DNA from: an uncultured Acidobacteriia bacterium
GTDB lineage: Bacteria > Acidobacteriota > Terriglobia > Bryobacterales > Bryobacteraceae
Direction of reading: 5' to 3'
NCBI GenBank assembly: GCA_903923395.1
Contig: CAIXXM010000072.1
Span: 3,849 to 67,848 of the forward strand
Length of the DNA stretch: 64,000 nucleotides
The position numbers and the translations under genes are program-made. This document shows positions 1-64,000 of the stretch, piece by piece. Positions within the stretch are counted from its first letter, which is position 1; the number at the start of each line of letters is the position of its first letter. A model generated the notes under the pieces. It was given only the letters and a program-made list of their open reading frames with translations. It was not told the origin of the DNA and did not search any database.

Positions 1-242
1 GGGAGGGCAGCATTGCAGCCGGAGAGATCGCCAGGAGATTCCGGCGCCCGTTCATGGGTGGCATGGACCGGCACGGGATTATCGGCAAGGGCACGCCCGC
101 GCAGATTGAGGCTGAGGTCCGGCAGGTGGTGAGGCAGGCGGGCGATCACTTCATTTTGGGTGCTGATTGCACAGTGGAAGCGACTACGAACTGGGATTCA
201 CTGCAGCGGGCGATTGCTGTGGCACACGGCGGGGCTGCATAA
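1..242 (+). CDS. uroporphyrinogen decarboxylase (URO-D/MtaA-like) family protein, C-terminal fragment; 5' end outside window
   Basis: Frame 3 is open from the window edge to TAA 240-242. The tail ...GKGTPAQIEAEVRQVVRQAGDHFILGADCTVEATTNWDSLQRAIAVAH resembles URO-D family C-termini. Only about 80 aa are visible. Confidence 0.5.
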   Translation, partial: EGSIAAGEIARRFRRPFMGGMDRHGIIGKGTPAQIEAEVRQVVRQAGDHFILGADCTVEATTNWDSLQRAIAVAHGGAA

Positions 243-281
243 AAAAGGCCGCTGCGAGAGTAGAACACTCCCGCAGCGGCC
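241..281 (-). terminator. rho-independent terminator ending the r-protein/rpoA/rplQ transcription unit
   Basis: Hairpin 247-281: GGCCGCTGCG pairs with CGCAGCGGCC, plus 2 further bp after one mismatch, with a 9-nt loop. On the minus strand it is followed by U6 (A-run 241-246). It lies between convergent genes. Confidence 0.75.
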
Positions 282-306
282 AATTCTTGAGACGCGAACG
301 TCCCGA

Positions 307-747
307 TTATTCTTCGGCTTCGCCGCCTTCGCGCTGGGCCTTGAGGCGTTCTTCCTTGCGCTTGGCACGCTCTTCGGCACGCTTCACGAGTTCCGAACCG
401 ACGAGTTCGAGCATCGCAAGTTCCGCGCCATCGCCCTTGCGGTGTCCGAGCTTGGTGATGCGGGTGTAGCCGCCGTTGCGGGTCCCAAAGCGGGCACCGA
501 GGGTGTCAAACAACTTCTTCACCGACGCGGGCGTGGTGAGGAAAGCTGCTGCCTGCCGACGGGTGTGCAGGGTATCCCGCTTGGCCAGGGTAATCATCTG
601 CTCAACGATGGGCTGAATCGCCTTGGCCTTGGGGACAGTGGTGATCACGCGCTCCACTTCAATCACGCTCGTGGTGAGGTTCTTGAAGAGGCTGTTGCGC
701 GAGCCGATGTCGCGCTTGAGTTTTACATTTCCGAATCTATGTCTCAT
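307..747 (-). CDS. rplQ: 50S ribosomal protein L17
   Basis: 146 aa. MRHRFGN... N-terminus and ...GGYTRITKLGHRKGDGA motif. Directly downstream of rpoA, as in alpha operons. Confidence 0.96.
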   Translation of the reverse strand: MRHRFGNVKLKRDIGSRNSLFKNLTTSVIEVERVITTVPKAKAIQPIVEQMITLAKRDTLHTRRQAAAFLTTPASVKKLFDTLGARFGTRNGGYTRITKLGHRKGDGAELAMLELVGSELVKRAEERAKRKEERLKAQREGGEAEE

Positions 748-798
748 TGCTTACTTTCCTCAGGCCAATCTCGATGCCGATTTGAGGACGGTTTCTGT

Positions 799-1824
799 TT
801 AGAAATCGTCGTCGGCGGTTTCTTCTGCCATACCGGGCGCTGACGGAGCAGCGGCGACCAAACGGCCCTGCGCATCCGGCTTCATTCCCAGGCCGAGACC
901 CATACCCTGCAGGATCTCTTTGATTTCGTTGAGTGACTTGCGACCGAAGTTCTTCGTACGCAGCATTTCCGATTCCGACTTCTGCACCAATTCGCCGATG
1001 GTCTGAATGCCGGCGTTCTTGAGGCAGTTGTAGGAGCGGACGGAGAGTTCGAGTTCTTCGACCGAGCGATTGAGCTGGTCGCTGATGCGGTCCATGGAAC
1101 GCTCGGCGGGCTCTTCCTGCGCTTCGGGGAGTTCTTCGAAGTTGATGAAGATCGTCATGTGATCTTTCAACAGCTTCGCGGCATAACCGATAGCGTCCTG
1201 GGGGGAGATCGCGGCGTTGGTCCAAACTTCAAGGGTCAGCTTGTCGTAATCGGTCATCTGGCCGAGACGGGCTGCTTCCACGGTGAAGTTGACTTTGCGG
1301 ACGGGCGAGTGAACCGAGTCGATGGGGATATAACCGAGAGCCAGGTCTTCGTCGAAGTTCTTATCGGCGCTGACGTAGCCGCGTCCCGTCTTGAGGCGCA
1401 TCTCGATATCGAGGCGGCCGCCTTCGCTCACGGTGGCGATGTGGAGGTTACGGTCAAGGACTTCGACGTCGGCGTCGGTCTGGATCTGGCCAGAGAAAAC
1501 TTCACCGGCCTGGTCGGCCACGATGCGAACGGTTTTGACGCCCTCGCTCATCAGTTTGAAGGGAACCTGCTTCAGGTTCAGGATGATATCGGTGGCATCT
1601 TCGACCACACCGGGGATGGGGCTGAACTCATGGTCCACGCCTTCGATCCGGATGGCCGTGATGGCGGCGCCTTCGATGCTCGAAAGCAGCACGCGGCGCA
1701 GCGAGTTACCGATGGTGGTGCCAAATCCACGCTGGAACGGCTGGGCCGTGAACTGGCCGTACCGTTCGGTGAGGGTCTCGGTGTTTGCCACCAGACGCTT
1801 CGGTTTTTGAAATCCCTTAAACAT
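799..1824 (-). CDS. rpoA: DNA-directed RNA polymerase alpha subunit
   Basis: 341 aa. NTD ...[25 protein letters not shown]... and CTD ...[23 protein letters not shown]... Confidence 0.97.
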
Positions 1825-1952
1825 TCGTTGTTTGCTCCAAATCTTCGGTGCAGCTTTTTCTCAATCCGCGTACACCGGTCACTAACAGGTTCTCTGCGGT
1901 ATTACAGGGAGATACGCGGCCGGACAGAGAGACCGGCCGCGATTCTTACGGC

Positions 1953-2603
1953 TTACTTGCTGTACAGTTCGACGATCAGTTGTTCGTTGATCGGAATCTG
2001 GGTCAACTCGTCACGCCGGGGGTTGGAGATGATCCGGCCCTTGAGGTTTTCCTTGTCGACATCCATCCAGCTCGGGCTGGGCGCGTGGGCCGTGGCGTCA
2101 CGGCTGCTCAGGATGGCGGCATTGGTCTTGCTGGATTCGCGAATGGTGATCTCATCACCGATCTTCACGACGAAAGACGGGATGTTGACCTTGCGGCCAT
2201 TGACCTGCACATGACCGTGACGAACGATCTGGCGGGCTTGGGAACGGCTGGCACCGAGACCCATGCGGTAGATGACGTTGTCGAGACGGCGTTCGAGGGA
2301 GGCGAGGAGGTTTTCACCCGCAATACCCTTCATGTGAACAGCCTTCTCGAACGTGTTGCGGAACTGGGTTTCCAGAACGCCGTAGATGCGGCGGACCTTC
2401 TGCTTTTCGCGCAGTTGGAGACCATAGCCGACGATCTTTGCCTTGCGGTCCTTGCCATGCTGGCCGGGAACAAAGTTACGCTTTTCGATCGCGCACTTTG
2501 CCGAGTGGCAGCGCTCACCCTTCAAAAACAGCTTCATGCCCTCGCGCCGGCAGAGGCGGCACACGGGGCCAATATAACGTGCCAAGTAAATCTCCTTGAA
2601 CAA
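1953..2603 (-). CDS. rpsD: 30S ribosomal protein S4 (Cys4 zinc-type N-terminus)
   Basis: 216 aa. [30 protein letters not shown] plus a C-terminal S4 RNA-binding domain. Position fits the alpha operon. Confidence 0.96.
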
Positions 2604-2698
2604 ACGTGCGGTTTACGTCCGGCTGTTCCGGACTTCATCCCGCTACAAACAAAGAATCGCGGAGAGCTTCCGCCCTCCGCAAAACCAGAGAAACCAGA

Positions 2699-3106
2699 TC
2701 AGACGCGGCGGCGCTTGGGAGCGCGACATCCGTTGTGCGGGATCGCCGTGGTGTCCTTGATCAGGCGGACATCGAGACCAGCGGTGGCCAAAGCGCGGAC
2801 CGCGGATTCACGGCCGGAGCCGGGACCGCTAACTCGAACTTCAACCGAACGCAGACCAACTTCGGACGCCTTGTTGGCGGCCGTCATGGCTGCCTGCTGC
2901 GCTGCGAACGGGGTACCCTTGCGGGAACCACGGAAACCAAGAGAACCAGCGCTCGACCACGATACGGTGTTGCCGTCCGGATCCGCGATGGTGACAATCG
3001 TGTTGTTGAAGGTGGCCTGGATATGAACCACGCCATTGTGTACGACGCGTTTCTCCTTCTTTTTGACGACCTTCTTCTTCGAGGGCTTGCCTGCTGCTTT
3101 CGCCAT
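2699..3106 (-). CDS. rpsK: 30S ribosomal protein S11
   Basis: 135 aa. ...[21 protein letters not shown]...[11 protein letters not shown]... hallmark. Confidence 0.96.
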
Positions 3107-3486
3107 TACTTCGTCGCTTTCTTCTTACCGGTCACAGTGCCCTTGCGCGGGCCCTTGCGTGTACGGGCGTTGGTGTGCGTCCGCTGGCCGCGCACAGGGA
3201 GGCTCCGGCGGTGACGCAGTCCGCGGTAGGAAGCCATTTCAATGTGGCGCTTGATGTTCAGCGACACTTCCTTGCGCAAATCGCCTTCGACCGAGCCCTC
3301 TTCTTCGAGGATCTGACGGATGTGGTTGACTTCTTCCTCCGTCATGTCGGCGATCTTCTTGTTCGGGTCGATACCCGTGCGGTGCAGAAGGCTTTTCGCG
3401 CGCGTCCGCCCAATCCCGTAGATATATGTAAGGCCGATCTCAGCCCGCTTCCGCGGCGGAAGGTCGACACCAGCAATACGTGCCAT
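3106..3486 (-). CDS. rpsM: 30S ribosomal protein S13
   Basis: 126 aa. [14 protein letters not shown]... and ...[18 protein letters not shown]... Confidence 0.96.
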
Positions 3487-3504
3487 GTTTTCCTATATCC
3501 TCTT

Positions 3505-3618
3505 CTAGCCCTGACGCTGCTTGTGCTTCGGGTTCGAGCAAATGACCCGCACCACACCTTCGCGGTGGATCAGCTTGCACTTTTCACAAATCTTCTTCAC
3601 TGACGCGCGAACTTTCAT
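3505..3618 (-). CDS. rpmJ: 50S ribosomal protein L36
   Basis: Absent from the ORF track because it is under 60 aa. The reverse complement reads ATG AAA GTT CGC GCG TCA GTG AAG AAG ATT TGT GAA AAG TGC..., giving [37 protein letters not shown] with TAG at 3507-3505. It lies between infA and rpsM as expected. Confidence 0.92.
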
Positions 3619-3626
3619 TTTCTTAC

Positions 3627-3833
3627 CTAATTCCCAAGCTTCTTCAAAATCCGTCCCCTGGTCAGGTCGCGTTCTGCGAACTCAACCTCAACCCGGTCGC
3701 CCGGCAGAAGCCGGACCCAATTGCGTTCCGCAGCGCCCGCCCCATGGGCAAGTACCTTGGACTGGTTTCCCAGTTCGAGCCGAAACAACAGGCCCGGTAA
3801 CTCCTCAAGAACTACCGCTTCCACTACCGCCAA
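3627..3833 (-). CDS. infA: translation initiation factor IF-1 (divergent)
   Basis: S1-like core ...[19 protein letters not shown]...[20 protein letters not shown]. The track ORF begins at TTG 3890. An in-frame TTG at 3833 has a strong SD (CAGGAGGA, 3848-3841) 8 nt upstream and gives a normal 68-aa size. Confidence 0.8.
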
Positions 3834-3867
3834 GAAGCCTTCCTCCTGAAGTCCGCTCGAAACCCCG

Positions 3868-3911
3868 ATTAAGGGCGGGTTAGCACCCAATTAAGGGCGG
3901 GTTAGCACCCA
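3868..3911. repeat. perfect 22-bp tandem duplication (ATTAAGGGCGGGTTAGCACCCA x2) spanning the map stop codon
   Basis: 3868-3889 and 3890-3911 are identical. Copy 2 encodes the map C-terminus WVLTRP plus its stop. Copy 1 lies in the map-infA spacer. Confidence 0.95.
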
Positions 3912-4661
3912 GGGGCCCTCAGCGGTTACCGCCACACAGTGTTCAAAGTGGGCCGAGTAGCTCCCGTCCTTCGCCACCGCTGTCCAGCGGTCCTTCAAAA
4001 CCTTTGCCTCAGGCTTGCCGGCATTTACCATCGGTTCGATAGCTAATACCATGCCCTCCCGCAGCCGCGGATTTTCATTCCGCTTGTCCACGTAATTCGG
4101 TACCTGCGGCTCTTCGTGCAGCTGCGTCCCGATTCCGTGACCCACATACTCCCGTACGATTGAAAAACCGTGGCGCACCACATGCTCTTCCACCGTCCCG
4201 CAGATATCGAAGAGACGCCCACCTTCGCGAACCTTGTCAATCGCAAGTTCCAGGCTGTCCCGGGTCACCTGCATCAACTTCTTCGTCTGCTCACTTACTT
4301 CACCCACGCCAACCGTCAGCGCGGAATCACCAAAATATCCGTTGAGTGACACGCCCGTATCGATCGAGACGATGTCCCCACTCTTTAAAATCCGCTTCGG
4401 GTTGGGCATACCATGAACGATTTCCTCATTCACGGACGTGCAAAGCACGTACTTATACCGCTCCCCGGCCGCAGGCACGTAATAATTCTGAAAGGCTGGT
4501 TTCGCACCGGCATCTTTCATCATCTTCACGGCCGCCACTTCCAAGTCCCAGGTAGAGATACCTTCCTGGACCATGGCACCCAGCGACTGCAGGATCTCGT
4601 AGACCAGCAGACCGCTCTTGCGCATCTTTTCGAGCTCAGACCTGCTCTTGCGAACGATCAT
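3891..4661 (-). CDS. map: type I methionine aminopeptidase
   Basis: 256 aa. ...IVHGMPN...GDIVSIDTGV..NGYFGDSA...GHGIG..LHE... metal-ligand motifs. adk-map-infA order. Confidence 0.95.
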   Translation of the reverse strand: MIVRKSRSELEKMRKSGLLVYEILQSLGAMVQEGISTWDLEVAAVKMMKDAGAKPAFQNYYVPAAGERYKYVLCTSVNEEIVHGMPNPKRILKSGDIVSIDTGVSLNGYFGDSALTVGVGEVSEQTKKLMQVTRDSLELAIDKVREGGRLFDICGTVEEHVVRHGFSIVREYVGHGIGTQLHEEPQVPNYVDKRNENPRLREGMVLAIEPMVNAGKPEAKVLKDRWTAVAKDGSYSAHFEHCVAVTAEGPWVLTRP

Positions 4662-5377
4662 ATGCGCTCTCCAGACACTCCCAAATCCCCAAACCCCAGA
4701 GCGTTCATGCGCCCCTGGATTTCCTCGAAAACCGCTTCCGGCTTCCGCGAACTCGCGTTCACGTGATACATCCTCTCGGAAGCACCTTCGAAGTACTGCA
4801 AGAGTGGTTGCGTCAAACGCTCATACTCTTCCAGTCTCGCACGCACCACATCTTCCCTGTCATCCTCACGAATAACAAGGATTTCACCATCCAGATCGCA
4901 AATGCCATCTTTGAGGGAAGGCCGGGACGAGGCGTTGTACAGCGTGCCACATTTTGGGCACACACGTCTCCCGGTGAGCCGCGAGATAATCACATTGTAA
5001 TCTACCACGAGGTGAATTACCACCTCTTCCGTTCCAACACGGCGCAACATGGCCATTAAGACCTCTGCCTGCCCGCTGGTCCGGGGATATCCATCCAGGA
5101 TATAACCGCGCCTGCAATCCGGCTGCGCGATCCGATCCTCCACCAATTTGTTCACCAGCTCATCAGATACCAGCTGGCCCGATTTCATAATGCGGGAGAT
5201 CGAAATACCGATTTCGGTCCCGCGCCGCATCTGGTCCCGTAACATATCTCCCGTGGAGATCTGTGGGATTCCCAGCCATTCCACCAAGAACTTGGACTGT
5301 GTCCCCTTCCCTGACCCCGGTGACCCAAACAGGATCAATGCCAAGCGGGGTCTATCAATATCGCCCTGTTGCCCCAT
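4658..5377 (-). CDS. adk: adenylate kinase (Cys3-Asp zinc lid type)
   Basis: 239 aa. P-loop GSPGSGKGT, lid CPKCG...GICDLDG. The TAATG junction with secY suggests translational coupling. Confidence 0.93.
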   Translation of the reverse strand: MGQQGDIDRPRLALILFGSPGSGKGTQSKFLVEWLGIPQISTGDMLRDQMRRGTEIGISISRIMKSGQLVSDELVNKLVEDRIAQPDCRRGYILDGYPRTSGQAEVLMAMLRRVGTEEVVIHLVVDYNVIISRLTGRRVCPKCGTLYNASSRPSLKDGICDLDGEILVIREDDREDVVRARLEEYERLTQPLLQYFEGASERMYHVNASSRKPEAVFEEIQGRMNALGFGDLGVSGERI

Positions 5378-6774
5378 TACGCTGAACTGCGTCGGCCCCG
5401 GATACGCCCGGCACGGGGAGTGAAACCCTCGTAATGACGCATGATCAACTGTGCCTCGATCTGATTGACGGTATCCATTGCAACGCCGACAACGATCAGG
5501 AGACTGGTGCCACCGAAGTAGAACTGCACGTTCAAGCCTTCGAGGATGAACCGCGGGAAGAACTTATCAATGAAGTTACCGATCAGCGGCAGGTGCTGCA
5601 AGTGGATACCCGAGATCATCACGTCAGGAATCAGGCAGAGGATGCTCAGATACAGGCCGCCGACGACTGTAATCTTCGTCAAAATATTGTTCATGTAGTC
5701 GGCTGTATTCCGGCCTGGGCGAATGCCAGGGATAAAACCGCCGTACTTACGCATGTTGTCTGCCGCTTCGTTCGGGTTGAAGATGATCGAAACGTAGAAG
5801 AAGCAGAAGAAGATGATCAGTGCCACAAAGAGCAAAATGTACAAGGGCTCGCCGTGTGCAATCGTACGCAGAAGATCGCTCGCCCAGCGGCTGCTCTTGA
5901 TGATCGGGAAATTTGCAATCGTCTGCGGAAATGCCAGGATCGACGAAGCGAAGATAACCGGAATCACACCGCCCGCATTCACCTTGAGCGGCATGTGTGT
6001 GGACTGTCCACCCATCACCCGCCGGCCAACTACCCGCTTGGCATACTGCACAGGAATCCGGCGCTCGCCGCGTTCGACCAGTACGATGAAGGCGACTACC
6101 GCTATCATCATCGCAAGGATAACGACCAGAGTGATCGGCGTCCATTCCTTGGTGACGAATACGTTGTTGTAGATATTGCCGATCGCGCCAGGCAGACCGA
6201 CCACGATGCCGGTGAAGATGATGAGTGACATCCCGTTACCGATACCGCGCTCTGTAATCTGCTCACCGAGCCACATGATGAAGGCAGTTCCGGTAGTTAG
6301 CGATAGCATCGTGAGGATCACGAAGCCGAAGCCGGGGTTGATAACGATATTCCCTTCCATCGCCTGCAATCCAGTCGCAATACCAAACGATTGAGCCATC
6401 GCCAGACCCACCGTCAGGAACCGGGTCCATTGGGTAATCTTGCGGCGCCCGAGTTCTCCTTCCTTCTGCATCTTTTCGAGCGTAGGCACGACGACCGTCA
6501 GCAACTGAAGGATAATCGACGCCGTGATGTACGGCATGATGCCCAGTGCAAAGATCGTCAGGCGCTTGATGTTGCCGCCCGCGAACATGTCAAAGAAGCC
6601 GAAGATAGAACCGGCATTGCGGGAGAAGAATTCTTCCCAGCGCACCAGGTTGATTCCCGGCGTAGGCACGTGGCCCCCCAGCCGGTAAACGGCCAGGAGA
6701 CCAAGCGTAAACAGGAACCGCTTCCGGAGTTCCGGAACGCGGAAGATATTGCCGAGCGCTTCAAACAACTTCAC
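5377..6774 (-). CDS. secY: preprotein translocase subunit SecY
   Basis: 465 aa polytopic membrane protein. N-terminus ...FRVPELRKRFLFTLGLLAVYRLG... Position fits the spc operon. Confidence 0.97.
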   Translation of the reverse strand: MKLFEALGNIFRVPELRKRFLFTLGLLAVYRLGGHVPTPGINLVRWEEFFSRNAGSIFGFFDMFAGGNIKRLTIFALGIMPYITASIILQLLTVVVPTLEKMQKEGELGRRKITQWTRFLTVGLAMAQSFGIATGLQAMEGNIVINPGFGFVILTMLSLTTGTAFIMWLGEQITERGIGNGMSLIIFTGIVVGLPGAIGNIYNNVFVTKEWTPITLVVILAMMIAVVAFIVLVERGERRIPVQYAKRVVGRRVMGGQSTHMPLKVNAGGVIPVIFASSILAFPQTIANFPIIKSSRWASDLLRTIAHGEPLYILLFVALIIFFCFFYVSIIFNPNEAADNMRKYGGFIPGIRPGRNTADYMNNILTKITVVGGLYLSILCLIPDVMISGIHLQHLPLIGNFIDKFFPRFILEGLNVQFYFGGTSLLIVVGVAMDTVNQIEAQLIMRHYEGFTPRAGRIRGRRSSA

Positions 6775-6799
6775 GGAGATTCAGCTCTTTCCGGACTGC

Positions 6800-7249
6800 T
6801 TAAGCAGCAGCCCCGATAACCTTGACCGTACCGCCGGCCTTCGCAATCTTCTCAGCCGCAGACTTGGAGAAGATGTGGGCCTCGACCGTAATTGCGCGGG
6901 TAATTTCGCCCGTACCGAGGATCTTCAAGCCATCACCAATCTTCTTGATGATGTTGAGTTCCACGAGACGGTCCACGTTGAAGGTATCGCCGGGCAGCTT
7001 CTCCAGGGTCTTCAAGTTCACAATTGCGAATTCCTTCTTGAAGATGTTTGTGAAGCCACGCTTCGGCAGACGGCGGTGAAGGGGCATCTGGCCGCCTTCA
7101 AACCCGCGCATGATGCTGTAGCCGGAAATGGAGCGGGCACCCTTGTGACCGCGGGTCGACGTTTTGCCGCGCCCGGAACCCATACCACGGCCGATCCGCT
7201 TTTTGCGGTGTTTCTGGCCCTCTGGCGGTCGAATATCACTGAGATTCAT
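6800..7249 (-). CDS. rplO: 50S ribosomal protein L15
   Basis: 149 aa. ...RIGRGMGSGRGKTSTRGHKG...GFEGGQMPLHRRLPKRGF... Confidence 0.96.
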   Translation of the reverse strand: MNLSDIRPPEGQKHRKKRIGRGMGSGRGKTSTRGHKGARSISGYSIMRGFEGGQMPLHRRLPKRGFTNIFKKEFAIVNLKTLEKLPGDTFNVDRLVELNIIKKIGDGLKILGTGEITRAITVEAHIFSKSAAEKIAKAGGTVKVIGAAA

Positions 7250-7264
7250 CGAAGAGTCCTTCTA

Positions 7265-7450
7265 TTAGTCAACGAGCGAGAGCAGGTGCGGAATTTTCAA
7301 CACACACCCGCGGAAAGACGGCGTATCGGGCCGCTCCACCACCTGGTTGATCTTCTTCAGACCCAGGCTCCGAACAATTACTTTGTGCTTTTCCGGTGTG
7401 CAGATCGGGCTGCGCACCAGCTTGATCTTGATCATCTTCTGGTCAGACAT
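7265..7450 (-). CDS. rpmD: 50S ribosomal protein L30
   Basis: 61 aa. ...IKIKLVRSPICTPEKHKVIVRSLGLKKINQ... Confidence 0.93.
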   Translation of the reverse strand: MSDQKMIKIKLVRSPICTPEKHKVIVRSLGLKKINQVVERPDTPSFRGCVLKIPHLLSLVD

Positions 7451-7962
7451 TACATCTTCTCCACGGTCAGACCGCGCATCTCAGCAACGGCGCTCTTGTC
7501 GCGCAGTTGTTCGAGAGCATTGATCGTCGCCTTCACCACATTGTGGGGATTGTGGCTGCCGATCGACTTGGTGAGAACGTTCGGAATGCCGCAGGCCTGC
7601 ACAACCGCGCGCACCGGACCGCCGGCGATCACGCCGGTACCATCCGGAGCGGGCTTCAACAGCACCAATCCAGCGCCGAACTTGCCCAGAACCTGATGCG
7701 GAATCGTGTGTTCGAGAAGGTGGATGCGGCGAAGATTCTTCTTGGCCGACTCAATTCCCTTCCGGATCGCCGAAGGAACTTCCTTCGCCTTGCCGACACC
7801 GAAACCAACCACACGGGCCTGCGCATCACCCACCACCACAAGCGCGGAGAAGCTCATGTTCTTACCGCCCTTGACCACCTTCGTCACGCGGTTGATCGCG
7901 ACGACATTTTCCTTCAGATTCAACGACTGGGGATCAACCCTCTTCACCGTAACGGCTGCCAT
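7450..7962 (-). CDS. rpsE: 30S ribosomal protein S5
   Basis: 170 aa. ...[24 protein letters not shown]...[17 protein letters not shown]... Confidence 0.96.
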
Positions 7963-8321
7963 TAGAACTCCAGACCCGCTTCCCGCGCCGCGTCCGCCAG
8001 CGCTTTCACGCGGCCATGATACTGATAGCCGCCCCGGTCAAAAACCACTGCCTTGATGCCCTGCTCGATCGCGCGTTCGGCAACCTTCTTGCCGATTTCC
8101 TTCGCGGCGGCGACATTCCCGCCGGCACCAATGCCACCCTTTTCGGTGGAGGAAGCCGCAACGATGGTCACGCCCTTGTTGTCGTCGATGACCTGGGCGT
8201 AGATGTGGGCAACGCTCCGGAAGATGGCCAGCCGCGGACGAGCCGTGGTGCCCTTCAACTTTTTCCGGATCCGCGTATGAATCCGTTCCCGGATTTCCTT
8301 CTTGTTGATTTTGCGGAACAC
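7962..8321 (-). CDS. rplR: 50S ribosomal protein L18
   Basis: 119 aa. ...[20 protein letters not shown]...[26 protein letters not shown]. Confidence 0.96.
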
Positions 8322-8863
8322 TACTTCTTACCTCCGGTCGCGCCAGACTTGCCGACCTTCTTGCGCAGCACTTCGCCCGTGTAACGGACGCCCTTGTTCT
8401 TATAGGGATCGGGCTTGCGCAGCGAACGGATGTTCGCGGCAACTTGCCCCAGCATCTGACGGTCGTAACCGGTCAGAACCAAATGCGTTTGTTTATCGAT
8501 CTTCAGATCGATGCCATCCGGCAGCAGGAATTCGATCGGATGCGAATATCCAAGAGTGAAGGTGGCAAGTTTGCCCTTCACATCGGCACGATAGCCGATA
8601 CCGACGATGTCGAGTTCTCTCGTGAAGCCGGTCGAAACGCCAACTACCGCGTTCGAGGCCAGCGCCCGAGTCAACCCGTGCAGCGCGGCATATTCGTCCG
8701 AGTCGCGGAGGATCTCCAGCTTCCCGTCGTTCTGCTGAACGCGGATCCCGGCGGGAATTGGAACTTCCAATTTGCCCTTCGGGCCCTGCACTTTCAAGTT
8801 CTCGCCGATTTCGACCTTTACCCCTGCGGGTACGGGAATCGGCTTCTTTCCTACTCGTGACAT
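8321..8863 (-). CDS. rplF: 50S ribosomal protein L6
   Basis: The canonical N-terminus [15 protein letters not shown] starts at ATG 8863. The track ORF start at 8935 adds 24 implausible residues and runs into rpsH. Confidence 0.95.
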
Positions 8864-8900
8864 TGTCGTTGTCTCTTCGTTCGAATCAAATCTAAAACGC

Positions 8901-9296
8901 TTACCAGATGCGGCAAAGAAGTTCGCCGCCCACACCCTGCTTGCGTGCTGTCTTGCCGGTCATTACACCGGCGGGCGTCGTCAGAATGTTGATACCCAGG
9001 CCACCCTGCACCTGAGGAATATCTGTCTTACCCACGTAATGCCTGCAGCCGGGACGGGACACACGCTCAATCGCCGTAATCACCGGGCTGTTGTCGATGG
9101 CATATTTCAAGTAGATCTTGATGACCTTCTTGACACCCTCCTCAGCAACCTTGTAATTGGCAATGTAACCCTCTTCTTTGAGGATTCGCGCAATCTCCGT
9201 CTTCAGCTTCGAGGCTGGTACGTCCACTTTCGGATGCCGCGCCGCCATGGCATTGCGCACCCGAGTTAGCATATCTGCGATAGGATCACTAGTCAC
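8901..9296 (-). CDS. rpsH: 30S ribosomal protein S8
   Basis: 131 aa. [16 protein letters not shown]... hallmark. Confidence 0.96.
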
Positions 9297-9320
9297 TCGC
9301 CGTACCTCCTTTCCTGTTCC

Positions 9321-9530
9321 TTACCAACTGGCCTTCGTCACACCGGGGATCTCACCGTTCAACGCCAACTGGCGGAAGCAGAGACGGCATACGCCGTACT
9401 TACGGAGGAAGGCCCGGGGCCGCCCACACCGCCAGCAGCGGTTGCGGTGACGGCATTGCAGCTTCGGCGTTTTCTTCTTCTTCGCCTCTGCCAGCTTGAT
9501 GTCTTTTGCGATCTTTGCCTGTGTAGCCAT
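9321..9530 (-). CDS. rpsN: 30S ribosomal protein S14, zinc-binding type Z
   Basis: 69 aa. [28 protein letters not shown]...PGVTKASW. Confidence 0.94.
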
Positions 9531-9556
9531 CTAGGTTTCTCTTGTCTCCTGCCGCG

Positions 9557-10099
9557 TTACTGCCGGAACGGCATCCCCATCGCCTTCAAGAGCGACAGGC
9601 ACTCGGCGTCTGTTTCCGCCGTGGTCGTGATTGAGATGTTCATACCCTTGGTCTTTTCGATCTTCGAGTAATCAATCTCAGGGAAAATCAACTGGTCTTT
9701 GAGGCCGAGCGTATAGTTCCCGCGTCCGTCAAACGCCTTGTTCGAGACGCCGCGGAAATCGCGGACGCGCGCCAGGGAGATGTTCATCAGACGATCCAAA
9801 AATTCAAACATACGGTCGCCGCGCAGGGTGACCATGCAGCCGATCGGCATGTTCTCACGAAGCTTAAAAGCCGCGATGGACTTCTTCGCCTTCGTGATCA
9901 CCGGCTTCTGGCCGGCAATCGCACCGAGTTCATTCACCGCACCGTCCATGAGCTTCGCATTCTGCGTCGCTTCACCGAGGCCGATGTTGATGGTGACCTT
10001 TTCGATCTTCGGCACAGCCATGACGTTCTTGTAGCCGAACTCCTGGGTGAGCGCCGGAATCACGGTCTTTAAATAGTGTTCTCTAAGTCTCGCTGCCAT
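9557..10099 (-). CDS. rplE: 50S ribosomal protein L5
   Basis: 180 aa. ...[16 protein letters not shown]...[12 protein letters not shown]...[20 protein letters not shown]... Confidence 0.96.
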
Positions 10100-10109
10100 T
10101 TGCCCTTAC

Positions 10110-10478
10110 CTACTTCTTGTCCAGGGTCGAACCGCACTTGCGGCAGATCCGTGTGCGGCGGGTCTTTCCGCCCGCAACCTGCTCCACCGAATGGGCAATC
10201 CGAACCGGACCACACTTGGAGCAAACGATCATGAGATTCGAAACCGCGATGGCCGCTTCCTGTTCGGCAATGCCGCCCTTGATCTGGCGCTGCGGGTTCG
10301 GCTTCACATGCTTCTTGATCATGTTCACGTTCTCAACGAGAACACGGCCCTTCTCCGCCACGATTTCCAGAACACGGCCTTCCTTGCCCTTGTCCTTGCC
10401 AGCGATTACCTTCACGGTATCGTTCTTCTTCAACTGAATACGAACCGGCTTTTCAGCACTCTTCGCAACACCAGGCAT
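10110..10478 (-). CDS. rplX: 50S ribosomal protein L24 with C-terminal CxxC...CxxC zinc ribbon
   Basis: 122 aa. KOW motif ...GDTVKVIAGKDKGKEGRV... The tail CSKCG...CRKCG resembles Thermus-type L24. Confidence 0.95.
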   Translation of the reverse strand: MPGVAKSAEKPVRIQLKKNDTVKVIAGKDKGKEGRVLEIVAEKGRVLVENVNMIKKHVKPNPQRQIKGGIAEQEAAIAVSNLMIVCSKCGPVRIAHSVEQVAGGKTRRTRICRKCGSTLDKK

Positions 10479-10479
10479 A

Positions 10480-10848
10480 TTAGATCACCTCCGGAGCAAG
10501 CGATACGATCTTCATGTAGCGCTTGTCGCGCAGTTCACGGGCCACGGGCCCGAACACGCGGGTTCCAATCGGCTCACCGATGTCATTGATCAGCACGGCG
10601 GCGTTTGAATCGAACCGGATGTAGCTGCCGTCCTTGCGACGGGCTTCCTTCCGCATCCGTACGATCACGCAACGCACAACCTTGCCCTTCTTAATATTCG
10701 AATCCGGCGCAGCTTCCTTCACCGCAGCCGTCACTACATCTCCGAGACCGGCCCGGAGCCCGAGGTCGCCACCGCGCGGCAAAATGCACGACAAACGCCG
10801 TGCGCCGCTGTTATCGGCAACCTCCAGGATAGTTCTCATCCCGATCAT
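10480..10848 (-). CDS. rplN: 50S ribosomal protein L14
   Basis: 122 aa. [22 protein letters not shown]... Confidence 0.96.
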
Positions 10849-10884
10849 GGTTTTGCTCCCTATATTCCTTTCGAGCGGTTCCCG

Positions 10885-11232
10885 TTATGCCTTAACGTCG
10901 AGGTCTTTGGGCTGCAGTGCCCCCACCAGCGCAGAACGGCGAACCACTTCCGCCAGCTTCCAGCGCTTCAGCTTGCTCATCGGGCGGCATTCGATAATCC
11001 GAACCACATCGCCCACCTGAGCCGTCTGCTCCTCGTCGTGAGCATAAAACTTCTTGTGCTTGGTGATAATGCGCTTGTAGAGCGGGTGCGGCACGCGGCG
11101 GCTCACCTGGACCACGATGGTCTTTTCCATCTTGGTCGAGAGCACTTCGCCCACCTTCTCGGTTTTGTGGCTAGGCACGCCATCCACAACTGTCGCCACA
11201 ACCGGGGTCTGGACTGTGTTCTTTTCCGCCAT
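10885..11232 (-). CDS. rpsQ: 30S ribosomal protein S17 (N- and C-terminally extended)
   Basis: 115 aa. Core ...KTIVVQVSRRVPHPLYKRIITKHKKFYAHDE...GDVVRIIECRPMSKLKRW... Confidence 0.94.
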   Translation of the reverse strand: MAEKNTVQTPVVATVVDGVPSHKTEKVGEVLSTKMEKTIVVQVSRRVPHPLYKRIITKHKKFYAHDEEQTAQVGDVVRIIECRPMSKLKRWKLAEVVRRSALVGALQPKDLDVKA

Positions 11233-11450
11233 TATTTCGCCGTCCCTTCTTGACCAACGCTGGCTAATTCCCGCTGACGGAGATAAGTGAGAAGCCGGGC
11301 GCGATCCTTACGAATCTCGCGGACCTTCCGCACACCTTCCGTCTGGCCCATCGACATCTGAAACTTCAGCCGGAAAGCCTGCTCTTCCATTTCCCGCAGC
11401 TTGGTCTGCATTTCAGCGGGATCGAGCCCCCGCAGCTTGTCTTTCTTCAT
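11232..11450 (-). CDS. rpmC: 50S ribosomal protein L29
   Basis: [31 protein letters not shown]... from ATG 11450 (72 aa). The track ORF start at 11471 adds 7 residues. Either start is possible. Confidence 0.92.
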
Positions 11451-11532
11451 GTCAGCCCTTTGCCTCAGCACTTGCCCCGCGCGTCCAGCTCTTTCAAAGC
11501 GCCGCCGGGACAGTTTGCAATCAAAACTTCTG

Positions 11533-11949
11533 CTATTCCACCGTTTCCCGCTGCACGAACTTCGTGGTCAACGGGATTTTGTGGGCCGCGAGACGCATCG
11601 CCGCCTGGGCGACGTCGGGAGCAACTCCCTCAATCTCAAACAAAATCTTGCCCGGACGGATCACTGCCACCCATTCTTCCGGAGCACCCTTACCCTTACC
11701 CATACGGGTTTCAGCGGGCTTTTTGGTGATCGGCTTATCCGGGAACAACCGGATCCACACCTTGCCACCGCGCTTGATGTAACGGGTCATCGCGATACGT
11801 GCGGCTTCAATCTGCCGCGCCGTGATCCAGCCACATTCCATGGCCTTCAGCGCGTATTCGCCGAACGCGATCGAAGAACCGCGCCAAGCTTTACCCGTCA
11901 TACGGCCCCGCTGTACTTTGCGGTATTTAACTTTCTTGGGCATCAACAT
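11533..11949 (-). CDS. rplP: 50S ribosomal protein L16
   Basis: 138 aa. [21 protein letters not shown]... Confidence 0.96.
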
Positions 11950-11976
11950 ATGTCAGATCTCCTCGTGCCCCAATCC

Positions 11977-12936
11977 TTATTCCGCAGCCGGCGCTTCGCC
12001 GGTGCCATCGCCATCCTGCTTCCATGTCGGAGCCACAGGAGCCATCAACGGGGGAAGAATTGGTCCACCCGAACGCTGCGGCTGTTGAGCCGGTGCGGCC
12101 TGCACAGCAGCTACAGGTTCCCCAACGGCGCGTTCACCACGATCAGCAAACTGCCGATCAGAAGCTTGACGGTCGCCACCCTGCCGATCACCACCAGGAC
12201 GATCACCACCAGGACGGGGTCCACGGCGGTCACGGTCACGGCCACCACGATCGCGATCACGCTCGTTGCGGCGGGGCTCACCGTCACCAATACCACCGGT
12301 GCGCTTGCCACCAGGGAGAATTTCACCCTTGTACAACCACGCCTTCACGCCGATCACACCGTAGGTTGTGTGAGCTTCCGAGAAGCCATAGTCGATGTCG
12401 GCACGCAGCGTGTGCAGCGGCAACTGACCCTGCAGATACCATTCCGAACGCGCGATTTCCGCACCATTCAGACGGCCCGAAACGCGAACCTTGATCCCCT
12501 TGCAACCGAAACGCAGGGCACTGTCCACAGCCTTGCGCATCGCGCGGCGGAAAGCCACGCGCTTTTCCAGCTGCAGTGCAATCGATTCCGAAACCAGCTG
12601 CGCGTCGAGCTCGGGCTTATGCACTTCCTGGATATCGATGAAGACTTCCCGCTTCGTCGACTTCGCCAGAGACTGTTTCAGCTTTTCAATTTCAGCGCCC
12701 TTGCGGCCGATGATGATACCAGGACGGGAAGTCCGGATCGTCACACGGAGCTTATTGCCGGGACGGTCCACTTCCACCGAGCTGACACCGGCGGCCTTCA
12801 GCTGTTTGCGCAGACCTTCCTTCAGTTCCAGGTCTTCCTGCAGCAGCTGGGCGTAATTACCCTTCGAGAACCAGCGTGACCGCCAGGGCTTGTTGAAGCC
12901 AAGCCGGAAGCCGTATGGATGTACTTTCTGACCCAT
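11977..12936 (-). CDS. rpsC: 30S ribosomal protein S3 with ~105-aa low-complexity Arg/Asp/Gly/Pro C-terminal tail
   Basis: 319 aa. [13 protein letters not shown]..., a KH domain and an S3-C domain reach about ...[11 protein letters not shown]. The tail follows: ...[32 protein letters not shown]... Confidence 0.95.
12121..12300. repeat. short in-frame tandem/low-complexity DNA repeats encoding the GGDR(P/Q) tail of S3
   Basis: Repeated CTGCCGATCA and GATCACCACCAGGAC units are visible at 12161-12215, followed by CACGGTCACGG/CACGATCGCGATCAC runs. Confidence 0.7.
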
Positions 12937-12963
12937 TCTGTTTTTCCTTGACGCCCGTTACAG

Positions 12964-13302
12964 CTAGGCTTTCTCCGCCACTTTGACCACAATGTGCGAC
13001 ATACGACGCTGGTACCGGTAGGCACGGCCCATCGGAGCCGGCCGGACCCGCTTCATCCGAGGACCTTCATTCACATAGGCCTCGCTGACATACAGGTTGT
13101 CCACATCCACGTTTTCGTCCTGGTTCTGGGCGTTGGCGATCGCCGACTTCAGAACTTTTTCCACCGCCGGCGCAATCCGCTTATTCACGGTACGCAGCGT
13201 AACCACCGCTGCCTCAGCCTTCTGGCCGCGGATCAAGTCCACCACCAACCGGGCTTTCTGCGCCGAAACCCGGAGATATCGAGCTTCTGCTCTTGCTTCC
13301 AT
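12964..13302 (-). CDS. rplV: 50S ribosomal protein L22
   Basis: MEARAEARYLRVSAQKARLVVDLIRGQ... begins at ATG 13302. The track ORF start at 13467 would overlap rpsS and adds 55 non-homologous residues. Confidence 0.95.
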   Translation of the reverse strand: MEARAEARYLRVSAQKARLVVDLIRGQKAEAAVVTLRTVNKRIAPAVEKVLKSAIANAQNQDENVDVDNLYVSEAYVNEGPRMKRVRPAPMGRAYRYQRRMSHIVVKVAEKA

Positions 13303-13327
13303 CGCTAGAATCCTCTTCTCCCGTTCC

Positions 13328-13612
<285 letters not shown>

Positions 13613-13615
13613 GGG

Positions 13616-14440
13616 TTACTTGCTCCTCCGTTTCACAATAAATTTGTCCGTACGCTTGTTGTTGCGGGTCTTGAAGCCGCGTGTCGGCTGGCCCCAGGGC
13701 GTCACAGGATGACGGCCACCGGAGGTCTTGCCTTCACCACCACCATGCGGGTGATCGACAGGGTTCATCGAAACGCCGCGGTTATGCGGAGCCCGGCCGA
13801 GCCAGCGGCTGCGTCCAGCTTTACCGAGCGCCTGGTTTTCATGATCGGAGTTGCTAACCACGCCAACCGTCGCCATGCAATCGCTCGAAACCCGGCGGGT
13901 TTCGCCCGAAGGCAGCTTCAACAGTGCCACACCGCCTTCGCGGCTAACCAGTTGGGCTTGCGTGCCGGCAGAACGGGCCATCTGTGCGCCCTTGCCAACC
14001 TTCAACTCAATGTTGTGCACCACGGTACCGGCAGGGATGTTCTTCAGCGGCAATGCATTGCCAACCAGGATGTCGGCTTGCGGTCCACTCTGCACGGTCA
14101 TCCCGACCTTCAGGCCTTCGGGCGCAATGATGTAGCGCTTTTCGCCATCAATGTAGTGGAGCAGTGCGATGCGTGCCGTACGGTTCGGATCATACTCGAT
14201 CGCGGCAACCTTCGCAGGAACGCCCGTTTTGTCCCGCTTGAAATCAATAACGCGGTACGACTGCTTGTGACCACCGGATATGAACCGGCTCGTCACGCGC
14301 CCCGTATTATTACGACCGCCGGACTTCGTGATCTTCTCGACGAGGGATTTCTCCGGCGTCTGCTTTGTGATGTCCTCGCGCGTCACCACCGTCATGTAAC
14401 GGCGGCTCGGGGTAAAGGGGGTAAATTTCTTGATTCCCAT
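13616..14440 (-). CDS. rplB: 50S ribosomal protein L2
   Basis: 274 aa. ...GRNN.GR.T.R..GGGHK..YR.IDF.R... and ...[26 protein letters not shown]. Confidence 0.97.
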
Positions 14441-14461
14441 TGTTATTGTCCGTTTCGCCCG

Positions 14462-14749
14462 TTAGACTTCCGCGAATTCCGGGACTTTCTGTCCGGCCAC
14501 GAGCTTCACATAGGCCTTCTTCCAGTCCGAACGATAGCCGGCAAACTTACCCCGGCGCCGCAATTTGCCTTCGAAATTCGCCGTGCGAACTTCTTCCACC
14601 TTCACGTTGAACAACTTCTCAACGGCCTGCTTCACCTGAATCTTGTTGGCGTCCGCGTGGACTTCGAAGCACAGCGTGCGCTCTTCATCCTTCTTGGTGA
14701 CGCCCTTTTCAGTGACGAGCGGGCGCTTCAGAACATCATGGACCGTCAT
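14462..14749 (-). CDS. rplW: 50S ribosomal protein L23
   Basis: 95 aa. ...LKRPLVTEKG...CFEVHADANKIQVKQAVEKLFNVKV... Confidence 0.95.
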   Translation of the reverse strand: MTVHDVLKRPLVTEKGVTKKDEERTLCFEVHADANKIQVKQAVEKLFNVKVEEVRTANFEGKLRRRGKFAGYRSDWKKAYVKLVAGQKVPEFAEV

Positions 14750-14751
14750 GA

Positions 14752-15423
14752 CTAGCTCGCCGCCTCCGTATTCGCTGTAGTGGCTGACTTCGGTGCCGAC
14801 TTGGCGAGCGTTTCGCTCAACTTCGTCGCAGCAGCCTGGGTCAGGAACACCTTCTTCGCTCCAAGCAAGTGGTAGGGGTGAACTTCATGACTCTTCACGA
14901 GTTCCACACCTTCCAGATTGCGGCTGGAAAGTTCCAAGTTCCGGTTTTCCACCGCTTCCACTAACAACACTTTGTTCGGCGAGCCGAGCTTGGCGAGGGT
15001 GAGCTTGAAGTTCTTGCTCTTGTGATCGTTCAGATCGAAGGCTGAGATGATCGACAGCTGGCCGTCGCGAAGCTTCACAGAAAGAGCCGAACGGAGTGCA
15101 CCCAGGGCCATCTTCTTCGGCAGACGATAACTGTAATCGCGCGGTTGAGGTCCATGGACCGTGCCGCCATGACGCCAGATCGGGCTGCGAACCGAACCCA
15201 TACGGGCGCGGCCAGTTCCCTTCTGCTTCCAGAGCTTTTTGCCGGAACCTTCGACTTCACCACGGCCCTTGGTCGCGTGAGTGCCAGCGCGCTTGCCCGC
15301 CAGATAATGCCGGACCGCTTCATAAAGGAGGGCTTCGTTGACTTTTGCGCCAAACACCGCGTCAGAAAGTTCGACTTCGCCGACCTTCGAATTATTGAGA
15401 TCTAAAACATCTACCTTGGGCAT
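14752..15423 (-). CDS. rplD: 50S ribosomal protein L4
   Basis: 223 aa. ...KGRGEVEGSGKKLWKQKGTGRARMGSVRSPIWRHGG..HGP.PRDY... Confidence 0.96.
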   Translation of the reverse strand: MPKVDVLDLNNSKVGEVELSDAVFGAKVNEALLYEAVRHYLAGKRAGTHATKGRGEVEGSGKKLWKQKGTGRARMGSVRSPIWRHGGTVHGPQPRDYSYRLPKKMALGALRSALSVKLRDGQLSIISAFDLNDHKSKNFKLTLAKLGSPNKVLLVEAVENRNLELSSRNLEGVELVKSHEVHPYHLLGAKKVFLTQAAATKLSETLAKSAPKSATTANTEAAS

Positions 15424-15425
15424 GA

Positions 15426-16073
15426 TTACCTCTTCGCCCTCCGGACAACCACATAGCTGCCGTTGGGGCCCGGAACAGCGCCCTTCACTACAAGCACGTT
15501 GTCCTCGGTGTCCACATCAATGATTTCCAGGTTGCGAACCGTGACCTGTTCGTTGCCCATGTGTCCGCCCATGCGCATGCCGGGGACAACACGGGACGGG
15601 AAGCTCGAAGCACCGATCGAACCGGGAGCCCGGTGATGCATGGAGCCGTGGGAGTCTTCGCCGCCGCCGAACTTGTGACGCTTCACAACGCCCGCGAATC
15701 CGCGGCCCTTGGAAACACCGATCACGTCGACCTTATCTTTCACTTTGAAGTCGCTCACCAGAACCTGATCGCCAGCCTTCAGATCACCCTGCGAGGGGTA
15801 ACCCTTATCGAGGCGGAATTCCTTGAGGAACTTCGCACCCTCCGTGCCAGCCTTCTTCAGGTGACCGGTGGCCGGCTTGTTGATCCGCTTCGGCTTCACA
15901 AATTCGAGCAATCCGAGCTGGACGGCATCATAGCCATCGGTAGCTGGAGTCTTCCGCTGCACAACCGCACAAGGGCCAGCCTTGAGCAAGGTCACGGGGA
16001 CCACCTGCCCATCCGGCCGGAACACCTGAGTCATGCCTATCTTTTTGCCAAGAATTCCTGGACTCATCTTCAA
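15426..16073 (-). CDS. rplC: 50S ribosomal protein L3
   Basis: 215 aa. ...[13 protein letters not shown]...[33 protein letters not shown]... Confidence 0.96.
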
Positions 16074-16156
16074 CCTCAGGGAGACGGCTCACTTTCGCTC
16101 CGCCGGCGCTCCCGATCCTTCATCTCTTGCCGGCCCGGTGCCGGCTTACCTGAAAC

Positions 16157-16480
16157 TTACTGCTTTCCGAACGCTTTGATTTCCACGTCGACACCAGCCG
16201 GCAGGTCGAGTTTCATCAGGGCATCCACCGTTTGCTGCGTCGGCTCGAGAATATCGAGCAAGCGCCGGTGAGTCCGGATTTCAAACTGTTCCCGTGACTT
16301 CTTGTCCACGTGGGGCGAACGGAGCACTGTCGTCCGCGAGGTCGACGTCGGCAAGGGAATGGGACCAGCCACGCTGGCCCCCGTCCGTTTTGCCGTATCC
16401 ACAATCTCGCTCGTCGATTGATCGAGCACACGATGATCGTATGCTTTCAACCGGATACGAATGCGATCTTTTAGAGCCAT
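16157..16480 (-). CDS. rpsJ: 30S ribosomal protein S10
   Basis: 107 aa. ...[16 protein letters not shown]...GPIPLPT...[27 protein letters not shown]... Confidence 0.97.
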
Positions 16481-16509
16481 CTCTTCACTCAGTCTTCCTT
16501 ACAATCTTG

Positions 16510-17697
<1,188 letters not shown>

Positions 17698-17744
17698 GAA
17701 CCCGAATCTCCTTCAATCACACTTGCGAATACGCTTGGTGGAAA

Positions 17745-19838
17745 CTACTCCGCTGAACTCTTGCCCTGCTGGCGGCTGATCACTTCTTCGGCCACGTTCT
17801 TGGGTACTTCTTCGTACCGTGAGAAGTGCATGGTGAAGCTGCCGCGTCCCTGCGTCGAGGAACGGAGCACCGTCGCATAGCCGAACATTTCAGACAACGG
17901 GACACTCGCCTTCACGACTGTCGTTCCGCCCATGGATTCCGTACCTTCCAGGCGACCGCGACGGCTGATGAGATAGCCATTGACGGGCCCCATGTATTCT
18001 TCCGGAACCACCACTTCCACTGCCATCACCGGCTCCAGCAGAACCGGCTTCGCCTTGCGTGCCGCTTCCTTAAAGCAGATGGAGGAGCAAATCTTGAACG
18101 CCATTTCCGAAGAGTCAACGTCATGGTACGCGCCGTCGAACAGCGTCACCTTGATATCAACCAGCGGGAAGCCAGCGAGTACGCCGCCTTCAAGCGATTC
18201 GAGAACACCCTTTTCAACGGCCGGGACGTATTCCTTCGGAACCGTGCCACCGACAACGTCGTTTTCAAACTTGTAACCTTCGCCCGGAATCGGTTCCACG
18301 CGGAGCTTGGTGCGGGCATACTGACCCGAGCCACCGGTCTGCTTCTTGTGCGTGTAATCGTATTCGGCGGTCTGGCGGATGGTTTCGCGGTACGCCACCT
18401 GGGGCTTGCCGACGTTGGCCACCACACCGAATTCGCGCATCATGCGGTCCACAATGATTTCCAAGTGGAGTTCGCCCATGCCGGAGAGGATGGTTTGACC
18501 GGTTTCCGGATCGGTCGCAACACGGAAGGTTGGATCTTCCTGGGCCAGCTTGTTGATCGCCATGCCCATCTTTTCCTGATCGGCCTTGGTCTTTGGCTCA
18601 ACGGCCAACTGAATCACAGGCGTCGGGAAGTCAATGCGTTCGAGAACAACCGGATCTTTTTCGTCGCAGATCGTGTCGCCGGTCGAAACAGTCTTGAGAC
18701 CCACAGCCGCGCAGATATCGCCAGCCATAATCTCTTGAATGTCTTCGCGCTTGTTGGCATGCATCCGGAGCAAACGTCCGACGCGTTCCTTGCGGCCCTT
18801 GGCAACGTTGTAGATCGACTCACCGGCAGACATCTTGCCCGAATAAACCCGGAAGAACGCCAACTGGCCGGAGAACGGGTCCGTCATGATCTTGAAGACC
18901 AGAGCGGCGAAGGGTTCGTCATCGGAGGAGTTGCGGATGACCTTGACTTCAGGATCGTCAACGGACTGACCCTGCACCGGAGGAATATCAAGCGGGCTGG
19001 GCAGATAGTCGACAACGGCGTCGAGCATCGTCTGCACGCCTTTGTTCTTGAAGGCCGAACCACAAATCACCGGGAAGAAGTTCATGGCGATAACCGCTTT
19101 GCGGATGCCAGCGCGGAGCTCAGCGACCGTAACTTCCCCACCGTTGACGTACTTCTCAAAGAGAACTTCGTCGTTTTCCGAAACCGCTTCGATCATCTGC
19201 TCGCGGTACTGCTGGGCCTTTTCGAGATAGTCGGCGGGAATATCGACCACGTCGAACTTCGCGCCCAGAGTTTCGTCGCGCCACAGAACTGCTTTCATTT
19301 CAACGAGATCAATGATCCCCTTGAACTGATCTTCCGCACCCACCGGGATCTGAATCGGCACCGGACGTGCTTTCAGACGGTCCACGATGGTATCTACAGC
19401 GCGGTAGAAATCCGCACCGATACGGTCCATCTTGTTGATGAAGCAGATACGGGGGACGCGGTACTTGTCCGCCTGACGCCAAACCGTTTCCGATTGGGGC
19501 TGCACACCAGCCACCGCATCAAACACAGCAACCGCACCGTCCAACACGCGAAGGGAACGTTCCACTTCGGCCGTGAAGTCCACGTGACCAGGGGTGTCAA
19601 TGATGTTGATCTGCATATCCCGCCAGCTGCAAGTAGTCGCAGCAGACGTGATCGTGATTCCGCGTTCCTGCTCCTGCTCCATCCAATCCATGGTGGCGGT
19701 GCCTTCATGGACTTCGCCGATCTTGTGGGAACGGCCCGTGTAATACAGGATGCGCTCGGTCGTGGTGGTCTTACCGGCATCGATGTGAGCAGCGATGCCG
19801 ATGTTTCTCATCTTCTCTAGGGGTATGGTGCGTGGCAT
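17745..19838 (-). CDS. fusA: elongation factor G
   Basis: 697 aa. [21 protein letters not shown]. str-operon position. Confidence 0.98.
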
Positions 19839-19864
19839 GGAAATCTATTCGGTTTCTGTTGTCA

Positions 19865-20338
19865 CTACCAGCGATAATGCGCGAAGGCTTTGTTGGCTTC
19901 CGCCATACGATGCACATCGTCGCGCTTCTTGATCGCCCCGCCGCGCAGATTCGCAGCGTCATTCAACTCATTGGCGAGCTTGTCCGCCATGCCCTTATCG
20001 GCACGGTTCCGCGCGTTGCTTACAATCCAGCGGATCGCCAGAGACGTCCGGCGAACCTGGGGAACCTCAATCGGCACCTGATAGTTGGCACCACCGACCC
20101 GGCGGGTCTTGACTTCGAGCAGGGGCTTGGCGTTCTCCACAGCCTTCTTGAAGAGCTTGATCGCCTCTTCCCCGCCGCCCTTTTCTTCGAGCTTCGTCAT
20201 GGCCGAGTAAAACAGCTTCTGTGCGGTGGCCTTCTTGCCGTCCCACATCATCGAGCAGATAAACTTCTCCGCGAGTGTCGATCCATACACGGGATCGGCA
20301 ATAATCTCCCGGCTGTCAGCGCGTCTCCGTCGTGGCAT
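19865..20338 (-). CDS. rpsG: 30S ribosomal protein S7
   Basis: 157 aa. MPRRRRADSREI..DP.YGS... and ...VHRMAEANKAFAHYRW. Confidence 0.97.
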   Translation of the reverse strand: MPRRRRADSREIIADPVYGSTLAEKFICSMMWDGKKATAQKLFYSAMTKLEEKGGGEEAIKLFKKAVENAKPLLEVKTRRVGGANYQVPIEVPQVRRTSLAIRWIVSNARNRADKGMADKLANELNDAANLRGGAIKKRDDVHRMAEANKAFAHYRW

Positions 20339-20365
20339 CTTCTACCTTGATCCTCTAAAAATCGT

Positions 20366-20779
20366 CTACTTCTTTTTCTTGGTTGCTGCCGCTGCGCCTG
20401 CTGCGGTCTGCTTCGGACGCTTGGCGCCGTACTTCGACCGGCTCTGCTTCCGGTTGGCCACGCCAGCCGTATCCAGAGCGCCGCGCACCACGTGGTAACG
20501 AACACCGGGAAGATCCTTCACACGGCCACCGCGGATCAGCACAATCGAGTGCTCCTGCAGGTTGTGACCCACGCCCGGGATGTACGTCGTGACTTCAATT
20601 CCGTTGGTCAGCCGGACACGGGCAACCTTCCGGAGAGCCGAGTTCGGCTTCTTCGGGGTCGAGGTGTACACACGGGTGCAGACTCCACGCTTCTGCGGAC
20701 AGCTCTGAAGAGCAGGGCTCGCAGTTTTCCAAGCGGGCGCTTTCCGCCCTTTTCGCACAAGTTGATTAAATGTCGGCAC
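20366..20779 (-). CDS. rpsL: 30S ribosomal protein S12 (Lys-rich C-terminal extension)
   Basis: 137 aa with a GTG start. [11 protein letters not shown]...[59 protein letters not shown] upstream. Confidence 0.97.
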
Positions 20780-21088
20780 TAACGTTCCTTACGTCGCGGA
20801 TATAATCTCGCGAAATCTCGCTAATCGCACATGCGCTCATCCGCTTGCAAGTCACGCTTTTTCAAGCGTTTCCCGCCTGCGGTGAAGCAACAACTGAACT
20901 GCGTCGGTTGATAAGCGGCTCGAATTACGCCGCCGAGGCTTAGGACAGGCCCATATCCACTGAACAAAGCATCAGGTCAGAACTCAAACCTGCGTCTGTC
21001 CGAAACAGCGGGACCTCGCACCGGCCGGACCCCCGACGCCGGGGGCGGTAGCCGGTAGCTCACAAACAAGCTACAGCCAAACTTTTAC

Positions 21089-21118
21089 AGGATATCCAAT
21101 GTTCTAATCGTATGTCAA
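21089..21118 (-). promoter_or_regulatory. candidate sigma-70-type promoter for the rpsL operon
   Basis: The minus strand reads TTGACA (21118-21113), an 18-nt spacer, then TATCCT (21094-21089). This would give a 5' leader of about 300 nt. Pattern match only. Confidence 0.3.
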
Positions 21119-21518
21119 CTTGATGTGAACAACGACGCCAACATTCGTGCACACGGGAGTGCGTCACGCGAGTTTCCCCTGCTTTGTAACAGTATCTATG
21201 TAGATTGGTATTGGCGTCAAGCGTGCCAAGAAGATTCGTTCCCGGAGCCGCAGGAGTAGCGGATCATTCGCAGTTGAAAGCTGTGATCAGATCAGCTGGC
21301 AGCTGTTCAAAGAAATCGTCTGCCAAACCAAATCCGTCCCAAAGGCCGAACACAGTTGTTTCAGAAGCCTCCTCGACTCAAGGCTTTGCGTCCTCTATGT
21401 TGCCCAACGACATAACTGGAACATATCATCCTGCCGGGTCGCTACTCTGTGGGTCCGCCAAATGAGTGGACACCAAGCAACCGCTCGCCAGCGCCCGAGG
21501 CTTCGAATTTCCCGTGTG

Positions 21519-22727
21519 TTACCGAACCGTGCCCGCGAGTTGCTTCCCCGTGGTCTTCCCATCCAAGTCCGGCAACAGCGCGGTCAGAATCCCGATGGCC
21601 GGCAGGAACGAACAAATCTGGTAAACGTACGCGATCCCGGAGTGATCCGCCAGCTTCCCCAACAGCGCTGCCCCGATTCCCCCCATCCCGAAGGCCAGTC
21701 CAAAGAAGACGCCGGAGATCATCCCTACCTGCCCTGGCACCAACTCCTGCGCATAAACGACAATTGCGGAGAACGCCGAAGCGATCACGAGTCCGATCAA
21801 CACACTCAGTACCCTGGTCCAGAAGAGATTGGCATGTGGCAGGGCCAGAGTGAAGGGCAGCACGCCCAGGATAGAGATCCACAGGACGCGCTTGCGCCCG
21901 ATGCGATCACCAATGGGTCCTCCGAACAGTGTTCCGGCAGCGGTTGAGCCAAGGAACAGGAAAAGCAGCAATTGGGCATCCTGGACGGACAGGTGGAACT
22001 TATCGATGAGAAAGAAAGTGTAATAGCTGGAAATCCCGGCCAGGTAGAAGTACTTCGAAAAGACAAGCAGCCCCAGGACCGTCAGCCCCAGCAGCACCTT
22101 TGCGCGCGACAAGCCACTCGCCGGGTGCGCCTTTCTGGCCTGCTTTTCCGCTAGATGTGCCTGGTACCACCCGCCGACTCTCCACAACAAATACATCGCA
22201 AGCAGCGCGGCCAAAGAGAACCAAGCAAGACTTCCCTGCCCTCCCGGCACGACAATAAACGCAGCAAGCAATGGCCCCATCGCCGACCCCGCCGTGCCGC
22301 CCAGCTGATAGATCGACTGCGCCATACCGAATTGCCCGCCGGAGGACAACCGGGCCACCCGCGAAGATTCCGGGTGAAATATGCTCGACCCCATGCCGAC
22401 GAATGCCGCCGCCAGGAGCAGTAATGCGTAAGTTGGTGCCACCGAAAGCATCAGCAATCCGGTCAAGGTAATCCCCATGCCGGCAACCAGCGAATACGGC
22501 ATCGGCTTGCGGTCGGTATAAAGGCCGACAAAGGGTTGCAGGATGGAGGCCGTCAGCTGGTAGGTCAGTGTGATCAGTCCCAGTTGGGCGAAATCCAGAT
22601 GGAACGAAGTCTTGAGAATGGGGTAGACCGCTGAGATCAGGCTTTGGACCAGATCATTCAGCAGATGGCAAATGCTCACGAACAGCAGAATTCGAAACGC
22701 TGTATCCCGCTCACTTCGCGGCAGCAC
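21519..22727 (-). CDS. MFS transporter (Fsr / fosmidomycin-resistance-like subfamily)
   Basis: Polytopic. N-terminal ...AFRILLFVSICHLLNDLVQSLISAVYPILK... resembles the Fsr family. The track start (ATG 22796) lies inside the continued rhodanese frame. An in-frame GTG at 22727 (17-nt overlap) is more plausible. The start remains uncertain. Confidence 0.85.
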   Translation of the reverse strand: MLPRSERDTAFRILLFVSICHLLNDLVQSLISAVYPILKTSFHLDFAQLGLITLTYQLTASILQPFVGLYTDRKPMPYSLVAGMGITLTGLLMLSVAPTYALLLLAAAFVGMGSSIFHPESSRVARLSSGGQFGMAQSIYQLGGTAGSAMGPLLAAFIVVPGGQGSLAWFSLAALLAMYLLWRVGGWYQAHLAEKQARKAHPASGLSRAKVLLGLTVLGLLVFSKYFYLAGISSYYTFFLIDKFHLSVQDAQLLLFLFLGSTAAGTLFGGPIGDRIGRKRVLWISILGVLPFTLALPHANLFWTRVLSVLIGLVIASAFSAIVVYAQELVPGQVGMISGVFFGLAFGMGGIGAALLGKLADHSGIAYVYQICSFLPAIGILTALLPDLDGKTTGKQLAGTVR

Positions 22728-23655
22728 TGGACTTGACAACAACAGGAAACCCTTTCTCGATCCAACCCTCAAACCCGCCTTCGAGCGGGCGGACACGCGT
22801 AATTCCCATCCTCTTCAACGAGAGCGCCGCACGGGCGCTCGAAGCTTCGTTTGGTCACGAACAGTAGAGAATAATGTCCTGATCGAAGGGCAACTGCAGG
22901 CGTTGCGACTCCAGTTCAGCGGGCCGGTAGTGCAGGGCTCCGGGCAAAATCTCATTTCCTTCTTCCAGTTCGTGACGCAGATCAATGATGACGAGTGGCT
23001 CGCCACGGTCCATCATGGCTTTGACTTCTTCGGCAGCGATGCGGGAAATGCGCAGTTTGCGGAGGAAGGACCAGCGCTGCCAATATTTCCAGATCAGCCA
23101 GGACAGCAGCGGCACGCACACCGCAACACCGAGCCACTTCCCGGTGCCCATGACCCGGTCCGCCAGTCTTTCCAATTCCCCGCCGAACAGCCAGCCCGTC
23201 ATAAGGTAGGACGCGGCCCAGATCAAACTTCCAGCAATATCAAAGAAGAGGAAGCGCCCAAAGTGCATGCGGATCACACCGGCGAGCGGCGGCGCCACGG
23301 TGCTCAGGCCCGGGATGTACTTGGCGTAGAGCAGTGTGGCGGCACCGCGCTTGGCGAAGACCTCTTCCGTCTTGCGGACGCAGGAATCCGGTTCGAGCGA
23401 CACCTTGCAAAGGAGCTTCAAGACCTTCGCGCCTTTGATGCGTCCCAGCCAATACCAGGGAATGTCGCCTGCAAGGCAGCCAGCCGCGCCAACTGCAATG
23501 GCCATGCCGATCGAGAGCCGGCCTGTCGCCGCCAATGCTCCTGCCGCGAGAAGTACCGGCACACAGGGAATCGGCAACCCCAACTGCTCTGCCAGGACCG
23601 CGCCGAACACGAAGGCGTACCTGTGGGCCAGCAGTAAGGCTAACAGTTGCCGCAT
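22711..23655 (-). CDS. DedA (VTT/SNARE-associated) membrane domain fused to a C-terminal rhodanese domain; in-frame UGA (22857-22855) at the catalytic Cys position, candidate selenocysteine
   Basis: MRQLLALLLAHRYAFVFGAVLAEQLGLPIP... is a DedA N-terminus. The rhodanese part reads ...PLVIIDLR...DQDIILYCS-TGA-PNEASSARAALSLKRMGITRVRPLEGGFEGWIEKGFPVV.... The same frame stays open to TGA 22713-22711, and the total length of 1005 nt is divisible by 3. If the TGA is a genuine stop, the CDS is 22855-23655. Confidence 0.6.
22813..22844 (-). other. SECIS-like stem-loop 10 nt downstream of the in-frame UGA
   Basis: Minus strand: UGA-CCAAACGAAG-CUUC-GAGCGCC-CGUGC-GGCGCUC-UCGUU-GAAG. The stem has 7 + 4 bp. 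The apical loop contains G and U and begins 24 nt after the U of the UGA. Confidence 0.5.
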
Positions 23656-23933
23656 ATCACTGGTGTAGCATCCCCGGATCAGTGGCCAGAGCCACACGCA
23701 CTGCCCATGGCCCAAAATTTACGGCCCGCGAACCGAACCCGCAGGATGGAAGGGGATGGCAACACACGCCAACCCCAGAAGTTGCGCCGCTTGCCCGGAA
23801 GATTCTTAAAAAATGTAAGGAAACTTGCAGTGGACCGGAATAAACCGTTATGCTTCGTTTATATTCTGGTTGGGAAAGTGCTTGGGGTTCTCTGCAGGGG
23901 TGTGGAGACGGGTCGTAAAGGGATTCATCGTAA

Positions 23934-25862
23934 ATGTGCGGAATCGCGGGATTTACCCATTGTCATCAAACACTTGACGAATCCGTCATCCGGCGGATGA
24001 CGCACACGCTTGTGCACCGGGGCCCCGATCAGCAGGGCGTCTATTACAGCCCGCTGACCGCACTGGGGGCAGTGCGCCTCCAAGTGATTGATCTCGACGG
24101 CGGCGAACAGCCGATCCGTGACGACCCGAGTCAAACCGTCATCGTCTATAACGGCGAAATCTTCAATTTCCGCGAGATCCGCGCCGAACTCGAATCACGC
24201 GGACACCGCTTCCGTTCCGATTGCGACACTGAGGTGGCACTGCGCGCCTTCCTCGAATGGGATACGGCCTGTTTCGAACGGTTCCGTGGCATGTTTGCCA
24301 TCGCCCTCTGGTCGAATCAGACGCGCCGCCTGGTGCTTGCGCGTGACCGGATGGGAATCAAACCCCTCTACATCCACCGCCACGGCCGCGACCTGGTTTT
24401 TGGCTCCGAACTCAAGGCCCTGTTCGAACATCCTTCGGTAAACCGCGAGTTGGATGCCGCCGGACTGCAGATGTTTCTCTCGTACAACTATGTACCCGGG
24501 CGGCGGACGATGGTGCGGGGAATCGAAAAACTTGCCGCAGGCTGCTTCCTCGAATGGCAGGATGGCTTGTCCAAAGTCACGCCCTATTGGAAACTGCAGT
24601 TCGCACCGGACAAATCGATCAGCCTGCAGGACGCCACAGGGCAATTGGATTCCCTGCTTCGCGGTGCCGTGAAGGAACAGTTGGTTTCCGATGTCCCGCT
24701 GGGGATCTGGTCCAGTGGTGGACTCGATTCTTCCACGCTGCTGCACTATGCCGCGGAACAATCCCCGCGGGCTGTAAAGACTTTTTCCATTGGCTTCCAG
24801 GAACGGTCCTGCGATGAGCGCGAGTATTTCCGCCAGATCGCCGATGTTTATGGCACCGAGCACCACGAATTTGAGCTGCGGGCCGAGGATGAACTCGAAT
24901 CGACGATTCGGGACTTCGCCTATTTCTCAGACGAGCCGGGTGCGGATTCCGGGGCGCTGCCTGTGTGGTTTCTTTCAAAGATGAGCCGCAAGCACGTAAC
25001 CGTGGCGCTTTCCGGCGAAGGCGGCGACGAACTGTTTGGCGGCTATTTGACCTACAAAGCAGATCAGCTAAGCCGGCCGCTTCGCACCATGCCTAGAATT
25101 TTCCGTAAGGCAGCGCTCCGCACGGCAAACCGCCTCCTTCCTGTGTCGGATGCCAAGATCGGATTTGAATACAAGCTCAAACGCTGGCTCGAAGGTTCGC
25201 TGCTCCATCCCGATGAGGCGCACATGTTCTGGAACGGCACCTTTTCCGTGGAACAGAAGAAGAACCTGCTCGGCGGACGGAACGGACACCACCCGAGGGA
25301 TCTGTACAACACCATTCCGGATAGTGATGCAATCGGCGCGCTGAACCGGTACATGATGCTGGACCAGCAGTATTCTCTGCCGGATAACTTGCTCTACAAA
25401 GTGGACCGGATGAGCATGGCGCATTCTCTTGAGGTGCGTCCTCCTCTACTTGATCACCGCATTGTGGAGTTTGCCGCCAGACTTCCGCAGAACTATAAAA
25501 TGCGGCTGAATCAGCAGAAGTATATTCTAAAGCGCACGATGCGGGGGAAGCTGCCTGATGTGATTCTGGACCGCAAGAAGAGCGGCCTGGACATCCCGGC
25601 CCATGACTGGTTCCGGGGTCCACTGCTGCCGTTGCTGCGCGATACGCTGAGCCATGATGCGGTCCGCCGTACAGGAATTTTCGATCCCCGTGAAACCGAT
25701 CTCCTCATCCGGAATCACAAAGAGAGACGAGTGAACGCCGGCTATCACCTATGGGGACTCCTGACTTTATTTCTGTGGATCAAACGCTGGAACATCGACA
25801 CCACTCCTCTTCTGGAGCAAACAGCGGAGATGCCCCGGGAATTGCTCGCCGCTGCGAGCTGA
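23934..25862 (+). CDS. asnB: asparagine synthase (glutamine-hydrolysing)
   Basis: 642 aa. N-terminal MCGIAG (Ntn Cys) class-II amidotransferase. PP-loop ...GIWSSGGLDSS... Confidence 0.93.
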   Translation: MCGIAGFTHCHQTLDESVIRRMTHTLVHRGPDQQGVYYSPLTALGAVRLQVIDLDGGEQPIRDDPSQTVIVYNGEIFNFREIRAELESRGHRFRSDCDTEVALRAFLEWDTACFERFRGMFAIALWSNQTRRLVLARDRMGIKPLYIHRHGRDLVFGSELKALFEHPSVNRELDAAGLQMFLSYNYVPGRRTMVRGIEKLAAGCFLEWQDGLSKVTPYWKLQFAPDKSISLQDATGQLDSLLRGAVKEQLVSDVPLGIWSSGGLDSSTLLHYAAEQSPRAVKTFSIGFQERSCDEREYFRQIADVYGTEHHEFELRAEDELESTIRDFAYFSDEPGADSGALPVWFLSKMSRKHVTVALSGEGGDELFGGYLTYKADQLSRPLRTMPRIFRKAALRTANRLLPVSDAKIGFEYKLKRWLEGSLLHPDEAHMFWNGTFSVEQKKNLLGGRNGHHPRDLYNTIPDSDAIGALNRYMMLDQQYSLPDNLLYKVDRMSMAHSLEVRPPLLDHRIVEFAARLPQNYKMRLNQQKYILKRTMRGKLPDVILDRKKSGLDIPAHDWFRGPLLPLLRDTLSHDAVRRTGIFDPRETDLLIRNHKERRVNAGYHLWGLLTLFLWIKRWNIDTTPLLEQTAEMPRELLAAAS

Positions 25863-27607
25863 TTGTCGTCCTCTTCGCGGCCGTAATTTATCTCACCTCG
25901 CTCATCAGTCCGCCAAATTTGATGGACGATGTTGACGCCGTGCAGGCGCAGATCGCGCGCAACATGGTCACCTCCGGCGACTGGGTCACAGCCCGGCTGG
26001 ATGGTGTGAAGTATCTCGAAAAGTCGCCGCTGAAGTACTGGATGATCGGGGCCTGCTTCAAGGTCTTCGGGCCCTATGACTGGGCCGCGCGGATTCCCAT
26101 TTCGATCTCTGCCATCGTGCTTTGCTGGCTCGTGACCAGGGTGACGCGACGGTATCTTGGTGACACAGCAGGTCTCTATGCGGGCTTAAGTCTGGCCGTG
26201 GCAGCCGGGCTTTGGCTCTTCACGCGCATTTTAATTCCAGACGTTGTGCTGACGCTCACCATCGGTGCCGCGCTGTTCAGTTTGCTGCGTGCGCTTGAAC
26301 CAGCGGAAGTACAGCCCAGGCGGTGGGCACTGGGTTTCTGGGCCGGCATCGGTACCGGCATGCTGCTCAAGGGCTTGATCGCAGCGGTGTTCCCCGTTGG
26401 CACCGCCGGCTTGTTCCTGCTGGCCACAGGAGCCTGGCGCTCCCCCGACACCTGGAAGAAGCTGAACATCCTGCAGGGCACCGGACTTGCCCTGCTCATC
26501 GCCGCCCCCTGGCACATCGCAGCCACACTGGCCAATCCGCCCTACTTTGACTTCACCATGCACAGCGAGTCCGGCAGTTACCGCGGATTCTTCTGGTTTT
26601 ACTTCTTCAACGAACACATTCTGCGCTTCCTGAATCTGCGCTACCCGCGGGATTACAACACGGTTCCCAGGCACCTGTTTTGGCTGTTCCACTTTGCCTG
26701 GTTCTTCCCGTTCAGCGCCTTCTTCATCCGCGCGTTCCGGTTGACGTTCCGGGGGGAAGATCCAGCCTCGCGTTTGCGGCTGCTGTGCCTTTGCTGGATC
26801 ACCGTGGTGATGGGCTTCTTTTCTCTTTCCACGACGCAGGAGTATTACTCCATGCCGGCTTATCCAGCATTTGCGATCCTGCTGGGTTCGTCGATGGCTG
26901 CGTCCGGCCGCCGCAGTTGGACTCTTTCCATCAAGACAGTGGCGACAGTCTGCGGCCTGGCCGCCATTGCCTGCTTCACACTGTTATTCCTCAGCCGGGC
27001 CTATCCCACCCCCGGGGATATTTCACAGGCGCTGGCGCACAACCCGGGACTCTACACGCTTTCTCTGGGCCATATGGGTGATCTCACCATCGCCTCATTC
27101 GCCTACCTGCGGCTGCCTCTGGCGCTGGCCGGCATCGCATTCCTCTGTGGCGCACTGGGCGGCTGGCTTTGGACCCGGCAGCGTGCGGTGCTCAGCTTCG
27201 CCGTCATGATGGTGCTGTTCTACCAGGCGGCGCGACTGGCACTCATCGCCTTTGACCCGTATCTCGGCTCACGCGCTCTTGCCGAAGCGCTGAACAAAGC
27301 ACCGGAAGGCGGCTTCATCCTGGATGACGCCTACTACGAGATGTCTTCCATCTTCTTCTACACCAACCGCACGGGCTATTTGCTCAATGGACGCTTCAAC
27401 AATCTGGAGTACGGCTCCTATGCTCCGGGCGCACCGAAAGTGTTCATCGATGACGCTGGCTTCAGCGAACGCTGGAACGGTCCGCAAAGGTGGTACGTGG
27501 CTTCCGAAGATGAAAAGCTGGCACATTTGCAGAAGCTGGCCACGGTTCATCCACTGCACAAAGTGGTCAGCGCCGGGGGCAAGACGCTGTACGTCAATCT
27601 TCCTTGA
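25751..27607 (+). CDS. GT-C fold glycosyltransferase, family 39/83 (ArnT/PMT-like)
   Basis: Polytopic. TM1 is followed by the loop ...LMDDVDAVQAQIARNMVTSGDWVTARLDGVKYLEKSPLKYW... typical of ArnT-like enzymes. The only canonical start that retains TM1 is ATG 25751, which overlaps asnB by 112 nt. The start is uncertain. Confidence 0.8.
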   Translation: MGTPDFISVDQTLEHRHHSSSGANSGDAPGIARRCELIVVLFAAVIYLTSLISPPNLMDDVDAVQAQIARNMVTSGDWVTARLDGVKYLEKSPLKYWMIGACFKVFGPYDWAARIPISISAIVLCWLVTRVTRRYLGDTAGLYAGLSLAVAAGLWLFTRILIPDVVLTLTIGAALFSLLRALEPAEVQPRRWALGFWAGIGTGMLLKGLIAAVFPVGTAGLFLLATGAWRSPDTWKKLNILQGTGLALLIAAPWHIAATLANPPYFDFTMHSESGSYRGFFWFYFFNEHILRFLNLRYPRDYNTVPRHLFWLFHFAWFFPFSAFFIRAFRLTFRGEDPASRLRLLCLCWITVVMGFFSLSTTQEYYSMPAYPAFAILLGSSMAASGRRSWTLSIKTVATVCGLAAIACFTLLFLSRAYPTPGDISQALAHNPGLYTLSLGHMGDLTIASFAYLRLPLALAGIAFLCGALGGWLWTRQRAVLSFAVMMVLFYQAARLALIAFDPYLGSRALAEALNKAPEGGFILDDAYYEMSSIFFYTNRTGYLLNGRFNNLEYGSYAPGAPKVFIDDAGFSERWNGPQRWYVASEDEKLAHLQKLATVHPLHKVVSAGGKTLYVNLP

Positions 27608-27612
27608 CGAAG

Positions 27613-27972
27613 TTACTTCCGCAGATAGGAATCATCTCCGTCAATCCAGTCCTGCCGCGCGGGTGTGAAGGTATCCACGGCAACGGTATCTTCCAGAGCC
27701 TCGGCACTATGCGGCACAGACGGCGGGATCACCAGCACATCACCATCCCGCAGAATGACTTCCTGTTCACCATCCGCACCCGGATACTTGAACAGTAATG
27801 CTCCCGTGGTCACCTGTACGGTTTGCGCATTGCTGTGGACGTGGGTAGGCACGAACGCCCCTTTGGCCAGAAACAGCCGCGCGATGGTCATCTCAGGCGT
27901 GTGAATCACCCAGCGGCTCAGCAGGTCATTCATCTTTTCTTCGGGGACTTCGCCCCAGTTGTAACGGGTCAT
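27613..27972 (-). CDS. cupin domain protein
   Basis: 119 aa. ...AFVPTHVHSNAQTVQV..G......GDVLVIPPSVPHSAEA... two-motif cupin barrel. Confidence 0.8.
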   Translation of the reverse strand: MTRYNWGEVPEEKMNDLLSRWVIHTPEMTIARLFLAKGAFVPTHVHSNAQTVQVTTGALLFKYPGADGEQEVILRDGDVLVIPPSVPHSAEALEDTVAVDTFTPARQDWIDGDDSYLRK

Positions 27973-28007
27973 CGAACAACATCATACATTCCTTCTGAAA
28001 ATTCCTC

Positions 28008-28042
28008 TTGCCATGCGTCCGAACAACTGCTACAAATTGTAG
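28008..28042 (+). promoter_or_regulatory. candidate blaI-like promoter with overlapping TACA/TGTA dyad operator
   Basis: TTGCCA (28008-13), a 17-nt spacer, TACAAA (28031-36). The dyad CTACAA-A-TTGTAG at 28030-28042 abuts GTG 28044. A TACA..TGTA dyad is the BlaI/MecI operator signature. Confidence 0.4.
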
Positions 28043-28043
28043 C

Positions 28044-28442
28044 GTGACATTACGTAGCAATAAAATACGCAGTGCCTTCAGCGACCTGGAACAGGCCGTG
28101 ATGGAGATCATCTGGAAGCACCCCGGGGCCACCGCAGATCTTGTCCGGGAGAAGCTCGCACCGGAGCGGACACTCAAGGAATCCACCGTGCGCACGCTGC
28201 TCAGCCGCCTGGAAGACAAGGGGCATCTCACGCACAAAGTAGACGGCCGGACCTACCGTTATGATGCCGTCGAAGCACCGCAAACCCTGGCGCTGCGGGC
28301 CGTCAGGCAGATCATCGACCGGTTCTGTGCAGGTTCGGCGGAACAACTTGTTTCCGGCATGGTCGCGAAAGAAATCATTGACGCGGAAACCCTGAAGCGG
28401 CTGATGGAACAAATCGAGAAAGAAGAGGGAGATAAAAAGTGA
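28044..28442 (+). CDS. BlaI/MecI/CopY-family transcriptional repressor
   Basis: ...LSDLEQAVMEIIWKHPGATADLVREKL...TVRTLLSRLEDKGHLTHK... winged-helix penicillinase-repressor fold. The track start (TTG 28008) would put the operator dyad inside the CDS, so GTG 28044 is preferred. Confidence 0.85.
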   Translation: MTLRSNKIRSAFSDLEQAVMEIIWKHPGATADLVREKLAPERTLKESTVRTLLSRLEDKGHLTHKVDGRTYRYDAVEAPQTLALRAVRQIIDRFCAGSAEQLVSGMVAKEIIDAETLKRLMEQIEKEEGDKK

Positions 28443-30499
28443 TGCATACGAACATGATGCTGGCGGACGCTTCAATCCGGGATGCCGCGGCAGGAATTGC
28501 CGCCGGGCTTCTTGCTCTGGTGCTGCGTAAGCGCTACCCAATCCTGGAAAGGAACTTGTGGATCATGGTGCTGGGCGGGATGCTGCTGATGCCCGCCTTG
28601 CAGAGCTTCCTGCCGCATCCGCACATTCCTGTCCCCGGACTGAACACGCCCCAGGCTGCCTATACGGCGCCGCTGCGGTTGGCTCCTGCCCCCGTAGGGA
28701 GTGTGGTGATTCCAGGCGTGGGAACGGCGCGGATAACGGTTGGCGGCCAGCCTGCTGACTTGCCGTTCTGGTCCTTGGGGAGCGCCGCCGTTGCGTGCTA
28801 CCTCGTGATCGTTGCAATCTTTCTGTTCCGCCTCATCTGGGGACTGCGTATGACCCGGGCTGCGCTGGCCTCTGCCAAGCCAGTCACAGGCGAACCGGGC
28901 ATCCGTTCGGAAATGAGTACGGGCGCCGAACTGGAAGCAGCGGTGCTTGAATCCGCTCAGGTGAACACGCCGCTCACAGCCGGGCTTGTCAATACCGTGA
29001 TTTGTCTTCCCACTGCGTGGAGGCAATGGAGTGCCGCGAAGCTCCGGCTGGTCCTGGCGCATGAGCGGTCTCATGTGCGCCACCGCGATAACTGGGTGCT
29101 GTTTGCAGCGGCGATCAACCGTTCGATTTTCTGGTTCCATCCGCTGGCGTGGTGGCTCGAACGTCGTTTGGCCGCGCTGGCGGAGGAAATTGCCGATGAC
29201 GCCGCTGCCGGCAACGCACAAAGCGCCCCGGAGTACGCGCGGGTGCTGGTCGAGATCTGTCAGGAAAGAATGGGCGGTCCGGGCCGGCTGGTGTGGCAGG
29301 GTGCCGCCATGGGTGCATCACGGAATTTCGAAAACCGTGTGCAGCGGATCCTCCGTGGCGGTGGCGTACGGGAGTTGAGACGGAGCGCCGCGCCTGTCCT
29401 TTCCTTCCTCACAGGGGTTGTCCTCATATTTCTGGCGGCGGTTCAATTGCAACCCAGGGCGCTGGCGCAGAACCAAATCATTCACGTTGGTTCGAAAATC
29501 CCAGACTCGGTTTATACCTTCGGGCATTTCCAGCTTTTGGAGTCGCGCCCCGCGGATATTAACGCAGAGGAGGCGGTGCGTCTGGAGGCAGCGCTCGCCG
29601 CAGACCCCGAAAACGAGTCGAGCCGCCGGAAGCTTACGGAGTATTACCTCAGGAATGGCAAGGCGCAGCAGCATGCCGAGCTCGTTCTATGGATGATTGA
29701 TCACCATCCCGAAGCGGCATTCCACATCTTCGTTACGTCCTCACTGCAGCGCGACGGCAGTTCCAACTATGAGGCAGGTCTTGCCAAATGGCGCGCACAA
29801 CTGGCGGCCCGCCCCAATGACACGGCTGTAATTGCGAACGCGGCCCGGGAACTGTATAGTTCGAATTTCGCGGAAGCTCTTGCTCTGTTGAAACGGGGGA
29901 TGGAGTTGCAGCCGGACCGGTTCGAACTAATGCTTGCGACCGCCTACGCGCATGCTCTGCAAACCCGTGCACTGCCCAAATCGAGCCTTCAGACATCGAT
30001 CACGCAACCCCTGGTTGTCGCGATCGTGGATAACGACCTCAACAACTCCAGCAACGCGAAACTGCTGCGGGAGGTGGCAAAACAATTGGCTCCCATGGTG
30101 AGAATCGCCGAACGAAATCCGCGGGCAGCAGACTTGGCATTGCTGGGGAAGCAGTCGGCGCAGCTACTGGACCGCGCCCGTGCACTGGACCCCGCAGGAG
30201 AACCGGTCAAAGCAGTTCCGCAAACATTCGCGGTGGTGCCGGACCTCTCCGTTCCGGCGGACACCACACTGACAGTCACCTCAAAGGAGCCTGGTTATCC
30301 CGAGTTGGCATTGAAAGCAAAGGTGCAGGGAAAGCTCCGCTTCCGGGTAGCAGCGGGCGCAGATGGGTTGCCGCAGAACATCCAGTTGGTCTCCGGGCAT
30401 CCACTGCTGGTGCAAGCAGGGATGGAGTTGCTGCGGAAGCAGACTTTTTCGAAGCAACAAGCCACGGTCGACGTCGTCTACTTACTGGAATCGAAATAG
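28439..30499 (+). CDS. BlaR1-like M56 peptidase sensor with TPR-like periplasmic region and C-terminal TonB_C-like domain
   Basis: 686 aa. HExxH motif in LVLAHERSHVRHRDN within the TM region. The C-terminus ...EPGYPELALKAKVQGKLRFRVAAGADGLPQNIQLVSGHPLL..AGMELLRK.TF is TonB-C-like. GTGATG overlap with the repressor gene. Confidence 0.85.
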   Translation: MMHTNMMLADASIRDAAAGIAAGLLALVLRKRYPILERNLWIMVLGGMLLMPALQSFLPHPHIPVPGLNTPQAAYTAPLRLAPAPVGSVVIPGVGTARITVGGQPADLPFWSLGSAAVACYLVIVAIFLFRLIWGLRMTRAALASAKPVTGEPGIRSEMSTGAELEAAVLESAQVNTPLTAGLVNTVICLPTAWRQWSAAKLRLVLAHERSHVRHRDNWVLFAAAINRSIFWFHPLAWWLERRLAALAEEIADDAAAGNAQSAPEYARVLVEICQERMGGPGRLVWQGAAMGASRNFENRVQRILRGGGVRELRRSAAPVLSFLTGVVLIFLAAVQLQPRALAQNQIIHVGSKIPDSVYTFGHFQLLESRPADINAEEAVRLEAALAADPENESSRRKLTEYYLRNGKAQQHAELVLWMIDHHPEAAFHIFVTSSLQRDGSSNYEAGLAKWRAQLAARPNDTAVIANAARELYSSNFAEALALLKRGMELQPDRFELMLATAYAHALQTRALPKSSLQTSITQPLVVAIVDNDLNNSSNAKLLREVAKQLAPMVRIAERNPRAADLALLGKQSAQLLDRARALDPAGEPVKAVPQTFAVVPDLSVPADTTLTVTSKEPGYPELALKAKVQGKLRFRVAAGADGLPQNIQLVSGHPLLVQAGMELLRKQTFSKQQATVDVVYLLESK

Positions 30500-30559
30500 A
30501 AGCAACAAGGGGCTGCCGCGCCCGTCATCCGGGGACGTGTCATACAATTTGGTTTCCAG

Positions 30560-31291
30560 ATGAAAGGTATTGTCCTAGCGGGAGGAACCGGCAGCCGCCT
30601 CTTTCCCTTAACCAAAATCACCAATAAGCACCTGCTCCCTATCTACGACAAGCCGATGATCTATTACCCCATCCAAACGCTTGTGGAAGCGGGGATTCAG
30701 GACATCATGGTGGTCACGGGCGGCAAAAATTCCGGTGACTTCCTGCGGCTTCTTGCGAATGGCAAGCAGTTTGGGCTCAAGCATATCGCCTACACGTACC
30801 AGGAAGGCGAAGGCGGCATCGCGGAGGCACTGCAACTCTGTGAACACTTCGCGGATGGCGACCGCATCTGTGTTGTGCTGGGCGACAACATCATTGAAAA
30901 GAGCATCGCCAAGGCGGTGCAAGAGTTCGAACAACAACCAAGCGGTGCGCGCATCCTCGTGAAAGAGGTCCACGATGCGGGCCGATTCGGCGTTGCCGAA
31001 TTTGACGGCGACCGGATTATCGGCATTGAAGAAAAGCCCCAGAAGCCAAAATCGAATTTCGCCGTCACCGGCATCTACATGTACGATGAGAGCGTCTTCG
31101 AAAAGATCTCAACGTGCCAGCCATCGAGCCGGGGCGAGTTGGAAATCACGGATGTCAATAATGCCTACATTCGGGAAGGCAACATGACATGGTCTGCACT
31201 GGACGGCTGGTGGACCGATGCCGGAACATTTGAATCATTGCTGCGGGCTGCCAACCTGGTGGCCAAAACGTCGCAAGGAGTAGCGGCATGA
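30560..31291 (+). CDS. sugar-1-phosphate nucleotidylyltransferase (short RmlA-like glucose-1-phosphate thymidylyltransferase family)
   Basis: 243 aa. MKGIVLAGGTGSRLFPLTKITNKHLLPIYDKPMIYYPI... signature. Confidence 0.88.
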   Translation: MKGIVLAGGTGSRLFPLTKITNKHLLPIYDKPMIYYPIQTLVEAGIQDIMVVTGGKNSGDFLRLLANGKQFGLKHIAYTYQEGEGGIAEALQLCEHFADGDRICVVLGDNIIEKSIAKAVQEFEQQPSGARILVKEVHDAGRFGVAEFDGDRIIGIEEKPQKPKSNFAVTGIYMYDESVFEKISTCQPSSRGELEITDVNNAYIREGNMTWSALDGWWTDAGTFESLLRAANLVAKTSQGVAA

Positions 31292-31827
31292 TCGCGCCGG
31301 AAACCGAAATCCCCACCTGTGAAAAAGGAATCGGCGATGTAATTCTGAGCCCCGAATCCCCCAAGCTGATCGATGGCGTGAAGATTGCGCCGGTCGCGCT
31401 TTGGCCGGATGACCGCGGGTACTTTCTGGAAGTCCAACGCCTCGGGTTGGGACTGGCAGCCAACTTCCCCAAAGAATCCTCGCAAATCTCGGCCGCGTTG
31501 AATTATCCCGGCATCATCAAAGCCTTTCACATCCACAAGTTTCAGACTGACTGCTGGACACCGGCAATGAACATGCTGCAGGTGGCGCTGGTGGACCTTC
31601 GCAAGAACTCGCCGACCTTCGGACGCCGGAACACGCTCTACGTTGGGAATCTGCGGCCCTGGCAATTACTGATCCCGCCGGGAGTGGCGCATGGCTACAA
31701 AGTGGTGGGGACCGGCCCCTCGATGCTGATTTATATGACGGACCGCTTCTACGATCCTTCCGACGAGGGCCGCATTCCTTATAACGACCCCAAGATCAAC
31801 TACGACTGGGAACTCCAGCACAAATAG
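31288..31827 (+). CDS. dTDP-4-dehydrorhamnose 3,5-epimerase (RmlC-like cupin) family protein
   Basis: 179 aa. ...DDRGYFLEV...IKAFHIHK.Q.D.W......LLIPPGVAHGY... ATGA overlap with the upstream gene. Confidence 0.82.
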   Translation: MIAPETEIPTCEKGIGDVILSPESPKLIDGVKIAPVALWPDDRGYFLEVQRLGLGLAANFPKESSQISAALNYPGIIKAFHIHKFQTDCWTPAMNMLQVALVDLRKNSPTFGRRNTLYVGNLRPWQLLIPPGVAHGYKVVGTGPSMLIYMTDRFYDPSDEGRIPYNDPKINYDWELQHK

Positions 31828-31828
31828 T

Positions 31829-32833
31829 GTGCGCGCTGCTCTGGATTCCACACCGCTGACGCTCACTTCGGGAGGCCTCGCCCGCTATGTGACGGAACTG
31901 CACCGGGCTTTGACTCTTGCCTTTCCTGAAGACACCTTTACTCTGCTCACGGATCAAGACCGTCAGCTTTCCGGCCTGCACAAACGCTGGTGGCTTTATG
32001 GTTTGCCGCGCCTTCTGCGCGAATCCGGTGTTCAGGTCTTTCATGGCACCAACTTTGAAGTGCCGTATCTGGGACGGACACCGAGTGTGATGACTGTGCA
32101 CGACCTTTCGCCTTGGAAGAATCCCGAATGGCACTCGAACGCCCGCCGCGTGCGGCGCAGAACGCCACTACTATTGAATCTGGGCCGCGCACGCCGCATC
32201 CTTACACCCAGCGAAGCGGTTCGGCGTGAGGTTATTTCACATTTCCGACAGAGCCCGGAAAAAGTGCACGCCGTACCTCTCGCTGCCGCAGATTTCTTCC
32301 GGCCTGTGGATGTCCCGCCCGTCCACCCGAGGCCATTCTTCCTCTTCACTGGTACCCTGGAGCCGCGTAAGAATGTCACTGGGCTCATCGAAGCATGGCA
32401 GCAGGCTCAAACCGGGATCGACCTGATCCTGGCAGGGCGCCGCCGCGCGGACGCTCCGTCACTAACGGCCATGGCCGGTCTGCATTTTGCGGGTGAGGTT
32501 CCAGACGAACAACTGGCCGCACTCTATTCCCAGGCGCTTGCCTTCGTCTATCCAACGTTTTATGAAGGCTTCGGGCTCCCCGTGCTGGAAGCCATGCAAT
32601 GCGGCTGTCCGGTGATCACATCACAGGACTCCGCCGTCCAGGAGGTTTCCAAAGGGGCGGCCATTCATGCCGGTTCGACCGCGGAACTCGCCAATGCGCT
32701 GCGGCAAACTGCCGCGGATGCCAATCTCCGCCGCGCGATGCGGGAGGCTGGCTTGCTTCGGGCACGGGCCTTCTCCTGGCAGGAAACTGCCCGCCAAACC
32801 AGAGCTGTTTATGAACTGGCGGTCCGCCATTGA
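31829..32833 (+). CDS. glycosyltransferase family 4 (GT-B)
   Basis: 334 aa with a GTG start. ...GGLARYVTEL... and C-terminal ...FVYPTFYEGFGLPVLEAMQCGCPVITS... Confidence 0.88.
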   Translation: MRAALDSTPLTLTSGGLARYVTELHRALTLAFPEDTFTLLTDQDRQLSGLHKRWWLYGLPRLLRESGVQVFHGTNFEVPYLGRTPSVMTVHDLSPWKNPEWHSNARRVRRRTPLLLNLGRARRILTPSEAVRREVISHFRQSPEKVHAVPLAAADFFRPVDVPPVHPRPFFLFTGTLEPRKNVTGLIEAWQQAQTGIDLILAGRRRADAPSLTAMAGLHFAGEVPDEQLAALYSQALAFVYPTFYEGFGLPVLEAMQCGCPVITSQDSAVQEVSKGAAIHAGSTAELANALRQTAADANLRRAMREAGLLRARAFSWQETARQTRAVYELAVRH

Positions 32834-34044
32834 GACCAGCCGTGCTCATGCTTTCGGCCGAACGCCCTTATCCGCTGCATGGCGGAGGTGCCTACCGGAC
32901 CGCTTCCCTGCTGCACTACTTCGCCCAGTTCGCTGACATTGATCTAATTCTGCTGGCGGAAGACGCACATGAAGCACCGGTGCCCGCGGGCATCCTCCGG
33001 TCACAGCATGTCATTACTCTGCCGAAACACATCAAGACCATCGGCGAACGCTACAAACGCAATATTGCCAGGGCCATCCGCGGTGTTCCCCCGCTGATTG
33101 ACCGTCTCGCCGGGCAGGAAGCGGAGATCAAACGCCTGCTGGCGGGCAAGCACTATGACCTGGCAATCGTGGAACATTTCTGGTGCGCCCCTTACCTGGA
33201 AACCCTAAAGCCGTACTGCGGGGAAACGGTCCTTGATTTGCATAATGTGGAATCAGTGCTACACCGTTCGTGCGCCAAAATTGACACGCCGTTGATTGCT
33301 CTGGGCCAACTGCGTTTCGCGGCTGCGGCTGAAAAACTGGAGAAACAATGGCTGCCCGGGTATTCCAGGGTGATGGTGACATCGGAAGCGGATGCACTCC
33401 GCGTGCAGGAGCTCGCCCCCGGCGCAAGGACCATTGTGTATCCGAATGCCCTGCCTTGTAGAGAAAAGCCGCAGGTGCCGGAGAAACCGCTCATCGTCTT
33501 TGCGGCAAACTTTGAATACCATCCGAATATCGATGCGGTGCGGTTCCTGGCGGACGAAATCTGGCCGCTGGTGCGTGAAAAGCACCCAGAACTGACGCTG
33601 CGTCTGGTCGGCCGGGGGAACAAGTTTGTCCGTCATCTGATTACGGATACGACCGGGATTGAGTTCAGCGGCCCCATCCCGGATACTTTGCCCGAAGTGG
33701 CCGCTGCCACCGCCGTGGTTGCTCCCCTGCGGGCTGGCAGCGGGACACGCATCAAGATTCTTGAAGCATGGGCTGCGGGCCGGGCGGTGATTGCCACGCC
33801 CCTGGCGGCGGAAGGGCTGGAGGCCAGAGACGGAAGTAATATCCTGCTTGGTTCCGCAGCGGGCGAAGTGGCGCTCCAACTCTGCCGCGCTGTGGAAGAC
33901 AGGCATCTGCGTGAACGCCTGGGCAGTGCCGGACGTCATCTTTTCGAAGACCGCTACTCTTGGCCCGCCGCGTGGCGCAATCTCTCTGTTTACAACAACT
34001 TTGCAAATCGGCCGACCGCTGACGGATATACTGGAATAATCTAA
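32830..34044 (+). CDS. glycosyltransferase family 4 (GT-B)
   Basis: 404 aa with a TTG start. MRPAVLMLSAERPYPLHGGG..., ...VVAPLRAGSGTRIKILEAWAAGRAVIAT... Confidence 0.85.
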   Translation: MRPAVLMLSAERPYPLHGGGAYRTASLLHYFAQFADIDLILLAEDAHEAPVPAGILRSQHVITLPKHIKTIGERYKRNIARAIRGVPPLIDRLAGQEAEIKRLLAGKHYDLAIVEHFWCAPYLETLKPYCGETVLDLHNVESVLHRSCAKIDTPLIALGQLRFAAAAEKLEKQWLPGYSRVMVTSEADALRVQELAPGARTIVYPNALPCREKPQVPEKPLIVFAANFEYHPNIDAVRFLADEIWPLVREKHPELTLRLVGRGNKFVRHLITDTTGIEFSGPIPDTLPEVAAATAVVAPLRAGSGTRIKILEAWAAGRAVIATPLAAEGLEARDGSNILLGSAAGEVALQLCRAVEDRHLRERLGSAGRHLFEDRYSWPAAWRNLSVYNNFANRPTADGYTGII

Positions 34045-35207
34045 TGAGATTTGCCGTCGACGCTCATGCAATCGGCAGACATTTAACGGGGAACGAAGTG
34101 TACGTAAGGAGCCTCCTGGAGGCCTTTGCGGCGATCGACCAGGATTCCGAATTTGTAGCCTACGTTTCGGCGTCCGGGGCAGAACACCAAATCCCTGCAC
34201 GATTCCGCGTGCGCACGGTTGCCTCGAATCCCTATGCCCGCCTGGGCTGGGATTTAGCCCGTTTGGTCCGACAGGACAAGCCGGATCTGGTACACGTGCA
34301 ATACACTGCTCCGCTGCTGACAGCGGTACCTGTCGTGACGACGGTCCATGATGTGAGTTTCCTGGAGCATCCTGAATTCTTCACCGTGAGCCGCCGAACG
34401 CAACTCAGGCTCACCGTGGCCCGGACCGTGCGAAGCGCGGCGAAGATCCTCACCGTCAGTGAGTTCTCCCGCGATTCCATCCTGCGCGCGTATGACATTC
34501 CGCCTGACAAGGTGCGCGTGGTGCCGAACGCAGCGAGCCCGGTTTTCCGTCCCATTGGGCGGGAGAAGGCGAAGAAAGCCGTCGCGGGGACTCTCGGGTT
34601 CGAACAGCCTTTCGTCCTCTGTGTGGGTGATATGGTGCCGCGCAAGAACCAGACCGGGTTGATTGAGGCGTTCTCGAGGCTCGTCAGGAACAATCCACAG
34701 TTTCCGCATCACCTTGTTCTGACCGGTAATCTCAACTGGAACACTCCCCGCGTGAAAGAGGCTGCGGCTGCTTCGGGAATTGCTTCCCGCATCCACTTCA
34801 CCGGCTTCGTGCCGGACGGGGACTTGCTGAACCTCTACAACGCGTGCGAGTGCTTCGTCTTCCCGAGTCTCTATGAGGGTTTCGGCATGCCGATCCTGGA
34901 AGCGATGGCCTGCGGCAAAGCCGTGCTCTGCTCCAACACTTCCGCCATGCCTGAAGTGGCTGACGGAGCCGGTCTGCTGTTCAACCCGCATGCACCCGCC
35001 GACATGGAGCGCGCCATGCGCGATGTGCTCATCGACGCTGAACTGCGCGGGCGTATGGAACGGCTGGGGCTGCAACGGGCCAGCCTGTTCAGTTGGCAGA
35101 AGAGCGCACGGGCCACGCTGGATGCGTACCGGGAGGCCGTTGCCGCGCCAATTCAGCTCCACACGAAAGTCCGCACGGCTGTTCCCGTGCATGATCGGAA
35201 ACAATGA
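34044..35207 (+). CDS. glycosyltransferase family 4 (GT-B)
   Basis: 387 aa. ...FVFPSLYEGFGMPILEAMACGKAVLCSNTSAMPEV... TAATG junction with the upstream gene. Confidence 0.9.
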   Translation: MRFAVDAHAIGRHLTGNEVYVRSLLEAFAAIDQDSEFVAYVSASGAEHQIPARFRVRTVASNPYARLGWDLARLVRQDKPDLVHVQYTAPLLTAVPVVTTVHDVSFLEHPEFFTVSRRTQLRLTVARTVRSAAKILTVSEFSRDSILRAYDIPPDKVRVVPNAASPVFRPIGREKAKKAVAGTLGFEQPFVLCVGDMVPRKNQTGLIEAFSRLVRNNPQFPHHLVLTGNLNWNTPRVKEAAAASGIASRIHFTGFVPDGDLLNLYNACECFVFPSLYEGFGMPILEAMACGKAVLCSNTSAMPEVADGAGLLFNPHAPADMERAMRDVLIDAELRGRMERLGLQRASLFSWQKSARATLDAYREAVAAPIQLHTKVRTAVPVHDRKQ

Positions 35208-35890
35208 ACCGGCTGTTGCTTCTCCTCCTGGTGCCTCTGGTATTTGCCCCGGCTGCGGATAATGCCGGCTTTCCCTTCACCGATGAACAGCTCACTTACT
35301 CCATCAATTGGCCCAGTGGACTAAGTTTGGGCGAAGGGAAACTTAACTCGCGCCACACCGGTGAAGGCTGGGACCTGGAACTTACACTGGATGCCGCCAT
35401 TCCCGGTTATGCGGTGAAAGACAGTTATAAGTCGCGCGCCACGGCAGCAATGTGTTCCAGTTATTTCGCCCGGAATTCCCTGCACGGCAAGAAGAAAGTG
35501 GATGAAACAACCAGCGTGGATTTTGGCAAGAAAGTAGCCACCCGTGCCACCGCTGGCGGAGGCAAGACCGACATCCCCCTGACCGAATGCCTGAAAGATG
35601 CCCTCTCCTATCTGTTTTGGTGCCGCCGTGAACTGGGGCAAGGCCGTGTTCCTTCCGCCCAGCCCGTGCTGTTCGGCGCGCTTTACCAGGCCGATTTTCA
35701 GTATGCGGGCGAAGCGCAGATCGCGGTGAATGACAAGCCAACGAAAACCGATAAATTGCTCTGCCATTTGAAAGGTCCGGCATCGGATATCAAGTTCGAG
35801 ATGTACGTCGCGCGTGATGCTGCCCGGACGCCTCTCGTCTTCCGTGTTCCCCTTCCCATGGGAACTTTTTCCATGGAGATTGTCCGCTAA
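35204..35890 (+). CDS. secreted hypothetical protein (DUF3108-like)
   Basis: 228 aa. Signal peptide MNRLLLLLLVPLVFAPAADN. ...LTYSINWPSGLSLGEGKL... resembles the DUF3108 beta-rich family, recalled from memory. ATGA overlap. Confidence 0.55.
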   Translation: MNRLLLLLLVPLVFAPAADNAGFPFTDEQLTYSINWPSGLSLGEGKLNSRHTGEGWDLELTLDAAIPGYAVKDSYKSRATAAMCSSYFARNSLHGKKKVDETTSVDFGKKVATRATAGGGKTDIPLTECLKDALSYLFWCRRELGQGRVPSAQPVLFGALYQADFQYAGEAQIAVNDKPTKTDKLLCHLKGPASDIKFEMYVARDAARTPLVFRVPLPMGTFSMEIVR

Positions 35891-35892
35891 CT

Positions 35893-37014
35893 GTGCCGCT
35901 GAAAATAGCCTATTTCTCGCCCATGCCGCCATCGAAGAGCGGTATCGCGGATTACTCAGAAGCCTTGCTGGAAGACCTGCGCGGCTTCGCAGAAGTCGAA
36001 GTGTTTTCGAGCGCCGGCCAAACCTTCGACCCTTCCCGGTTCGACGCCGCCGTCTATCATATCGGCAACAACGTTTATCACGACTTTGTCTATGAGACGG
36101 CGCTCCGGGTACCCGGAATCGTCGTCATGCATGAGGCAAACCTGCACCACCTGCTGGCCGATATCACCATCAAGCGTGATAACTGGGATGCCTATGTGGC
36201 GGAGTGTGAGTACAACGGAGGCCCGGAAGCGCTGGCTTTCGCGAAGCGTGTTCGCGCACTCGAAGTGGGTCCGGATTACGAAGGCCTGCCCATGACGCGC
36301 CGTTTGTATCAGGCTTCGAAAGGCGTGATTGTCCACTCTGCGTTCATGGTGGAAGAAGTGCGGCGGCAGGGCTTCACCGGACCGGTGGCACAGATCCCGC
36401 ACGGTGCCTGGATTCCTCAAACGCGCCGCCAGGATATCCGCTGCCTGCTGGGTGTGGATGAAGCAACGCCGCTGATTGGTGCGTTCGGTTACATCAAGCC
36501 CTATAAACGGATTGCGGAAAGTCTGCGCGCCCTGCGCCGGATGGTTCGTTTGGACCCCCGTGTGCGGATGATTCTGGTGGGCGAACCTCATCCGGATTTC
36601 CCTGTGCAGGAACTGGTGAAAACTCTCGGACTGGAAGAACACGTCAGGATCATAGGATTCGTCCCGATTCACGAATTTGTGGACTATATGAGCGCCTGCG
36701 ACATCATTCTGAACCTTCGCTATCCCACGGTTGGCGAAACTTCCGGCAGTCTGCTGCGGGCTCTGGGTTTGGGCCGCGCTGTGATGGTGAGTGACATCGG
36801 CAGCTTCTCTGAACTACCGGATGAGATCTGTCTCAAAGTACCCATCGGACCGGAAGAAGAAGATCTTATCTTCGAATTTCTCAATGTTCTGGTATCGCGT
36901 CCGGATCTGGCGCAGGCCATGGGATCCCGCGCGAAGGCTTGGGTGGAACGCGAGTGCAACTGGCGCTCCGTGGCACAACGGTATGTGCAGTTTCTGAGCG
37001 GGCTGACAGCATGA
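35893..37014 (+). CDS. glycosyltransferase family 4 (GT-B)
   Basis: 373 aa with a GTG start. MPLKIAYFSPMPPSKSGIADYSE... and ...LNLRYPTVGETSGSLLRALGLGRAVMVSD... Confidence 0.85.
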   Translation: MPLKIAYFSPMPPSKSGIADYSEALLEDLRGFAEVEVFSSAGQTFDPSRFDAAVYHIGNNVYHDFVYETALRVPGIVVMHEANLHHLLADITIKRDNWDAYVAECEYNGGPEALAFAKRVRALEVGPDYEGLPMTRRLYQASKGVIVHSAFMVEEVRRQGFTGPVAQIPHGAWIPQTRRQDIRCLLGVDEATPLIGAFGYIKPYKRIAESLRALRRMVRLDPRVRMILVGEPHPDFPVQELVKTLGLEEHVRIIGFVPIHEFVDYMSACDIILNLRYPTVGETSGSLLRALGLGRAVMVSDIGSFSELPDEICLKVPIGPEEEDLIFEFLNVLVSRPDLAQAMGSRAKAWVERECNWRSVAQRYVQFLSGLTA

Positions 37015-37796
37015 TCGACGCTGATTACATCCGCGGGTGGACAGCCGCCGACGCACACGGCTATGTGGAGCAACACCATACCCGGCTGGTCAAGACACTG
37101 GAGATTACGCCTCCGGGTGATGCCTCAAAAGCCGTGCTCGAGATGGGTGCTTACATGCAAATCACCCCGGCATTGCATTTCAAGCTTGGTTATGGCCGAG
37201 TGCGCGGCTGTTACTACGGCACTCTGGGCACGGTGGATCATAAGGCGATTGAGTCGGTGAACGGCGAGCATTTCGAGTGCGACATTGATCATTTTGACGC
37301 GGAAAAAGATATCTTCCCCTACGATGATCAGTCCTTCGATACGGTAATCTGTGGCGAACTGCTGGAACACCTTTTCGAAGACCCGATGCATATGATGTTT
37401 GAGATCAACCGGATTCTCAAACCAGGCGGGCATCTGGTCTTAACCACGCCAAATATCGGATCACTCCGCGGACTTGCCGCTGTGCTACAGGGCTATCATC
37501 CCGGCTTCTTCCCCGCATATACTTACCCGCGCGAGAAGAATGAAGATGCCGCACCCCGGCATAACCGCGAATACATGCCGATGGAGATACAGCATCTTTT
37601 CACCGATGCCGGCTTCAGCACGGAACTGATCACCACCGGCGAATTTGCCGAATTGCCGCACCCGGAATACGCCTGGGTGCAACATCTTCTCGAAAGATAC
37701 CAACTCCCGCGCGACTTACGCGGAGACGGTATCTATGCGGTAGGCAGCAAAACAGGCGCACCCCGGAAGCGCTGGCCGGAGTGGCTCTATCAATGA
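37011..37796 (+). CDS. class I SAM-dependent methyltransferase
   Basis: ATG 37011 forms an ATGA overlap with the upstream stop. ...VLEMGAY..., ...DTVICGELLEHLFEDP..., ...ILKPGGHLVLTTPN... The track start at 36939 is rejected. Confidence 0.82.
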   Translation: MIDADYIRGWTAADAHGYVEQHHTRLVKTLEITPPGDASKAVLEMGAYMQITPALHFKLGYGRVRGCYYGTLGTVDHKAIESVNGEHFECDIDHFDAEKDIFPYDDQSFDTVICGELLEHLFEDPMHMMFEINRILKPGGHLVLTTPNIGSLRGLAAVLQGYHPGFFPAYTYPREKNEDAAPRHNREYMPMEIQHLFTDAGFSTELITTGEFAELPHPEYAWVQHLLERYQLPRDLRGDGIYAVGSKTGAPRKRWPEWLYQ

Positions 37797-38983
37797 ACGT
37801 TGCGTTCGGGGACATCTCCGCCACACTGGACGGAGGCGTTTTGACAGTCACCGGAAGCCTGAAATCGGAAGGAATGCCTGCCGGCAACTTCTATCTCGGA
37901 CACCATCTGTTTGATGTCCCGACGGGTACCCTGGTGGTGGATGGTGCACGCAGCCCCGTGGAACCCCGCTTTACGCTGCATGCCGCTGTCCCTGAAGAGC
38001 CGGGCACTTACGAAGTCTACTTCTCAGTCATGGAAGAACATGTGGCCTGGTTCTATGAACAGGGCTGGCAGTTCGTCCTCGCAGAAATAGAAGTAAGTGA
38101 CAGTGGTGTTCCCGCACTGCGAAGCTGCAAGGTCACGACGATGGATGAAGTACACCGCCGCCGGACCGCACGAAGCATGGAACGGGCACTTACCGTACCG
38201 CTGCAATCCATCTGGAAGAATAGACGGCTGATCCAAACACTGGTGAAACGTGACATTCTGGGACGCTACCGTGGCTCTTTCGGAGGCGCTTTGTGGGCGC
38301 TGTTGAATCCGCTGCTATTGATGTTGACTTACTTTGTGGTCTTCGGTGTGATCCTGCAATCCAAGTTCACGGGAGATCCATCGCGCGAAGGCTTCGTTCT
38401 CTATTTCCTGGCAGGAATGGTACCCTGGCTCGCCTTCAGTGAGGCTGCCGGACGTGCGCCCAACCAAATGCTGGAGCACCGGACCTTTATCAAGAAGCTG
38501 GTCTTCCCGGTGGAGATCCTGCCGGTCAACTTAGTTGTTTCCGGTCTGGTGACGCAACTTCTCGGCATGACGATCTTACTCTCAGCGCTGGCACTGATTC
38601 GGGGGCACTTACCGTGGACCGTCGTCTACCTGCCGCTGTTGCTCATCCCCCAGATATTAATAACGTCGGGTATCACGTGGTTTCTCTCCGCTCTGGGTGT
38701 CTTCATGCGGGATCTCGCTCAAATCAATGGCTTCCTGCTGACACTCTGGTTCTTCATGACTCCCATCTGCTACGAGGAACGCCAGATTCCCGGTGCGCTG
38801 CATACTGTTTTCAGCAAAAATCCAATGTACATTCTGGTCCGCGCTTACCGTGCTGTGCTGTTGGAGGGGAAGTCGCCGGACTGGATTGCACTGGGTGCGC
38901 TGATGCTCTTCAGCACCGTTCTATTTGTCGCCGGACATGCCTGGTTTTACAAGCTGCGTAAGTCATTTGCAGACTTGATCTGA
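37793..38983 (+). CDS. ABC-2 type (Wzm/TagG/KpsM-like) polysaccharide export permease with a ~115-135-aa soluble N-terminal extension
   Basis: The C-terminal ~260 aa read ...LQSIWKNRRLIQTLVKRDILGRYRGSFGGALWALLNPLLLMLTYF... and carry 6 TM segments. The N-terminal part is beta-rich and continues without a stop from ATG 37793 (ATGA overlap). An alternative internal start is ATG 38141. Confidence 0.8.
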   Translation: MNVAFGDISATLDGGVLTVTGSLKSEGMPAGNFYLGHHLFDVPTGTLVVDGARSPVEPRFTLHAAVPEEPGTYEVYFSVMEEHVAWFYEQGWQFVLAEIEVSDSGVPALRSCKVTTMDEVHRRRTARSMERALTVPLQSIWKNRRLIQTLVKRDILGRYRGSFGGALWALLNPLLLMLTYFVVFGVILQSKFTGDPSREGFVLYFLAGMVPWLAFSEAAGRAPNQMLEHRTFIKKLVFPVEILPVNLVVSGLVTQLLGMTILLSALALIRGHLPWTVVYLPLLLIPQILITSGITWFLSALGVFMRDLAQINGFLLTLWFFMTPICYEERQIPGALHTVFSKNPMYILVRAYRAVLLEGKSPDWIALGALMLFSTVLFVAGHAWFYKLRKSFADLI

Positions 38984-39023
38984 ACGGCACGAAACCTGCA
39001 GTGCGGCATCCTATACTGCTTTT

Positions 39024-41765
39024 ATGTATCTGCGTCCCGCTCTGATTCCGCTCGCGACACTGGCCATCACTCTTCTCTCCGCGCAATCCAAGGCACCTGT
39101 GCAGCCGAAAGACTTCGCGCAGTGGGAATCAATCCCGGCCTTCGGCAATCCGGTTTCCCTCTCGCCGGACGGGAAATGGCTGGCCACGCAGATCAACCAC
39201 TCCAGCCGCGACAATGAGTTGCGCTTCACACGCATTGCCGACGGCACGGTCAAGACGATTCCGTTCGCGGTGCAGCCAGCCTTTTCATCAGATTCCCAAT
39301 GGGCGGCATACAGCATCGGCTACTCCGAAGCGGCCACGGAGAAGGCACGCAAAGATAAGAAGCCTCTACAATCCAAACTTGGCCTGATTCACCTGACGGA
39401 TGGCACGCTCACCGTGCTTGACGCGATGGAATCCTCTGCCTTCAGCCCGGACGCGCAGTTCCTCGCATGGCGGAAATACCCTGCCAAAAAGGAAGACAAC
39501 CCCGAAGCGGACGAAGCGATTCCGGGGGCAACTCTGGTGCTCCGCGCGCTCTCCACCGGGAAGGATACATCGTTCGGCAACGTTGCGGAATTTGCCTGGC
39601 AGGATCAACCGAAGACATCGCATCTGCTCGCCCTCACCGTCCATACGGAAGACAAAGCCGGTAACGCCGTGGAGTTATATGATCCAGTCACCGGGACACT
39701 CCGCATCCTGGATTCCGGGTCCTCCACTTACTCCGGCCTCACGTGGCAGAAAACGTCAGCGAACCTGGCGGTGCTCCGTTCTGTCAATGATCCGAAACAT
39801 CAGGGCCCTGGCTACACGCCGCTGGCTTGGATCAACATCAACCAGCCAGGAGGCAAGGCGCTGACTTATACGGATACCGTCCCGGTGGATATGAGGATTG
39901 TCAGTTACCGGAAGCCTGTGTGGGCCGATGGCGGCGAAACGATCTTTGTCGGCGTGGGTAAGTGGAAGCCAAAAGCGCCGGAGGCCAGGAAGGGTGACGC
40001 TGCCAAGGAAGAAGATGAGCCCGCCACTGTGGATGTTTGGCATTGGCGCGATGCCCAGGTCATGCCGCGTCAAAAGCTCAGTGCGAAGAATGATGCCCAG
40101 AAGAGTATGCTGGCTGCCTGGCACCTTGGCCCGAATCAACTCGTCGTGCTGGGTAAATCGCTTACTGAGCAAATTGCGCCGGTCAAAGGGGGCAAACTTG
40201 CACTTGTTTCAGACTGGACAGCTTATACGCTCGAACGGAGCATTGGCCGGCCGACCGCGGATATCTCGCTCATTGACACAAGCACCGCGGCCCGGGTCAA
40301 GTTGAAGGATCATCTCTTCGAAGATCCGTATCTTTCCGTCAGCCCTGGCGGCCAATATGCAATCTTTCTGGAGAACGATCACTACTGGTCGATCAACCTC
40401 CAAACCCGCGCTGTTACGAATCTGACCAAGGCGTTGAAGACCAGCTTCGTCGATAAAGAATCTGACCAGACTGTGGCACAGAAGCCTCCCTTCGGCGTGG
40501 CCGGGTGGATGGTGAATGACAGCGCGGTCTTGCTCTATGACCAGTTCGATCTCTGGCAGATCGCCCCGGATGGTTCTTCCGCCAAAAAGCTGACTGACGG
40601 TGCCACAGGTGAAACGCGCCATCGGTATCTGAAGTTACGACCTGACGAAGAAGCCATAGACCCCGCGAAGCCGTACTATCTAAGTATCTTCGGGAAGTGG
40701 ACGAAGAAATCCGGCTTCGCAGTGATGAATGGTGGCACGGAACAACATCTGCTCTACACAGACCACAACGTAAGCCGCTTTACGAAGGCAAAGGAAGCGG
40801 ACACGATTGCTTATGTTTCTGAGTCCTTTGTGGATTCCCCGAGTGTGATCGCTAATGGAAAGCCAGTTCTCACCACCAATCCCAATCAAGTGAATTATGC
40901 CTGGGGGCACGAAGAAATCGTCGAATATAAGAACGCAAAGGGAGAACGGCTGCAGGGTGCGTTGTATTATCCAGCGGGCTATGTCCCCGGCAAGCAATAT
41001 CCTTTGATCGTCTACATGTATGAGAAGTTGTCAGACAACGTGCATCACTATGTGGCGCCGTCGGAGAGGGATTACTACAACACAAGCGTATTCACAGCGA
41101 ACGGATATGCGGTCCTGCAGCCGGATATCGTGTTCCGGCCGCGGGAACCAGGCTTGTCCGTGCAGGATTGTGTCACGGCCGCGGCAAAAAGGGTGATCGC
41201 CATGGGGGTTGCCGATCCCCGCAAGATTGGCGTGGTGGGCCACTCCTGGGGTGGTTTCGACGCCTCATTCCTCGCCACCCACTCTGACCTCTTCGCCGCC
41301 GCCGTTGCAGGCGCACCGATTACGGATCTGGTGAGTAATTATGGAAACCACCACTGGTCCAGCGGCATTGCGGAAACCGATCATATTGAAACCGGCCAGC
41401 AGCGTATGGAGGTGCCGCTTTATGAAGACCTGCATGCTTATATCAGGAACTCTGCGATCTTCAACGTCCAGAACATGAAGGTACCTCTGATGATTGAAGT
41501 TGGCGATGCGGATGGTACGGTCTTTTTCCACCAGGGCGTGGAACTCTACAACATAGCTCGGCGCGCAAAAAAGAACGTAGTGCTGCTGGTGTATGCCGCG
41601 GAGGATCACGGACTGCGCAAGAAAGCGGATCAGATCGATTACCAGCACCGCATCCTTACATGGTTTGGCCACTACTTGAAGGGGGAAACGGCACCGGCCT
41701 GGATCACGGAGGGCGAGTCATATCTTACCCGCCAGGATGCTTTGAAGGCGGCGGGAGGCAAGTAA
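39024..41765 (+). CDS. S9 family (prolyl oligopeptidase/dipeptidyl peptidase-like) serine peptidase with N-terminal beta-propeller region
   Basis: 913 aa with a signal peptide. Nucleophile elbow VGHSWGG, ...GDADGTV..., ...AEDHGL... triad context. Confidence 0.88.
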   Translation: MYLRPALIPLATLAITLLSAQSKAPVQPKDFAQWESIPAFGNPVSLSPDGKWLATQINHSSRDNELRFTRIADGTVKTIPFAVQPAFSSDSQWAAYSIGYSEAATEKARKDKKPLQSKLGLIHLTDGTLTVLDAMESSAFSPDAQFLAWRKYPAKKEDNPEADEAIPGATLVLRALSTGKDTSFGNVAEFAWQDQPKTSHLLALTVHTEDKAGNAVELYDPVTGTLRILDSGSSTYSGLTWQKTSANLAVLRSVNDPKHQGPGYTPLAWININQPGGKALTYTDTVPVDMRIVSYRKPVWADGGETIFVGVGKWKPKAPEARKGDAAKEEDEPATVDVWHWRDAQVMPRQKLSAKNDAQKSMLAAWHLGPNQLVVLGKSLTEQIAPVKGGKLALVSDWTAYTLERSIGRPTADISLIDTSTAARVKLKDHLFEDPYLSVSPGGQYAIFLENDHYWSINLQTRAVTNLTKALKTSFVDKESDQTVAQKPPFGVAGWMVNDSAVLLYDQFDLWQIAPDGSSAKKLTDGATGETRHRYLKLRPDEEAIDPAKPYYLSIFGKWTKKSGFAVMNGGTEQHLLYTDHNVSRFTKAKEADTIAYVSESFVDSPSVIANGKPVLTTNPNQVNYAWGHEEIVEYKNAKGERLQGALYYPAGYVPGKQYPLIVYMYEKLSDNVHHYVAPSERDYYNTSVFTANGYAVLQPDIVFRPREPGLSVQDCVTAAAKRVIAMGVADPRKIGVVGHSWGGFDASFLATHSDLFAAAVAGAPITDLVSNYGNHHWSSGIAETDHIETGQQRMEVPLYEDLHAYIRNSAIFNVQNMKVPLMIEVGDADGTVFFHQGVELYNIARRAKKNVVLLVYAAEDHGLRKKADQIDYQHRILTWFGHYLKGETAPAWITEGESYLTRQDALKAAGGK

Positions 41766-41814
41766 CCGGCGGAAGTTCTTCCGCGACAAAGAGCGTCTCC
41801 AGTTAAACTGTAGT

Positions 41815-44223
41815 TTGTCCATGGAATCGTTGGTAATGATCGGCAATGGTATGGCCGGTGTGGCTTGTCTGGAGAATATCCTCAAGCTTCCGAATGATCT
41901 CGATATCACTGTCTTCGGAGATGAGACGTATCCGAACTACAACCGCATCATGTTATCCAGTGTTCTTGCGGGGGAGCGCGAGGCCGACAACTTAACCATC
42001 AACGGGATCGACTGGTATCAGAAGAACAGAATCGGTCTCCGTCTTGGCGTCCGGATCACCGCGATTGACCGCAAGAAGCGGATCATCCGGGGTGACGACG
42101 GCTCAGTAACGGAATACGACAAGCTCATCATTGCGACGGGTTCGAGCCCGGTGATACCGGCGATTGAAGGCATCGGCAAGAGCAATGTCTTCACGTTCCG
42201 AACCCTGGATGACACGCGCGGCATGATTGCTGCTGCCCGCGAGGGTGCCAGGGCAGTGGTCATTGGCGGCGGCATTCTGGGTCTGGAAGCAGCCCGCGGA
42301 CTGCAGTTGCGGGGATGTGAAGTCACGGTTGTCCAATTGAAAGACTCTTTGATGAACCGCCAGCTTGACGCAACGGCGAGCGGACATCTTCGGGACAAAA
42401 TTGAACAACTGGGTATCCAGGTCCTGGCGGGCCGCACCGCTGCGGCAATTCAGGGTGATAACACGGCAACGGCACTTACCTTCACCAATGGGGAAGTCAT
42501 TCCCGCGGATATCATCATCATCGCGGCCGGTATTCAGCCGAATGCGTGGCTTGGCAGAGATGCGGGTCTGGCATGCAACCGCGGGATCATTGTGAACGGC
42601 CATATGCAGACCTCCGATCCCCGCATCTATGCGCTTGGAGAATGCACGGAATTCAACGGGGAGACCTGGGGCCTGATCGCACCGCTGCATGAGCAAGGCC
42701 GGGTTCTGGCCGCAGTGATCACGGGCCACCCGACTGAACCATTCCAATCCAGCGCTGCGGCGGCGAAACTCAAGATTACCGGCCTGGATGTTTTTTCCGC
42801 CGGCGAGTACTTGGAATCCGAAGGTACCGGGGTCGTCAAATATGAAGACGCGCCACTGGGTATTTACAAGAAACTCCTGATCCGTAATAACCGGCTCGTA
42901 GGAGTTGTACTCGTGGGCGATGACTCTGACTCCAGCCGCTACATGAACTGGTTCAGGAACAACACTGATCTGCTTGTGCGGCGCAAGAACCTTCTCTTCC
43001 CGGAACCGGTTTCAGACAGAGGAGAGGTAGTCGCGGAAATTGCGGATGCAGAGACCGTCTGTGGCTGCCTCGGTGTAACCAAGGCCCAGATTATCCAGGC
43101 TATCCATGAGAAGGGCGTCAATAGTCTGGTTCGCTTGAAGGAGACCACACGGGCTTCCACCGGGTGCGGCAGTTGCACTGGCACATGCCAGAGTCTGCTC
43201 AAAGCCGTGGCCCCGGATTTCGAAGCGGACGGAAACCGTGTTCTTTGTCAGTGTGTGCCTTACTCAGACGATCATCTACGCGGGATGATACGCACGCAAC
43301 GGCTGCGGTCTGTCCAGGAGGTTCTCGATATCTATGGTGATGGCCAGGGCTGCGAGGTCTGTAAGCCGGCTCTCAGTTATCTTGTCGATGTGGTCTGGGC
43401 CGGGGATCATAACGAGGACCCCTCCGCGCGCTTCATCAACGACCGTGTGCATGCCAACATCCAGAAGGACGGCACCTTCTCCGTCATTCCCCGGATTCGC
43501 GGCGGAGTTACTTCACCAGTGCAACTTCGTAAGATCGCCGAGGTCGCCGAAAAGTATAACGTCCGGATGGTGAAGATAACCGGCAGCCAGCGGATTGATC
43601 TGCTCGGCGTGCAGAAGCAGGATCTTCCGAAGATATGGGAGGACCTGGGGATGCCCTCCGGCCAGGCCTACACCAAGGGCGTTCGAATGGTCAAGACCTG
43701 CGTAGGTACGCAGTTCTGCCGTTTTGGCGTGAAGGATGCGATTGCGGCGGGCATAGAACTCGAGAAGCGCTTTGAGAATCTCTACACGCCACACAAGACG
43801 AAAATGGCGGTGGCTGGCTGCCCGAGAAACTGCTCTGAAGCCACGGTGAAGGATATCGGTCTGGTTGGGCAGGAAGGCAGCTGGCAAGTTGTGGTTGGAG
43901 GTGCTGCCGGCAAGAGCGTGCGCAAGGCTGATCTGCTGGTTACCGTCGTCAGCACGGAGGAAGCCCTGGAAGCTGCTGCGCTGTTCTTCCAGTATTACCG
44001 TGAAAATGCTAACTATCTGGAACGCAGCTATGACTTTGTGCAGCGTCTCGGGATGGAGAAGATTCGCAAAGACACGGTCTACGCGCAGCCACCCGTCCGT
44101 AAAGGCCTGCTGCAACGGCTCCAGAAAGCGAAGATGCTTGCGAAGGATGCATGGCTGGATCGCTACGACAAATCTCACAGGGGACAATTTGTCCAGATTG
44201 AACCCGCGGGGCGGCTGCAATGA
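41815..44223 (+). CDS. nirB: NAD(P)H-dependent nitrite reductase large subunit
   Basis: 802 aa. Rossmann MIGNGMAG. BFD-like CGC...C..C segment. Siroheme/4Fe-4S cysteines ...KTCVGTQFC... and ...AGCPRNCSEA... Confidence 0.93.
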   Translation: MSMESLVMIGNGMAGVACLENILKLPNDLDITVFGDETYPNYNRIMLSSVLAGEREADNLTINGIDWYQKNRIGLRLGVRITAIDRKKRIIRGDDGSVTEYDKLIIATGSSPVIPAIEGIGKSNVFTFRTLDDTRGMIAAAREGARAVVIGGGILGLEAARGLQLRGCEVTVVQLKDSLMNRQLDATASGHLRDKIEQLGIQVLAGRTAAAIQGDNTATALTFTNGEVIPADIIIIAAGIQPNAWLGRDAGLACNRGIIVNGHMQTSDPRIYALGECTEFNGETWGLIAPLHEQGRVLAAVITGHPTEPFQSSAAAAKLKITGLDVFSAGEYLESEGTGVVKYEDAPLGIYKKLLIRNNRLVGVVLVGDDSDSSRYMNWFRNNTDLLVRRKNLLFPEPVSDRGEVVAEIADAETVCGCLGVTKAQIIQAIHEKGVNSLVRLKETTRASTGCGSCTGTCQSLLKAVAPDFEADGNRVLCQCVPYSDDHLRGMIRTQRLRSVQEVLDIYGDGQGCEVCKPALSYLVDVVWAGDHNEDPSARFINDRVHANIQKDGTFSVIPRIRGGVTSPVQLRKIAEVAEKYNVRMVKITGSQRIDLLGVQKQDLPKIWEDLGMPSGQAYTKGVRMVKTCVGTQFCRFGVKDAIAAGIELEKRFENLYTPHKTKMAVAGCPRNCSEATVKDIGLVGQEGSWQVVVGGAAGKSVRKADLLVTVVSTEEALEAAALFFQYYRENANYLERSYDFVQRLGMEKIRKDTVYAQPPVRKGLLQRLQKAKMLAKDAWLDRYDKSHRGQFVQIEPAGRLQ

Positions 44224-44549
44224 GCTGGGTCCGCATCACAGGTACGGCGAGCTTCCCGCTGCGACAGGGGCGCAAGGTTGTAATTCAGGAACACGAACTC
44301 GCAGTCTTCAATTTAGGCAACGGCAAGTATGCGGCAGTCGACAACGCCTGTCCCCACCGGGGCGGGCCTCTGTGTGATGGCATCGTGACCGGCGATACAG
44401 TGGTCTGCCCGCTGCACGGATGGAAGACAGACCTTGAGACAGGTCATGTTGTAAAGCCGGATATCTGCGTCAGAACCCTGCGTTATGAAGTACAGGTGGA
44501 AGACGGCATGCTCAGTATCAAGCTTCCAGCGGCGGCATCGCTATACTGA
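44220..44549 (+). CDS. nirD: nitrite reductase small subunit (Rieske-like)
   Basis: 109 aa. ...ACPHRGGPL.DG......VVCPLHGW... ATGA overlap with nirB. Confidence 0.9.
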   Translation: MSWVRITGTASFPLRQGRKVVIQEHELAVFNLGNGKYAAVDNACPHRGGPLCDGIVTGDTVVCPLHGWKTDLETGHVVKPDICVRTLRYEVQVEDGMLSIKLPAAASLY

Positions 44550-44566
44550 CCACTTAGCCTATTTTT

Positions 44567-45547
44567 ATGACCGGAGTTCACATCCGGGGCGGTGGTATCG
44601 CTGCCCTGTGCGCGCAGCACCTGCTCACGCAGGCCGGCATCCCTACGCTGCTGGAGTCGAAGGACAGACCGCGCCTGCCCGCCATCCTTCTAAGTGACGC
44701 AGCGCTTCACCTGCTTCGCGACGTCTTTGGCAAACCCGCACTCTTCCAGGACCTTGCGCCACTTACTACCCGCGTGGTGGCCTGGCACCGGAATGAACCG
44801 CCGGTCGAACTCCCGCACCGGGCGATTGTGGTTTCAGAAGAGCAACTCCTTAGTGCATTGGCATCGGATTCCGTGCCTCCGCTGGACCCGCCAGACTGGA
44901 ACATTTACGCAGCGCGCCCGCAGAACGTTACCGAACTGCAGTTCGGTACGCGCCGCGCCGCAGCTGCATTGGTCCAACTCACTGCGGACGCCCCATTGCA
45001 GGCGTTTTGGATTGAAGCTCTTCCGCAGGGATGGCTCTTCCTTATCCCCAGAGCTGACCGCACTGGCTGGATGCTTTCGGTTGGCGTACCCGAACTGAGG
45101 GACAGTAAACTCATCGCGCCGCTGGTGCAGAGCAAACTGGAGGATGCCGGCACCTTCCCCGCCTATCCCCGCTTGCTGGAAAGTCTGCACGGCGAACGCT
45201 GGCTGGCATGCGGTACGGCTGCAATGGCATTTGATCCTATCTGCGGTGACGGCACGGCCAATGCGGTCCGGGAGGCGATATTGGCCGCGGCAGTCCTGCG
45301 CGCCATCCACCGGGGACTACCGGCGGGTCCACTGCTCGAACACTACACCAGCCGCCTGCTCTCCGGCTTCGCCAGGCACTTAGTCTTCACGCGCGACTTC
45401 TACTTATCCGGAGAGCGCGGTAACTGGTGGGTGAACGAACTCGATGGACTGCAAAGCGGGCTGGCCTGGTGCCGTGCGCAACTCGGCGCGGTTCCCGAAT
45501 ATAACTTCCGCCTTGATGGCTTTGATCTTTATCCGATCAACCAATGA
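44567..45547 (+). CDS. qhpG: FAD-dependent monooxygenase, QhpG-like (CTQ biogenesis)
   Basis: 326 aa. N-terminal dinucleotide fold IRGGGIAALCAQHLL. Translationally coupled to qhpF/qhpE-like genes and adjacent to qhpADCB. The assignment rests mostly on context. Confidence 0.65.
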   Translation: MTGVHIRGGGIAALCAQHLLTQAGIPTLLESKDRPRLPAILLSDAALHLLRDVFGKPALFQDLAPLTTRVVAWHRNEPPVELPHRAIVVSEEQLLSALASDSVPPLDPPDWNIYAARPQNVTELQFGTRRAAAALVQLTADAPLQAFWIEALPQGWLFLIPRADRTGWMLSVGVPELRDSKLIAPLVQSKLEDAGTFPAYPRLLESLHGERWLACGTAAMAFDPICGDGTANAVREAILAAAVLRAIHRGLPAGPLLEHYTSRLLSGFARHLVFTRDFYLSGERGNWWVNELDGLQSGLAWCRAQLGAVPEYNFRLDGFDLYPINQ

Positions 45548-47211
45548 CACCGATCCCCCATTGGAAGGCGTACCGGCGGCTGGGTGTCTATCTACGCCCT
45601 TACATCGCCCGGCTTTGCTTTGTCATCCTCATCAGCCTGGCATCCACGGCGCTCGGCCTGGCACAGCCTTACATTTCGAAACTCCTGATCGATAAGGCGC
45701 TGCTGGAAAAAGACTTCCATGCGCTGCTGGTCATCTCCGGACTGATGTTCGCAGCCGTCGTTTTCGGCTTTGCGTTGAACATACTCTCCAGCTACCGCTA
45801 TGTGAAGCTCTCCGCCGCGATGTTATTTGACATGCGGCTCGCTCTCTTCCGGCACCTGCAGACGCTCTCACCGCGCTTCTATGCCACGTTCCGCACGGGT
45901 GATTTGATGTCCCGGCTCAACAATGATGTTGGTGAGGTGCAACGTGTTGCTGCCGATACGCTGCTATCCGTGCTGAGCAACGTTGTATTCCTGATCGGCA
46001 GCGTCGCGATGATGCTCTGGCTGAACTGGAAACTATTCTTCGTCAGCGTGTTGCTGCTGCCTCTCAGCACGATCCTCTTTCTGCGGTACCAGAAGCGGCT
46101 TACCCTGCTTACCAAGACGCTCCGCGAGCGGGCCGCGGGACTTGGCAGCTTCATCGTCGATTCCATACTCGGCATGCGGGCGATCGTTTCACTCGACGCG
46201 CAGGAGCATGAGGCCAAGCGCTTCAAGAAACGGAATGACGAGTTCATTGAAACCATGCTGAGTGTGCAGTTGGCGTCCTTTTTATCGGGCGCTCTGCCGG
46301 GAACCATCTTAAGTGCCGCGACTGCGCTTGTTTTCCTTTACGGCGGTTATGAAGTCTTCGAAGGCACCATCACGATTGGTACGCTGGTCGCCTTCATGGC
46401 CTACCACACCCGGCTCTTATCTCCACTGCAAAACCTGATGAGCCTCACTGCCGGACTGGCATCCGCCCGCGTGTCGCTGGGACGGATCTTTGAGTTATTC
46501 GATACTCCCGCGGAAGTCCAGCCGCCTGCAGTTGCACTTACTCTTGCTCTGAAACCGCACACCATCACGCTGGACCATGTTTCCCTCACACATGGACGCA
46601 ACCCAATCCTGAAAGATATCTCACTGACAATACCCGCCGGCAGTTTCTGCGCATTGCTCGGCCCGAGCGGCGCCGGTAAATCCACCCTCGCCGACTTGCT
46701 GGTGCGCTTTCTCAACGCGGACTCTGGCTCTATCCTGATCGACGGGCTGGATATCCGCCAGATACCCCTCGGCACTCTGCGCCGCGAGATCCTGCTTGTG
46801 GAGCAATCGCCCTATCTCTTCAATGCAACCCTCGCGGAAAATATCCTTTACGCCCACCCATCTGCAACACGCGAAGCCATGATGGAAGCGGCCCGCGATG
46901 CCGGACTCGAACACTTCATCTCCACTCTGCCCGATGGCTACGAGACACAAACCGGCGAACGAGGCCTCAGCCTTTCCGTGGGAGAACGCCAGCGCATCAC
47001 CCTCGCGCGGGCGCTCCTCCGGAAGCCCAACGTTTTGATCCTTGATGAGCCAACTTCCGCTCTCGATTCCGACACGGAACAACTCATCGCCGTGAACCTC
47101 CGGCGCGTTATGCAGGGCCGGACTCTCATCGTAATCACTCACCGCCCGGCTCTCGCCGCCTTGGCCGACTTCACCGTCACCCTCAGAGATGGGAGAATCG
47201 AGACAGTATGA
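45544..47211 (+). CDS. qhpF: ABC exporter, fused permease/ATPase (QhpF-like)
   Basis: 555 aa. 6-TM ABCB-type domain, Walker A GPSGAGKST, signature LSVGERQR, Walker B ILILDEPTSALD. Confidence 0.8.
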   Translation: MTPIPHWKAYRRLGVYLRPYIARLCFVILISLASTALGLAQPYISKLLIDKALLEKDFHALLVISGLMFAAVVFGFALNILSSYRYVKLSAAMLFDMRLALFRHLQTLSPRFYATFRTGDLMSRLNNDVGEVQRVAADTLLSVLSNVVFLIGSVAMMLWLNWKLFFVSVLLLPLSTILFLRYQKRLTLLTKTLRERAAGLGSFIVDSILGMRAIVSLDAQEHEAKRFKKRNDEFIETMLSVQLASFLSGALPGTILSAATALVFLYGGYEVFEGTITIGTLVAFMAYHTRLLSPLQNLMSLTAGLASARVSLGRIFELFDTPAEVQPPAVALTLALKPHTITLDHVSLTHGRNPILKDISLTIPAGSFCALLGPSGAGKSTLADLLVRFLNADSGSILIDGLDIRQIPLGTLRREILLVEQSPYLFNATLAENILYAHPSATREAMMEAARDAGLEHFISTLPDGYETQTGERGLSLSVGERQRITLARALLRKPNVLILDEPTSALDSDTEQLIAVNLRRVMQGRTLIVITHRPALAALADFTVTLRDGRIETV

Positions 47212-47939
47212 TTTCCACGCCGCTCGATCAGGATTCGATATATCCACTGCCCTTCCCCGGCAAGCTGGGACGCGGTTTGCGCATTGCAGTCATTGACAGT
47301 GGCGTCAATCCCCGTCATCCCCACATACAGCGCCTGGATGGTGGAGTTTTCATTGATCCGGAGGGTAAGATCACTGCGGGAGAGTACCTTGACACGCTGG
47401 GCCATGGTACTGCGGTGATGGCTGCCATTCAGGAGAAAGCACCAGAGGCACAGTATTTTGCAGTAAAGCTCTTTGACACTGCTCTGCGCGCGAAAACCAG
47501 CGCATTGTTACAAGGTATCCGGTGGGCCATCGATAACTCCATGGACCTGGTGAATCTCAGTCTCGGCACGCGGAATATGCTTCGCCGCGATCACTTTCAG
47601 ACACTGGTCAACTTAGCGGCCATGAAAGGGATCACCTTAGTCGCAGCGCATGATGCCGACGGTCAACCCTGCCTCCCCGGCTGTCTCGAAGGCGTCCTCG
47701 GTGTCACGCTCGATTGGGACTGCCCCCGTAACCGGTATCACGCGGCCAATGGACTCTTCCAGGCTTCCGGCTACCCCCGGCCGATTCCCGGCTATCCACA
47801 GGAGCGAAATCTTCACGGCATCAGTTTTGCTGTGGCGAATATGACTGGACTCGCCGCGCGGGCCGCAGAAGGATTAGCAGAAAGAAAACCAATGACGATC
47901 CGCCAGGCGCTGCTGGATAACCCGACACTGGACCAGTAA
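47208..47939 (+). CDS. qhpE: small subtilisin-like (S8) serine peptidase, QhpE-like leader peptidase
   Basis: 243 aa. Asp VIDSGV, His LGHGTAV, Ser GISFAVANMTG. The small size and the coupling to qhpF match QhpE. Confidence 0.78.
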   Translation: MISTPLDQDSIYPLPFPGKLGRGLRIAVIDSGVNPRHPHIQRLDGGVFIDPEGKITAGEYLDTLGHGTAVMAAIQEKAPEAQYFAVKLFDTALRAKTSALLQGIRWAIDNSMDLVNLSLGTRNMLRRDHFQTLVNLAAMKGITLVAAHDADGQPCLPGCLEGVLGVTLDWDCPRNRYHAANGLFQASGYPRPIPGYPQERNLHGISFAVANMTGLAARAAEGLAERKPMTIRQALLDNPTLDQ

Positions 47940-47941
47940 GT

Positions 47942-49249
47942 TCAATACCGCATCAACGCCATAAACCCGAAGTCCATATGGAACTGCTGGTGGCAATGAA
48001 ACAGACTCGGGCCTGCCTGCTCCGCTAGAAAATCCGCCTCCACCTTGCTCTTTGGCGGCACCATGATCACATCTTTGAAAACACCTGAAGTCTCACGGCC
48101 CACAAAGTTTGTAATCTCCAAAGTATGCCGGTGCAGGTGCACAGGATGCGCCATGTCCGTCCGGTTATCGAACACCATGCGGTTTCGCACACCAGGCTTG
48201 GCACGGATCACATCTGTGTTGGGATAACTCTTGCCGTTGATCGCCCATAAGTTCCCGTCAGAACGCGGCTCAATCACGATTGGAATCGTATTCTCCGCAG
48301 CGGGGGCTTTCTCTGTCTTCCCGAACTTCAAGTAATCGAATGTCTTTGCGGACGGAGCCTTCCAGACAGCACGGCCTTTGGCCAGCGCGTACTCAACGAC
48401 AATCCCCGCTCCCGCCTTGCGCTGTTTGTCGTCAGTCTCACCCAACACCCAAATACCGGGATTCTTCATCTCCACGATGGCATCAACCCTTTCGCCGGGA
48501 GCCAGATCGAGCACCTCAGCCGTACCGGGTACAGCTACCGGATTACCATCCAGGGCGATCACCTTGAACACGTGACCGGACAAAGCCAACTGGTGCGGCA
48601 TGGTAGCACTCGCATTCACGATACGGAACAGGACTCTCTGGCCAGGCTTGACACGCACGGGAGTTCCAAAGCCCAACATCCTGCCATTAATGGAGTAAGA
48701 CTTGTAACTCACGTCCATTGCCATATCGGAATCGAAGGAAGGTTCCCACTCATGCAGTAACAGCGGCACTTCTTTGTCATATCTCGCCGGATCAGACTTC
48801 GGCTCAATAATCACCATCCCGAACTGACCGGTATAAGCACCGTGTTTCAGATCATGGCCGGCCATAGCATGCGTGTGATACCAGCGCGTGCCAGAGGGTC
48901 CCGGGGTAAAGGTATAGATACGGCTGTCTTTTCCCTGTATCATCGGCGTGCCTTCCTCGTGCGCGCCATCTACGTTTGGAGGGATGTGGAACCCATGCCA
49001 GTGCAGCATTTCCGGGGTTGTGGTTTCGTTGACCACTTTGACGGAAACCTCACGGCCTTCCTTCATGCGCAGCAGCGGACCAGGCACAGTGTCGTTATAG
49101 GCCAGGGTCTGCACCACCTTGCCCTTGGCGATCTCCGCCTTCACTTCACTGATCTTGATGGTGATGTCTGCCTTCGCCTGAGCCTGCGCGAAGGGCGCCA
49201 GGGCGAAGAGTCCCAGTGCTTCTCTGCGGCTTAATACCTTTGAATCCAT
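47942..49249 (-). CDS. multicopper oxidase (Tat-type signal)
   Basis: 435 aa. SRREALG twin-Arg leader. Copper motifs HWHG, WYHTH, HPVHLHRH, HCHQQFHMDFGFM. Confidence 0.9.
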   Translation of the reverse strand: MDSKVLSRREALGLFALAPFAQAQAKADITIKISEVKAEIAKGKVVQTLAYNDTVPGPLLRMKEGREVSVKVVNETTTPEMLHWHGFHIPPNVDGAHEEGTPMIQGKDSRIYTFTPGPSGTRWYHTHAMAGHDLKHGAYTGQFGMVIIEPKSDPARYDKEVPLLLHEWEPSFDSDMAMDVSYKSYSINGRMLGFGTPVRVKPGQRVLFRIVNASATMPHQLALSGHVFKVIALDGNPVAVPGTAEVLDLAPGERVDAIVEMKNPGIWVLGETDDKQRKAGAGIVVEYALAKGRAVWKAPSAKTFDYLKFGKTEKAPAAENTIPIVIEPRSDGNLWAINGKSYPNTDVIRAKPGVRNRMVFDNRTDMAHPVHLHRHTLEITNFVGRETSGVFKDVIMVPPKSKVEADFLAEQAGPSLFHCHQQFHMDFGFMALMRY

Positions 49250-50541
49250 TTGACGATGTCCCCGATGACTTCAGGAGCAACATTTCCAGCGAGACGATAC
49301 TCCGCCGGGTTGCCCTGACCCTTGCCCGCAATAAATAAGTGGTTCAGTGCCGGGTAAGTGGAGAACTCCACGTCCTTCTTCCCGGATAACACTGTCCGCC
49401 AGCGGTCAAGATCCTTCATGGTGACCTGTACATCACGCTGCCCCTGCAGGAAATACATTGGCAGTGTAAGTTTCTTCGCTTCCGTGGCTGGATCATAGCC
49501 CTTCAAATCCAGCAAATACTCATTCGGCAATCCGAGCACGATCAGAGGATTATTCTTGCCCGGACCCAAGGCCTTCACCTTGCCGACCTCTTCCTGCAAT
49601 GCCTGGAACCGCTCCCGCTCTTCGTGCCCGCCTCCGTTATGCAATTCCAGCATGTACGCGTTCTGGTCAAGAACAACATCCTCAATGGGACGCGCATTGC
49701 CCGCAAGAACAACAGCCCCGGCGAGTTTCCCGTCTTCCTTCGCAATGCGCGGCATAGCATATCCACCGAGGCTGTGGGCGATCACAAATACCCTTTTCGG
49801 ATTCACTTCGGGCTGCTTCCGAAGTAACGTTGCTGCGAGTACAGCATCCTCAACGGTCTCCTGCCTGAGCGTATAAGCGGTAGAACTCATCGCAGGACCG
49901 TGCGCTTTTGACCTCTTGTCGTATCGCAACACGACGATATTCCGTGAGGCTAAACCTTCCGCAATATCTTTGAAGATCCGGTTCGAGTAAAGAGTCTCAT
50001 CCCGGTCATTCGGACCCGGACCGTGAACCAGCACAACTGCCGCAAACGGACCCTTGCCATTCGGAATAGTCAGTGTCCCCGGTAACTGCCATTGCTGAGC
50101 ACCGAAAGTGACTTCGCGCTCATGGAAAGTCTCAGGCTTGCTATACGCCGGCCGCACCCAGATGGGTGGCAATGGCGCACCCTCGGGACGGAAATACAGG
50201 CCGCCGACCTTGCCCTCTGCCGTAATTGTGAACTGAACGTTCACCGTTACTTTGGAGAACTTGACTGGATAACTCAGCAGAGTATCCGTACCGGACTTAG
50301 CCGATACGGGGGCCTGAACGCTTTCCAGTTTGCCAAAGCCTTCCACTTCCGGCGTTACCCGGTCACGGAAGAAGGCGGGCGTCAATTTTTCTTTCGCCGC
50401 GGGTGTGAGCAACTGGATCAGTTCGGCATGCTTCCCCGCCAGTAACAAATCCAACCCGCGCCGCCCCACCACCTCAGGGGCTTCCGCCGCCAGCAGTAAC
50501 AAGCCCGCCAGCAACCCGGGAACAACAGCCCTAATCGACAA
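49231..50541 (-). CDS. secreted alpha/beta hydrolase with extra N-terminal domain
   Basis: 436 aa with a signal-like N-terminus. ...VVLVHGPGPNDRDE..., nucleophile elbow AHSLGG. Overlaps qhpB by 11 nt and the oxidase gene by 19 nt. Confidence 0.8.
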   Translation of the reverse strand: MSIRAVVPGLLAGLLLLAAEAPEVVGRRGLDLLLAGKHAELIQLLTPAAKEKLTPAFFRDRVTPEVEGFGKLESVQAPVSAKSGTDTLLSYPVKFSKVTVNVQFTITAEGKVGGLYFRPEGAPLPPIWVRPAYSKPETFHEREVTFGAQQWQLPGTLTIPNGKGPFAAVVLVHGPGPNDRDETLYSNRIFKDIAEGLASRNIVVLRYDKRSKAHGPAMSSTAYTLRQETVEDAVLAATLLRKQPEVNPKRVFVIAHSLGGYAMPRIAKEDGKLAGAVVLAGNARPIEDVVLDQNAYMLELHNGGGHEERERFQALQEEVGKVKALGPGKNNPLIVLGLPNEYLLDLKGYDPATEAKKLTLPMYFLQGQRDVQVTMKDLDRWRTVLSGKKDVEFSTYPALNHLFIAGKGQGNPAEYRLAGNVAPEVIGDIVKWIQRY

Positions 50542-51613
50542 TCACCAGTCCAGCCATCGTGATGTCATTATTGAGGTCCCAGGTCCGCTCATACTTCAGC
50601 GTCGCAGCATCATAAACTTCGATCTCGAAGCTCGCCCCGTAGATATACAGCTTCTTGGTATCCGCGGACATGCCGAAGCTGAAGCGCGACTTACAGGAGA
50701 ACTCTGCCGTACTTACGATCTTCGAAGTACCCATGTTGATGTGCCAGAATTCACAGCGCTTGTTCCCAAGGTTTCCACTTGAAACCACGGTGAATGCATC
50801 TTTCGAATCCTTAGTGACCTGCAAGCCGGACATTGCTGTTGGCGATGGGCCCACCGGAATGAACTCACTCTTCCGCGTGGCAAGATCAAACTTCGCGATG
50901 CCAAAGACCCGGTTATGAACGTAAGGATCTGAGAAGTTGAACAGGGAAACGTACTTGCCCGGCTCGCGGATGGAATCCAACTGTCCGCCGAAACCAACGT
51001 TTTCCATACCAGGAAGATCAGGCTTCGAGAGATCAATGCGCTCCACCACTTTGAAATCCGTGGTATCGAGAATCACCACGTTGCTGCGGAACTGATAGAG
51101 ATACTTGCCGTCCGGAGAAATCTCAAAGCCACCCCGGCCAAACCCGCCACCACTGGCTTCTTCCTCTTTCGCGACGTCAAAGGTCTTGGCAATCTTCTGC
51201 TGCTCCAGGTCAATGACCGTGTACTTCGCCTTGCCGACCTCATAGTGATCCACCAGCTTCGTAAGTTCCGTCGTCATGGTGTAGAAGAACTTACCCGTTG
51301 GATCAGGCGTGCCGCCATTCATGCGGTAGTGCTTGGTCGGCGTGTTGAGCACAAAGTGATTGATCACCTTGCGCGTCGCCACATCGATCACTTCTATCCC
51401 GCTGTGGTCGTTCGTTGTCACATAAATGAGCTTGCGGTCCATGGACATGCGCAAGCTGGTCGGCAGACCAGTGGTCAGTTGGATTCGCTCGACCACCTGC
51501 CCTTTATCTTCATCGAAAACCAACACGGAACTCGGGTAGGCCCCCATATACAGGAGCGCCGCCTGAGCCGGAATCGCCGCAAGCGCAGCCGCAAAAAGAC
51601 TACAAAGCCTCAT
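50531..51613 (-). CDS. qhpB: quinohemoprotein amine dehydrogenase beta subunit (7-bladed propeller), QhpB-like
   Basis: 360 aa with a signal peptide. Repeated beta-propeller blades (...KLIYVTTNDHSGIEVIDVATRKV...). The size and its position after qhpC match QhpB. Confidence 0.8.
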   Translation of the reverse strand: MRLCSLFAAALAAIPAQAALLYMGAYPSSVLVFDEDKGQVVERIQLTTGLPTSLRMSMDRKLIYVTTNDHSGIEVIDVATRKVINHFVLNTPTKHYRMNGGTPDPTGKFFYTMTTELTKLVDHYEVGKAKYTVIDLEQQKIAKTFDVAKEEEASGGGFGRGGFEISPDGKYLYQFRSNVVILDTTDFKVVERIDLSKPDLPGMENVGFGGQLDSIREPGKYVSLFNFSDPYVHNRVFGIAKFDLATRKSEFIPVGPSPTAMSGLQVTKDSKDAFTVVSSGNLGNKRCEFWHINMGTSKIVSTAEFSCKSRFSFGMSADTKKLYIYGASFEIEVYDAATLKYERTWDLNNDITMAGLVIVD

Positions 51614-51690
51614 TCGTCCAATCCTCTAATTTGAAAGGTTCGCGCGCCTGTACAGGCGCGCGTTCACAGGGGCAGAACTGTCTTCAGTCT

Positions 51691-52023
51691 CTACGGATAT
51701 ACCAGGTCCAGCTTGCGCCAGTCTTTGGTAGCCACGGCGCACTTGCTCGCCCAATCCGGATAGTTATTCAAGTGGTCTGGAACCTGCGCGGGCCAGAAGC
51801 ACGTGACATAGCAGTCATAGATATCGCGCTCCACGGGCTGACACAGACCGGCCGTGCCGCCGCCCGAATCCACTTCCCAACCCGGCGAAAATGACAGCGC
51901 GCATCCCATAGGGACATGCGGGCGGGCACCCGGGTTCTGCAAGGCAACCACATCTTCATCGAGCGAGGCCACGAACTGGTCGATTCGCTTCGCTTTCCGG
52001 TTCAACGGACGCATGTGTTTCAT
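51691..52023 (-). CDS. qhpC: quinohemoprotein amine dehydrogenase gamma subunit precursor (CTQ/thioether-crosslinked peptide)
   Basis: 110 aa. The core C-x8-E, C-x5-D, C-x3-C-x-W-x5-D has exactly the spacing of Cys7-Glu16, Cys27-Asp33, Cys37/Trp43 and Cys41-Asp49 in Paracoccus QhpC. ATGA overlap with qhpD. Confidence 0.9.
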   Translation of the reverse strand: MKHMRPLNRKAKRIDQFVASLDEDVVALQNPGARPHVPMGCALSFSPGWEVDSGGGTAGLCQPVERDIYDCYVTCFWPAQVPDHLNNYPDWASKCAVATKDWRKLDLVYP

Positions 52024-53462
52024 AAAGCTTTCCTCTCAGCAAACTGTTCCAAAAAGGCAGGATTCTTCGCACTTACCGTGCCATATATCTTCAAGCAGGT
52101 CTCCGTCCACTCGCGGATCCAATCGCAGTAGTGGAGGTTCGGGTGCCCGGTGTCGCCGTAGCGAACATAGGCTTCGTGGTGACATCCTCCCGCACAGAGC
52201 GGGCGGGCGAAGCAGGTATGGCAATCATACTTCGTGTTGATATGCCCCCGGCCGAGGAAGTCCTGTTGCTTTTCCTTGTCCATGCCGGTCGAGATATGAC
52301 CCAGCACATGCGTATCGGAATCCACAAACCGGTGGCAGGGTGCGATATCACCGGACGGCCCCACGCCAACCAGGCCCAGGCCGGCACCGCAGGGATGTGA
52401 CTTATTCACCCCTTGATACAGCTCAGCCATCGTATCGCTGACGTTCGAGAATCCATGCATCTCACCGCGAAGCGCATATTCCAGCCACTCGTCCGCCAGG
52501 ATATGGAACTGCTTCAGCACTCCGTGCATGCCCGGCTCATTAATCGCATACAAACGGTCCGGCGAAGTAGTTACTGGTGCAAAGCCAATCTCATGGAAGC
52601 CCAGCTCATCCTTCAAGTGGCGATAGATCCGGACCACATCGGTTACACCATTGGTCAGCGTCACACGGCATGTGATCGGCCGCGTCTTATGATTCGCAAT
52701 CAACGCCCTTACACGCGGTGCGATGATGTCATAGCTGCCCTTGCCGTTCGCAAACACCCGTAACTTGTCATGCAACTCCGGCGGACCGTCCATACTGACC
52801 GTCACACCAATTTTGTTCTCCGAGAGGAACTCCACAATTTGCGGAGTCAGCAGCGTTGCATTAGTTGTCAGGCTGAAGTCGATACTGCGGCCCTGTGCTG
52901 CCGCAGTCTCATTGGCATAAGTCACCACCTGCTTCAGCAACGGGAAGTTCATGAGCGTTTCGCCGCCGAAGAACGTGACATGGACTGTCTCGCGCTCACC
53001 CGATGAGGCCAACAAATAATCGATACTCTGCTTGGCCGTCTCATAATCCATGAACTTCGGCTTGCCCTCAGGTGTCGCCACCTTGTCTTCGCCGAACTCA
53101 TAGCAATACTGACAGGACAGATTGCACTGGTTAGTCAGATTGAGGACCAGCGTCATCAAAGGGAAATCGGCAGGCGGTTCCGCAACCGGCTCCGGCTTCG
53201 TATCCGCCGAGATGATGGCGCGGGACATATGCAGTTCATGCACAATCTCCTCGGCATCACCAATCGAGTAGCCCTTTTCCGTTAATGCCGCCACCAGCTG
53301 GTCATGAGGCATTCCCTGCTTGACCAGATCCAGCACAAGACGGGAAGTCTCATCCAACTGGAAGATCGCCCCTGCCGGGACTAAGTAGAGAAACGTTTCC
53401 CCTGCTGCGTCGAATTCCTTGAATTCACCGGGCGTGTAGACCCGGGCTTCCGTAGCCGTCAC
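52020..53462 (-). CDS. qhpD: radical SAM/SPASM peptide maturase QhpD
   Basis: 480 aa. CNLSCQYC radical-SAM cluster motif. C-terminal SPASM cysteines ...CGAG...APCHRF...CHTCFARPLCAGGCH... Confidence 0.9.
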   Translation of the reverse strand: MTATEARVYTPGEFKEFDAAGETFLYLVPAGAIFQLDETSRLVLDLVKQGMPHDQLVAALTEKGYSIGDAEEIVHELHMSRAIISADTKPEPVAEPPADFPLMTLVLNLTNQCNLSCQYCYEFGEDKVATPEGKPKFMDYETAKQSIDYLLASSGERETVHVTFFGGETLMNFPLLKQVVTYANETAAAQGRSIDFSLTTNATLLTPQIVEFLSENKIGVTVSMDGPPELHDKLRVFANGKGSYDIIAPRVRALIANHKTRPITCRVTLTNGVTDVVRIYRHLKDELGFHEIGFAPVTTSPDRLYAINEPGMHGVLKQFHILADEWLEYALRGEMHGFSNVSDTMAELYQGVNKSHPCGAGLGLVGVGPSGDIAPCHRFVDSDTHVLGHISTGMDKEKQQDFLGRGHINTKYDCHTCFARPLCAGGCHHEAYVRYGDTGHPNLHYCDWIREWTETCLKIYGTVSAKNPAFLEQFAERKAL

Positions 53463-55279
53463 TTTTCCACCTCAGGCTGATCCCACTTGATATAAGTCGG
53501 CACAGTTACCACCAGGTAGCTCTTCGCTGTCAGGGGCTTGCCGTCTTTGTCCTTCAAATCTTTCGCCTTGGCCACAATCCACACATCCCCGTAATTGTTC
53601 CGGCTGAACTTGCGCTCGGGGTTGGGGCCGTCAGATGCCGGTGTAAACAGGGCAGTGGGGCTGAGATAGCCCACAAAGTCTTTGTCGTCATCCCCGTACA
53701 CCGAAAGGAACTCTTCCACGGACCAAGTTACTTCCACCGGACCAAGTTCAATATCGTCAGCCGTGTGCGCCTTGCCATCCGCTCCGCGGTGATAGGCCAT
53801 GACCTCAAACTGCTGATAGCCCTTGGGATGCACCTCACTGCCCAGACGGGCTAAAGAAGTTTCGGGTAATACGCGGATGTAATCGATCTTGTCGTAAACC
53901 GCCAGTGCTCCAGGCAGAATCGCCCGGCCTGCCATTACATCGCGCTTCCCGCTGGCGGCCTTGGCGTCCACATCGATTTCCACGACCATTTCGCCCGCGG
54001 AATGCGAGACAATCTGCTTGACCTTCACGCCTGCGCCGAAATCCAAGTCTGCTGCTTTGATATCTGCAGGAACATGATCCCCGTAGATCTTGACCTTCGC
54101 CGTTGTACCGGCCTTCACAGACATACGGTCCAACATGGTCAGGTGAGTTTCCGCACTAACCCGCGTCAGAGTAACATCCAGGCCGAACTCCTGGTATTCG
54201 CCCCAGAACCAGCGGCCTTCCGCGCTCGATTGATCCGGATTGAACCACATGGCCTCGCGCATCATGTGCGCCGAGTCATCGGGCTTCATGTCGGCCGGCG
54301 GTTTTGTGGCATTTTCATTTCTGCCGCGCCAGGAGTAACCGGCATAGACCAGACCCGTACCGGTGCGGCTCAGTACAGAGCCGTCCGTGACTGAGGTCAG
54401 GGTTGCTTTTGTCTTGAACTCATCGGCGGCAGCGCCCTGCGTGATTTCCAGTGTTCCGGAGTAATCCCCTTTGCCCGGCAAGTGTGCCTTCACCAGCCAT
54501 GTTCCCGCCAGCTTCGGCGCTTTCATGCGGGTGCTCCAGGTTCCCCACTCCGGCGTATGCAGGGCAGCTGCATTACCCAGGAATTCCAATGCCACTTCCA
54601 ACGGTTCCTGCGTTGGAGCCGCAGCAGCGCCCGCGGCAGCCGTAGCCGCGCCGCGGCCCGCTCCACCACCGGCTCCACCGCCGCCACCCATACCGGACCG
54701 CCGGAAATGCGTTTCAGCCTGCGCATACAGGGCCACGTGCAAGTTAGCCAGCAAACGCCAATCATTCTTCGACCGGCGCCAGCTCATTGGCCTGCCCATC
54801 GCGTGGCAGGTAGTGCAAGCACCGCGCACGGAATCATTCGGGATATTCGTTTCGTCAATCAGCCTGTGTTCGGGAATGTACATCACCGGCTTGGCCTCTT
54901 CCGGTGCCAGCCCGTGATAAGTCGCCAGATACTTCACAACTGACCGCGCCTCGTCTGGAGTGATCGTCAAGCCATTTAGCCGCACCATGCGCTTCAGCGC
55001 CTCAGACCAGCCTTCTGGTGTTGCACGTTCCCAGGAAATGCGGGACAGATTCCCTTTGTCATCCTTCGCATGGCAGGTGCCGCACTTCTTGATGACCAGC
55101 GCATCGGTAACCGGAATACCTTCCTCCGTCTCCACATTCGCCGGTGCAGCGCCGGACGCAGCACGCCCCGCGCCTCTCTGGGCATATGCCGCCGGCAGTG
55201 TACACATCACCGCCGCAGCGAAAACAATGGCTCCGAATCTCTTCAACGAATTCCCCTCCATCCAGTTCCGCATGTCCAT
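53459..55279 (-). CDS. qhpA: quinohemoprotein amine dehydrogenase alpha subunit (dihaem cytochrome c)
   Basis: 606 aa with a signal peptide. Two CxxCH motifs (CGTCH, CTTCH) in the N-terminal domain, then beta-rich domains. Confidence 0.88.
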   Translation of the reverse strand: MDMRNWMEGNSLKRFGAIVFAAAVMCTLPAAYAQRGAGRAASGAAPANVETEEGIPVTDALVIKKCGTCHAKDDKGNLSRISWERATPEGWSEALKRMVRLNGLTITPDEARSVVKYLATYHGLAPEEAKPVMYIPEHRLIDETNIPNDSVRGACTTCHAMGRPMSWRRSKNDWRLLANLHVALYAQAETHFRRSGMGGGGGAGGGAGRGAATAAAGAAAAPTQEPLEVALEFLGNAAALHTPEWGTWSTRMKAPKLAGTWLVKAHLPGKGDYSGTLEITQGAAADEFKTKATLTSVTDGSVLSRTGTGLVYAGYSWRGRNENATKPPADMKPDDSAHMMREAMWFNPDQSSAEGRWFWGEYQEFGLDVTLTRVSAETHLTMLDRMSVKAGTTAKVKIYGDHVPADIKAADLDFGAGVKVKQIVSHSAGEMVVEIDVDAKAASGKRDVMAGRAILPGALAVYDKIDYIRVLPETSLARLGSEVHPKGYQQFEVMAYHRGADGKAHTADDIELGPVEVTWSVEEFLSVYGDDDKDFVGYLSPTALFTPASDGPNPERKFSRNNYGDVWIVAKAKDLKDKDGKPLTAKSYLVVTVPTYIKWDQPEVEK

Positions 55280-58200
55280 TAAAAAGTCAGTCTACCGCTC
55301 AATTGCAACGCCCGGGGGCCTGAGCCTTCCGCGCTCTGCATTGTTGTGATGGTACCGAATGAGCTCGTTCCAAGAGTCAGCGACGGAGTGCCGTAGTTCG
55401 GGTGGTTGAAGGCATTGGATGCCGCCACGCCAACCCGCAATTTCACCCGCTCCTTATAAGCCAGCGTACGGAACAGAGAAAGTGACACTGCTTTGGTTCC
55501 CGGACCCTGCACCGCACCCACCGGCGAATTGCCGAACCGGCCAATGTTGTTCGCCGGGATCGCAAATGCCGCAGCATTCACCCAGTTCGTGGTGCTCTGG
55601 TTCGCCGGCACGACATTCGCGCCGGACACGATATCCGCACGGCCGTTGCCGATCAAGTTCACGAAGTTCGTACCGGAAGGATCAGCGCCGCTCGCGACCA
55701 CAGTGAGAAACGGACCGCTCTGAAACAGAGCCACGCCAGCCAGTTCCCAACCGCCCGCCAGCTGATTCACGATCTTGCTCCCCGTATGCGAGAACGGCGA
55801 TTCATACAGGAAGGTGGTCTGGAAGCGGTTGCGCCGCGTAAAGGCCACGTTGCCGTAATCCAGAGCCGGATGGAACCGGTCCGTAATCGTGCCGCCGCCC
55901 GAGCCTGCAAACGCACTCGGCGCGTACCCGCCGATGTCTGACAGGTTCTTTGCAAAGTTGTAGCTCGCCTGGAACTGCAATCCCTTCGACATGCGTTTGT
56001 TGATAGACGCCGTGAACGCCTGATAGTTACTCATGCCGCCATTCGTTTCCTCGATGATTTGCTGGAAAAGCGGGAAGGGCGCGGATTTTGTAGCAACACT
56101 AAAACCAGCTGTATTTGCAGGGACTTCATTCGGGTTATCAGTCAACCCTAAGTCCGAACCATGACTCCCGTCATACGAAAGTCTTACGCCAGTTTGAAAA
56201 CCAAGATCGCGTTCCAAGGTCAAGTTCCACTGCTGCACATATGGATCTTTGTAGTGCAGTGCGTTCGACAAATCGAAGACCTGCGACCCCGGTTGCGCCA
56301 GATTCGAGGGGAAGGGATACGGGAAGGTCAACTGCGGTTTGCCGCCAACAATGCTGTTCGTAAAGCCAGCAACATCGCTGGCTTCCACCGCCCAGGAGGA
56401 CAGCAACAGATTGCCGAGTTGCGCTTCGATAAAGCGCCCATAACCACCGCGGATTACGGTCTTCCCGTCGGCCGTCGCCCGCCATGCGAAGCCGATGCGT
56501 GGCGCGAAGTCAGCCTTCGCCGAGTAGCGCAAGCTCTGGGGAATTCCCGCCTGACTTGCCGTAAGGATCGGTGTTGGCGCAATCGACTGCGCGAAGGCCG
56601 GATTGATCAGCGAATAGCCCTTGTCCGGCACCACCACCGCTCCATGCACCGTAACACCATTCACCACGTTGTAGACGTCCGGCAGTAAGTTCGCCGTGTT
56701 GGAGTTATGATCCTGGAACATCGGATGATATTCCCACCGCATACCGTAATTGATCGTCAGGCGGTTCGTCACCTTGAAATCATCCTGTACGTAGAATGCG
56801 TAGCTGGCCCCGTAACCATTGGTGTCCGGGTTCAAGACAGTGGAAAGAGTGTCCGAATCCGGTATGCCCAACAGGAATGCTCCGTAAGCATTGCCAATCA
56901 GGGAACTGGTGACAGAATTATTGAACGTATAGGAGCCCAGCCGCTGACTTGCGAACACGTTCGTATAGAGCGCCTTGAGATACCGGTAATCACCACCGAA
57001 CTTGATGGTATGCTTGCCCTTGGTCATCGTCAGGTTGTCCAGGACCTGCCAGGTGCTGGTCTGCGAGATCGATGAGGCACCGCCGCCCGTGCTTTGGAAC
57101 CCTGAGATCTTGAAGTTGGGAACTGCATTTCCGGCAGGAGGTGCCTGCGGCAAGTAAGACGTCAAGCCAAGCAGGTTCGCCATATCAGTAGCAAGAACCC
57201 CATAACTTGTCGAAGCATTTGAACTCGTCATGCCCGCCCGGATTTCATTCACAAAGTGTGACCCGATTACCCAGTTATGAGCAATCGTCACCCCTTTGTC
57301 TTTCTCAGGCTTGGTGAATCCGCCGAGCAGAGCAGAGCCCGTAGGCGTCGTCTGCGCCAGCTTGGATTTGTATGTGAACCGGACGAAGACGTTCTGGTTC
57401 GATGTGATCTTCTGGTCACCGCGAACGTCCCCCTGGTTGCTCGAAATCGGGGTGGGGAAGTTCGTTACGAAATTGTTGGCAATGGCGGTGGGGCTTCCGT
57501 TATTGGGCGTGGGATAGAGATACTTCAGTGCACCCAGAGACAACGGAGCTATCCGGCTCACGGGAATCTGATTTCCCACAAATGGGGAGCCGTTTGTCGG
57601 GTCGAGCACCGCTTTTGAATATGCGGATAAATCGCCGCTCCGAAGAGCCAGCGACGGTACGCTCTCGGTCAAGACCTGCTGACTCGGCAAGCGAAGCCCC
57701 TCGTAGGTGCCAAAGAAGAAGGTCTTGTCTTTCCCGTTGTAGATCTTGGGCAGCATCAACGGACCACCCACATAGCCGCCAAAGTCATTCATATCCAGTT
57801 TGGGAACGGTCGCGCTGAATGTGTTGCGCGCATTGAACGCCGTGTTCTGATTATTCTCAAACAAGCCGCCGTGTAATTTATTCGTTCCGCTCTTTGAGAT
57901 CGTAGTAATATCGCTGATCCCGCCGAACTCGGCGCTGTTGTTGATTTCGCTGACCCGGATCTCTGCGATGGCATCGAAAGAAGGAAATAACTCCGAGATA
58001 GGCGCGCTGTTTCTGGGACTCATCGAGCTGATGCCGTCGATGGTCACCGATAACATACTCGGCTTCGACCCCGCTACGGATAAGTTCCCGCTGTTGTCCA
58101 CCACAACACCAGGCTGCGTCGTGAGCGTTGAAAAAGCACTGGTGGAACCGCCCGCTCTGGACCCAATCGCCACAGGAAGATCCGTCAACTCCCTGCCGAG

Positions 58201-58635
58201 TTTCGTCTCCGCAATGTTGGATACTTCGGTACTGATCGGTGCTTCCATCACCGTGCTTACACTTACACTGCTTGTCTGTGAGGCCAGCGGCAGTTTGCCA
58301 TCAATACGCACCGTTTCACGCGACGTCAACTCCACAGCCTTGTAAATCAATTCCTGGAACCCGGGGGCCTGCATGGTCACTTCATAAGTGCCAGGCTCCA
58401 TATTCACCAGGCTGTATTCGCCCTTTCCGTCCGTCAACACGGACCGCGTCGTGGACGTGGCAGTGTTCGTCGCCGTCACCTTGCAAGCCGCTACGAGCGA
58501 CCCGGAAGGATCATGCACGGTTCCCACGAAGGTTCCAAATGTGGATTGTGCCCGGCCTGCTGCCGGAAGAAGAAGACAGACTGTAAGACAGGCGGCCTGC
58601 AGGAATCGCGTAATACCGTTGTAAGTGAATACCAT
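55279..58635 (-). CDS. TonB-dependent receptor-like outer-membrane protein with N-terminal carboxypeptidase-regulatory-like domain (Oar-like)
   Basis: 1118 aa with a signal peptide. ...GTVHDPSGSLVAACKVTATNTATS..R.V.TD..G.Y.L.N..PGTYEV... (CarboxypepD_reg-like), then plug/barrel-like sequence ending ...LQLSGRLTF (C-terminal Phe). Confidence 0.88.
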   Translation of the reverse strand: MVFTYNGITRFLQAACLTVCLLLPAAGRAQSTFGTFVGTVHDPSGSLVAACKVTATNTATSTTRSVLTDGKGEYSLVNMEPGTYEVTMQAPGFQELIYKAVELTSRETVRIDGKLPLASQTSSVSVSTVMEAPISTEVSNIAETKLGRELTDLPVAIGSRAGGSTSAFSTLTTQPGVVVDNSGNLSVAGSKPSMLSVTIDGISSMSPRNSAPISELFPSFDAIAEIRVSEINNSAEFGGISDITTISKSGTNKLHGGLFENNQNTAFNARNTFSATVPKLDMNDFGGYVGGPLMLPKIYNGKDKTFFFGTYEGLRLPSQQVLTESVPSLALRSGDLSAYSKAVLDPTNGSPFVGNQIPVSRIAPLSLGALKYLYPTPNNGSPTAIANNFVTNFPTPISSNQGDVRGDQKITSNQNVFVRFTYKSKLAQTTPTGSALLGGFTKPEKDKGVTIAHNWVIGSHFVNEIRAGMTSSNASTSYGVLATDMANLLGLTSYLPQAPPAGNAVPNFKISGFQSTGGGASSISQTSTWQVLDNLTMTKGKHTIKFGGDYRYLKALYTNVFASQRLGSYTFNNSVTSSLIGNAYGAFLLGIPDSDTLSTVLNPDTNGYGASYAFYVQDDFKVTNRLTINYGMRWEYHPMFQDHNSNTANLLPDVYNVVNGVTVHGAVVVPDKGYSLINPAFAQSIAPTPILTASQAGIPQSLRYSAKADFAPRIGFAWRATADGKTVIRGGYGRFIEAQLGNLLLSSWAVEASDVAGFTNSIVGGKPQLTFPYPFPSNLAQPGSQVFDLSNALHYKDPYVQQWNLTLERDLGFQTGVRLSYDGSHGSDLGLTDNPNEVPANTAGFSVATKSAPFPLFQQIIEETNGGMSNYQAFTASINKRMSKGLQFQASYNFAKNLSDIGGYAPSAFAGSGGGTITDRFHPALDYGNVAFTRRNRFQTTFLYESPFSHTGSKIVNQLAGGWELAGVALFQSGPFLTVVASGADPSGTNFVNLIGNGRADIVSGANVVPANQSTTNWVNAAAFAIPANNIGRFGNSPVGAVQGPGTKAVSLSLFRTLAYKERVKLRVGVAASNAFNHPNYGTPSLTLGTSSFGTITTMQSAEGSGPRALQLSGRLTF

Positions 58636-58761
58636 GCTGAACCCTCACGAAATCTGAACTGTTATTTCCCGAAGAAATTACTTGAGTGATTTGCGCTAAC
58701 TGTCCAGGACTGGGGACAAGACTAAGACGGGTGTGTGACAGCTGCCAGTCAAGCTTGCAGC

Positions 58762-58773
58762 AACAACGTTGTT
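58762..58773. promoter_or_regulatory. perfect 12-bp palindrome AACAACGTTGTT upstream of the TBDR-qhp operon (possible operator)
   Basis: Self-complementary sequence 127-138 nt upstream of ATG 58635, in the only sizeable intergenic gap (58636-58825) before the operon. Confidence 0.25.
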
Positions 58774-58825
58774 CAATAAGAATCACACGCCGGCTCGAAA
58801 TATGTCAATGGTACTCGGGATAATC

Positions 58826-59545
58826 TTAATTCGATTTTGGAACCTTCCCGGCACGCTCTACGATAATTACATCCAGCGGACCTTTTCTCTTCTCCAGCCG
58901 CAACCCCAATTGCTGTTGTACGGCCGTAAACAGGTCTGGCTTTTCCCCTGGCTCCTTACTGTCTTCCGGTGTCCATTCCAGGTCGATTTCATACTTCCCC
59001 CGCAACCCGGTTTCATCCACCACGATATCTTTTTCAAAACGGGATAACCCCACAGCCAGCCGCTGCAACGGCATTGCTTTCCCGTGCACACGGCCTTTCA
59101 AGATCGAATTGGGAGCGACCGTATCACTGGGAACGTTCACTAACTTAGAGCCGCCCTTGCTCAATGTAAGCGCAAGGTAAGACATAACCCGCTTCTCTGT
59201 GTGAGTAATCACATCCAGACGTTCCGCGAGCAACCGCCGCAACATCACGCGGAGCTGCGCCTCATCTGTGTCGTTTTGGGCCTGCGCGACAATGTCGAAC
59301 CGGATGGCCTTCGAAGTAATCCAATCCGGGCCCTGTAACTGCCGGTCAGAAACCAGCCCGTAAGCATATCGCAGACAATCGCTGAGAGACGCATTCGTGA
59401 GGGTTAAACGCCCATGCACGGCTGTGCCCAGATTGATCTGGATTAGATCTTGCGCTGGTGGTGGCGATACTTTCAATGTGGCGACTTCAAACTCCTGCGC
59501 CAGCCCGGACAGACTGCACAGGAACAGAAGTGCCACTGCCCTCAT
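58826..59545 (-). CDS. TIGR03435-family secreted protein (acidobacterial paralogous family)
   Basis: 239 aa with a signal peptide. EFEVATLKVS..., ...QGPDW...RFDIVAQ..., ...DETGLRGKYEIDLEW..., ...QQQLGLRLEKRKGPLDVIIVE... match the family pattern as recalled. Confidence 0.8.
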   Translation of the reverse strand: MRAVALLFLCSLSGLAQEFEVATLKVSPPPAQDLIQINLGTAVHGRLTLTNASLSDCLRYAYGLVSDRQLQGPDWITSKAIRFDIVAQAQNDTDEAQLRVMLRRLLAERLDVITHTEKRVMSYLALTLSKGGSKLVNVPSDTVAPNSILKGRVHGKAMPLQRLAVGLSRFEKDIVVDETGLRGKYEIDLEWTPEDSKEPGEKPDLFTAVQQQLGLRLEKRKGPLDVIIVERAGKVPKSN

Positions 59546-60678
59546 CCTGCAAGTGACCCCGCGCCTTCGGGCTCCACAGAACGCACTTCCCCGGCACCCT
59601 CGCCGGCTTCCACCACAAACACGGAGGCCTCAATGCCCCAGCGTTCGCTATAGCGGTTCACGATTTCGCGCGTGAAACTCGCCACATACTCCGTTGCCAC
59701 CAGATTGACCGTACATCCGCCGAAGCCGCCGCCCGTCATACGTGCTCCGATGCAACCGGGAATCTCCATGGCTGCCTCCGCCAGGAAATCTACCTCGGCG
59801 CACGTAATTTCGTAGTCGTGCTGCATGCTGCGGTGCGAATCCACAAACAGCATGCCCATCTCGCGCAAATTGCCCCGAGCCGCCGCGTTGACGAATAACT
59901 CCACGCGCATCGTGTCAGTGACAATGTGCCGCGCCCGCCGCATCACAAGCTCAGGCATCGGGATGTCGGCCAGGTGCTGCAGCGTAACATCGCGCAGACT
60001 CTGCACCTCAGGGTGCCAGTGTTGCACCGCCGCCACCGCCATTGCGCATTCAGAAACCCGGTCACGATACGCCGAATTCCCCAGCTCGTGCTTCACCTTC
60101 GAATTCACCACCACCACAGACACGCCTTCCGGGAGTTGCACCACCCGGTGTTCCAGCGTGCGGCAGTCAATCTGCACCGCCGCACCGCGTTCGCCAAAGA
60201 CCGAAACGTACTGGTCCATGATTCCGCACGGCATGCCGACGAATTCATTCTCCGCGGCCCGGCAGAGCTTGGCCAGTTCCACCTTGTCGATCGCCCGTCC
60301 GCCGAGCAGCGCCAGTGCGGACGCAACCTCCAGTGCCGCCGACGAACTCAACCCGGACCCCTCCGGCACATCACTGCGGATCTTCAATAAGCACGGCGCA
60401 ATCGAATAGCCGCGGCGGATGAGTTGCTGCGCCACACCGATCACGTAATCCGACCAGTGCTTCCGCGGTTGCGCGCCGGCCAGTTCCTCCACCGCCCAGC
60501 TCAACTCCTCCGGCTTTTGTTCGGAGAGCAGATGCAAGCGGCCATCGCCCCGGCGGTGCACTTCCACATAAGTCGCCAAATTCAAAGCGATCGGCAATAC
60601 ATACCCGAGGTTGTAATCGGTATGTTCCCCGATCAGGTTCACCCGGCCCGGTGCCCGGAAAGTCCGCACGAAACTCAC
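59542..60678 (-). CDS. galK: galactokinase
   Basis: ...FRAPGRVNLIGEHTDYN... and the GHMP motif ...PEGSGLSSSAALEVA... A GTG start at 60678 forms a GTGA overlap with the upstream small ORF. The track start at 60741 is rejected. Confidence 0.92.
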   Translation of the reverse strand: MSFVRTFRAPGRVNLIGEHTDYNLGYVLPIALNLATYVEVHRRGDGRLHLLSEQKPEELSWAVEELAGAQPRKHWSDYVIGVAQQLIRRGYSIAPCLLKIRSDVPEGSGLSSSAALEVASALALLGGRAIDKVELAKLCRAAENEFVGMPCGIMDQYVSVFGERGAAVQIDCRTLEHRVVQLPEGVSVVVVNSKVKHELGNSAYRDRVSECAMAVAAVQHWHPEVQSLRDVTLQHLADIPMPELVMRRARHIVTDTMRVELFVNAAARGNLREMGMLFVDSHRSMQHDYEITCAEVDFLAEAAMEIPGCIGARMTGGGFGGCTVNLVATEYVASFTREIVNRYSERWGIEASVFVVEAGEGAGEVRSVEPEGAGSLAG

Positions 60679-60860
60679 CGGTTCCGCCACGCAAGAACCA
60701 GCAGGAACGCACCGAACACCAGCATCGCCACACCGGCCCAAAGATTGACGTTCAACTCCGTCAACAGTGCCCGCTCAGACTGCATCGCCACCAGCACCAG
60801 CCCGGTGATCGCAAAAAACAATCCCGATGGCAGCCGTAAATCCAACTGTTTTTCTTCCAT
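60675..60860 (-). CDS. small two-TM membrane protein (hypothetical)
   Basis: 61 aa with two hydrophobic helices (LFFAITGLVLVAM, LWAGVAMLVFGAFLLVLAW). The ATG lies 14 nt after the symporter stop with GGGGA upstream. Its stop overlaps the galK GTG. Confidence 0.5.
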   Translation of the reverse strand: MEEKQLDLRLPSGLFFAITGLVLVAMQSERALLTELNVNLWAGVAMLVFGAFLLVLAWRNR

Positions 60861-60874
60861 GTCTTATCCCCGAT

Positions 60875-62524
60875 TTACGCAAACACGAAATTCAACCCGA
60901 TCAGCACCACCACGACCACCAGCGCCAGCGGCACCGGGCGCTGATACCAGGCCACACCCTCGTCGCGCGGCACGTCCGTCAACCCATACACCAAACCACG
61001 CAGGCTCGATTCCGAATGCGCCGTAGTCGCCAGACTCACTAGAATGGACACCACGAAACACGCCGACCAGGCAATAATCGCAATCCAGAAATTCTGCGCC
61101 ATCTGTGAGGGAAACTCATACATATTCCCCAGCACGCCGCCCTTGTGCTCGGCAACCGTCAAACACCAGGTCAACGCAGCGGATACCGTCCCGCTTACCA
61201 GGCCCCAGAAAGCGCCATGCCCGGTCGTCCGCTTCCAGAACATACCCAGCAGGAAGGTTGCAAACAGCGGCGCATTTACAAACCCGAATACCAGTTGCAG
61301 GAAGTCCATGATGTTATTGAAGTAAGTGGCCAGATAGGCGGTAAGGATCGAAAGCAGCGTCCCGACAATCGTGGTCACCCGGGCCACATTGAGATAGTGC
61401 GCATCACTCGCATTCTTCTTGATATAACCCTGGTAGATGTCATAAGTGAACACCGTGTTGAACGCCGTCACGTTACCGGCCATGCCGCTCATGAATGACG
61501 CCATCAGCGCCGTCAGCCCCACGCCCAGCATGCCGCTCGGATAGAACTGCGCCATCATCGTCGTCAGCGCCTGGTCATAGTCATAACTGTCGCCCTTCAC
61601 CGGCAGCGCATAACCTGCACCGGCCTTCGTCAGCGCCAGCGCCGCAATGCCCGGCAGAATGACGATGAACGGCATAATCATCTTCGGGAAGGCCGCCAGC
61701 AGGGGTGTGCGCCGTGCTGCGGACATCGAATCCGCCGCCATCGCCCGCTGCACCACCAGGAAATCCGTGCACCAGTAGCCGAAGCTCAACACGAAACCCA
61801 GCCCCGCCACCAGTCCGAAGACTTCCACACCCATCGGATTCGCCTGCGCCGACCCCACGTTCGACCACGCATGCGTCATCACCGGCGCCAGCTTCTGCTG
61901 TATTCCGCCCCAGCCCCCGGCCTTGATCACCGCCACAATGGAGAGCGGCGCAAAACCCAGCACAATCAGGAAGAACTGCAGGACCTCGTTGTAGATCGCA
62001 GACCGCAGCCCGCCCAGATACGTATACGCCAGCACAATCAGCGCCGATGCGATCACGGACGTGTCGAAGCTCCAGCCCAGGATCAACTGCAGCATCCTGC
62101 CGAGCGCATACATCGAGATGCCACTCGAAAACAGCGTCATGATCGCGAACGAAATCGCATTCAACCCGCGCGTCTTCTCATCGAACCGCAGCTTCAAATA
62201 CTCCGGTACGCTGCGCGCCTTTGAGCCGTAGTAGAACGGCATCATGAACACGCCGATAAACAACATCGCCGGCACCGCGCCCACCCAATAGAAATGGCTC
62301 GTCATGATGCCGTATTTCGCACCGGACGCGCACATGCCAACCACTTCCTGCGCCCCCAGATTCGCCGCCAGAAAGGCCAGGCTGGTGATCCAAACCGGCA
62401 CGTGATGGCCTGCGGTGAGGAAGTCCCCTGCGGAAGTCACGGCCTTCCTGAGCTTCCAGCCGATGGCGATCACAAAACAGAAATACAAACCGAGAATGGC
62501 GTAGTCGACTGTGGCGAGTTTCAA
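60875..62524 (-). CDS. sodium:solute symporter (SSS family, SGLT-like; probable sugar/galactose uptake)
   Basis: 549 aa with ~13-14 TM segments. N-terminus ...DYAILGLYFCFVIAIGWKLRK...GDFLTAG... typical of SSS. Same operon as galK. Confidence 0.88.
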   Translation of the reverse strand: MKLATVDYAILGLYFCFVIAIGWKLRKAVTSAGDFLTAGHHVPVWITSLAFLAANLGAQEVVGMCASGAKYGIMTSHFYWVGAVPAMLFIGVFMMPFYYGSKARSVPEYLKLRFDEKTRGLNAISFAIMTLFSSGISMYALGRMLQLILGWSFDTSVIASALIVLAYTYLGGLRSAIYNEVLQFFLIVLGFAPLSIVAVIKAGGWGGIQQKLAPVMTHAWSNVGSAQANPMGVEVFGLVAGLGFVLSFGYWCTDFLVVQRAMAADSMSAARRTPLLAAFPKMIMPFIVILPGIAALALTKAGAGYALPVKGDSYDYDQALTTMMAQFYPSGMLGVGLTALMASFMSGMAGNVTAFNTVFTYDIYQGYIKKNASDAHYLNVARVTTIVGTLLSILTAYLATYFNNIMDFLQLVFGFVNAPLFATFLLGMFWKRTTGHGAFWGLVSGTVSAALTWCLTVAEHKGGVLGNMYEFPSQMAQNFWIAIIAWSACFVVSILVSLATTAHSESSLRGLVYGLTDVPRDEGVAWYQRPVPLALVVVVVLIGLNFVFA

Positions 62525-62575
62525 ACGTGGTTCCTCAAAGTGGAGCGTAGAAGCAAGCTCACAGACTATCGAACT

Positions 62576-63037
62576 TTACAGACCGATTTCCACTTCATTG
62601 GAAATCAGCCCCAATTCGCACCGCACGCGGGCGGTGTATGTGCGCCGGCGCTGCAGTTGATAGAGGAGTGAGAGCGGCAAGTCGGTCTCTACGAACTTGC
62701 CCGCCTTGATGGTGACTTTGTTCTTCGCCTTGGCCAGCGCCTGCTTGCGGGACAATTCCGCGTACTGGTTGGGAGTCGCGTCCATCTCCACGGTGTAGAA
62801 GCCCATCCAGTCCGTTAGGAGTAAAACGCGGTCTTCGGTACCGAGGTTCTTTAAGGCAATCGAAAGATCCGGTGGCTGGCTCTTGTCATCGGACGGCGCG
62901 GCAAACACGCTTAGAGCCAGGCCCTCGTGCGCGGGACCCCACGTCCGCAGCGCATCACTGATCCTTGGTTCGTTTGCATCGTGCACCGCGAAACCCAGCA
63001 GGCCCATCCACTTCCAGAAAGTTGCCATCATAAGCAA
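62576..63037 (-). CDS. hypothetical protein
   Basis: 153-aa ORF in a compact same-strand context. No recognisable motif. Confidence 0.45.
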   Translation of the reverse strand: MLMMATFWKWMGLLGFAVHDANEPRISDALRTWGPAHEGLALSVFAAPSDDKSQPPDLSIALKNLGTEDRVLLLTDWMGFYTVEMDATPNQYAELSRKQALAKAKNKVTIKAGKFVETDLPLSLLYQLQRRRTYTARVRCELGLISNEVEIGL

Positions 63038-63062
63038 CTTCTATTTCAACAGACGATGCAAA

Positions 63063-63338
63063 TTATTCGCCGTAGTGAAAACGCGCCTGCAGAAACTCCA
63101 TCCGATCCGCATACACTCTGTAAACCAGCCTGTGCTCACCAGTCAGACGCCTTGACCACGCGCCGCTGAGCGCAAATTTCAACGGCTCAGGCTTGCCAAT
63201 ACCTTCAAACGGATTTCGAATTACATCCTCAATGATCGTGAGCAGCCGTAGCGCTAATTTCCTATCGTTGGCCACCCAGAACCGGAGATCCTCCCGGAAC
63301 TCCACGCCAAAGACAGCGTAGCGCTCACTCCGCGTCAA
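63063..63338 (-). CDS. yoeB: YoeB/Txe-family toxin (mRNA interferase)
   Basis: ...FREDLRFWVANDRKLALRLLTIIEDVIRNPFEGIGKPEPLKFALSGAWSRRLTGEHRLVYRV....FLQARFHY closely parallels E. coli YoeB. The probable TTG start at 63338 overlaps the antitoxin by 14 nt. ATG 63392 is an alternative. Confidence 0.88.
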   Translation of the reverse strand: MTRSERYAVFGVEFREDLRFWVANDRKLALRLLTIIEDVIRNPFEGIGKPEPLKFALSGAWSRRLTGEHRLVYRVYADRMEFLQARFHYGE

Positions 63339-63609
63339 GACCGATTTCCCGGCGAAGTTGCTCGAGAGTAGATGGAGCGTTTTCCCTGGCATCTGCCCGC
63401 CGCAATGCATTCTGCAACCGCCGCGCATTGACAGGACTGCTCAACAGATGTGCCGTCTCTAGAATCCCCGCCAGTTCGTCCGCGGGAATCAGCGCGATGT
63501 CCCGGCCCTTCCTTCGGCGAATCACGAAAACTTCGTTATCAGAATCCGACTTGGCCAATACTGACGCCAAGTTCTGCCTAAGATTGCTGTAGCTGGTTTC
63601 GATTGGCAT
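63325..63609 (-). CDS. yefM: YefM/Phd-family antitoxin
   Basis: MPIETSYSNLRQNLASVLAKSDSDNEVFVIRRRKGRDIALIPADELAGILETAHLL.SP.NA.RL... Alternative ATGs lie at 63615 and 63627. The long track ORF start at 63792 is rejected. Confidence 0.88.
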   Translation of the reverse strand: MPIETSYSNLRQNLASVLAKSDSDNEVFVIRRRKGRDIALIPADELAGILETAHLLSSPVNARRLQNALRRADARENAPSTLEQLRREIGLDAE

Positions 63610-63646
63610 ACCCATAACGTACAGCATTTCTGTACATTCACCACAA

Positions 63647-64000
63647 CTACTGCGCCAGCCGACCCAAAATAATCCCCAATGGCGCATCCACCCCAGGCAC
63701 TGGATGACAATCCCGCTTCGCCGTCTGCCACAAGCGCTCCGCCAGATCCAAATCGCCCTCCGCCGCCGCCAGTTGACGCCCTGCTGGCACACGTCCGCTC
63801 ACCCGCTGCGCAGCATCCTGCAACAGCGCTCCTTCCGCCGCACATCCCCCGACTGCCTTCGCCGTCTGCTCCAGCACCGCCCTACTCCGGCGCAACTTCT
63901 CTTCCGGGCCCAGCCCGCGTACTGTCGGATCTTCAGCAAACAGCGCATCCAGCGTCGCCAGCATCTGCGCTACCCCCGGCCCGGTACGCCCCTGCTCCAC
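63647..64000 (-). CDS. hypothetical protein, C-terminal fragment (5' end outside window)
   Basis: The frame is open to the window edge and ends at 63647. Ala/Leu/Arg-rich and helical-looking, with no motif recognised. Confidence 0.35.
   Translation of the reverse strand: MEQGRTGPGVAQMLATLDALFAEDPTVRGLGPEEKLRRSRAVLEQTAKAVGGCAAEGALLQDAAQRVSGRVPAGRQLAAAEGDLDLAERLWQTAKRDCHPVPGVDAPLGIILGRLAQ

Follow-up and report, generated by a model that had tools for sequence, protein, structure and literature searches.

Rhodanese-related selenoproteins of the CxU type have already been catalogued (PMC9312934, PMC13188914). The NCBIfam family NF041203 (rhodanese_LYCAU, rhodanese-related (seleno)protein) comprises stand-alone proteins of ~126 aa with a single rhodanese domain, in which selenocysteine (Sec) stands two residues past a conserved cysteine in an L-Y-C-x-U motif. 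A rhodanese-type selenoprotein may also be fused to a polytopic membrane redox/transport domain, as in TsoB (NF045694; PMC13188914), where the partner is DsbD-like and two Sec residues are arranged as UxxxxU. E. coli YgaP and GlpE display the same single-domain rhodanese fold without Sec and without a second Cys in the active-site loop, YgaP being tethered to the membrane by a C-terminal helix anchor. The gene analysed here, on the minus strand of a 64-kb stretch of acidobacterial DNA (the window), joins a CxU rhodanese to a DedA membrane domain, a fusion of which no description was found. Since CxU rhodanese selenoproteins are already catalogued, it constitutes an extension of a known type rather than a surprise.

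Comparison with the available profiles and structures delimits this kinship. NF041203 is the best NCBIfam match of the TGA-joined protein (E 1.5e-20, profile positions 19-124 of 126), and its motif recurs here as LYC[S/T]UPNEA. The match covers residues 202-306 within a DedA fusion of 314 aa as opposed to a stand-alone domain, and at 73.2 bits (73.7 bits for the Cys-containing homologue P0010) it lies below the curated cut-off of 115, so that the protein is not a member of the family by the NCBI criterion. Like NF041203, the protein is predicted from sequence only and its function is not known. TsoB is matched marginally, at 15.6 bits, by the Cys form P0010. Foldseek searches with the AF2 model of P0010, which stands in for the window protein as its structural model, retrieve YgaP (5hbo, 2mrm), which differs in having no DedA domain. 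The GlpE model NF001195 attains 23.9 bits against a curated cut-off of 102, and the alignment gives the active-site loop two extra residues relative to GlpE. On the membrane side, the undecaprenyl-phosphate transporter UptA (NF052604) scores 54.5 bits against a cut-off of 250 and is a generic DedA relative only.

Architecture of the DedA-rhodanese gene

The entire gene occupies positions 22711..23655 of the minus strand and comprises 314 codons, including one candidate Sec codon, plus the stop. It begins with ATG at 23655, a start that matches the N-termini of the homologues P0002-P0009, and runs to ...DQDIILYCS, where an in-frame TGA is encountered at 22857-22855. The same frame stays open for a further 47 codons, PNEASSARAALSLKRMGITRVRPLEGGFEGWIEKGFPVVVKSSAAAK, and ends in the presumed true stop, a TGA at 22711..22713 (minus strand), with the same or a nearby end in the related loci L002, L003, L005 and L006. 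An earlier reading of this DNA made without database searches (the sequence-only reading) had given these coordinates and the sequence exactly, and had correctly claimed that the extension completes a rhodanese domain. On its own, an open extension of 47 codons is insignificant in so G+C-rich a window, and a naive, uninformative scan yields 235 TGA-joined ORF pairs. Its significance derives from homology: the Pfam rhodanese match (PF00581; E 2.3e-13, 50.9 bits against a cut-off of 22.2) spans the TGA, and joining the two parts lifts the NF041203 score to 73 bits, compared with 24 bits when the product is truncated.

The product would be a protein of 314 residues and about 34 kDa, in which an N-terminal polytopic DedA/VTT region is followed by a basic linker next to the membrane, WKYWQRWSFLRKLRISR, and then by a single rhodanese domain at the C-terminus. 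The DedA/VTT domain (residues 30-155, minus strand 23191..23568) belongs to Pfam family PF09335, with 56.6 bits against the gathering cut-off of 33.9, and residues 2-202 of the P0010 model are entirely helical. Within the domain lies an invariant cysteine pair, C83-x8-C92, in the motif LC[KR]xSLEPDSCVR (minus strand 23380..23409), which is kept in all 64 rows of alignment A4 and present in all 125 Sec forms matched by a motif regular expression. The rhodanese domain (residues 208-300, minus strand 22756..23034) encloses the candidate Sec codon, and its assignment to PF00581 is supported by the gathering score, by the fold (the top Foldseek match of the P0010 model is the rhodanese domain of 3tp9, rmsd 1.5 A, with many other rhodaneses also matched) and by a Cys placed where the central strand ends. 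The positive-inside rule suggests that this domain faces the cytoplasm.

In the active-site loop C-S-U-P-N-E, the in-frame UGA (minus strand 22855..22857) encodes the third residue, the putative Sec267, and the codon at 22861..22863 (minus strand) encodes the first, C265, which lies where the central β-strand ends and is probably the canonical catalytic Cys. The sequence-only reading had aligned the UGA with GlpE's catalytic Cys. This holds insofar as the UGA aligns with an invariant active-site-loop Cys of the Cys-containing homologues; however, three of four alignments and the AF2 model favour C265, two residues upstream, as the canonical residue. Profile-profile comparison by hhalign to GlpE equates C265 with GlpE Cys65 (probability 95%), HMMER alignments to 3tp9 and 3gk5 likewise put the canonical catalytic Cys at C265, and in the model of P0010 the strand terminates just before the first loop Cys. 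The sole alignment in agreement with the earlier placement is an ungapped one to 6mxv. Further, C265 is invariant across all homologues. The alignments and the model thus point to C265 as most likely being in the canonical persulfide-carrying position of the cradle loop C265-S-U267-P-N-E, with Sec most likely at +2 from it in the same loop as part of a C-x-U dyad.

Conservation of the UGA, the downstream tail and an RNA hairpin

Whether homologues align Cys or Sec with the UGA had been put forward as a check on the Sec assignment; full-length homologues were found to carry Cys at this column, and others TGA. The Cys is invariant in 63 full-length homologues (YC[ST]CPNEA), and CxCPNE, with Cys opposite the UGA, occurs in 113 of 120 retrieved homologues. 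These Cys-form fusions have the same architecture (313-332 aa, about 50% identity), share the invariant C83, C92 and C265 and the PNE loop, have TGY in place of UGA, and are direct Cys orthologues or paralogues. They are named 'DedA family protein/thiosulfate sulfurtransferase GlpE' by NCBI, where GlpE is a domain-level label, and 'membrane protein DedA with SNARE-associated domain/rhodanese-related sulfurtransferase' by JGI. An apparent case of Sec and Cys alleles inside the 90% cluster of P0010 was rejected, as its 270-aa members are degraded Cys-form fragments. A homologue search with the rhodanese domain only returned just short or fragmentary rhodaneses, none of them bearing a selenoprotein name.

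A motif scan for the TGA form gave at least 120 matches in the genome collection and at least 120 in the metagenome collection, and the family is therefore large. Among the matches listed, nearly all read on in frame through RPL.GG..W, and the same TGA is seen in at least ~240 independent homologous loci, whose products are 32-89% identical to the window protein. The motif, LY-C-S-U in the window, is L-[YF]-C-[ST]-U throughout this family. The spread of the matches listed is chiefly across Acidobacteriota, with additional representatives in Rokubacteria, Myxococcota, Binatia and other lineages, and the complete or near-complete assemblies with the TGA form include OZ255834.1, OY969786.1 and CAWCLU010000001.1. 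Independent samples yield identical products truncated at the TGA, or contain this same in-frame TGA. The full DedA and rhodanese architecture with a single TGA is present in 179 of 196 complete loci. Among the homologues, five at 58-100% identity are each called at 265-266 aa, and all of them possess the TGA followed by the conserved tail.

The tail behaves as selected coding sequence. Codon differences from the closest relative are 8 synonymous to 0 replacement, the corresponding ratios for further relatives being 16:7, 15:7 and 16:10, and purifying selection is stronger here than in the 40 codons preceding the UGA. The R, P, L, G, G and W of the tail are >93% conserved, and the codons for them vary freely. 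Decayed or frame-shifted tails in relatives, which the sequence-only reading had named as the mark of a plain truncation, were looked for with a negative outcome: the tails are intact and in frame.

In bacterial selenoprotein genes, such as E. coli fdhF, the SECIS element is a hairpin that lies inside the reading frame, directly after the UGA. A SECIS-like hairpin is present in the window at 22822..22840 (minus strand), made up of GAGCGCC (22840-22834), the loop CGUGC (22833-22829) and GGCGCUC (22828-22822), and is supported by both a single-sequence fold and RNAalifold. Its 7-bp stem, formed by positions 17-23 and 29-35 relative to the UGA, starts 14 nt after the UGA, and its near-invariant loop, CG[U/G]G[U/C], starts 21 nt after it. 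With the fdhF type it shares a UGA-stem spacing of 10-20 nt and a small apical loop in which G/U is conserved; in contrast, the hairpin here is family-specific, with a 7-bp G+C stem, a CGKGY pentaloop and no bulged U identified, and its binding by SelB is putative. Rfam gave no match within the window.

The hairpin leaves a footprint at synonymous sites, codons +6 to +10 being nearly fixed as AGC GCC CGK GTG GCG. By statistics that ignore the phylogenetic relatedness of the sequences, two pairs with third codon positions on both sides covary strongly, namely 17-35 (C-G 101, G-C 55; Fisher p = 5e-16) and 20-32 (C-G 195, G-C 13, U-A 6; Fisher p = 5e-27), and none of 500 shuffles matches the observed pairing score. 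A formal count finds 91% of cells paired, with double-sided changes in five of the seven pairs, as compared with 23-58% paired in slid registers. The Cys forms differ in this region too: among four Cys-form loci obtained via protein look-up, the other loci collected containing no Cys form, the hairpin is degraded in three and intact in P0010, and is therefore not strictly exclusive to Sec forms. At residue +9, 234 of 237 Sec forms have V or A, whereas 81 of 113 Cys forms have L.

Decoding of the UGA

The locus thus unites a conserved UGA opposite the Cys of homologues, downstream coding sequence under purifying selection and a covarying SECIS-like hairpin, features expected of a bacterial selenoprotein gene, which strongly support the earlier proposal of a membrane-anchored Sec-containing rhodanese. 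On this comparative evidence it is very probably a genuine selenoprotein gene in which the UGA at 22857-22855 is decoded as Sec. By the established bacterial mechanism, SelB with Sec-tRNA(Sec) would bind the mRNA hairpin, as a putative SECIS, and insert Sec at the UGA, after which translation would terminate at the UGA at 22713-22711. For the source organism itself we infer Sec decoding, since the machinery and a second candidate were not found in the DNA searched: ARAGORN detected no tRNA-Sec within the 64-kb window or in 1.64 Mb of related loci, Pfam searches of the 20 largest ORFs in the window found no SelA, SelB or SelD, and a scan for TGA followed by the same apical hairpin returned the DedA-rhodanese family plus seven junk frames and no second selenoprotein candidate. 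Acidobacteria have been reported to possess selenoproteins, few being recorded in the phylum (PMC1794560).

Were the UGA instead a plain truncation, whether a nonsense mutation, a pseudogene or a misread TGC or TGT, the product would be a DedA protein of 266 residues whose rhodanese is incomplete and dead. The behaviour of gene callers, which end the gene at the TGA, agrees with this, as do the additional upstream frameshifts or stops in 17 of the 196 complete related loci. However, the recurrence of the TGA in at least ~240 independent assemblies, at identities as low as 32%, the intact, in-frame and comparatively strongly selected tail, and the covarying RNA hairpin are features that a decaying tail would not have; truncation is effectively refuted by the comparative data and retains a very small probability. 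An even slighter chance attaches to the idea that translation really ends at the UGA and that the 47-codon tail is translated separately as a small complementing peptide. Protein-level selection on the tail would be accommodated by such an arrangement, for which there is nothing specific otherwise, but the tail always stays in frame with the upstream ORF, and the first codons after the TGA, which always encode P-N-E-A, provide no start at the junction. Moreover, the Cys homologues make one continuous polypeptide, and two products would divide one compact fold within its active-site loop.

Downstream hairpins can promote read-through in other systems. The UGA could accordingly be read as Cys, Trp or Gly without Sec machinery, with the hairpin as a generic stimulator, and the failure to find that machinery in the window or the related loci counts in favour of this. 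A global reassignment is contradicted by the use of TGA as an ordinary stop, which ends about half of the 61 long ORFs of the window and the gene itself. Against read-through stands the classical bacterial Sec signature, i.e., a UGA opposite an invariant redox Cys and a G+C-rich hairpin whose loop begins 21 nt past the UGA and conserves G/U bases, in a domain family with catalogued CxU selenoproteins; it is accordingly regarded as improbable. The UGA is almost certainly read as Sec, which makes the product the membrane-anchored, DedA-fused version of a CxU rhodanese type common in soil bacteria.

Genomic context, possible function and implications

The gene downstream (minus strand 21519..22676) encodes an MFS transporter and is a neighbour rather than a demonstrated functional partner. 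Its product from the 22676 start matches Pfam MFS_1 from residue 2 onwards, and in L002 the called orthologue follows the selenoprotein stop by 33 nt; the longest ORF, with a GTG start at 22796, would overlap the rhodanese tail. This neighbour is present only in a close clade comprising the window, L002 and L005. No family-wide conserved neighbour emerged, with no cluster common to more than 37 of ~244 loci. Several of the neighbourhood clusters are antisense artefacts.

From its position two residues from C265, Sec267 may represent a second, more nucleophilic chalcogen in the active site. With low confidence, the Cys-x-Sec dyad might cycle via a selenenylsulfide, or carry or resolve a persulfide or perselenide. 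Such chemistry would make the protein a membrane-tethered sulfur/selenium transferase or reductase, in which the rhodanese could be coupled to a substrate moved by the DedA domain and to the DedA loop with its invariant C83-x8-C92 pair. The role in selenium or sulfur trafficking that the sequence-only reading had raised is speculation. DedA proteins have long been linked genetically to selenite, a connection that has gone unexplained. A bolder and rather doubtful proposition is that this widespread soil selenoprotein couples transport with chemistry, the DedA domain moving a substrate that the cytoplasmic Cys-x-Sec rhodanese, together with C83-x8-C92, captures or reduces. Substrates under this proposition would be chalcogen-containing or redox-sensitive, e.g., selenite, thiosulfate, polysulfide or lipid-linked species. 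If true, it would provide the first biochemical handle on the DedA-selenite link.

As the sequence-only reading had anticipated, annotation truncates the gene: the public gene calls examined for the Sec form all end at the UGA, at 265-266 aa, and are named only 'DedA'. An abundant selenoprotein of soil bacteria consequently goes uncounted in those records, and with such truncated calls the start of the neighbouring gene can be mis-called. The DedA-rhodanese family would enlarge the known selenoproteome of Acidobacteriota, of which few members are recorded (PMC1794560), and its Sec/Cys pairs make up a very clean natural data set, in which the compact SECIS even dictates an amino acid, Val/Ala versus Leu at +9. 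Finally, a Cys-x-Sec rhodanese tethered to a DedA domain offers a concrete, testable clue to the substrates of some DedA proteins.

The gene and its continuation past the TGA

The gene under study begins with an ATG at 23655 on the minus strand of the window and runs to ...DQDIILYCS, where it meets a TGA (22857-22855); 47 more in-frame codons (PNEASSARAALSLKRMGITRVRPLEGGFEGWIEKGFPVVVKSSAAAK) follow, ending at a second TGA (22713-22711). The joined protein comprises two domains: DedA/VTT (PF09335) at residues 30-155 and, at residues 208-300, a rhodanese (PF00581) within which the first TGA lies. By itself, an open extension of 47 codons is not unusual, and a naive scan of this G+C-rich DNA found 235 TGA junctions with comparable extensions in the window. 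It is homology rather than extension length that makes this junction significant. The best NCBIfam match of the rhodanese domain, NF041203 ('rhodanese_LYCAU'), scores 24 bits with the truncated product versus 73 bits with the joined protein, the latter still being below its cut-off of 115.

Searches with the joined protein recovered over 100 full-length relatives (313-332 aa, about 50% identity), in all of which the TGA column is an invariant Cys within the motif YC[ST]CPNEA[ST][SA]A. Additionally, five relatives with 100, 88, 66, 65 and 58% identity are all called as proteins of 265-266 aa that end exactly where the TGA lies, and the sources label the truncated product simply 'DedA', in keeping with the anticipated truncation of the gene by annotation. 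In the DNA of four of these short-called relatives (88-58% identity; the 100%-identical call is not among them), which stem from independent samples, TGA is present at the same codon and the tail after it is intact and conserved in each.

The sequence-only reading had recognized that a plain truncation would be betrayed by tails that are decayed or frame-shifted in relatives. Comparing the window with each of its four nearest relatives, we counted codon differences over 40 codons on either side of the UGA: the synonymous to replacement ratios are 8:0, 16:7, 15:7 and 16:10 in the first 40 codons past it, and 9:6, 11:16, 13:13 and 9:23 in the 40 codons preceding it. Further, the family keeps R, P, L, G, G and W in its tail (93-99% conserved), with free variation in the codons used for them. 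As the differences in the tail are mostly synonymous and its residues conserved, it does not show the decay that a truncation entails.

A SECIS-like hairpin and probable Sec decoding

A hairpin at 22840-22822 (GAGCGCC, loop CGUGC, GGCGCUC) has a stem beginning 14 nt, and a loop beginning 21 nt, from the UGA. No Rfam model matches it; its position, size and loop content agree with those of a bacterial SECIS. Its codons are nearly frozen in 229 unique family sequences (Ser AGC in 192/204, Ala GCC in 224/228, Arg CGT or CGG only, Val GTG in 170/171, Ala GCG in 200/228), whereas outside the hairpin the same amino acids take all their codons in the gene. Pair 17-35 is C-G in 101 and G-C in 55 sequences (Fisher p = 5e-16, kinship ignored), pair 20-32 is C-G in 195, G-C in 13, U-A in 6 and U-G in 4 (p = 5e-27, kinship likewise ignored), and pair 23-29 is C-G in 224. 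Since these pairs occupy third codon positions on both sides, protein constraint cannot explain them. The loop reads CG[U/G]G[U/C] in 225 of 228 sequences. A formal count over 100 sequences found 91% of cells paired and both-sided changes in five of seven pairs, a degree of covariation reached by none of 500 shuffles (again ignoring kinship); slid registers paired only 23-58% of cells in every case.

Cys forms, with TGY at the active-site codon, provide a control: the hairpin is degraded in three of four such genes (4-5 of 7 pairs; loops AAAGC, CGGAT and CGCCT). The fourth, P0010 (TGT; locus L247:1074-1133), stands nearest to the Sec clade among Cys forms and retains an intact hairpin with 7/7 pairs and the loop CGUGC; it is probably a recent Sec-to-Cys replacement bearing a 'fossil SECIS'. 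Moreover, Sec forms nearly always have Val or Ala at residue +9 (window codon 22828-22830; 234 of 237), while Leu prevails there in Cys forms (81 of 113), and the need of the SECIS loop for a G at nucleotide 27 appears to dictate the amino acid at this position.

Neither the window nor related loci totalling 1.64 Mb yielded a tRNA-Sec, and a scan for TGA with the same apical hairpin gave no second selenoprotein candidate. SelA, SelB and SelD are absent from the 20 largest window ORFs, which include rpoA, secY, a PMT_2 glycosyltransferase, BlaR1-like, GT4, ABC, multicopper oxidase, radical SAM, quinohemoprotein amine dehydrogenase, SSF, galactokinase and MFS. With none of this machinery detected in these searches, it is from the gene's own signatures that we infer Sec decoding in this genome. 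Selenoproteins have been reported from Acidobacteria (PMC1794560, Table 2). Taken together, the Cys homologues, the selection on the tail and the hairpin uphold the proposal of a membrane-anchored Sec-rhodanese, and we regard it as highly probable that the gene truly encodes a selenoprotein, with good support for its SECIS.

Elsewhere in the window, a minus-strand cluster at 51691-55279 resembles a QHNDH maturation operon: a small 110-aa ORF is grouped there with genes for a 480-aa radical SAM protein and the 606-aa alpha subunit of a quinohemoprotein amine dehydrogenase. Five plus-strand ORFs of 315-528 aa without a Pfam match (1848-3026, 6749-7696, 11401-12879, 13571-14755 and 16294-17880), located in the minus-strand rpoA/secY/ribosomal-protein region, either antisense to its genes or scattered among them, are probably spurious products of a G+C-rich genome.

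Probable position of Sec and predicted function

The initial placement of the UGA on the catalytic Cys of GlpE (Cys65) requires correction. An ungapped HMMER alignment with 6mxv does set the UGA opposite the catalytic Cys; however, the alignments with 3tp9 and 3gk5 set that Cys opposite C265, as does a family-GlpE profile-profile alignment (with a manually entered GlpE sequence), with a two-residue insertion past the loop. In the AF2 model of the Cys-form P0010 (pLDDT 86.5, pTM 0.77), the central strand stops just short of the first Cys, the loop C-T-C-P-N-E comes next and a helix starts from the following Ala; structurally, the model comes closest to the rhodanese domain of 3tp9 (rmsd 1.5 Å). 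On balance, this evidence suggests that C265 would hold the canonical position and Sec267 would come third in the cradle loop that both share, forming a C-x-U dyad. Both C265 and the residue-267 position are invariant.

The DedA part scores 54.5 bits against the UptA model (cut-off 250) and, judged by sequence, is a generic family member. The fusion family has a specific invariant Cys-x8-Cys pair in a DedA loop, C83 and C92 (LC[KR]xSLEPDSCVR, 23380-23409, minus strand), found in 64 of 64 aligned members and in every motif-matching Sec form; no such pair is known from the E. coli DedA paralogues. This brings the conserved redox-capable residues to four (C83, C92, C265 and U267). As a guess at function, we favour a chalcogen transferase or reductase tethered to the membrane and predicted to lie at the cytoplasmic face, whose Cys-x-Sec dyad would work via selenenylsulfide or persulfide/perselenide chemistry, possibly coupled to the DedA domain and its C-x8-C loop.

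No neighbour is shared family-wide, the commonest occurring in 37 of about 244 loci among the matches listed, and the downstream MFS gene is kept in the closest clade only. The longest ORF of the latter (21519-22796, minus strand, GTG 22796) extends in another frame over the rhodanese tail, but the Pfam match and the orthologue in locus L002 indicate that its real start would lie near 22676, 35 nt past the selenoprotein stop. Two relatives have a DinB-family gene adjoining the selenoprotein gene (upstream at L002:5342-5896, downstream at L003:7323-7820); the window lacks it, and there 23656-23933 (about 280 bp) leads to a divergently oriented asparagine synthase gene.

Distribution and novelty of the fused architecture

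Scanning two collections with a DNA pattern derived from the protein motif alone, L-[YF]-C-[ST]-TGA-P-N-E-A, gave at least 120 TGA-form matches in species-representative genomes and at least 120 in metagenome contigs. The genome matches listed are mostly from Acidobacteriota (Bryobacterales, Acidoferrales, Thermoanaerobaculia, Acidobacteriaceae and Korobacteraceae), with others from Rokubacteria, Myxococcota, Binatia, one Udaeobacter MAG and one Pseudomonadales MAG. In nearly all of 246 loci among the matches listed, the frame stays open for 40-60 codons past the TGA, with the conserved tail pattern ...SAR...G[IV]..[VI]RPL.GG..W. The whole DedA and rhodanese architecture with a single TGA is seen in 179 of the 196 loci complete on both sides, the remaining 17 mostly having frameshifts or extra upstream stops, besides one masked run and one duplication. 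Near-full-length members share 32-89% identity (median 47%) with the window protein. In locus L128 (metagenome contig WNGQ01136698.1) the DedA segment is duplicated within the upstream ORF, with ...ILQLLCKISLEPDSCVRRTEG... occurring twice, which could reflect either faulty assembly or a genuine tandem duplication.

Rhodanese selenoproteins have long been known from computational surveys (PMC1088965, PMC1976440), and the CxU rhodanese appears in catalogues under the names 'COG0607 form 2' (PMC9312934) and 'form 3, NF041203' (PMC13188914). However, the protein modelled by NF041203 stands alone and has 126 aa, whereas the window domain is part of a DedA fusion. In the searchable literature no paper connects DedA, VTT or SNARE-associated proteins with selenoproteins in this sense, and none of the retrieved database proteins carries a U residue or a selenoprotein name. 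Thus, we classify the CxU rhodanese selenoprotein as known and place the novelty in the membrane-anchored, DedA-fused architecture, a form of Sec-rhodanese with a very wide distribution among soil bacteria.

Follow-up and report, generated by a model that had tools for sequence, protein, structure and literature searches.

The Locus and Its Gene

The window, i.e., the whole stretch of 64,000 nucleotides analyzed here, contains on its minus strand a gene of 314 codons that begins with an ATG at 23655, is interrupted by an in-frame UGA at codon 267, and continues for another 47 codons to the true stop, TGA at 22713–22711. The ORF finder reports at this place a 286-codon ORF closed by the TGA at 22857, and gene callers cut the product (P0001) to 266 amino acids. 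Read-through translation with selenocysteine (Sec) at the UGA yields the local motif I-I-L-Y-C-S-U-P-N-E-A-S-S-A-R-A-A-L and a protein comprising an N-terminal DedA/VTT membrane domain, scoring above the gathering threshold of PF09335 (56.6 bits vs. cut-off 33.9), and a C-terminal rhodanese domain that spans the UGA. The features of the gene and of the hairpin following the UGA, all on the minus strand, are as follows.

23655–22711, minus strand: predicted DedA/VTT–rhodanese selenoprotein gene, complete, 314 codons, Sec at codon 267 (read-through translation)
23568–23191, minus strand: DedA/VTT membrane domain, residues 30–155 (PF09335, E = 4.5e-15)
23034–22756, minus strand: rhodanese domain, residues 208–300, spanning the UGA (PF00581, E = 2.3e-13)
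22857–22855, minus strand: in-frame UGA predicted to be read as Sec (U267), motif L-Y-C-S-U-P-N-E
22854–22841, minus strand: spacer CCAAACGAAGCUUC from the UGA to the stem base, 14 nt, codons for P-N-E-A and part of S
22840–22834, minus strand: 5' arm of the putative SECIS stem, GAGCGCC (folding, ortholog alignment, RNAalifold)
22833–22829, minus strand: apical loop of the putative SECIS, CGUGC, 5 nt, loop G at position 2 (ortholog alignment)
22828–22822, minus strand: 3' arm of the putative SECIS stem, GGCGCUC (folding, ortholog alignment, RNAalifold)
22821–22813, minus strand: UCGUU bulge and GAAG, ordinary coding sequence with no structural conservation

Downstream (3') of the gene lie an MFS transporter gene and then the rpsL/rpsG/fusA ribosomal cluster; upstream (5') are genes for asparagine synthase, a PMT_2 glycosyltransferase, and polysaccharide synthesis. 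No selenium-related genes adjoin the fusion gene. A tRNA search of the 64-kb window gave none at all, tRNA-Sec included, and none of the 20 ORFs from 21.5 to 58.6 kb that were scanned with Pfam matched selA, selB, or selD.

The Hairpin Downstream of the UGA

The minus strand at 22857–22813 reads UGA-CCAAACGAAGCUUC-GAGCGCC-CGUGC-GGCGCUC-UCGUU-GAAG. A SECIS-like hairpin had been described here in a first-pass annotation of the window, and re-reading of the UGA, the spacer, both arms, and the loop on the minus strand reproduced every base and coordinate given there.

Single-sequence folding of the 23-nt hairpin gives a minimum free energy (MFE) of -13.8 kcal/mol (z = -3.38), not equaled by any of 200 dinucleotide-preserving shuffles. 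The 45-nt stretch, in which the signal is diluted by the flank, yields z = -1.74, and the 61-nt stretch, z = -0.61, so that neither of the longer folds shows a significant excess over shuffles. The question posed earlier, whether the computed energy is better than that of shuffled controls, is therefore answered positively for the 23-nt core and negatively for the 45-nt and 61-nt stretches; single-sequence energy in such G+C-rich DNA is convincing for the hairpin core only.

A single copy of the 17-nt core, AGCGCCCGKGYGGCGCT, is present in the 64 kb (0.11 copies expected, allowing up to two mismatches). In a window-wide screen, eight sites combined an in-frame TGA with a SECIS-like hairpin, and of these the site at 22857 alone has comparative support. 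The strongest other candidate, at 2701 (minus strand), was rejected, as it consists of the ordinary rpsK stop codon and an intergenic hairpin.

The first-pass annotation also proposed a 4-bp lower stem, separated from the upper one by a bulge on the 3' side. The complementarity of CUUC and GAAG (22844–22841 with 22816–22813) does exist in the window, but it is neither conserved nor used by the MFE fold, which pairs AACGA with UCGUU instead. Across the Sec-form orthologs (see below), CUUC/GAAG is paired in 41% of cells, and AACGA/UCGUU, in 48%, and we dropped both as parts of the element. The RNAalifold consensus of the Sec-form alignment contains the 7-bp stem and nothing else. The functional element is thus predicted to be a minimal hairpin of 6–7 bp.

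Orthologs and Sec/Cys Exchange

In the protein search, the window product and four relatives (58–88% identity) all end at 265–266 residues, and thousands of full-length two-domain proteins, 306–341 residues long, are about 50% identical to the window protein. At the DNA level, the genes of the truncated proteins (loci L001–L005) share the position of the TGA codon, and the frame past it is open and conserved, reading PNEASSARAAL..KGITRVRPL.GGFEGW. Both cysteines of the motif Y-C-x-C-P-N-E are invariant in 28 full-length homologs, and the UGA of the window aligns with the second one (Cys267).

For the comparative analysis we used 85 orthologous loci, namely, the window, the four close relatives, and 80 species-level genomes, the latter giving the best loci in a scan in which each GTDB species was represented by a single genome. 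At the position of codon 267, TGA is found in 57 of the 85 orthologs, and TGC or TGT, in 28 (52 and 28, respectively, among the 80 best-matching species genomes). The 57 distinct TGA-form sequences formed an ungapped alignment (A2), and the 28 Cys forms, a separate one (A3). The metagenome-assembled genomes with the TGA form are labeled as Acidobacteriota/Terriglobia, Bryobacterales, Rokubacteria, Methylomirabilota, Nitrospirota, Dormibacterota, Verrucomicrobiia, Eremiobacterota, and Baltobacteraceae.

On a neighbor-joining tree constructed without support values, the Cys forms fall into at least six separate clades nested among the Sec forms. Hence, the contrast between Sec and Cys forms described below does not reflect one single phylogenetic split, and loss of the hairpin likely accompanied several independent switches from Sec to Cys. 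In one locus (L061), a neighboring gene encoding a protease–TM–rhodanese protein contains YCT-UGA-PDE and, equally spaced from the UGA, the hairpin core of the fusion gene.

Conservation of the Hairpin in Sec and Cys Forms

The hairpin is retained in all 57 TGA forms at an identical 14-nt spacing, with six or seven of the seven pairs and a loop of the form N-G-K-N-Y. The perfect upper stem described earlier, seven pairs between 22840–22834 and 22828–22822, is paired in 97.2% of cells in alignment A2. Its inner three pairs do not vary among the Sec forms, the fourth shows changes from C-G to U-G, and the outer one covaries, being CG in 32 sequences, GC in 13, AU in one, UA in one, and mismatched in nine. 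The loops are CGUGU (31), CGUGC (12), CGGGU (12), CGGGC (2), and AGUCU (1). G and U, to which attention had been drawn in the loop of the window, thus correspond to an invariant G at loop position 2 (57/57, alignment column 32) and to U or G at position 3.

In the 28 Cys forms (A3), pairing in these columns drops to 66.8% of cells, a level reached by 488 of 500 shuffles. The mean number of pairs is 6.8 out of seven in the Sec forms (44 with seven and 11 with six) vs. 4.7 in the Cys forms, none of which has seven (Mann–Whitney p = 1.5e-14), and the mean hairpin MFE is -12.1 vs. -5.9 kcal/mol (p = 1.9e-11). The same contrast is seen at synonymous sites: third codon positions +20, +23, +29, and +32 have conservation 0.93, 1.0, 1.0, and 1.0 in the Sec forms and 0.79, 0.46, 0.50, and 0.61 in the Cys forms; over all hairpin codons, third-position conservation is 0.90 vs. 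0.55, respectively. Third positions flanking the hairpin in those Sec sequences reach 0.38–0.75.

The encoded peptide is SAR[VA]AL in 55 of the 57 Sec forms and varies in the Cys forms (AARLAL, SAQLAI, SARTAL, and others), suggesting that the SECIS RNA constrains the peptide in the Sec forms. If the comparison is restricted to sequences with the matched peptide SARxAL, the 7-bp stem is present in 45 of 55 Sec forms and in none of eight Cys forms, with the mean MFE of -12.2 (range from -9.8 to -15.3 in the 55 Sec forms) and -6.7 kcal/mol, respectively. The SARxAL Cys forms retain five or six of the seven pairs, two of them folding at -9 to -10.5 kcal/mol, and the two central pairs, G28–C38 and C29–G37 in the alignment numbering, are invariant in the Cys forms as well. 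The peptide and its G+C-rich codons thus yield a degenerate scaffold of five or six pairs, and the codons account for the hairpin in part, though not in full.

These data bear on two points of the first-pass annotation. Its expectation that Cys-containing homologs lack the conserved hairpin is borne out, both in the whole set and at the matched peptide. The possibility, raised there, that the structure is dictated by the peptide codons is mostly not realized, given the numbers of full stems above, although a version with five or six pairs does follow the peptide. In this sample the perfect stem with a C-G-closed 5-nt loop occurs solely where the codon is UGA. The decisive support for the hairpin is comparative, coming from the pairing in the 57 UGA orthologs.

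The Frame Beyond the UGA

Complete data are available for 55 of the 57 TGA forms, the other two running past the locus end; in every one of the 55, the frame stays open for 40–68 codons past the TGA. In the Cys forms, 44–63 codons follow the same position. Conservation of the majority base at the first, second, and third codon positions, calculated over codons 13–39 past the UGA, equals 0.78, 0.83, and 0.51 in the Sec forms and 0.82, 0.82, and 0.55 in the Cys forms. The hairpin therefore lies inside a coding sequence, as had been suggested, the frame beyond the UGA being open and evolving in a coding manner in the orthologs. At the same time, TGA serves as the ordinary terminal stop in 26 of the 55 TGA-form genes, including the gene of the window, which indicates that UGA is not reassigned genome-wide and is recoded at this one site.

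Position of the Predicted Sec in the Rhodanese Fold

In the AlphaFold (AF2) model of a Cys homolog (P0010, mean pLDDT 82.8), a strand ends at the tyrosine of the motif and is followed by a six-residue loop, C-T-C-P-N-E, and then by a helix. BLASTP alignment with E. coli GlpE (Cys65 falling where expected) places the first cysteine, C265, on the catalytic Cys65 and Sec two residues later, and the secondary structure of the P0010 model agrees with this placement of C265. In contrast, the ungapped phmmer alignment with PDB:6MXV places the second cysteine, that is, the Sec position, on the catalytic Cys. Under either alignment, Sec belongs to the active-site loop, with a conserved cysteine two positions away, and this arrangement would allow for a selenylsulfide.

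Comparison With Known Systems

As the reference we used the bacterial SECIS consensus of Zhang and Gladyshev, implemented in bSECISearch, as quoted in PMC13188914 (Fig. 2A). It comprises an apical loop of 3–9 nt on a stem of 4–16 bp; a G as the first or second loop nucleotide, usually with G or U after it; 16–37 nt from the UGA to the apical loop; and MFE at or below -7.5 kcal/mol. The window element has a 5-nt loop on a 7-bp stem, the loop starting with C-G-U, and its energy of -13.8 kcal/mol is within the consensus. Between the UGA and the loop there are 21 nt, or 24 nt if counted from the U of the UGA, as in the first-pass annotation, which had correctly placed this distance in the 16–37 nt range; the spacing is identical in the 57 Sec forms. 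The element lies in coding sequence, just 3' of an in-frame UGA aligned with the cysteine of the homologs, and its conservation is specific to the Sec forms (97.2% vs. 66.8% paired, 44/55 vs. 0/28 sequences with 7 bp).

With the bacterial SECIS elements, of which E. coli fdhF is the prototype, the window element shares the coding location past the UGA, the small loop whose G precedes U or G, and the short G+C-rich upper stem. Unlike the E. coli elements, it has neither a bulged U nor a conserved lower stem, and there is no sequence similarity to them. The spacer to the stem base is 14–15 nt, compared to about 11 nt in the minimal fdhF stem–loop. Scanning with covariance models, suggested earlier as a check, gave no Rfam family at gathering thresholds in the window, and no SECIS match in the region 22700–22900 even at permissive E-values up to 10.

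At the protein level, NF041203 (rhodanese_LYCAU, rhodanese-related (seleno)protein) scores highest among the NCBIfam models, with 73.2 bits over model positions 19–124 of 126. This score does not reach the equivalog cut-off of 115 bits, and hence the window protein is a relative, rather than a member, of this curated equivalog. Common to both are the rhodanese fold, in the window protein recognized by PF00581, and the CxU motif (C265-S-U267 here) following a hydrophobic strand that ends with L-Y (LYCSU here, LYCAU in the name of the family). The family model is a stand-alone protein of about 126 residues, while in the window protein, with its 314 residues, this domain is C-terminal and the first 200 residues form a DedA/VTT domain. 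Reviews of selenoproteomes distinguish five rhodanese selenoprotein forms, and one of these, "form 3, NF041203, CxU," owes its first prediction to a SECIS-based search; the reviews do not mention DedA, VTT, SNARE, or PF09335.

The closest full-length counterparts are the Cys-containing fusions annotated by NCBI/JGI as "DedA family protein/thiosulfate sulfurtransferase GlpE," which have the same two domains, 46–53% full-length identity, and the invariant Y-C-x-C-P-N-E motif; they feature TGC or TGT and a degraded or absent hairpin, whereas the window gene features TGA and the hairpin.

Predicted Mechanism and Alternative Explanations

Comparative sequence data make it very probable that the hairpin at 22840–22822 (minus strand) is a bacterial SECIS element responsible for decoding UGA as Sec in a DedA/VTT–rhodanese fusion protein. 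This reading follows from the conservation of the TGA, the retention of the hairpin in the UGA forms and its decay in the Cys forms, selection at synonymous sites of the stem, a frame past the UGA that evolves as coding sequence, and the fit to the published model. In the predicted mechanism, the mRNA hairpin, starting 14 nt past the UGA, would be positioned at the mRNA entry of the ribosome once the UGA occupies the A site; the apical loop with G-U/G would be bound by the C-terminal domain of SelB, which in the SelB–GTP form carries Sec-tRNA(Sec); SelB would then outcompete release factor 2, leading to insertion of selenocysteine, and translation would run for 47 further codons, completing the rhodanese domain. 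The G-U/G of the loop is the contact expected from work on SelB–SECIS complexes of E. coli and Moorella. The mechanism presumes that selA, selB, selC, and selD are encoded elsewhere in the host genome.

An explanation dispensing with any RNA function would be that the hairpin is a by-product of the SSARAAL codons in a G+C-rich genome. Its basis is real, as the two central pairs are invariant in the Cys forms too, and the Cys forms with SARxAL keep five or six of the seven pairs, two of them with energies of -9 to -10.5 kcal/mol. Yet none of the 28 Cys forms has the full hairpin or a C-G-closed CGKGY loop, the stem third positions are 93–100% fixed in the TGA forms alone, the outer pair shows compensatory covariation, and the contrast between Sec and Cys forms persists when the peptide is matched; hence this explanation seems largely refuted by the Sec-vs.-Cys comparison, and we consider it very unlikely.

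Even slightly less probable are two explanations in which the UGA does not encode Sec. The TGA could be a real stop, the gene being truncated or in decay, or it could result from misassembly, with the hairpin acting as a terminator or as a coupling element for the downstream MFS gene; the gene callers do stop at 266 amino acids, and a stable hairpin behind a stop codon would be in line with this. However, the same TGA is found in 57 independent genomes, the downstream 40–68 codons are open throughout and have a coding pattern, a protein ending at the TGA would lack the catalytic loop along with half of the rhodanese fold, and the hairpin is not followed by a U-run, the true stop lying 47 codons further on. 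The UGA could also be recoded to an amino acid other than Sec, either by hairpin-stimulated near-cognate read-through with Trp or Cys, or by lineage-wide reassignment. Downstream structures are indeed capable of stimulating stop-codon read-through, and no Sec machinery is seen in the 64-kb window. Equally improbable in our estimate, this scenario disagrees with the use of TGA as a normal terminator in 26 of 55 of the same genes, as far as reassignment is concerned; with the nature of the aligned residue, an invariant cysteine of the active-site loop, forming a classic Sec/Cys pair; with the fit of the loop G-U/G and of the spacing to the SECIS consensus; with the assignment of the nearest curated family to selenoproteins; and with the report of selenoproteins encoded in Acidobacteria (PMC1794560, Table 2). 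Thus, a SECIS element directing Sec insertion is the reading that we retain.

Implications for the Family

CxU rhodanese selenoproteins are already known, and the SECIS mechanism itself is textbook knowledge, whereas the fusion with DedA does not seem to have received separate attention in publications; our search found no paper joining DedA, rhodanese, and selenocysteine. A practical consequence concerns annotation: the deposited proteins (P0001–P0004, P0009) end erroneously at residue 266, so that the active-site loop is lost together with half of the rhodanese domain, and a predicted selenoprotein of many uncultured soil bacteria goes unnoticed. With at least six Sec/Cys switches in one orthologous group, and with the hairpin and the synonymous constraint accompanying UGA alone, the family represents a natural experiment. 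It may serve as a training or test set for bacterial SECIS models, since an Rfam counterpart for this type is absent, and its minimal 19-nt hairpin seems suitable for studying recognition by SelB outside Proteobacteria and Firmicutes.

Tentatively, and with rather less confidence than we place in the hairpin itself, we suggest that these genes may form a distinct, so far undescribed family of DedA/VTT–rhodanese CxU selenoproteins, with a broad distribution among phyla of soil and groundwater (Acidobacteriota, Rokubacteria, Methylomirabilota, Nitrospirota, Eremiobacterota, Dormibacterota). Sec, found in the majority of the best-matching species genomes (52/80), may be the ancestral state in this family, having been replaced by Cys at least six times, and the rhodanese–SECIS module may have been reused elsewhere, as in the protease–TM–rhodanese gene of L061. 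Selenite uptake in Ralstonia metallidurans has been linked to a DedA protein, according to a secondary citation (PMC11422209), and, by this analogy, the fusion could possibly couple membrane transport to the chemistry of chalcogen (sulfur or selenium) transfer.

Sequence constraint and the catalytic position

At window positions 22822-22839, codons +6 to +11 counted from the UGA, the encoded hexapeptide is SAR[VA]AL in 55 of the 57 Sec forms, i.e., orthologues with TGA at codon 267 (alignment A2), and at least ten different hexapeptides occupy these codons in the Cys forms, which carry TGC or TGT (alignment A3). The protein sequence at codons +6 to +11 is constrained by the RNA structure.

The site compared for the canonical catalytic position was:

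22855-22863 (-); residues 265-287 of the P0010 model: C-x-U loop site

Sequence and model evidence conflict on which residue of the rhodanese loop, U267 or C265, holds the canonical catalytic position: C265 is favored by the AF2 model of the full-length Cys homologue (P0010) and by BLASTP against GlpE, whereas the ungapped alignment to PDB 6MXV favors U267.

Stop codons and annotation

The true stop of the DedA-rhodanese gene (22711-22713, minus strand) is also TGA, with no hairpin 3' of it, and hence one mRNA contains one recoded and one terminating UGA. The public gene calls for TGA forms (P0001, the window's own product, P0002-P0004, and P0009) are all cut at 265-266 residues and are labeled only as DedA/VTT protein or have no source name, which makes the selenoprotein invisible in protein databases.

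Other loci of the window

A lax SECIS-like screen of the window flagged TGA 2701-2699 (-) (feature span 2605-2701), followed after 27 nt by an 11-bp hairpin, UUGCGGAGGGC-GGAA-GCUCUCCGCGA (-19.5 kcal/mol). It was rejected as a SECIS. rpsK (S11) normally ends at this TGA, and the hairpin sits within the 95-nt rpsK-rpsD spacer, ahead of rpsD (S4), where it may serve regulation or processing inside the operon.

The quinohemoprotein amine dehydrogenase alpha subunit with four Qn_am_d domains, encoded at 52023-55291 (-), adjoins a radical SAM protein, and the locus looks like an ordinary qhp-type cluster. A 329-codon ORF at 44558-45544 (+), flanked on one side by a NirB-like nitrite/sulfite reductase and on the other by an ABC exporter, had no match in the Pfam scan at E up to 1e-5 and may be a spurious ORF of G+C-rich DNA.

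A second rhodanese gene with the hairpin

One orthologue-bearing locus, L061, contains a further candidate directly upstream of its DedA-rhodanese gene:

L061:27-1330 (DATJQT010000170.1, Candidatus Baltobacteraceae MAG): second rhodanese gene

Its product comprises, from the N- to the C-terminus, a trypsin-type protease-like region (identified by eye), a hydrophobic segment, and the rhodanese domain, an architecture different from that of the neighboring gene. The called ORF stops at ...VIAYCT-TGA, and PDEDSSARVAL is encoded next; the hairpin core, C-AGCGCC-CGGGU-GGCGCU-C, follows the TGA with a spacing of 14 nt, as in the DedA-rhodanese gene. Equal core and spacing in a gene of other architecture show that the rhodanese-plus-SECIS module is reused in other proteins.

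Follow-up and report, generated by a model that had tools for sequence, protein, structure and literature searches.

The operon for quinohaemoprotein amine dehydrogenase (QHNDH) has so far been treated as a fixed set of genes, qhpABCDEFGR, with electrons passed to soluble cytochromes or azurin. A 64,000-nt window from an uncultured Acidobacteriia bacterium (Bryobacterales; Bryobacteraceae; contig CAIXXM010000072.1), to which all positions below refer, carries a version of this operon in which qhpB is followed by genes for an alpha/beta serine hydrolase (HYD) and a multicopper oxidase (MCO). Do these two genes belong to the operon, and what could they bring to an amine dehydrogenase? The question reaches beyond one contig: a large and environmentally abundant lineage, the Bryobacterales of peat and acidic soils, has kept both genes in the operon, and this retention suggests that the electron path ends differently there and that the substrates may belong to another class.

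Organisation of the qhp cluster and its two additional genes

The region carries the QHNDH gene cluster in a Bryobacterales variant (Table 1). Seven tightly packed genes lie on the minus strand in the order OMP, qhpA, qhpD, qhpC, qhpB, HYD and MCO, and qhpE, qhpF and qhpG, on the plus strand, converge on this operon, the stops of qhpE and MCO being 2 nt apart. Because these three genes converge from the plus strand, HYD and MCO stand inside the qhp cluster. QhpA matches all four Qn_am_d Pfam domains (PF09098, PF14930, PF09099, and PF09100) and displays two CxxCH haem motifs, CGTCH at residue 66 and CTTCH at residue 155, as well as a Gly/Ala-rich linker (residues 196-222). QhpB reaches 66 bits with TIGR03907, under the cut-off of 223, and is 49-63% identical to the product of the same-position gene in Sphingomonadales qhp operons. 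In many Bryobacterales qhp loci, an OMP gene is likewise found upstream of qhpA, and qhpG-like genes of equal length and position are present. No AraC-type qhpR or other regulator gene was found in the immediate flanks of the cluster.

Table 1. Features of the qhp cluster in the 64,000-nt window
Feature	Position	Strand	Evidence
OMP, TonB-dependent-receptor-like outer-membrane protein (CarboxypepD_reg + OMP_b-brl_4), first in operon	55279..58635	-	PF25183 692 bits, PF13620 63 bits
qhpA, dihaem alpha subunit of QHNDH	53459..55279	-	TIGR03908 539 bits (cut-off 274)
qhpD, radical-SAM/SPASM maturase	52020..53462	-	TIGR03906 642 bits (cut-off 453)
qhpC, gamma subunit carrying the CTQ (cysteine tryptophylquinone) cofactor	51691..52023	-	NF037958 143 bits (cut-off 50); PF08992
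qhpB, beta-propeller subunit	50531..51613	-	position; beta-propeller-type Pfam match
qhpB stop/HYD start overlap, 11 nt	50531..50541	-	same overlap in L001, L086, L164/L165
HYD, exported EstD-like alpha/beta serine hydrolase, 436 aa, TTG start	49231..50541	-	NF041096 339.5 bits; Hydrolase_4, Abhydrolase_6, Peptidase_S9
HYD stop/MCO start overlap, 19 nt	49231..49249	-	same overlap in L001, L164/L165
MCO, TAT-exported three-domain laccase-like multicopper oxidase, 435 aa, ATG start	47942..49249	-	Cu-oxidase_3, Cu-oxidase, Cu-oxidase_2
qhpE, subtilisin-like leader protease	47208..47939	+	NF049966 173 bits (cut-off 165)
qhpF-type ABC exporter	45544..47211	+	Pfam ABC_membrane, ABC_tran; syntenic with qhpF of related loci, 52-68% identity
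qhpG-like flavoprotein, short, 326 aa	44567..45547	+	NF049967 66 bits (under cut-off 240); syntenic

Along the minus strand, consecutive genes overlap by 1 nt (OMP and qhpA), 4 nt (qhpA and qhpD), and 4 nt (qhpD and qhpC), are separated by 77 nt between qhpC and qhpB, and then overlap by 11 nt (qhpB and HYD) and 19 nt (HYD and MCO). The last two overlaps, proposed in the initial annotation, were confirmed by direct reading of the sequence. Indeed, qhpB ends with a TAG at 50533-50531, HYD starts with a TTG at 50541, the first start past an in-frame TGA, and ends with a TAA at 49233-49231, and the ATG of MCO stands at 49249. Both overlaps are reproduced by the independent gene calls of relatives, at locus L001, where the MCO is 91% identical, and at L164/L165, where the HYD is 71% identical. 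Close packing recurs at about 35 linked loci, where candidate starts either overlap the stop of the preceding gene or fall at most about 40 nt from it. From 47.9 to 51.6 kb, the minus strand showed no promoter-like site, and the terminator-like sites of this interval are weak, with 10 counted versus 14.2 in shuffled sequence, so that no promoter or terminator separating the genes was detected at the locus. The earlier view of HYD and MCO as operon members thus holds, based on the overlaps, the conserved linkage to qhp genes, and this lack of a detected internal signal; operon membership together with functional coupling to QHNDH is regarded as highly probable.

The canonical operon, as in Paracoccus denitrificans and Pseudomonas putida, shares with the window qhpA, qhpB, qhpC, qhpD, qhpE, qhpF, and a qhpG-like gene, and encodes a periplasmic enzyme with a dihaem alpha subunit. 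In contrast to it, the operon of the window opens with a TonB-type outer-membrane gene and adds HYD and MCO in translational overlap after qhpB, while qhpE, qhpF, and qhpG are on the opposite strand and no adjacent qhpR was found; its qhpG is short, and its qhpB and qhpG stay under the NCBIfam cut-offs. PMC7876137 gives the canonical set as qhpABCDEFGR, in agreement with the initial statement that HYD and MCO are not canonical partners. No publication describing a qhp operon variant with these two genes was found in the literature.

Conservation of the linkage to qhp genes

Informative Bryobacterales-like qhp loci of species-representative genomes number 59; HYD is found in 15 of them and MCO in 12. 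Both genes occur together in 10 loci, HYD alone in five, two of which end at a contig edge, and MCO alone in two. Neither was found in 14 qhp loci of Sphingomonadales, Pseudomonadota, and Acidobacteriaceae. As MCO is missing from about 75-80% of related qhp operons, some of them with HYD only, the function of QHNDH does not require MCO. The self-contained amine-to-O2 module first suggested for this locus was therefore overstated, since the majority of related qhp operons have neither gene and several carry only one.

The linkage can also be seen from the side of the oxidase. In a neighbour-joining tree of 95 MCOs, built without bootstrap support, MCOs at least 58% identical form one clade, which contains the qhp-linked genes and that of the window. 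Linkage was scored only at loci with long enough contigs, and 42 of the 45 informative loci of this clade were found to be qhp-linked, which establishes the co-occurrence with qhp genes in other genomes. MCO follows HYD in 33 of these 42, qhpB in five, qhpE in two, and qhpD in one, and it precedes OMP-qhpA in one; with five arrangements, the linkage has therefore survived rearrangement, and it persists where HYD is missing. The three clade members not beside qhp genes are L114, L003, in which OMP is directly followed by MCO, and L002, in which MCO stands alone. HYD is directly 3' of qhpB in every examined locus with readable upstream DNA, including the three of three long-contig homologues sampled from the hydrolase side, one with MCO and two without. 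HYD and MCO adjoin qhp genes in numerous species of Bryobacterales and contigs from metagenomes, with protein identities of 53-71%. The linkage is conserved and not due to chance, and each gene has been kept beside qhp independently of the other, across deep divergence and rearrangements.

Predicted properties of the oxidase and the hydrolase

The MCO matches PF07732, PF00394, and PF07731, all above their cut-offs, and consists of three cupredoxin domains with four copper-binding motifs (10 His, 1 Cys). Its N-terminus is MDSKVLSRREALGLFALAPFAQAQA, and homologues carry the twin-arginine motif TRR(E/Q)LL. The four copper motifs reported initially stand, and their ligands (H83, H85, H125, H127, H368, H371, H373, H418, C419, H420, and H424) do not vary among 36 homologues. 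One correction concerns the last motif. When the MCO and the Thermus laccase motif HCHIVEHEDRGMM are aligned without gaps, Phe429 falls at the axial type-1 copper position (Cys+10) and Met at +11, and HCHxxxHxxxGxM is therefore not to be read as providing a Met axial ligand. In the aligned motif of 6VOW/6VOX, the axial position is taken by a Leu, with Met next to it as after the Phe of the window.

The MCO model (pLDDT 85.4) has three-domain laccases as Foldseek neighbours, with TM scores of 0.7-0.79. Thermus thermophilus Tth-MCO (2XU9), the Pseudomonas thermotolerans (6VOW) and Sulfurimonas (8Z59) enzymes, and CueO share with it three cupredoxin domains, a length of about 430-450 aa, a TAT signal, and full copper ligands. 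Foldseek TM scores against these bacterial laccase-like MCOs are 0.7-0.74, but identity is only 20-30%, and the window MCO differs from them by the lack of a Met-rich hairpin or helix, by an axial Phe instead of Met, and by its dedicated qhp context. Assignment to the CopA type was rejected (TIGR01480, copper_res_A subfamily, 165 versus a cut-off of 479), as was assignment to the CueO type (NF008205, 108 versus 525). The MCO has no Met-rich segment for copper(I) binding, with at most 3 Met per 30-aa window, and no copB, copC, copD, or cus gene was found near it, its neighbours being qhp genes. The CopA-type copper-resistance identity, raised at the outset as one possible refutation, is thus ruled out by scores, Met content, and gene context.

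HYD is an exported, active-looking EstD-like serine hydrolase, as judged from its sequence. Its N-terminus, MSIRAVVPGLLAGLLLLAAEA, appears Sec-like by eye, so that export signals are present in both proteins as initially claimed, that of the MCO being of the twin-arginine type. At the N-terminus, an additional alpha+beta domain of about 100 aa precedes a catalytic region with the triad S257 (the nucleophile, in HSLGG), D370, and H401 and the oxyanion motif H173-G174. Among 32 HYD homologues, H256-S257-L258-G259-G260, D370, and H173-G174 never vary, and at least 90% keep H401. EstD of Thermotoga maritima (NF041096) shares the GxSxG-type elbow, here HSLGG, and the Ser-Asp-His triad; the alignment is full-length, residues 33-435 covering model positions 32-419 of 421 with the N-terminal extra domain included, whereas the score remains under the equivalog cut-off of 600 and HYD differs in being exported and in following qhpB. 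The HYD model (pLDDT 87.5) has an alpha/beta hydrolase fold; in structure it comes closest to feruloyl/cinnamoyl esterases, lipases, and S9 peptidases, with which it shares 13-21% identity.

Candidate roles beside the amine dehydrogenase

The best explanation overall, put forward tentatively, is that the MCO acts as an electron sink and HYD as a substrate-releasing enzyme in a variant QHNDH operon. A primary amine, possibly imported as a larger conjugate via OMP, would be oxidized by the CTQ of QhpC, and electrons would then pass from CTQ through the two QhpA haems to the type-1 copper of the MCO. The oxidase would take the role played by azurin in Pseudomonas, with the addition of its own trinuclear copper cluster reducing O2 to water. 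Together, QHNDH and MCO would act as an amine:O2 oxidoreductase that forms water and does not depend on the respiratory chain, which would suit nitrogen scavenging, and HYD would trim, in the periplasm, a precursor linked by an ester or amide bond into a QHNDH substrate. All proposed partners are periplasmic or outer-membrane proteins by their signals, and the catalytic residues of HYD and MCO are intact. The electron acceptor reported for QHNDH is either a cytochrome c or a blue-copper protein, for instance azurin, and not an oxidase (PMC2147049). That the MCO accepts electrons from QhpA is plausible, although it falls somewhat short of probable.

Indirect support comes from a sister clade of MCOs. 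None of its 48 loci is qhp-linked, and a small monohaem cytochrome c (about 136 aa; PF00034/PF13442) adjoins the MCO in 29 of them, immediately upstream and on the same strand in 22; no such small cytochrome was found in any locus of the qhp clade. The sister clade and the window MCO have all copper motifs in common, including HLHRH and HCHQQFHMDxGFM. Going by the title of a 2008 work by Dronov et al., cited in PMC3278367, cytochrome c reportedly passes electrons to bilirubin oxidase in vitro. Considering both the qhp linkage and the sister-clade cytochrome, this MCO family is repeatedly encoded beside haem-c proteins, which indirectly supports reoxidation of QhpA by the MCO. A "cytochrome c-multicopper oxidase operon" is upregulated in Thioclava during electron uptake (PMC13488337). 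Likened to the window by gene arrangement alone, this pmcA operon of Thioclava electrotropha resembles it, as does the sister clade, in having a TAT-exported three-domain MCO directly beside a periplasmic c-type haem protein. Such operons suggest electron donation from haem c to the type-1 copper; in the window, the haem partner would be the dihaem subunit of the dehydrogenase instead of a free monohaem cytochrome.

Release of an amine from an ester or amide precursor by HYD is speculation and looks doubtful. A similarly doubtful, broader reading would make the MCO family a soluble periplasmic haem-c:O2 oxidoreductase of which one clade serves as the terminal oxidase of QHNDH, with HYD and the TonB-type porter feeding conjugated amines, in a nitrogen-scavenging locus resembling a polysaccharide utilisation locus (PUL). 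If the MCO does reoxidise the haems, a dehydrogenase would here be naturally wired to an oxygen reductase of the laccase type, an arrangement relevant to mediator-free amine biosensors and biocathodes. A widespread, unstudied MCO family found beside c-type cytochromes would gain a function, and the liberation of ammonium from organic amines by Acidobacteria in soils poor in nitrogen would become easier to understand. Should the MCO not reoxidise the haems, the conserved linkage would single out HYD and MCO as two new accessory factors of amine catabolism all the same. As a separate consideration, O2 reduction in the periplasm conserves no energy, which speaks against the electron-sink view.

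Both genes could instead act on the substrate side, with no electrons passing from QhpA to the MCO, a reading considered unlikely. HYD would be a feruloyl/cinnamoyl-type esterase or an amidase and the MCO a true laccase, directed at phenolic amine conjugates (hydroxycinnamoyl amides of tyramine or putrescine) or at aromatic amine or aldehyde products; the MCO would oxidise or detoxify the phenolic moiety, leaving the amine to be deaminated by QHNDH. The substrates of characterised MCOs are mostly phenols, metal ions, and bilirubin, which speaks against the electron sink. MCOs of lactic acid bacteria have been reported to degrade biogenic amines such as tyramine, which counts in favour of the substrate-side role. 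The nearest solved structures of the MCO are laccases acting on phenolics, and Phe429 matches the state of Trametes versicolor laccase, whose motif HCHIDFHLEAGF has Phe at the axial type-1 copper position. The best structural neighbours of HYD include PET46 and the ferulic/cinnamoyl esterases of Lactobacillus, and the habitats, going by MAG names (peat, palsa, SPRUCE), are rich in plant phenolics. Phe429 and the feruloyl-esterase-like neighbours of HYD fit a phenol-directed laccase/esterase pair equally well, another observation against the electron sink. However, HYD is only 15-18% identical to feruloyl esterases, with a TM score of about 0.44 on the query, and these esterases are no closer to it than lipases or S9 peptidases. 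Moreover, MCO directly follows qhpB without HYD in five loci and HYD occurs without MCO in at least five, so the two are not an obligate pair, and the partner of the sister-clade MCOs is a cytochrome c, not an esterase.

It is improbable that the MCO, perhaps with HYD, makes or repairs periplasmic QHNDH, by converting dihydroxy-Trp or quinol CTQ into the quinone or by reactivating over-reduced or adducted enzyme. A parallel exists in another class of CTQ enzymes: the operons of LodA-like group ID also encode an MCO together with a tyrosinase, and their authors suspect a functional link, without explanation (PMC4417212). The likeness, drawn for the MCOs from gene content alone, extends to a CTQ quinoprotein cluster encoding a multicopper oxidase; LodA and GoxA belong to another quinoprotein family, being haem-free oxidases that reduce O2 themselves, and the window has no tyrosinase gene. 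According to PMC7876137, the tryptophan hydroxylation of LodA appears copper-dependent, whereas QhpD and QhpG form CTQ in vitro without any oxidase. The short and divergent QhpG of the window would fit a need for additional maturation, but equally short QhpG proteins are found in many Bryobacterales qhp operons without MCO. Every MCO locus with enough flank keeps qhpD, and qhpE, qhpF, and qhpG are kept wherever the contig reaches them. The QhpD and QhpG steps precede export, whereas the MCO is TAT-exported, and the sister-clade pairing with cytochrome c points to electron transfer over cofactor biogenesis. Finally, a cuprous or ferrous oxidase for metal homeostasis, merely co-inherited with HYD beside qhp, is very improbable: copper_res_A and then CueO are the best NCBIfam matches and L003 and L002 lack qhp genes, but both scores are far under their cut-offs, Met-rich segments and nearby cop/cus genes are missing, the translational overlaps are conserved, and inertia alone does not explain linkage in 42 of 45 loci with five gene orders at about 60% identity.

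With regard to the electron-sink reading preferred here, a separate secreted CxxCH protein, designated the c9 family, is encoded in 24 qhp loci, five of them with MCO, and could be the real electron acceptor.

Organization of the extended qhp cluster

Families were assigned with Pfam and NCBIfam models at their curated cut-offs, which are exceeded by qhpA, qhpD, qhpC and qhpE; qhpB and qhpG fall below them but stand in the expected positions. The core of the extended cluster is a bona fide qhp cluster for a quinohaemoprotein amine dehydrogenase (QHNDH), including its dihaem subunit QhpA and its radical-SAM maturase QhpD. The genes of an alpha/beta hydrolase (HYD) and a multicopper oxidase (MCO) had been proposed to overlap the 3' end of qhpADCB, which both the ORF list and direct sequence reading confirm. 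HYD and MCO are the last of seven compactly arranged genes, a block headed by a TonB-dependent-receptor-like outer-membrane protein (OMP), with junctions of -1 (OMP to qhpA), -4 (qhpA to qhpD), -4 (qhpD to qhpC), +77 (qhpC to qhpB), -11 (HYD start over the qhpB stop) and -19 nt (MCO start over the HYD stop). An in-frame TGA directly precedes the HYD TTG start, as read directly on the sequence. The qhpE, qhpF and short qhpG-like genes are found on the plus strand and converge on MCO, with only 2 nt between the qhpE and MCO stops, which places HYD and MCO inside the qhp cluster.

Coordinates of HYD, MCO (both from the ORF list and direct reading) and flanking genes in the window
Feature	Position	Strand	Description
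HYD	49231-50541	minus	436-aa ORF, TTG start
MCO	47942-49249	minus	435-aa ORF, ATG start
qhpG-like gene	44567-45547	plus	326 aa; QhpG model matched at positions 159-327 of 423 alone, 66 bits for a cut-off of 240
nirD	44220-44549		NirD-type Rieske protein, 109 aa
nirB	41815-44223		between qhpG and S9 peptidase
S9 peptidase	39024-41765		913 aa; separated from qhpG by nirB and nirD

On the minus strand between 47.9 and 51.6 kb, no promoter-like site was found by a scan with the sigma-70 consensus, which may not suit Acidobacteria, and terminator-like hairpins are weak and rarer than in shuffled sequence. The lack of such signals between the genes argues weakly against an internal transcription boundary. 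The membership of HYD and MCO in the operon, suggested by the initial annotation, is strongly supported by the overlaps and by the linkage across relatives.

The short form of qhpG is the norm across Bryobacterales qhp loci. The 109-aa ORF next to it was considered as a broken N-terminal piece of qhpG and ruled out, as it encodes the NirD-type Rieske protein adjoining NirB. A substitution of MCO for qhpG in the biogenesis of cysteine tryptophylquinone (CTQ), the cofactor of QHNDH, was likewise rejected because qhpG is retained in MCO loci and is just as short in loci that lack MCO. In the syntenic locus L164/L165, the orthologous S9 peptidase gene directly abuts qhpG; the peptidase may therefore be part of the extended qhp cluster, and nirBD could have been inserted in the window. 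QhpA is about 90 aa longer than its family model, a Gly/Ala-rich low-complexity linker, GMGGGGGAGGGAGRGAATAAAGAAAAP, contributing to this length at the junction between the haem domain and domain II (residues 196-222, window 54614-54694).

Linkage of HYD and MCO to qhp genes in related genomes

The linkage was checked from three sides, namely qhp, MCO and HYD, the close relatives of the window being Bryobacterales (Acidobacteriota) MAGs. From the qhp side, species-representative genomes were searched with QhpD, and 80 loci with 10-kb flanks were annotated by tblastn using the window proteins. HYD is found in 15 of the 59 informative Bryobacterales-like qhp loci, ten times as qhpB-HYD-MCO and five times without MCO (two of these at a contig edge), and MCO alone occurs in two others. 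Neither gene was detected in the 14 qhp loci from Sphingomonadales, Pseudomonadota or Acidobacteriaceae.

From the MCO side, 80 loci were retrieved from metagenome contigs. All homologues with at least 61% identity and readable upstream DNA adjoin qhp genes, whereas almost none of those at 59% or less do. When 95 MCOs were placed in a neighbour-joining tree, a single branch split this qhp clade from its sister clade. Co-conservation in related genomes, a check called for by the initial annotation, is thus present: 42 of the 45 informative qhp-clade loci are linked to qhp (the window and L164/L165 counted), with MCO following HYD in 33, qhpB in five, qhpE in two and qhpD in one, and preceding OMP-qhpA in the last. 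The three unlinked loci are L002, L003 and L114. In L003 (6637-11275), an OMP gene whose product is 73% identical to that of the window is directly followed by MCO without qhp genes, which looks like a deletion of qhpADCB-HYD. L002, where MCO stands alone, and L166, where fragmented qhp and HYD genes occur without MCO, both come from the ENA assembly ERZ25039475 and may belong to one genome in which MCO has moved.

From the HYD side, more than 100 homologues were found at 55-71% identity. The three HYD genes that were checked on long contigs all immediately follow qhpB, and MCO is absent from two of these loci. The third, L164/L165, has the complete synteny seen in the window for this cluster as well as the same 11- and 19-nt overlaps. 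The candidate start codons of about 35 linked loci are either within about 40 nt of the preceding stop or overlap it. As the linkage survives divergence to about 55-65% protein identity, occurs in five gene orders and holds among differing outside neighbours, the co-location of HYD and MCO with qhp is due to selection and not to recent common descent. Moreover, each of them is found with qhp in the absence of the other, so that they appear to be individually tied to QHNDH rather than to each other. Full-text literature searches on QHNDH with multicopper oxidases and on QHNDH in Acidobacteria retrieved no paper linking QHNDH to a multicopper oxidase or describing the Bryobacterales arrangement.

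In four loci (L048, L094, L096, L097), the HYD-MCO operon meets a second, divergent and convergently oriented qhp operon, and one single qhpE separates the two; the proteins of this second operon share 41% (QhpA), 50% (QhpD), 54% (QhpC) and 31% (QhpB) identity with those of the window. A tandem duplication of qhpB, giving qhpB-qhpB-HYD-MCO, is found in L010 (11853-14063) and L088.

The multicopper oxidase as a candidate electron acceptor

MCO is a bona fide multicopper oxidase with three Cu-oxidase domains, standing outside the CopA and CueO families. Its identification as a CopA/CueO copper oxidase, the former type having been raised as an objection, was rejected on scores far below the cut-offs, the lack of a Met-rich segment and the absence of cop genes nearby. 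The confident AlphaFold model (pLDDT 85) resembles compact three-domain laccases from bacteria and fungi, with which MCO shares 18-23% identity. The twin-arginine leader described initially is present, as are all the copper ligands, ten His and one Cys that are invariant among 36 homologues; in the motif HCHxxxHxxxGxM given initially, the Met is probably not the axial type-1 residue. When the type-1 copper motif HCHQQFHMDFGFM (residues 418-430, window 47960-47998) is aligned without gaps to that of the Thermus laccase, Phe429 falls at the probable axial position (Cys+10), immediately followed by Met430. The motif is invariant across both clades save one residue, Phe427 (HMDxGFM). Among bacterial MCOs, an axial residue that does not coordinate copper is unusual, whereas fungal laccases of high potential typically have one.

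The most informative result on the role of MCO is the cytochrome pairing in the sister clade. In 29 of the 48 loci of this clade, MCO is adjoined by a monohaem cytochrome c (PF00034/PF13442, about 136 aa), which in 22 lies directly upstream and on the same strand (among them L133, L136, L137, L146, L147, L152, L156, L157, L160, L161 and L163). The cytochrome stop is 4-9 nt from the MCO start in L133, L137, L146, L157, L161 and L163, as in L161 with the cytochrome at 2827-3237 and MCO at 3242-4603, and the spacing is below 50 nt in most others of these 22 with a called ORF. No such cytochrome was found in any qhp-clade locus. With a cytochrome c in the sister clade and a dihaem QHNDH in the qhp clade, genes of the MCO family recur next to one for a c-type haem protein. 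A likeness of the sister-clade cytochrome to the QhpA haem domain was uninformative, as the haem motif alone aligns (E = 0.011, 12 residues). Some sister-clade loci also carry a dihaem-cytochrome-plus-cupredoxin protein and a radical-SAM gene nearby.

In the best-supported mechanism, to which we give tentative credence approaching an even balance, the type-1 copper of MCO would accept electrons from QhpA and its trinuclear cluster would reduce O2 to water. Cytochrome c reportedly passes electrons to bilirubin oxidase in vitro, according to the title of Dronov et al. (2008). QHNDH has been reported to donate to cytochrome c or to a blue-copper protein such as azurin (PMC2147049), and a "cytochrome c-multicopper oxidase operon" is upregulated during electron uptake in Thioclava (2026 study, PMC13488337). 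The sister-clade pairs resemble this operon (pmcA) of Thioclava electrotropha. These precedents make a haem-to-copper route reasonable, and the initial proposal of MCO as an electron sink for QhpA is plausible, with indirect comparative support.

Besides MCO, a secreted protein family of about 370 aa (c9), which has a single CxxCH motif and weakly resembles squalene-hopene cyclases, adjoins OMP or qhpG in 24 of the 80 qhp loci, as in L007 (3479-4591), and is absent from the window. c9 could be a QHNDH-associated cytochrome. A mutual exclusion of MCO and c9, which would have pointed to alternative acceptors, is not observed, five loci carrying both.

The hydrolase, its substrate and competing readings

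HYD aligns over its full length with the esterase EstD, at 339 bits for a cut-off of 600, and is EstD-like, below the equivalog threshold. Its N-terminal leader is hydrophobic, the nucleophile elbow HSLGG and Asp370 are both invariant, His401 is nearly so, and an oxyanion HG motif is present; HYD is predicted to be an exported serine hydrolase with an intact-looking catalytic site. An extra N-terminal alpha+beta domain is predicted in the structural model (pLDDT 87.5). A sequence search against solved structures gave weak matches (E of about 1e-5 or weaker) and the fold search generic alpha/beta hydrolases, with no substrate indicated by either. The nearest neighbours of the catalytic domain, all at 13-21% identity, are PET46, a thermophilic lipase, feruloyl/cinnamoyl esterases from Lactobacillus, a puromycin hydrolase and acylaminoacyl peptidases.

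As proposed initially, HYD might free the amine substrate of QHNDH from a larger ester or amide. This role is possible, if rather doubtful; the fixed position of HYD after qhpB and the periplasmic location of all components are consistent with it, as is the TonB-type porter encoded first in the operon. Rather improbable is a phenol-directed pair of esterase and laccase acting on phenolic amine conjugates, as suggested by the Phe at the MCO axial position and the feruloyl-esterase structural neighbours of HYD; each gene is linked to qhp independently of the other, and MCO has a cytochrome partner in the sister clade, both of which argue against such a pair. A role of MCO in the maturation or repair of CTQ is improbable. 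CTQ formation by QhpD and QhpG probably precedes export. MCO genes are also found in operons for LodA-like CTQ enzymes (PMC4417212), but MCO is missing from most of the operons that share the short qhpG of the window, and QhpD and QhpG form CTQ in vitro without any oxidase (PMC7876137). That HYD and MCO are incidental or copper-homeostasis neighbours is highly improbable, being contradicted by the linkage statistics.

Other putative periplasmic enzymes are encoded downstream of qhpB or HYD. In L025 (14324-16279), HYD is followed by a PQQ alcohol/aldehyde dehydrogenase with an N-terminal cytochrome c. In L042, L050 and L064, qhpB is followed by two genes that, from their sequences, look like an aldehyde oxidoreductase pair, with a molybdopterin-type large subunit of about 820 aa and a small subunit that has 2Fe-2S-type Cys motifs behind a twin-arginine leader. 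In these four loci, such enzymes could handle the product.
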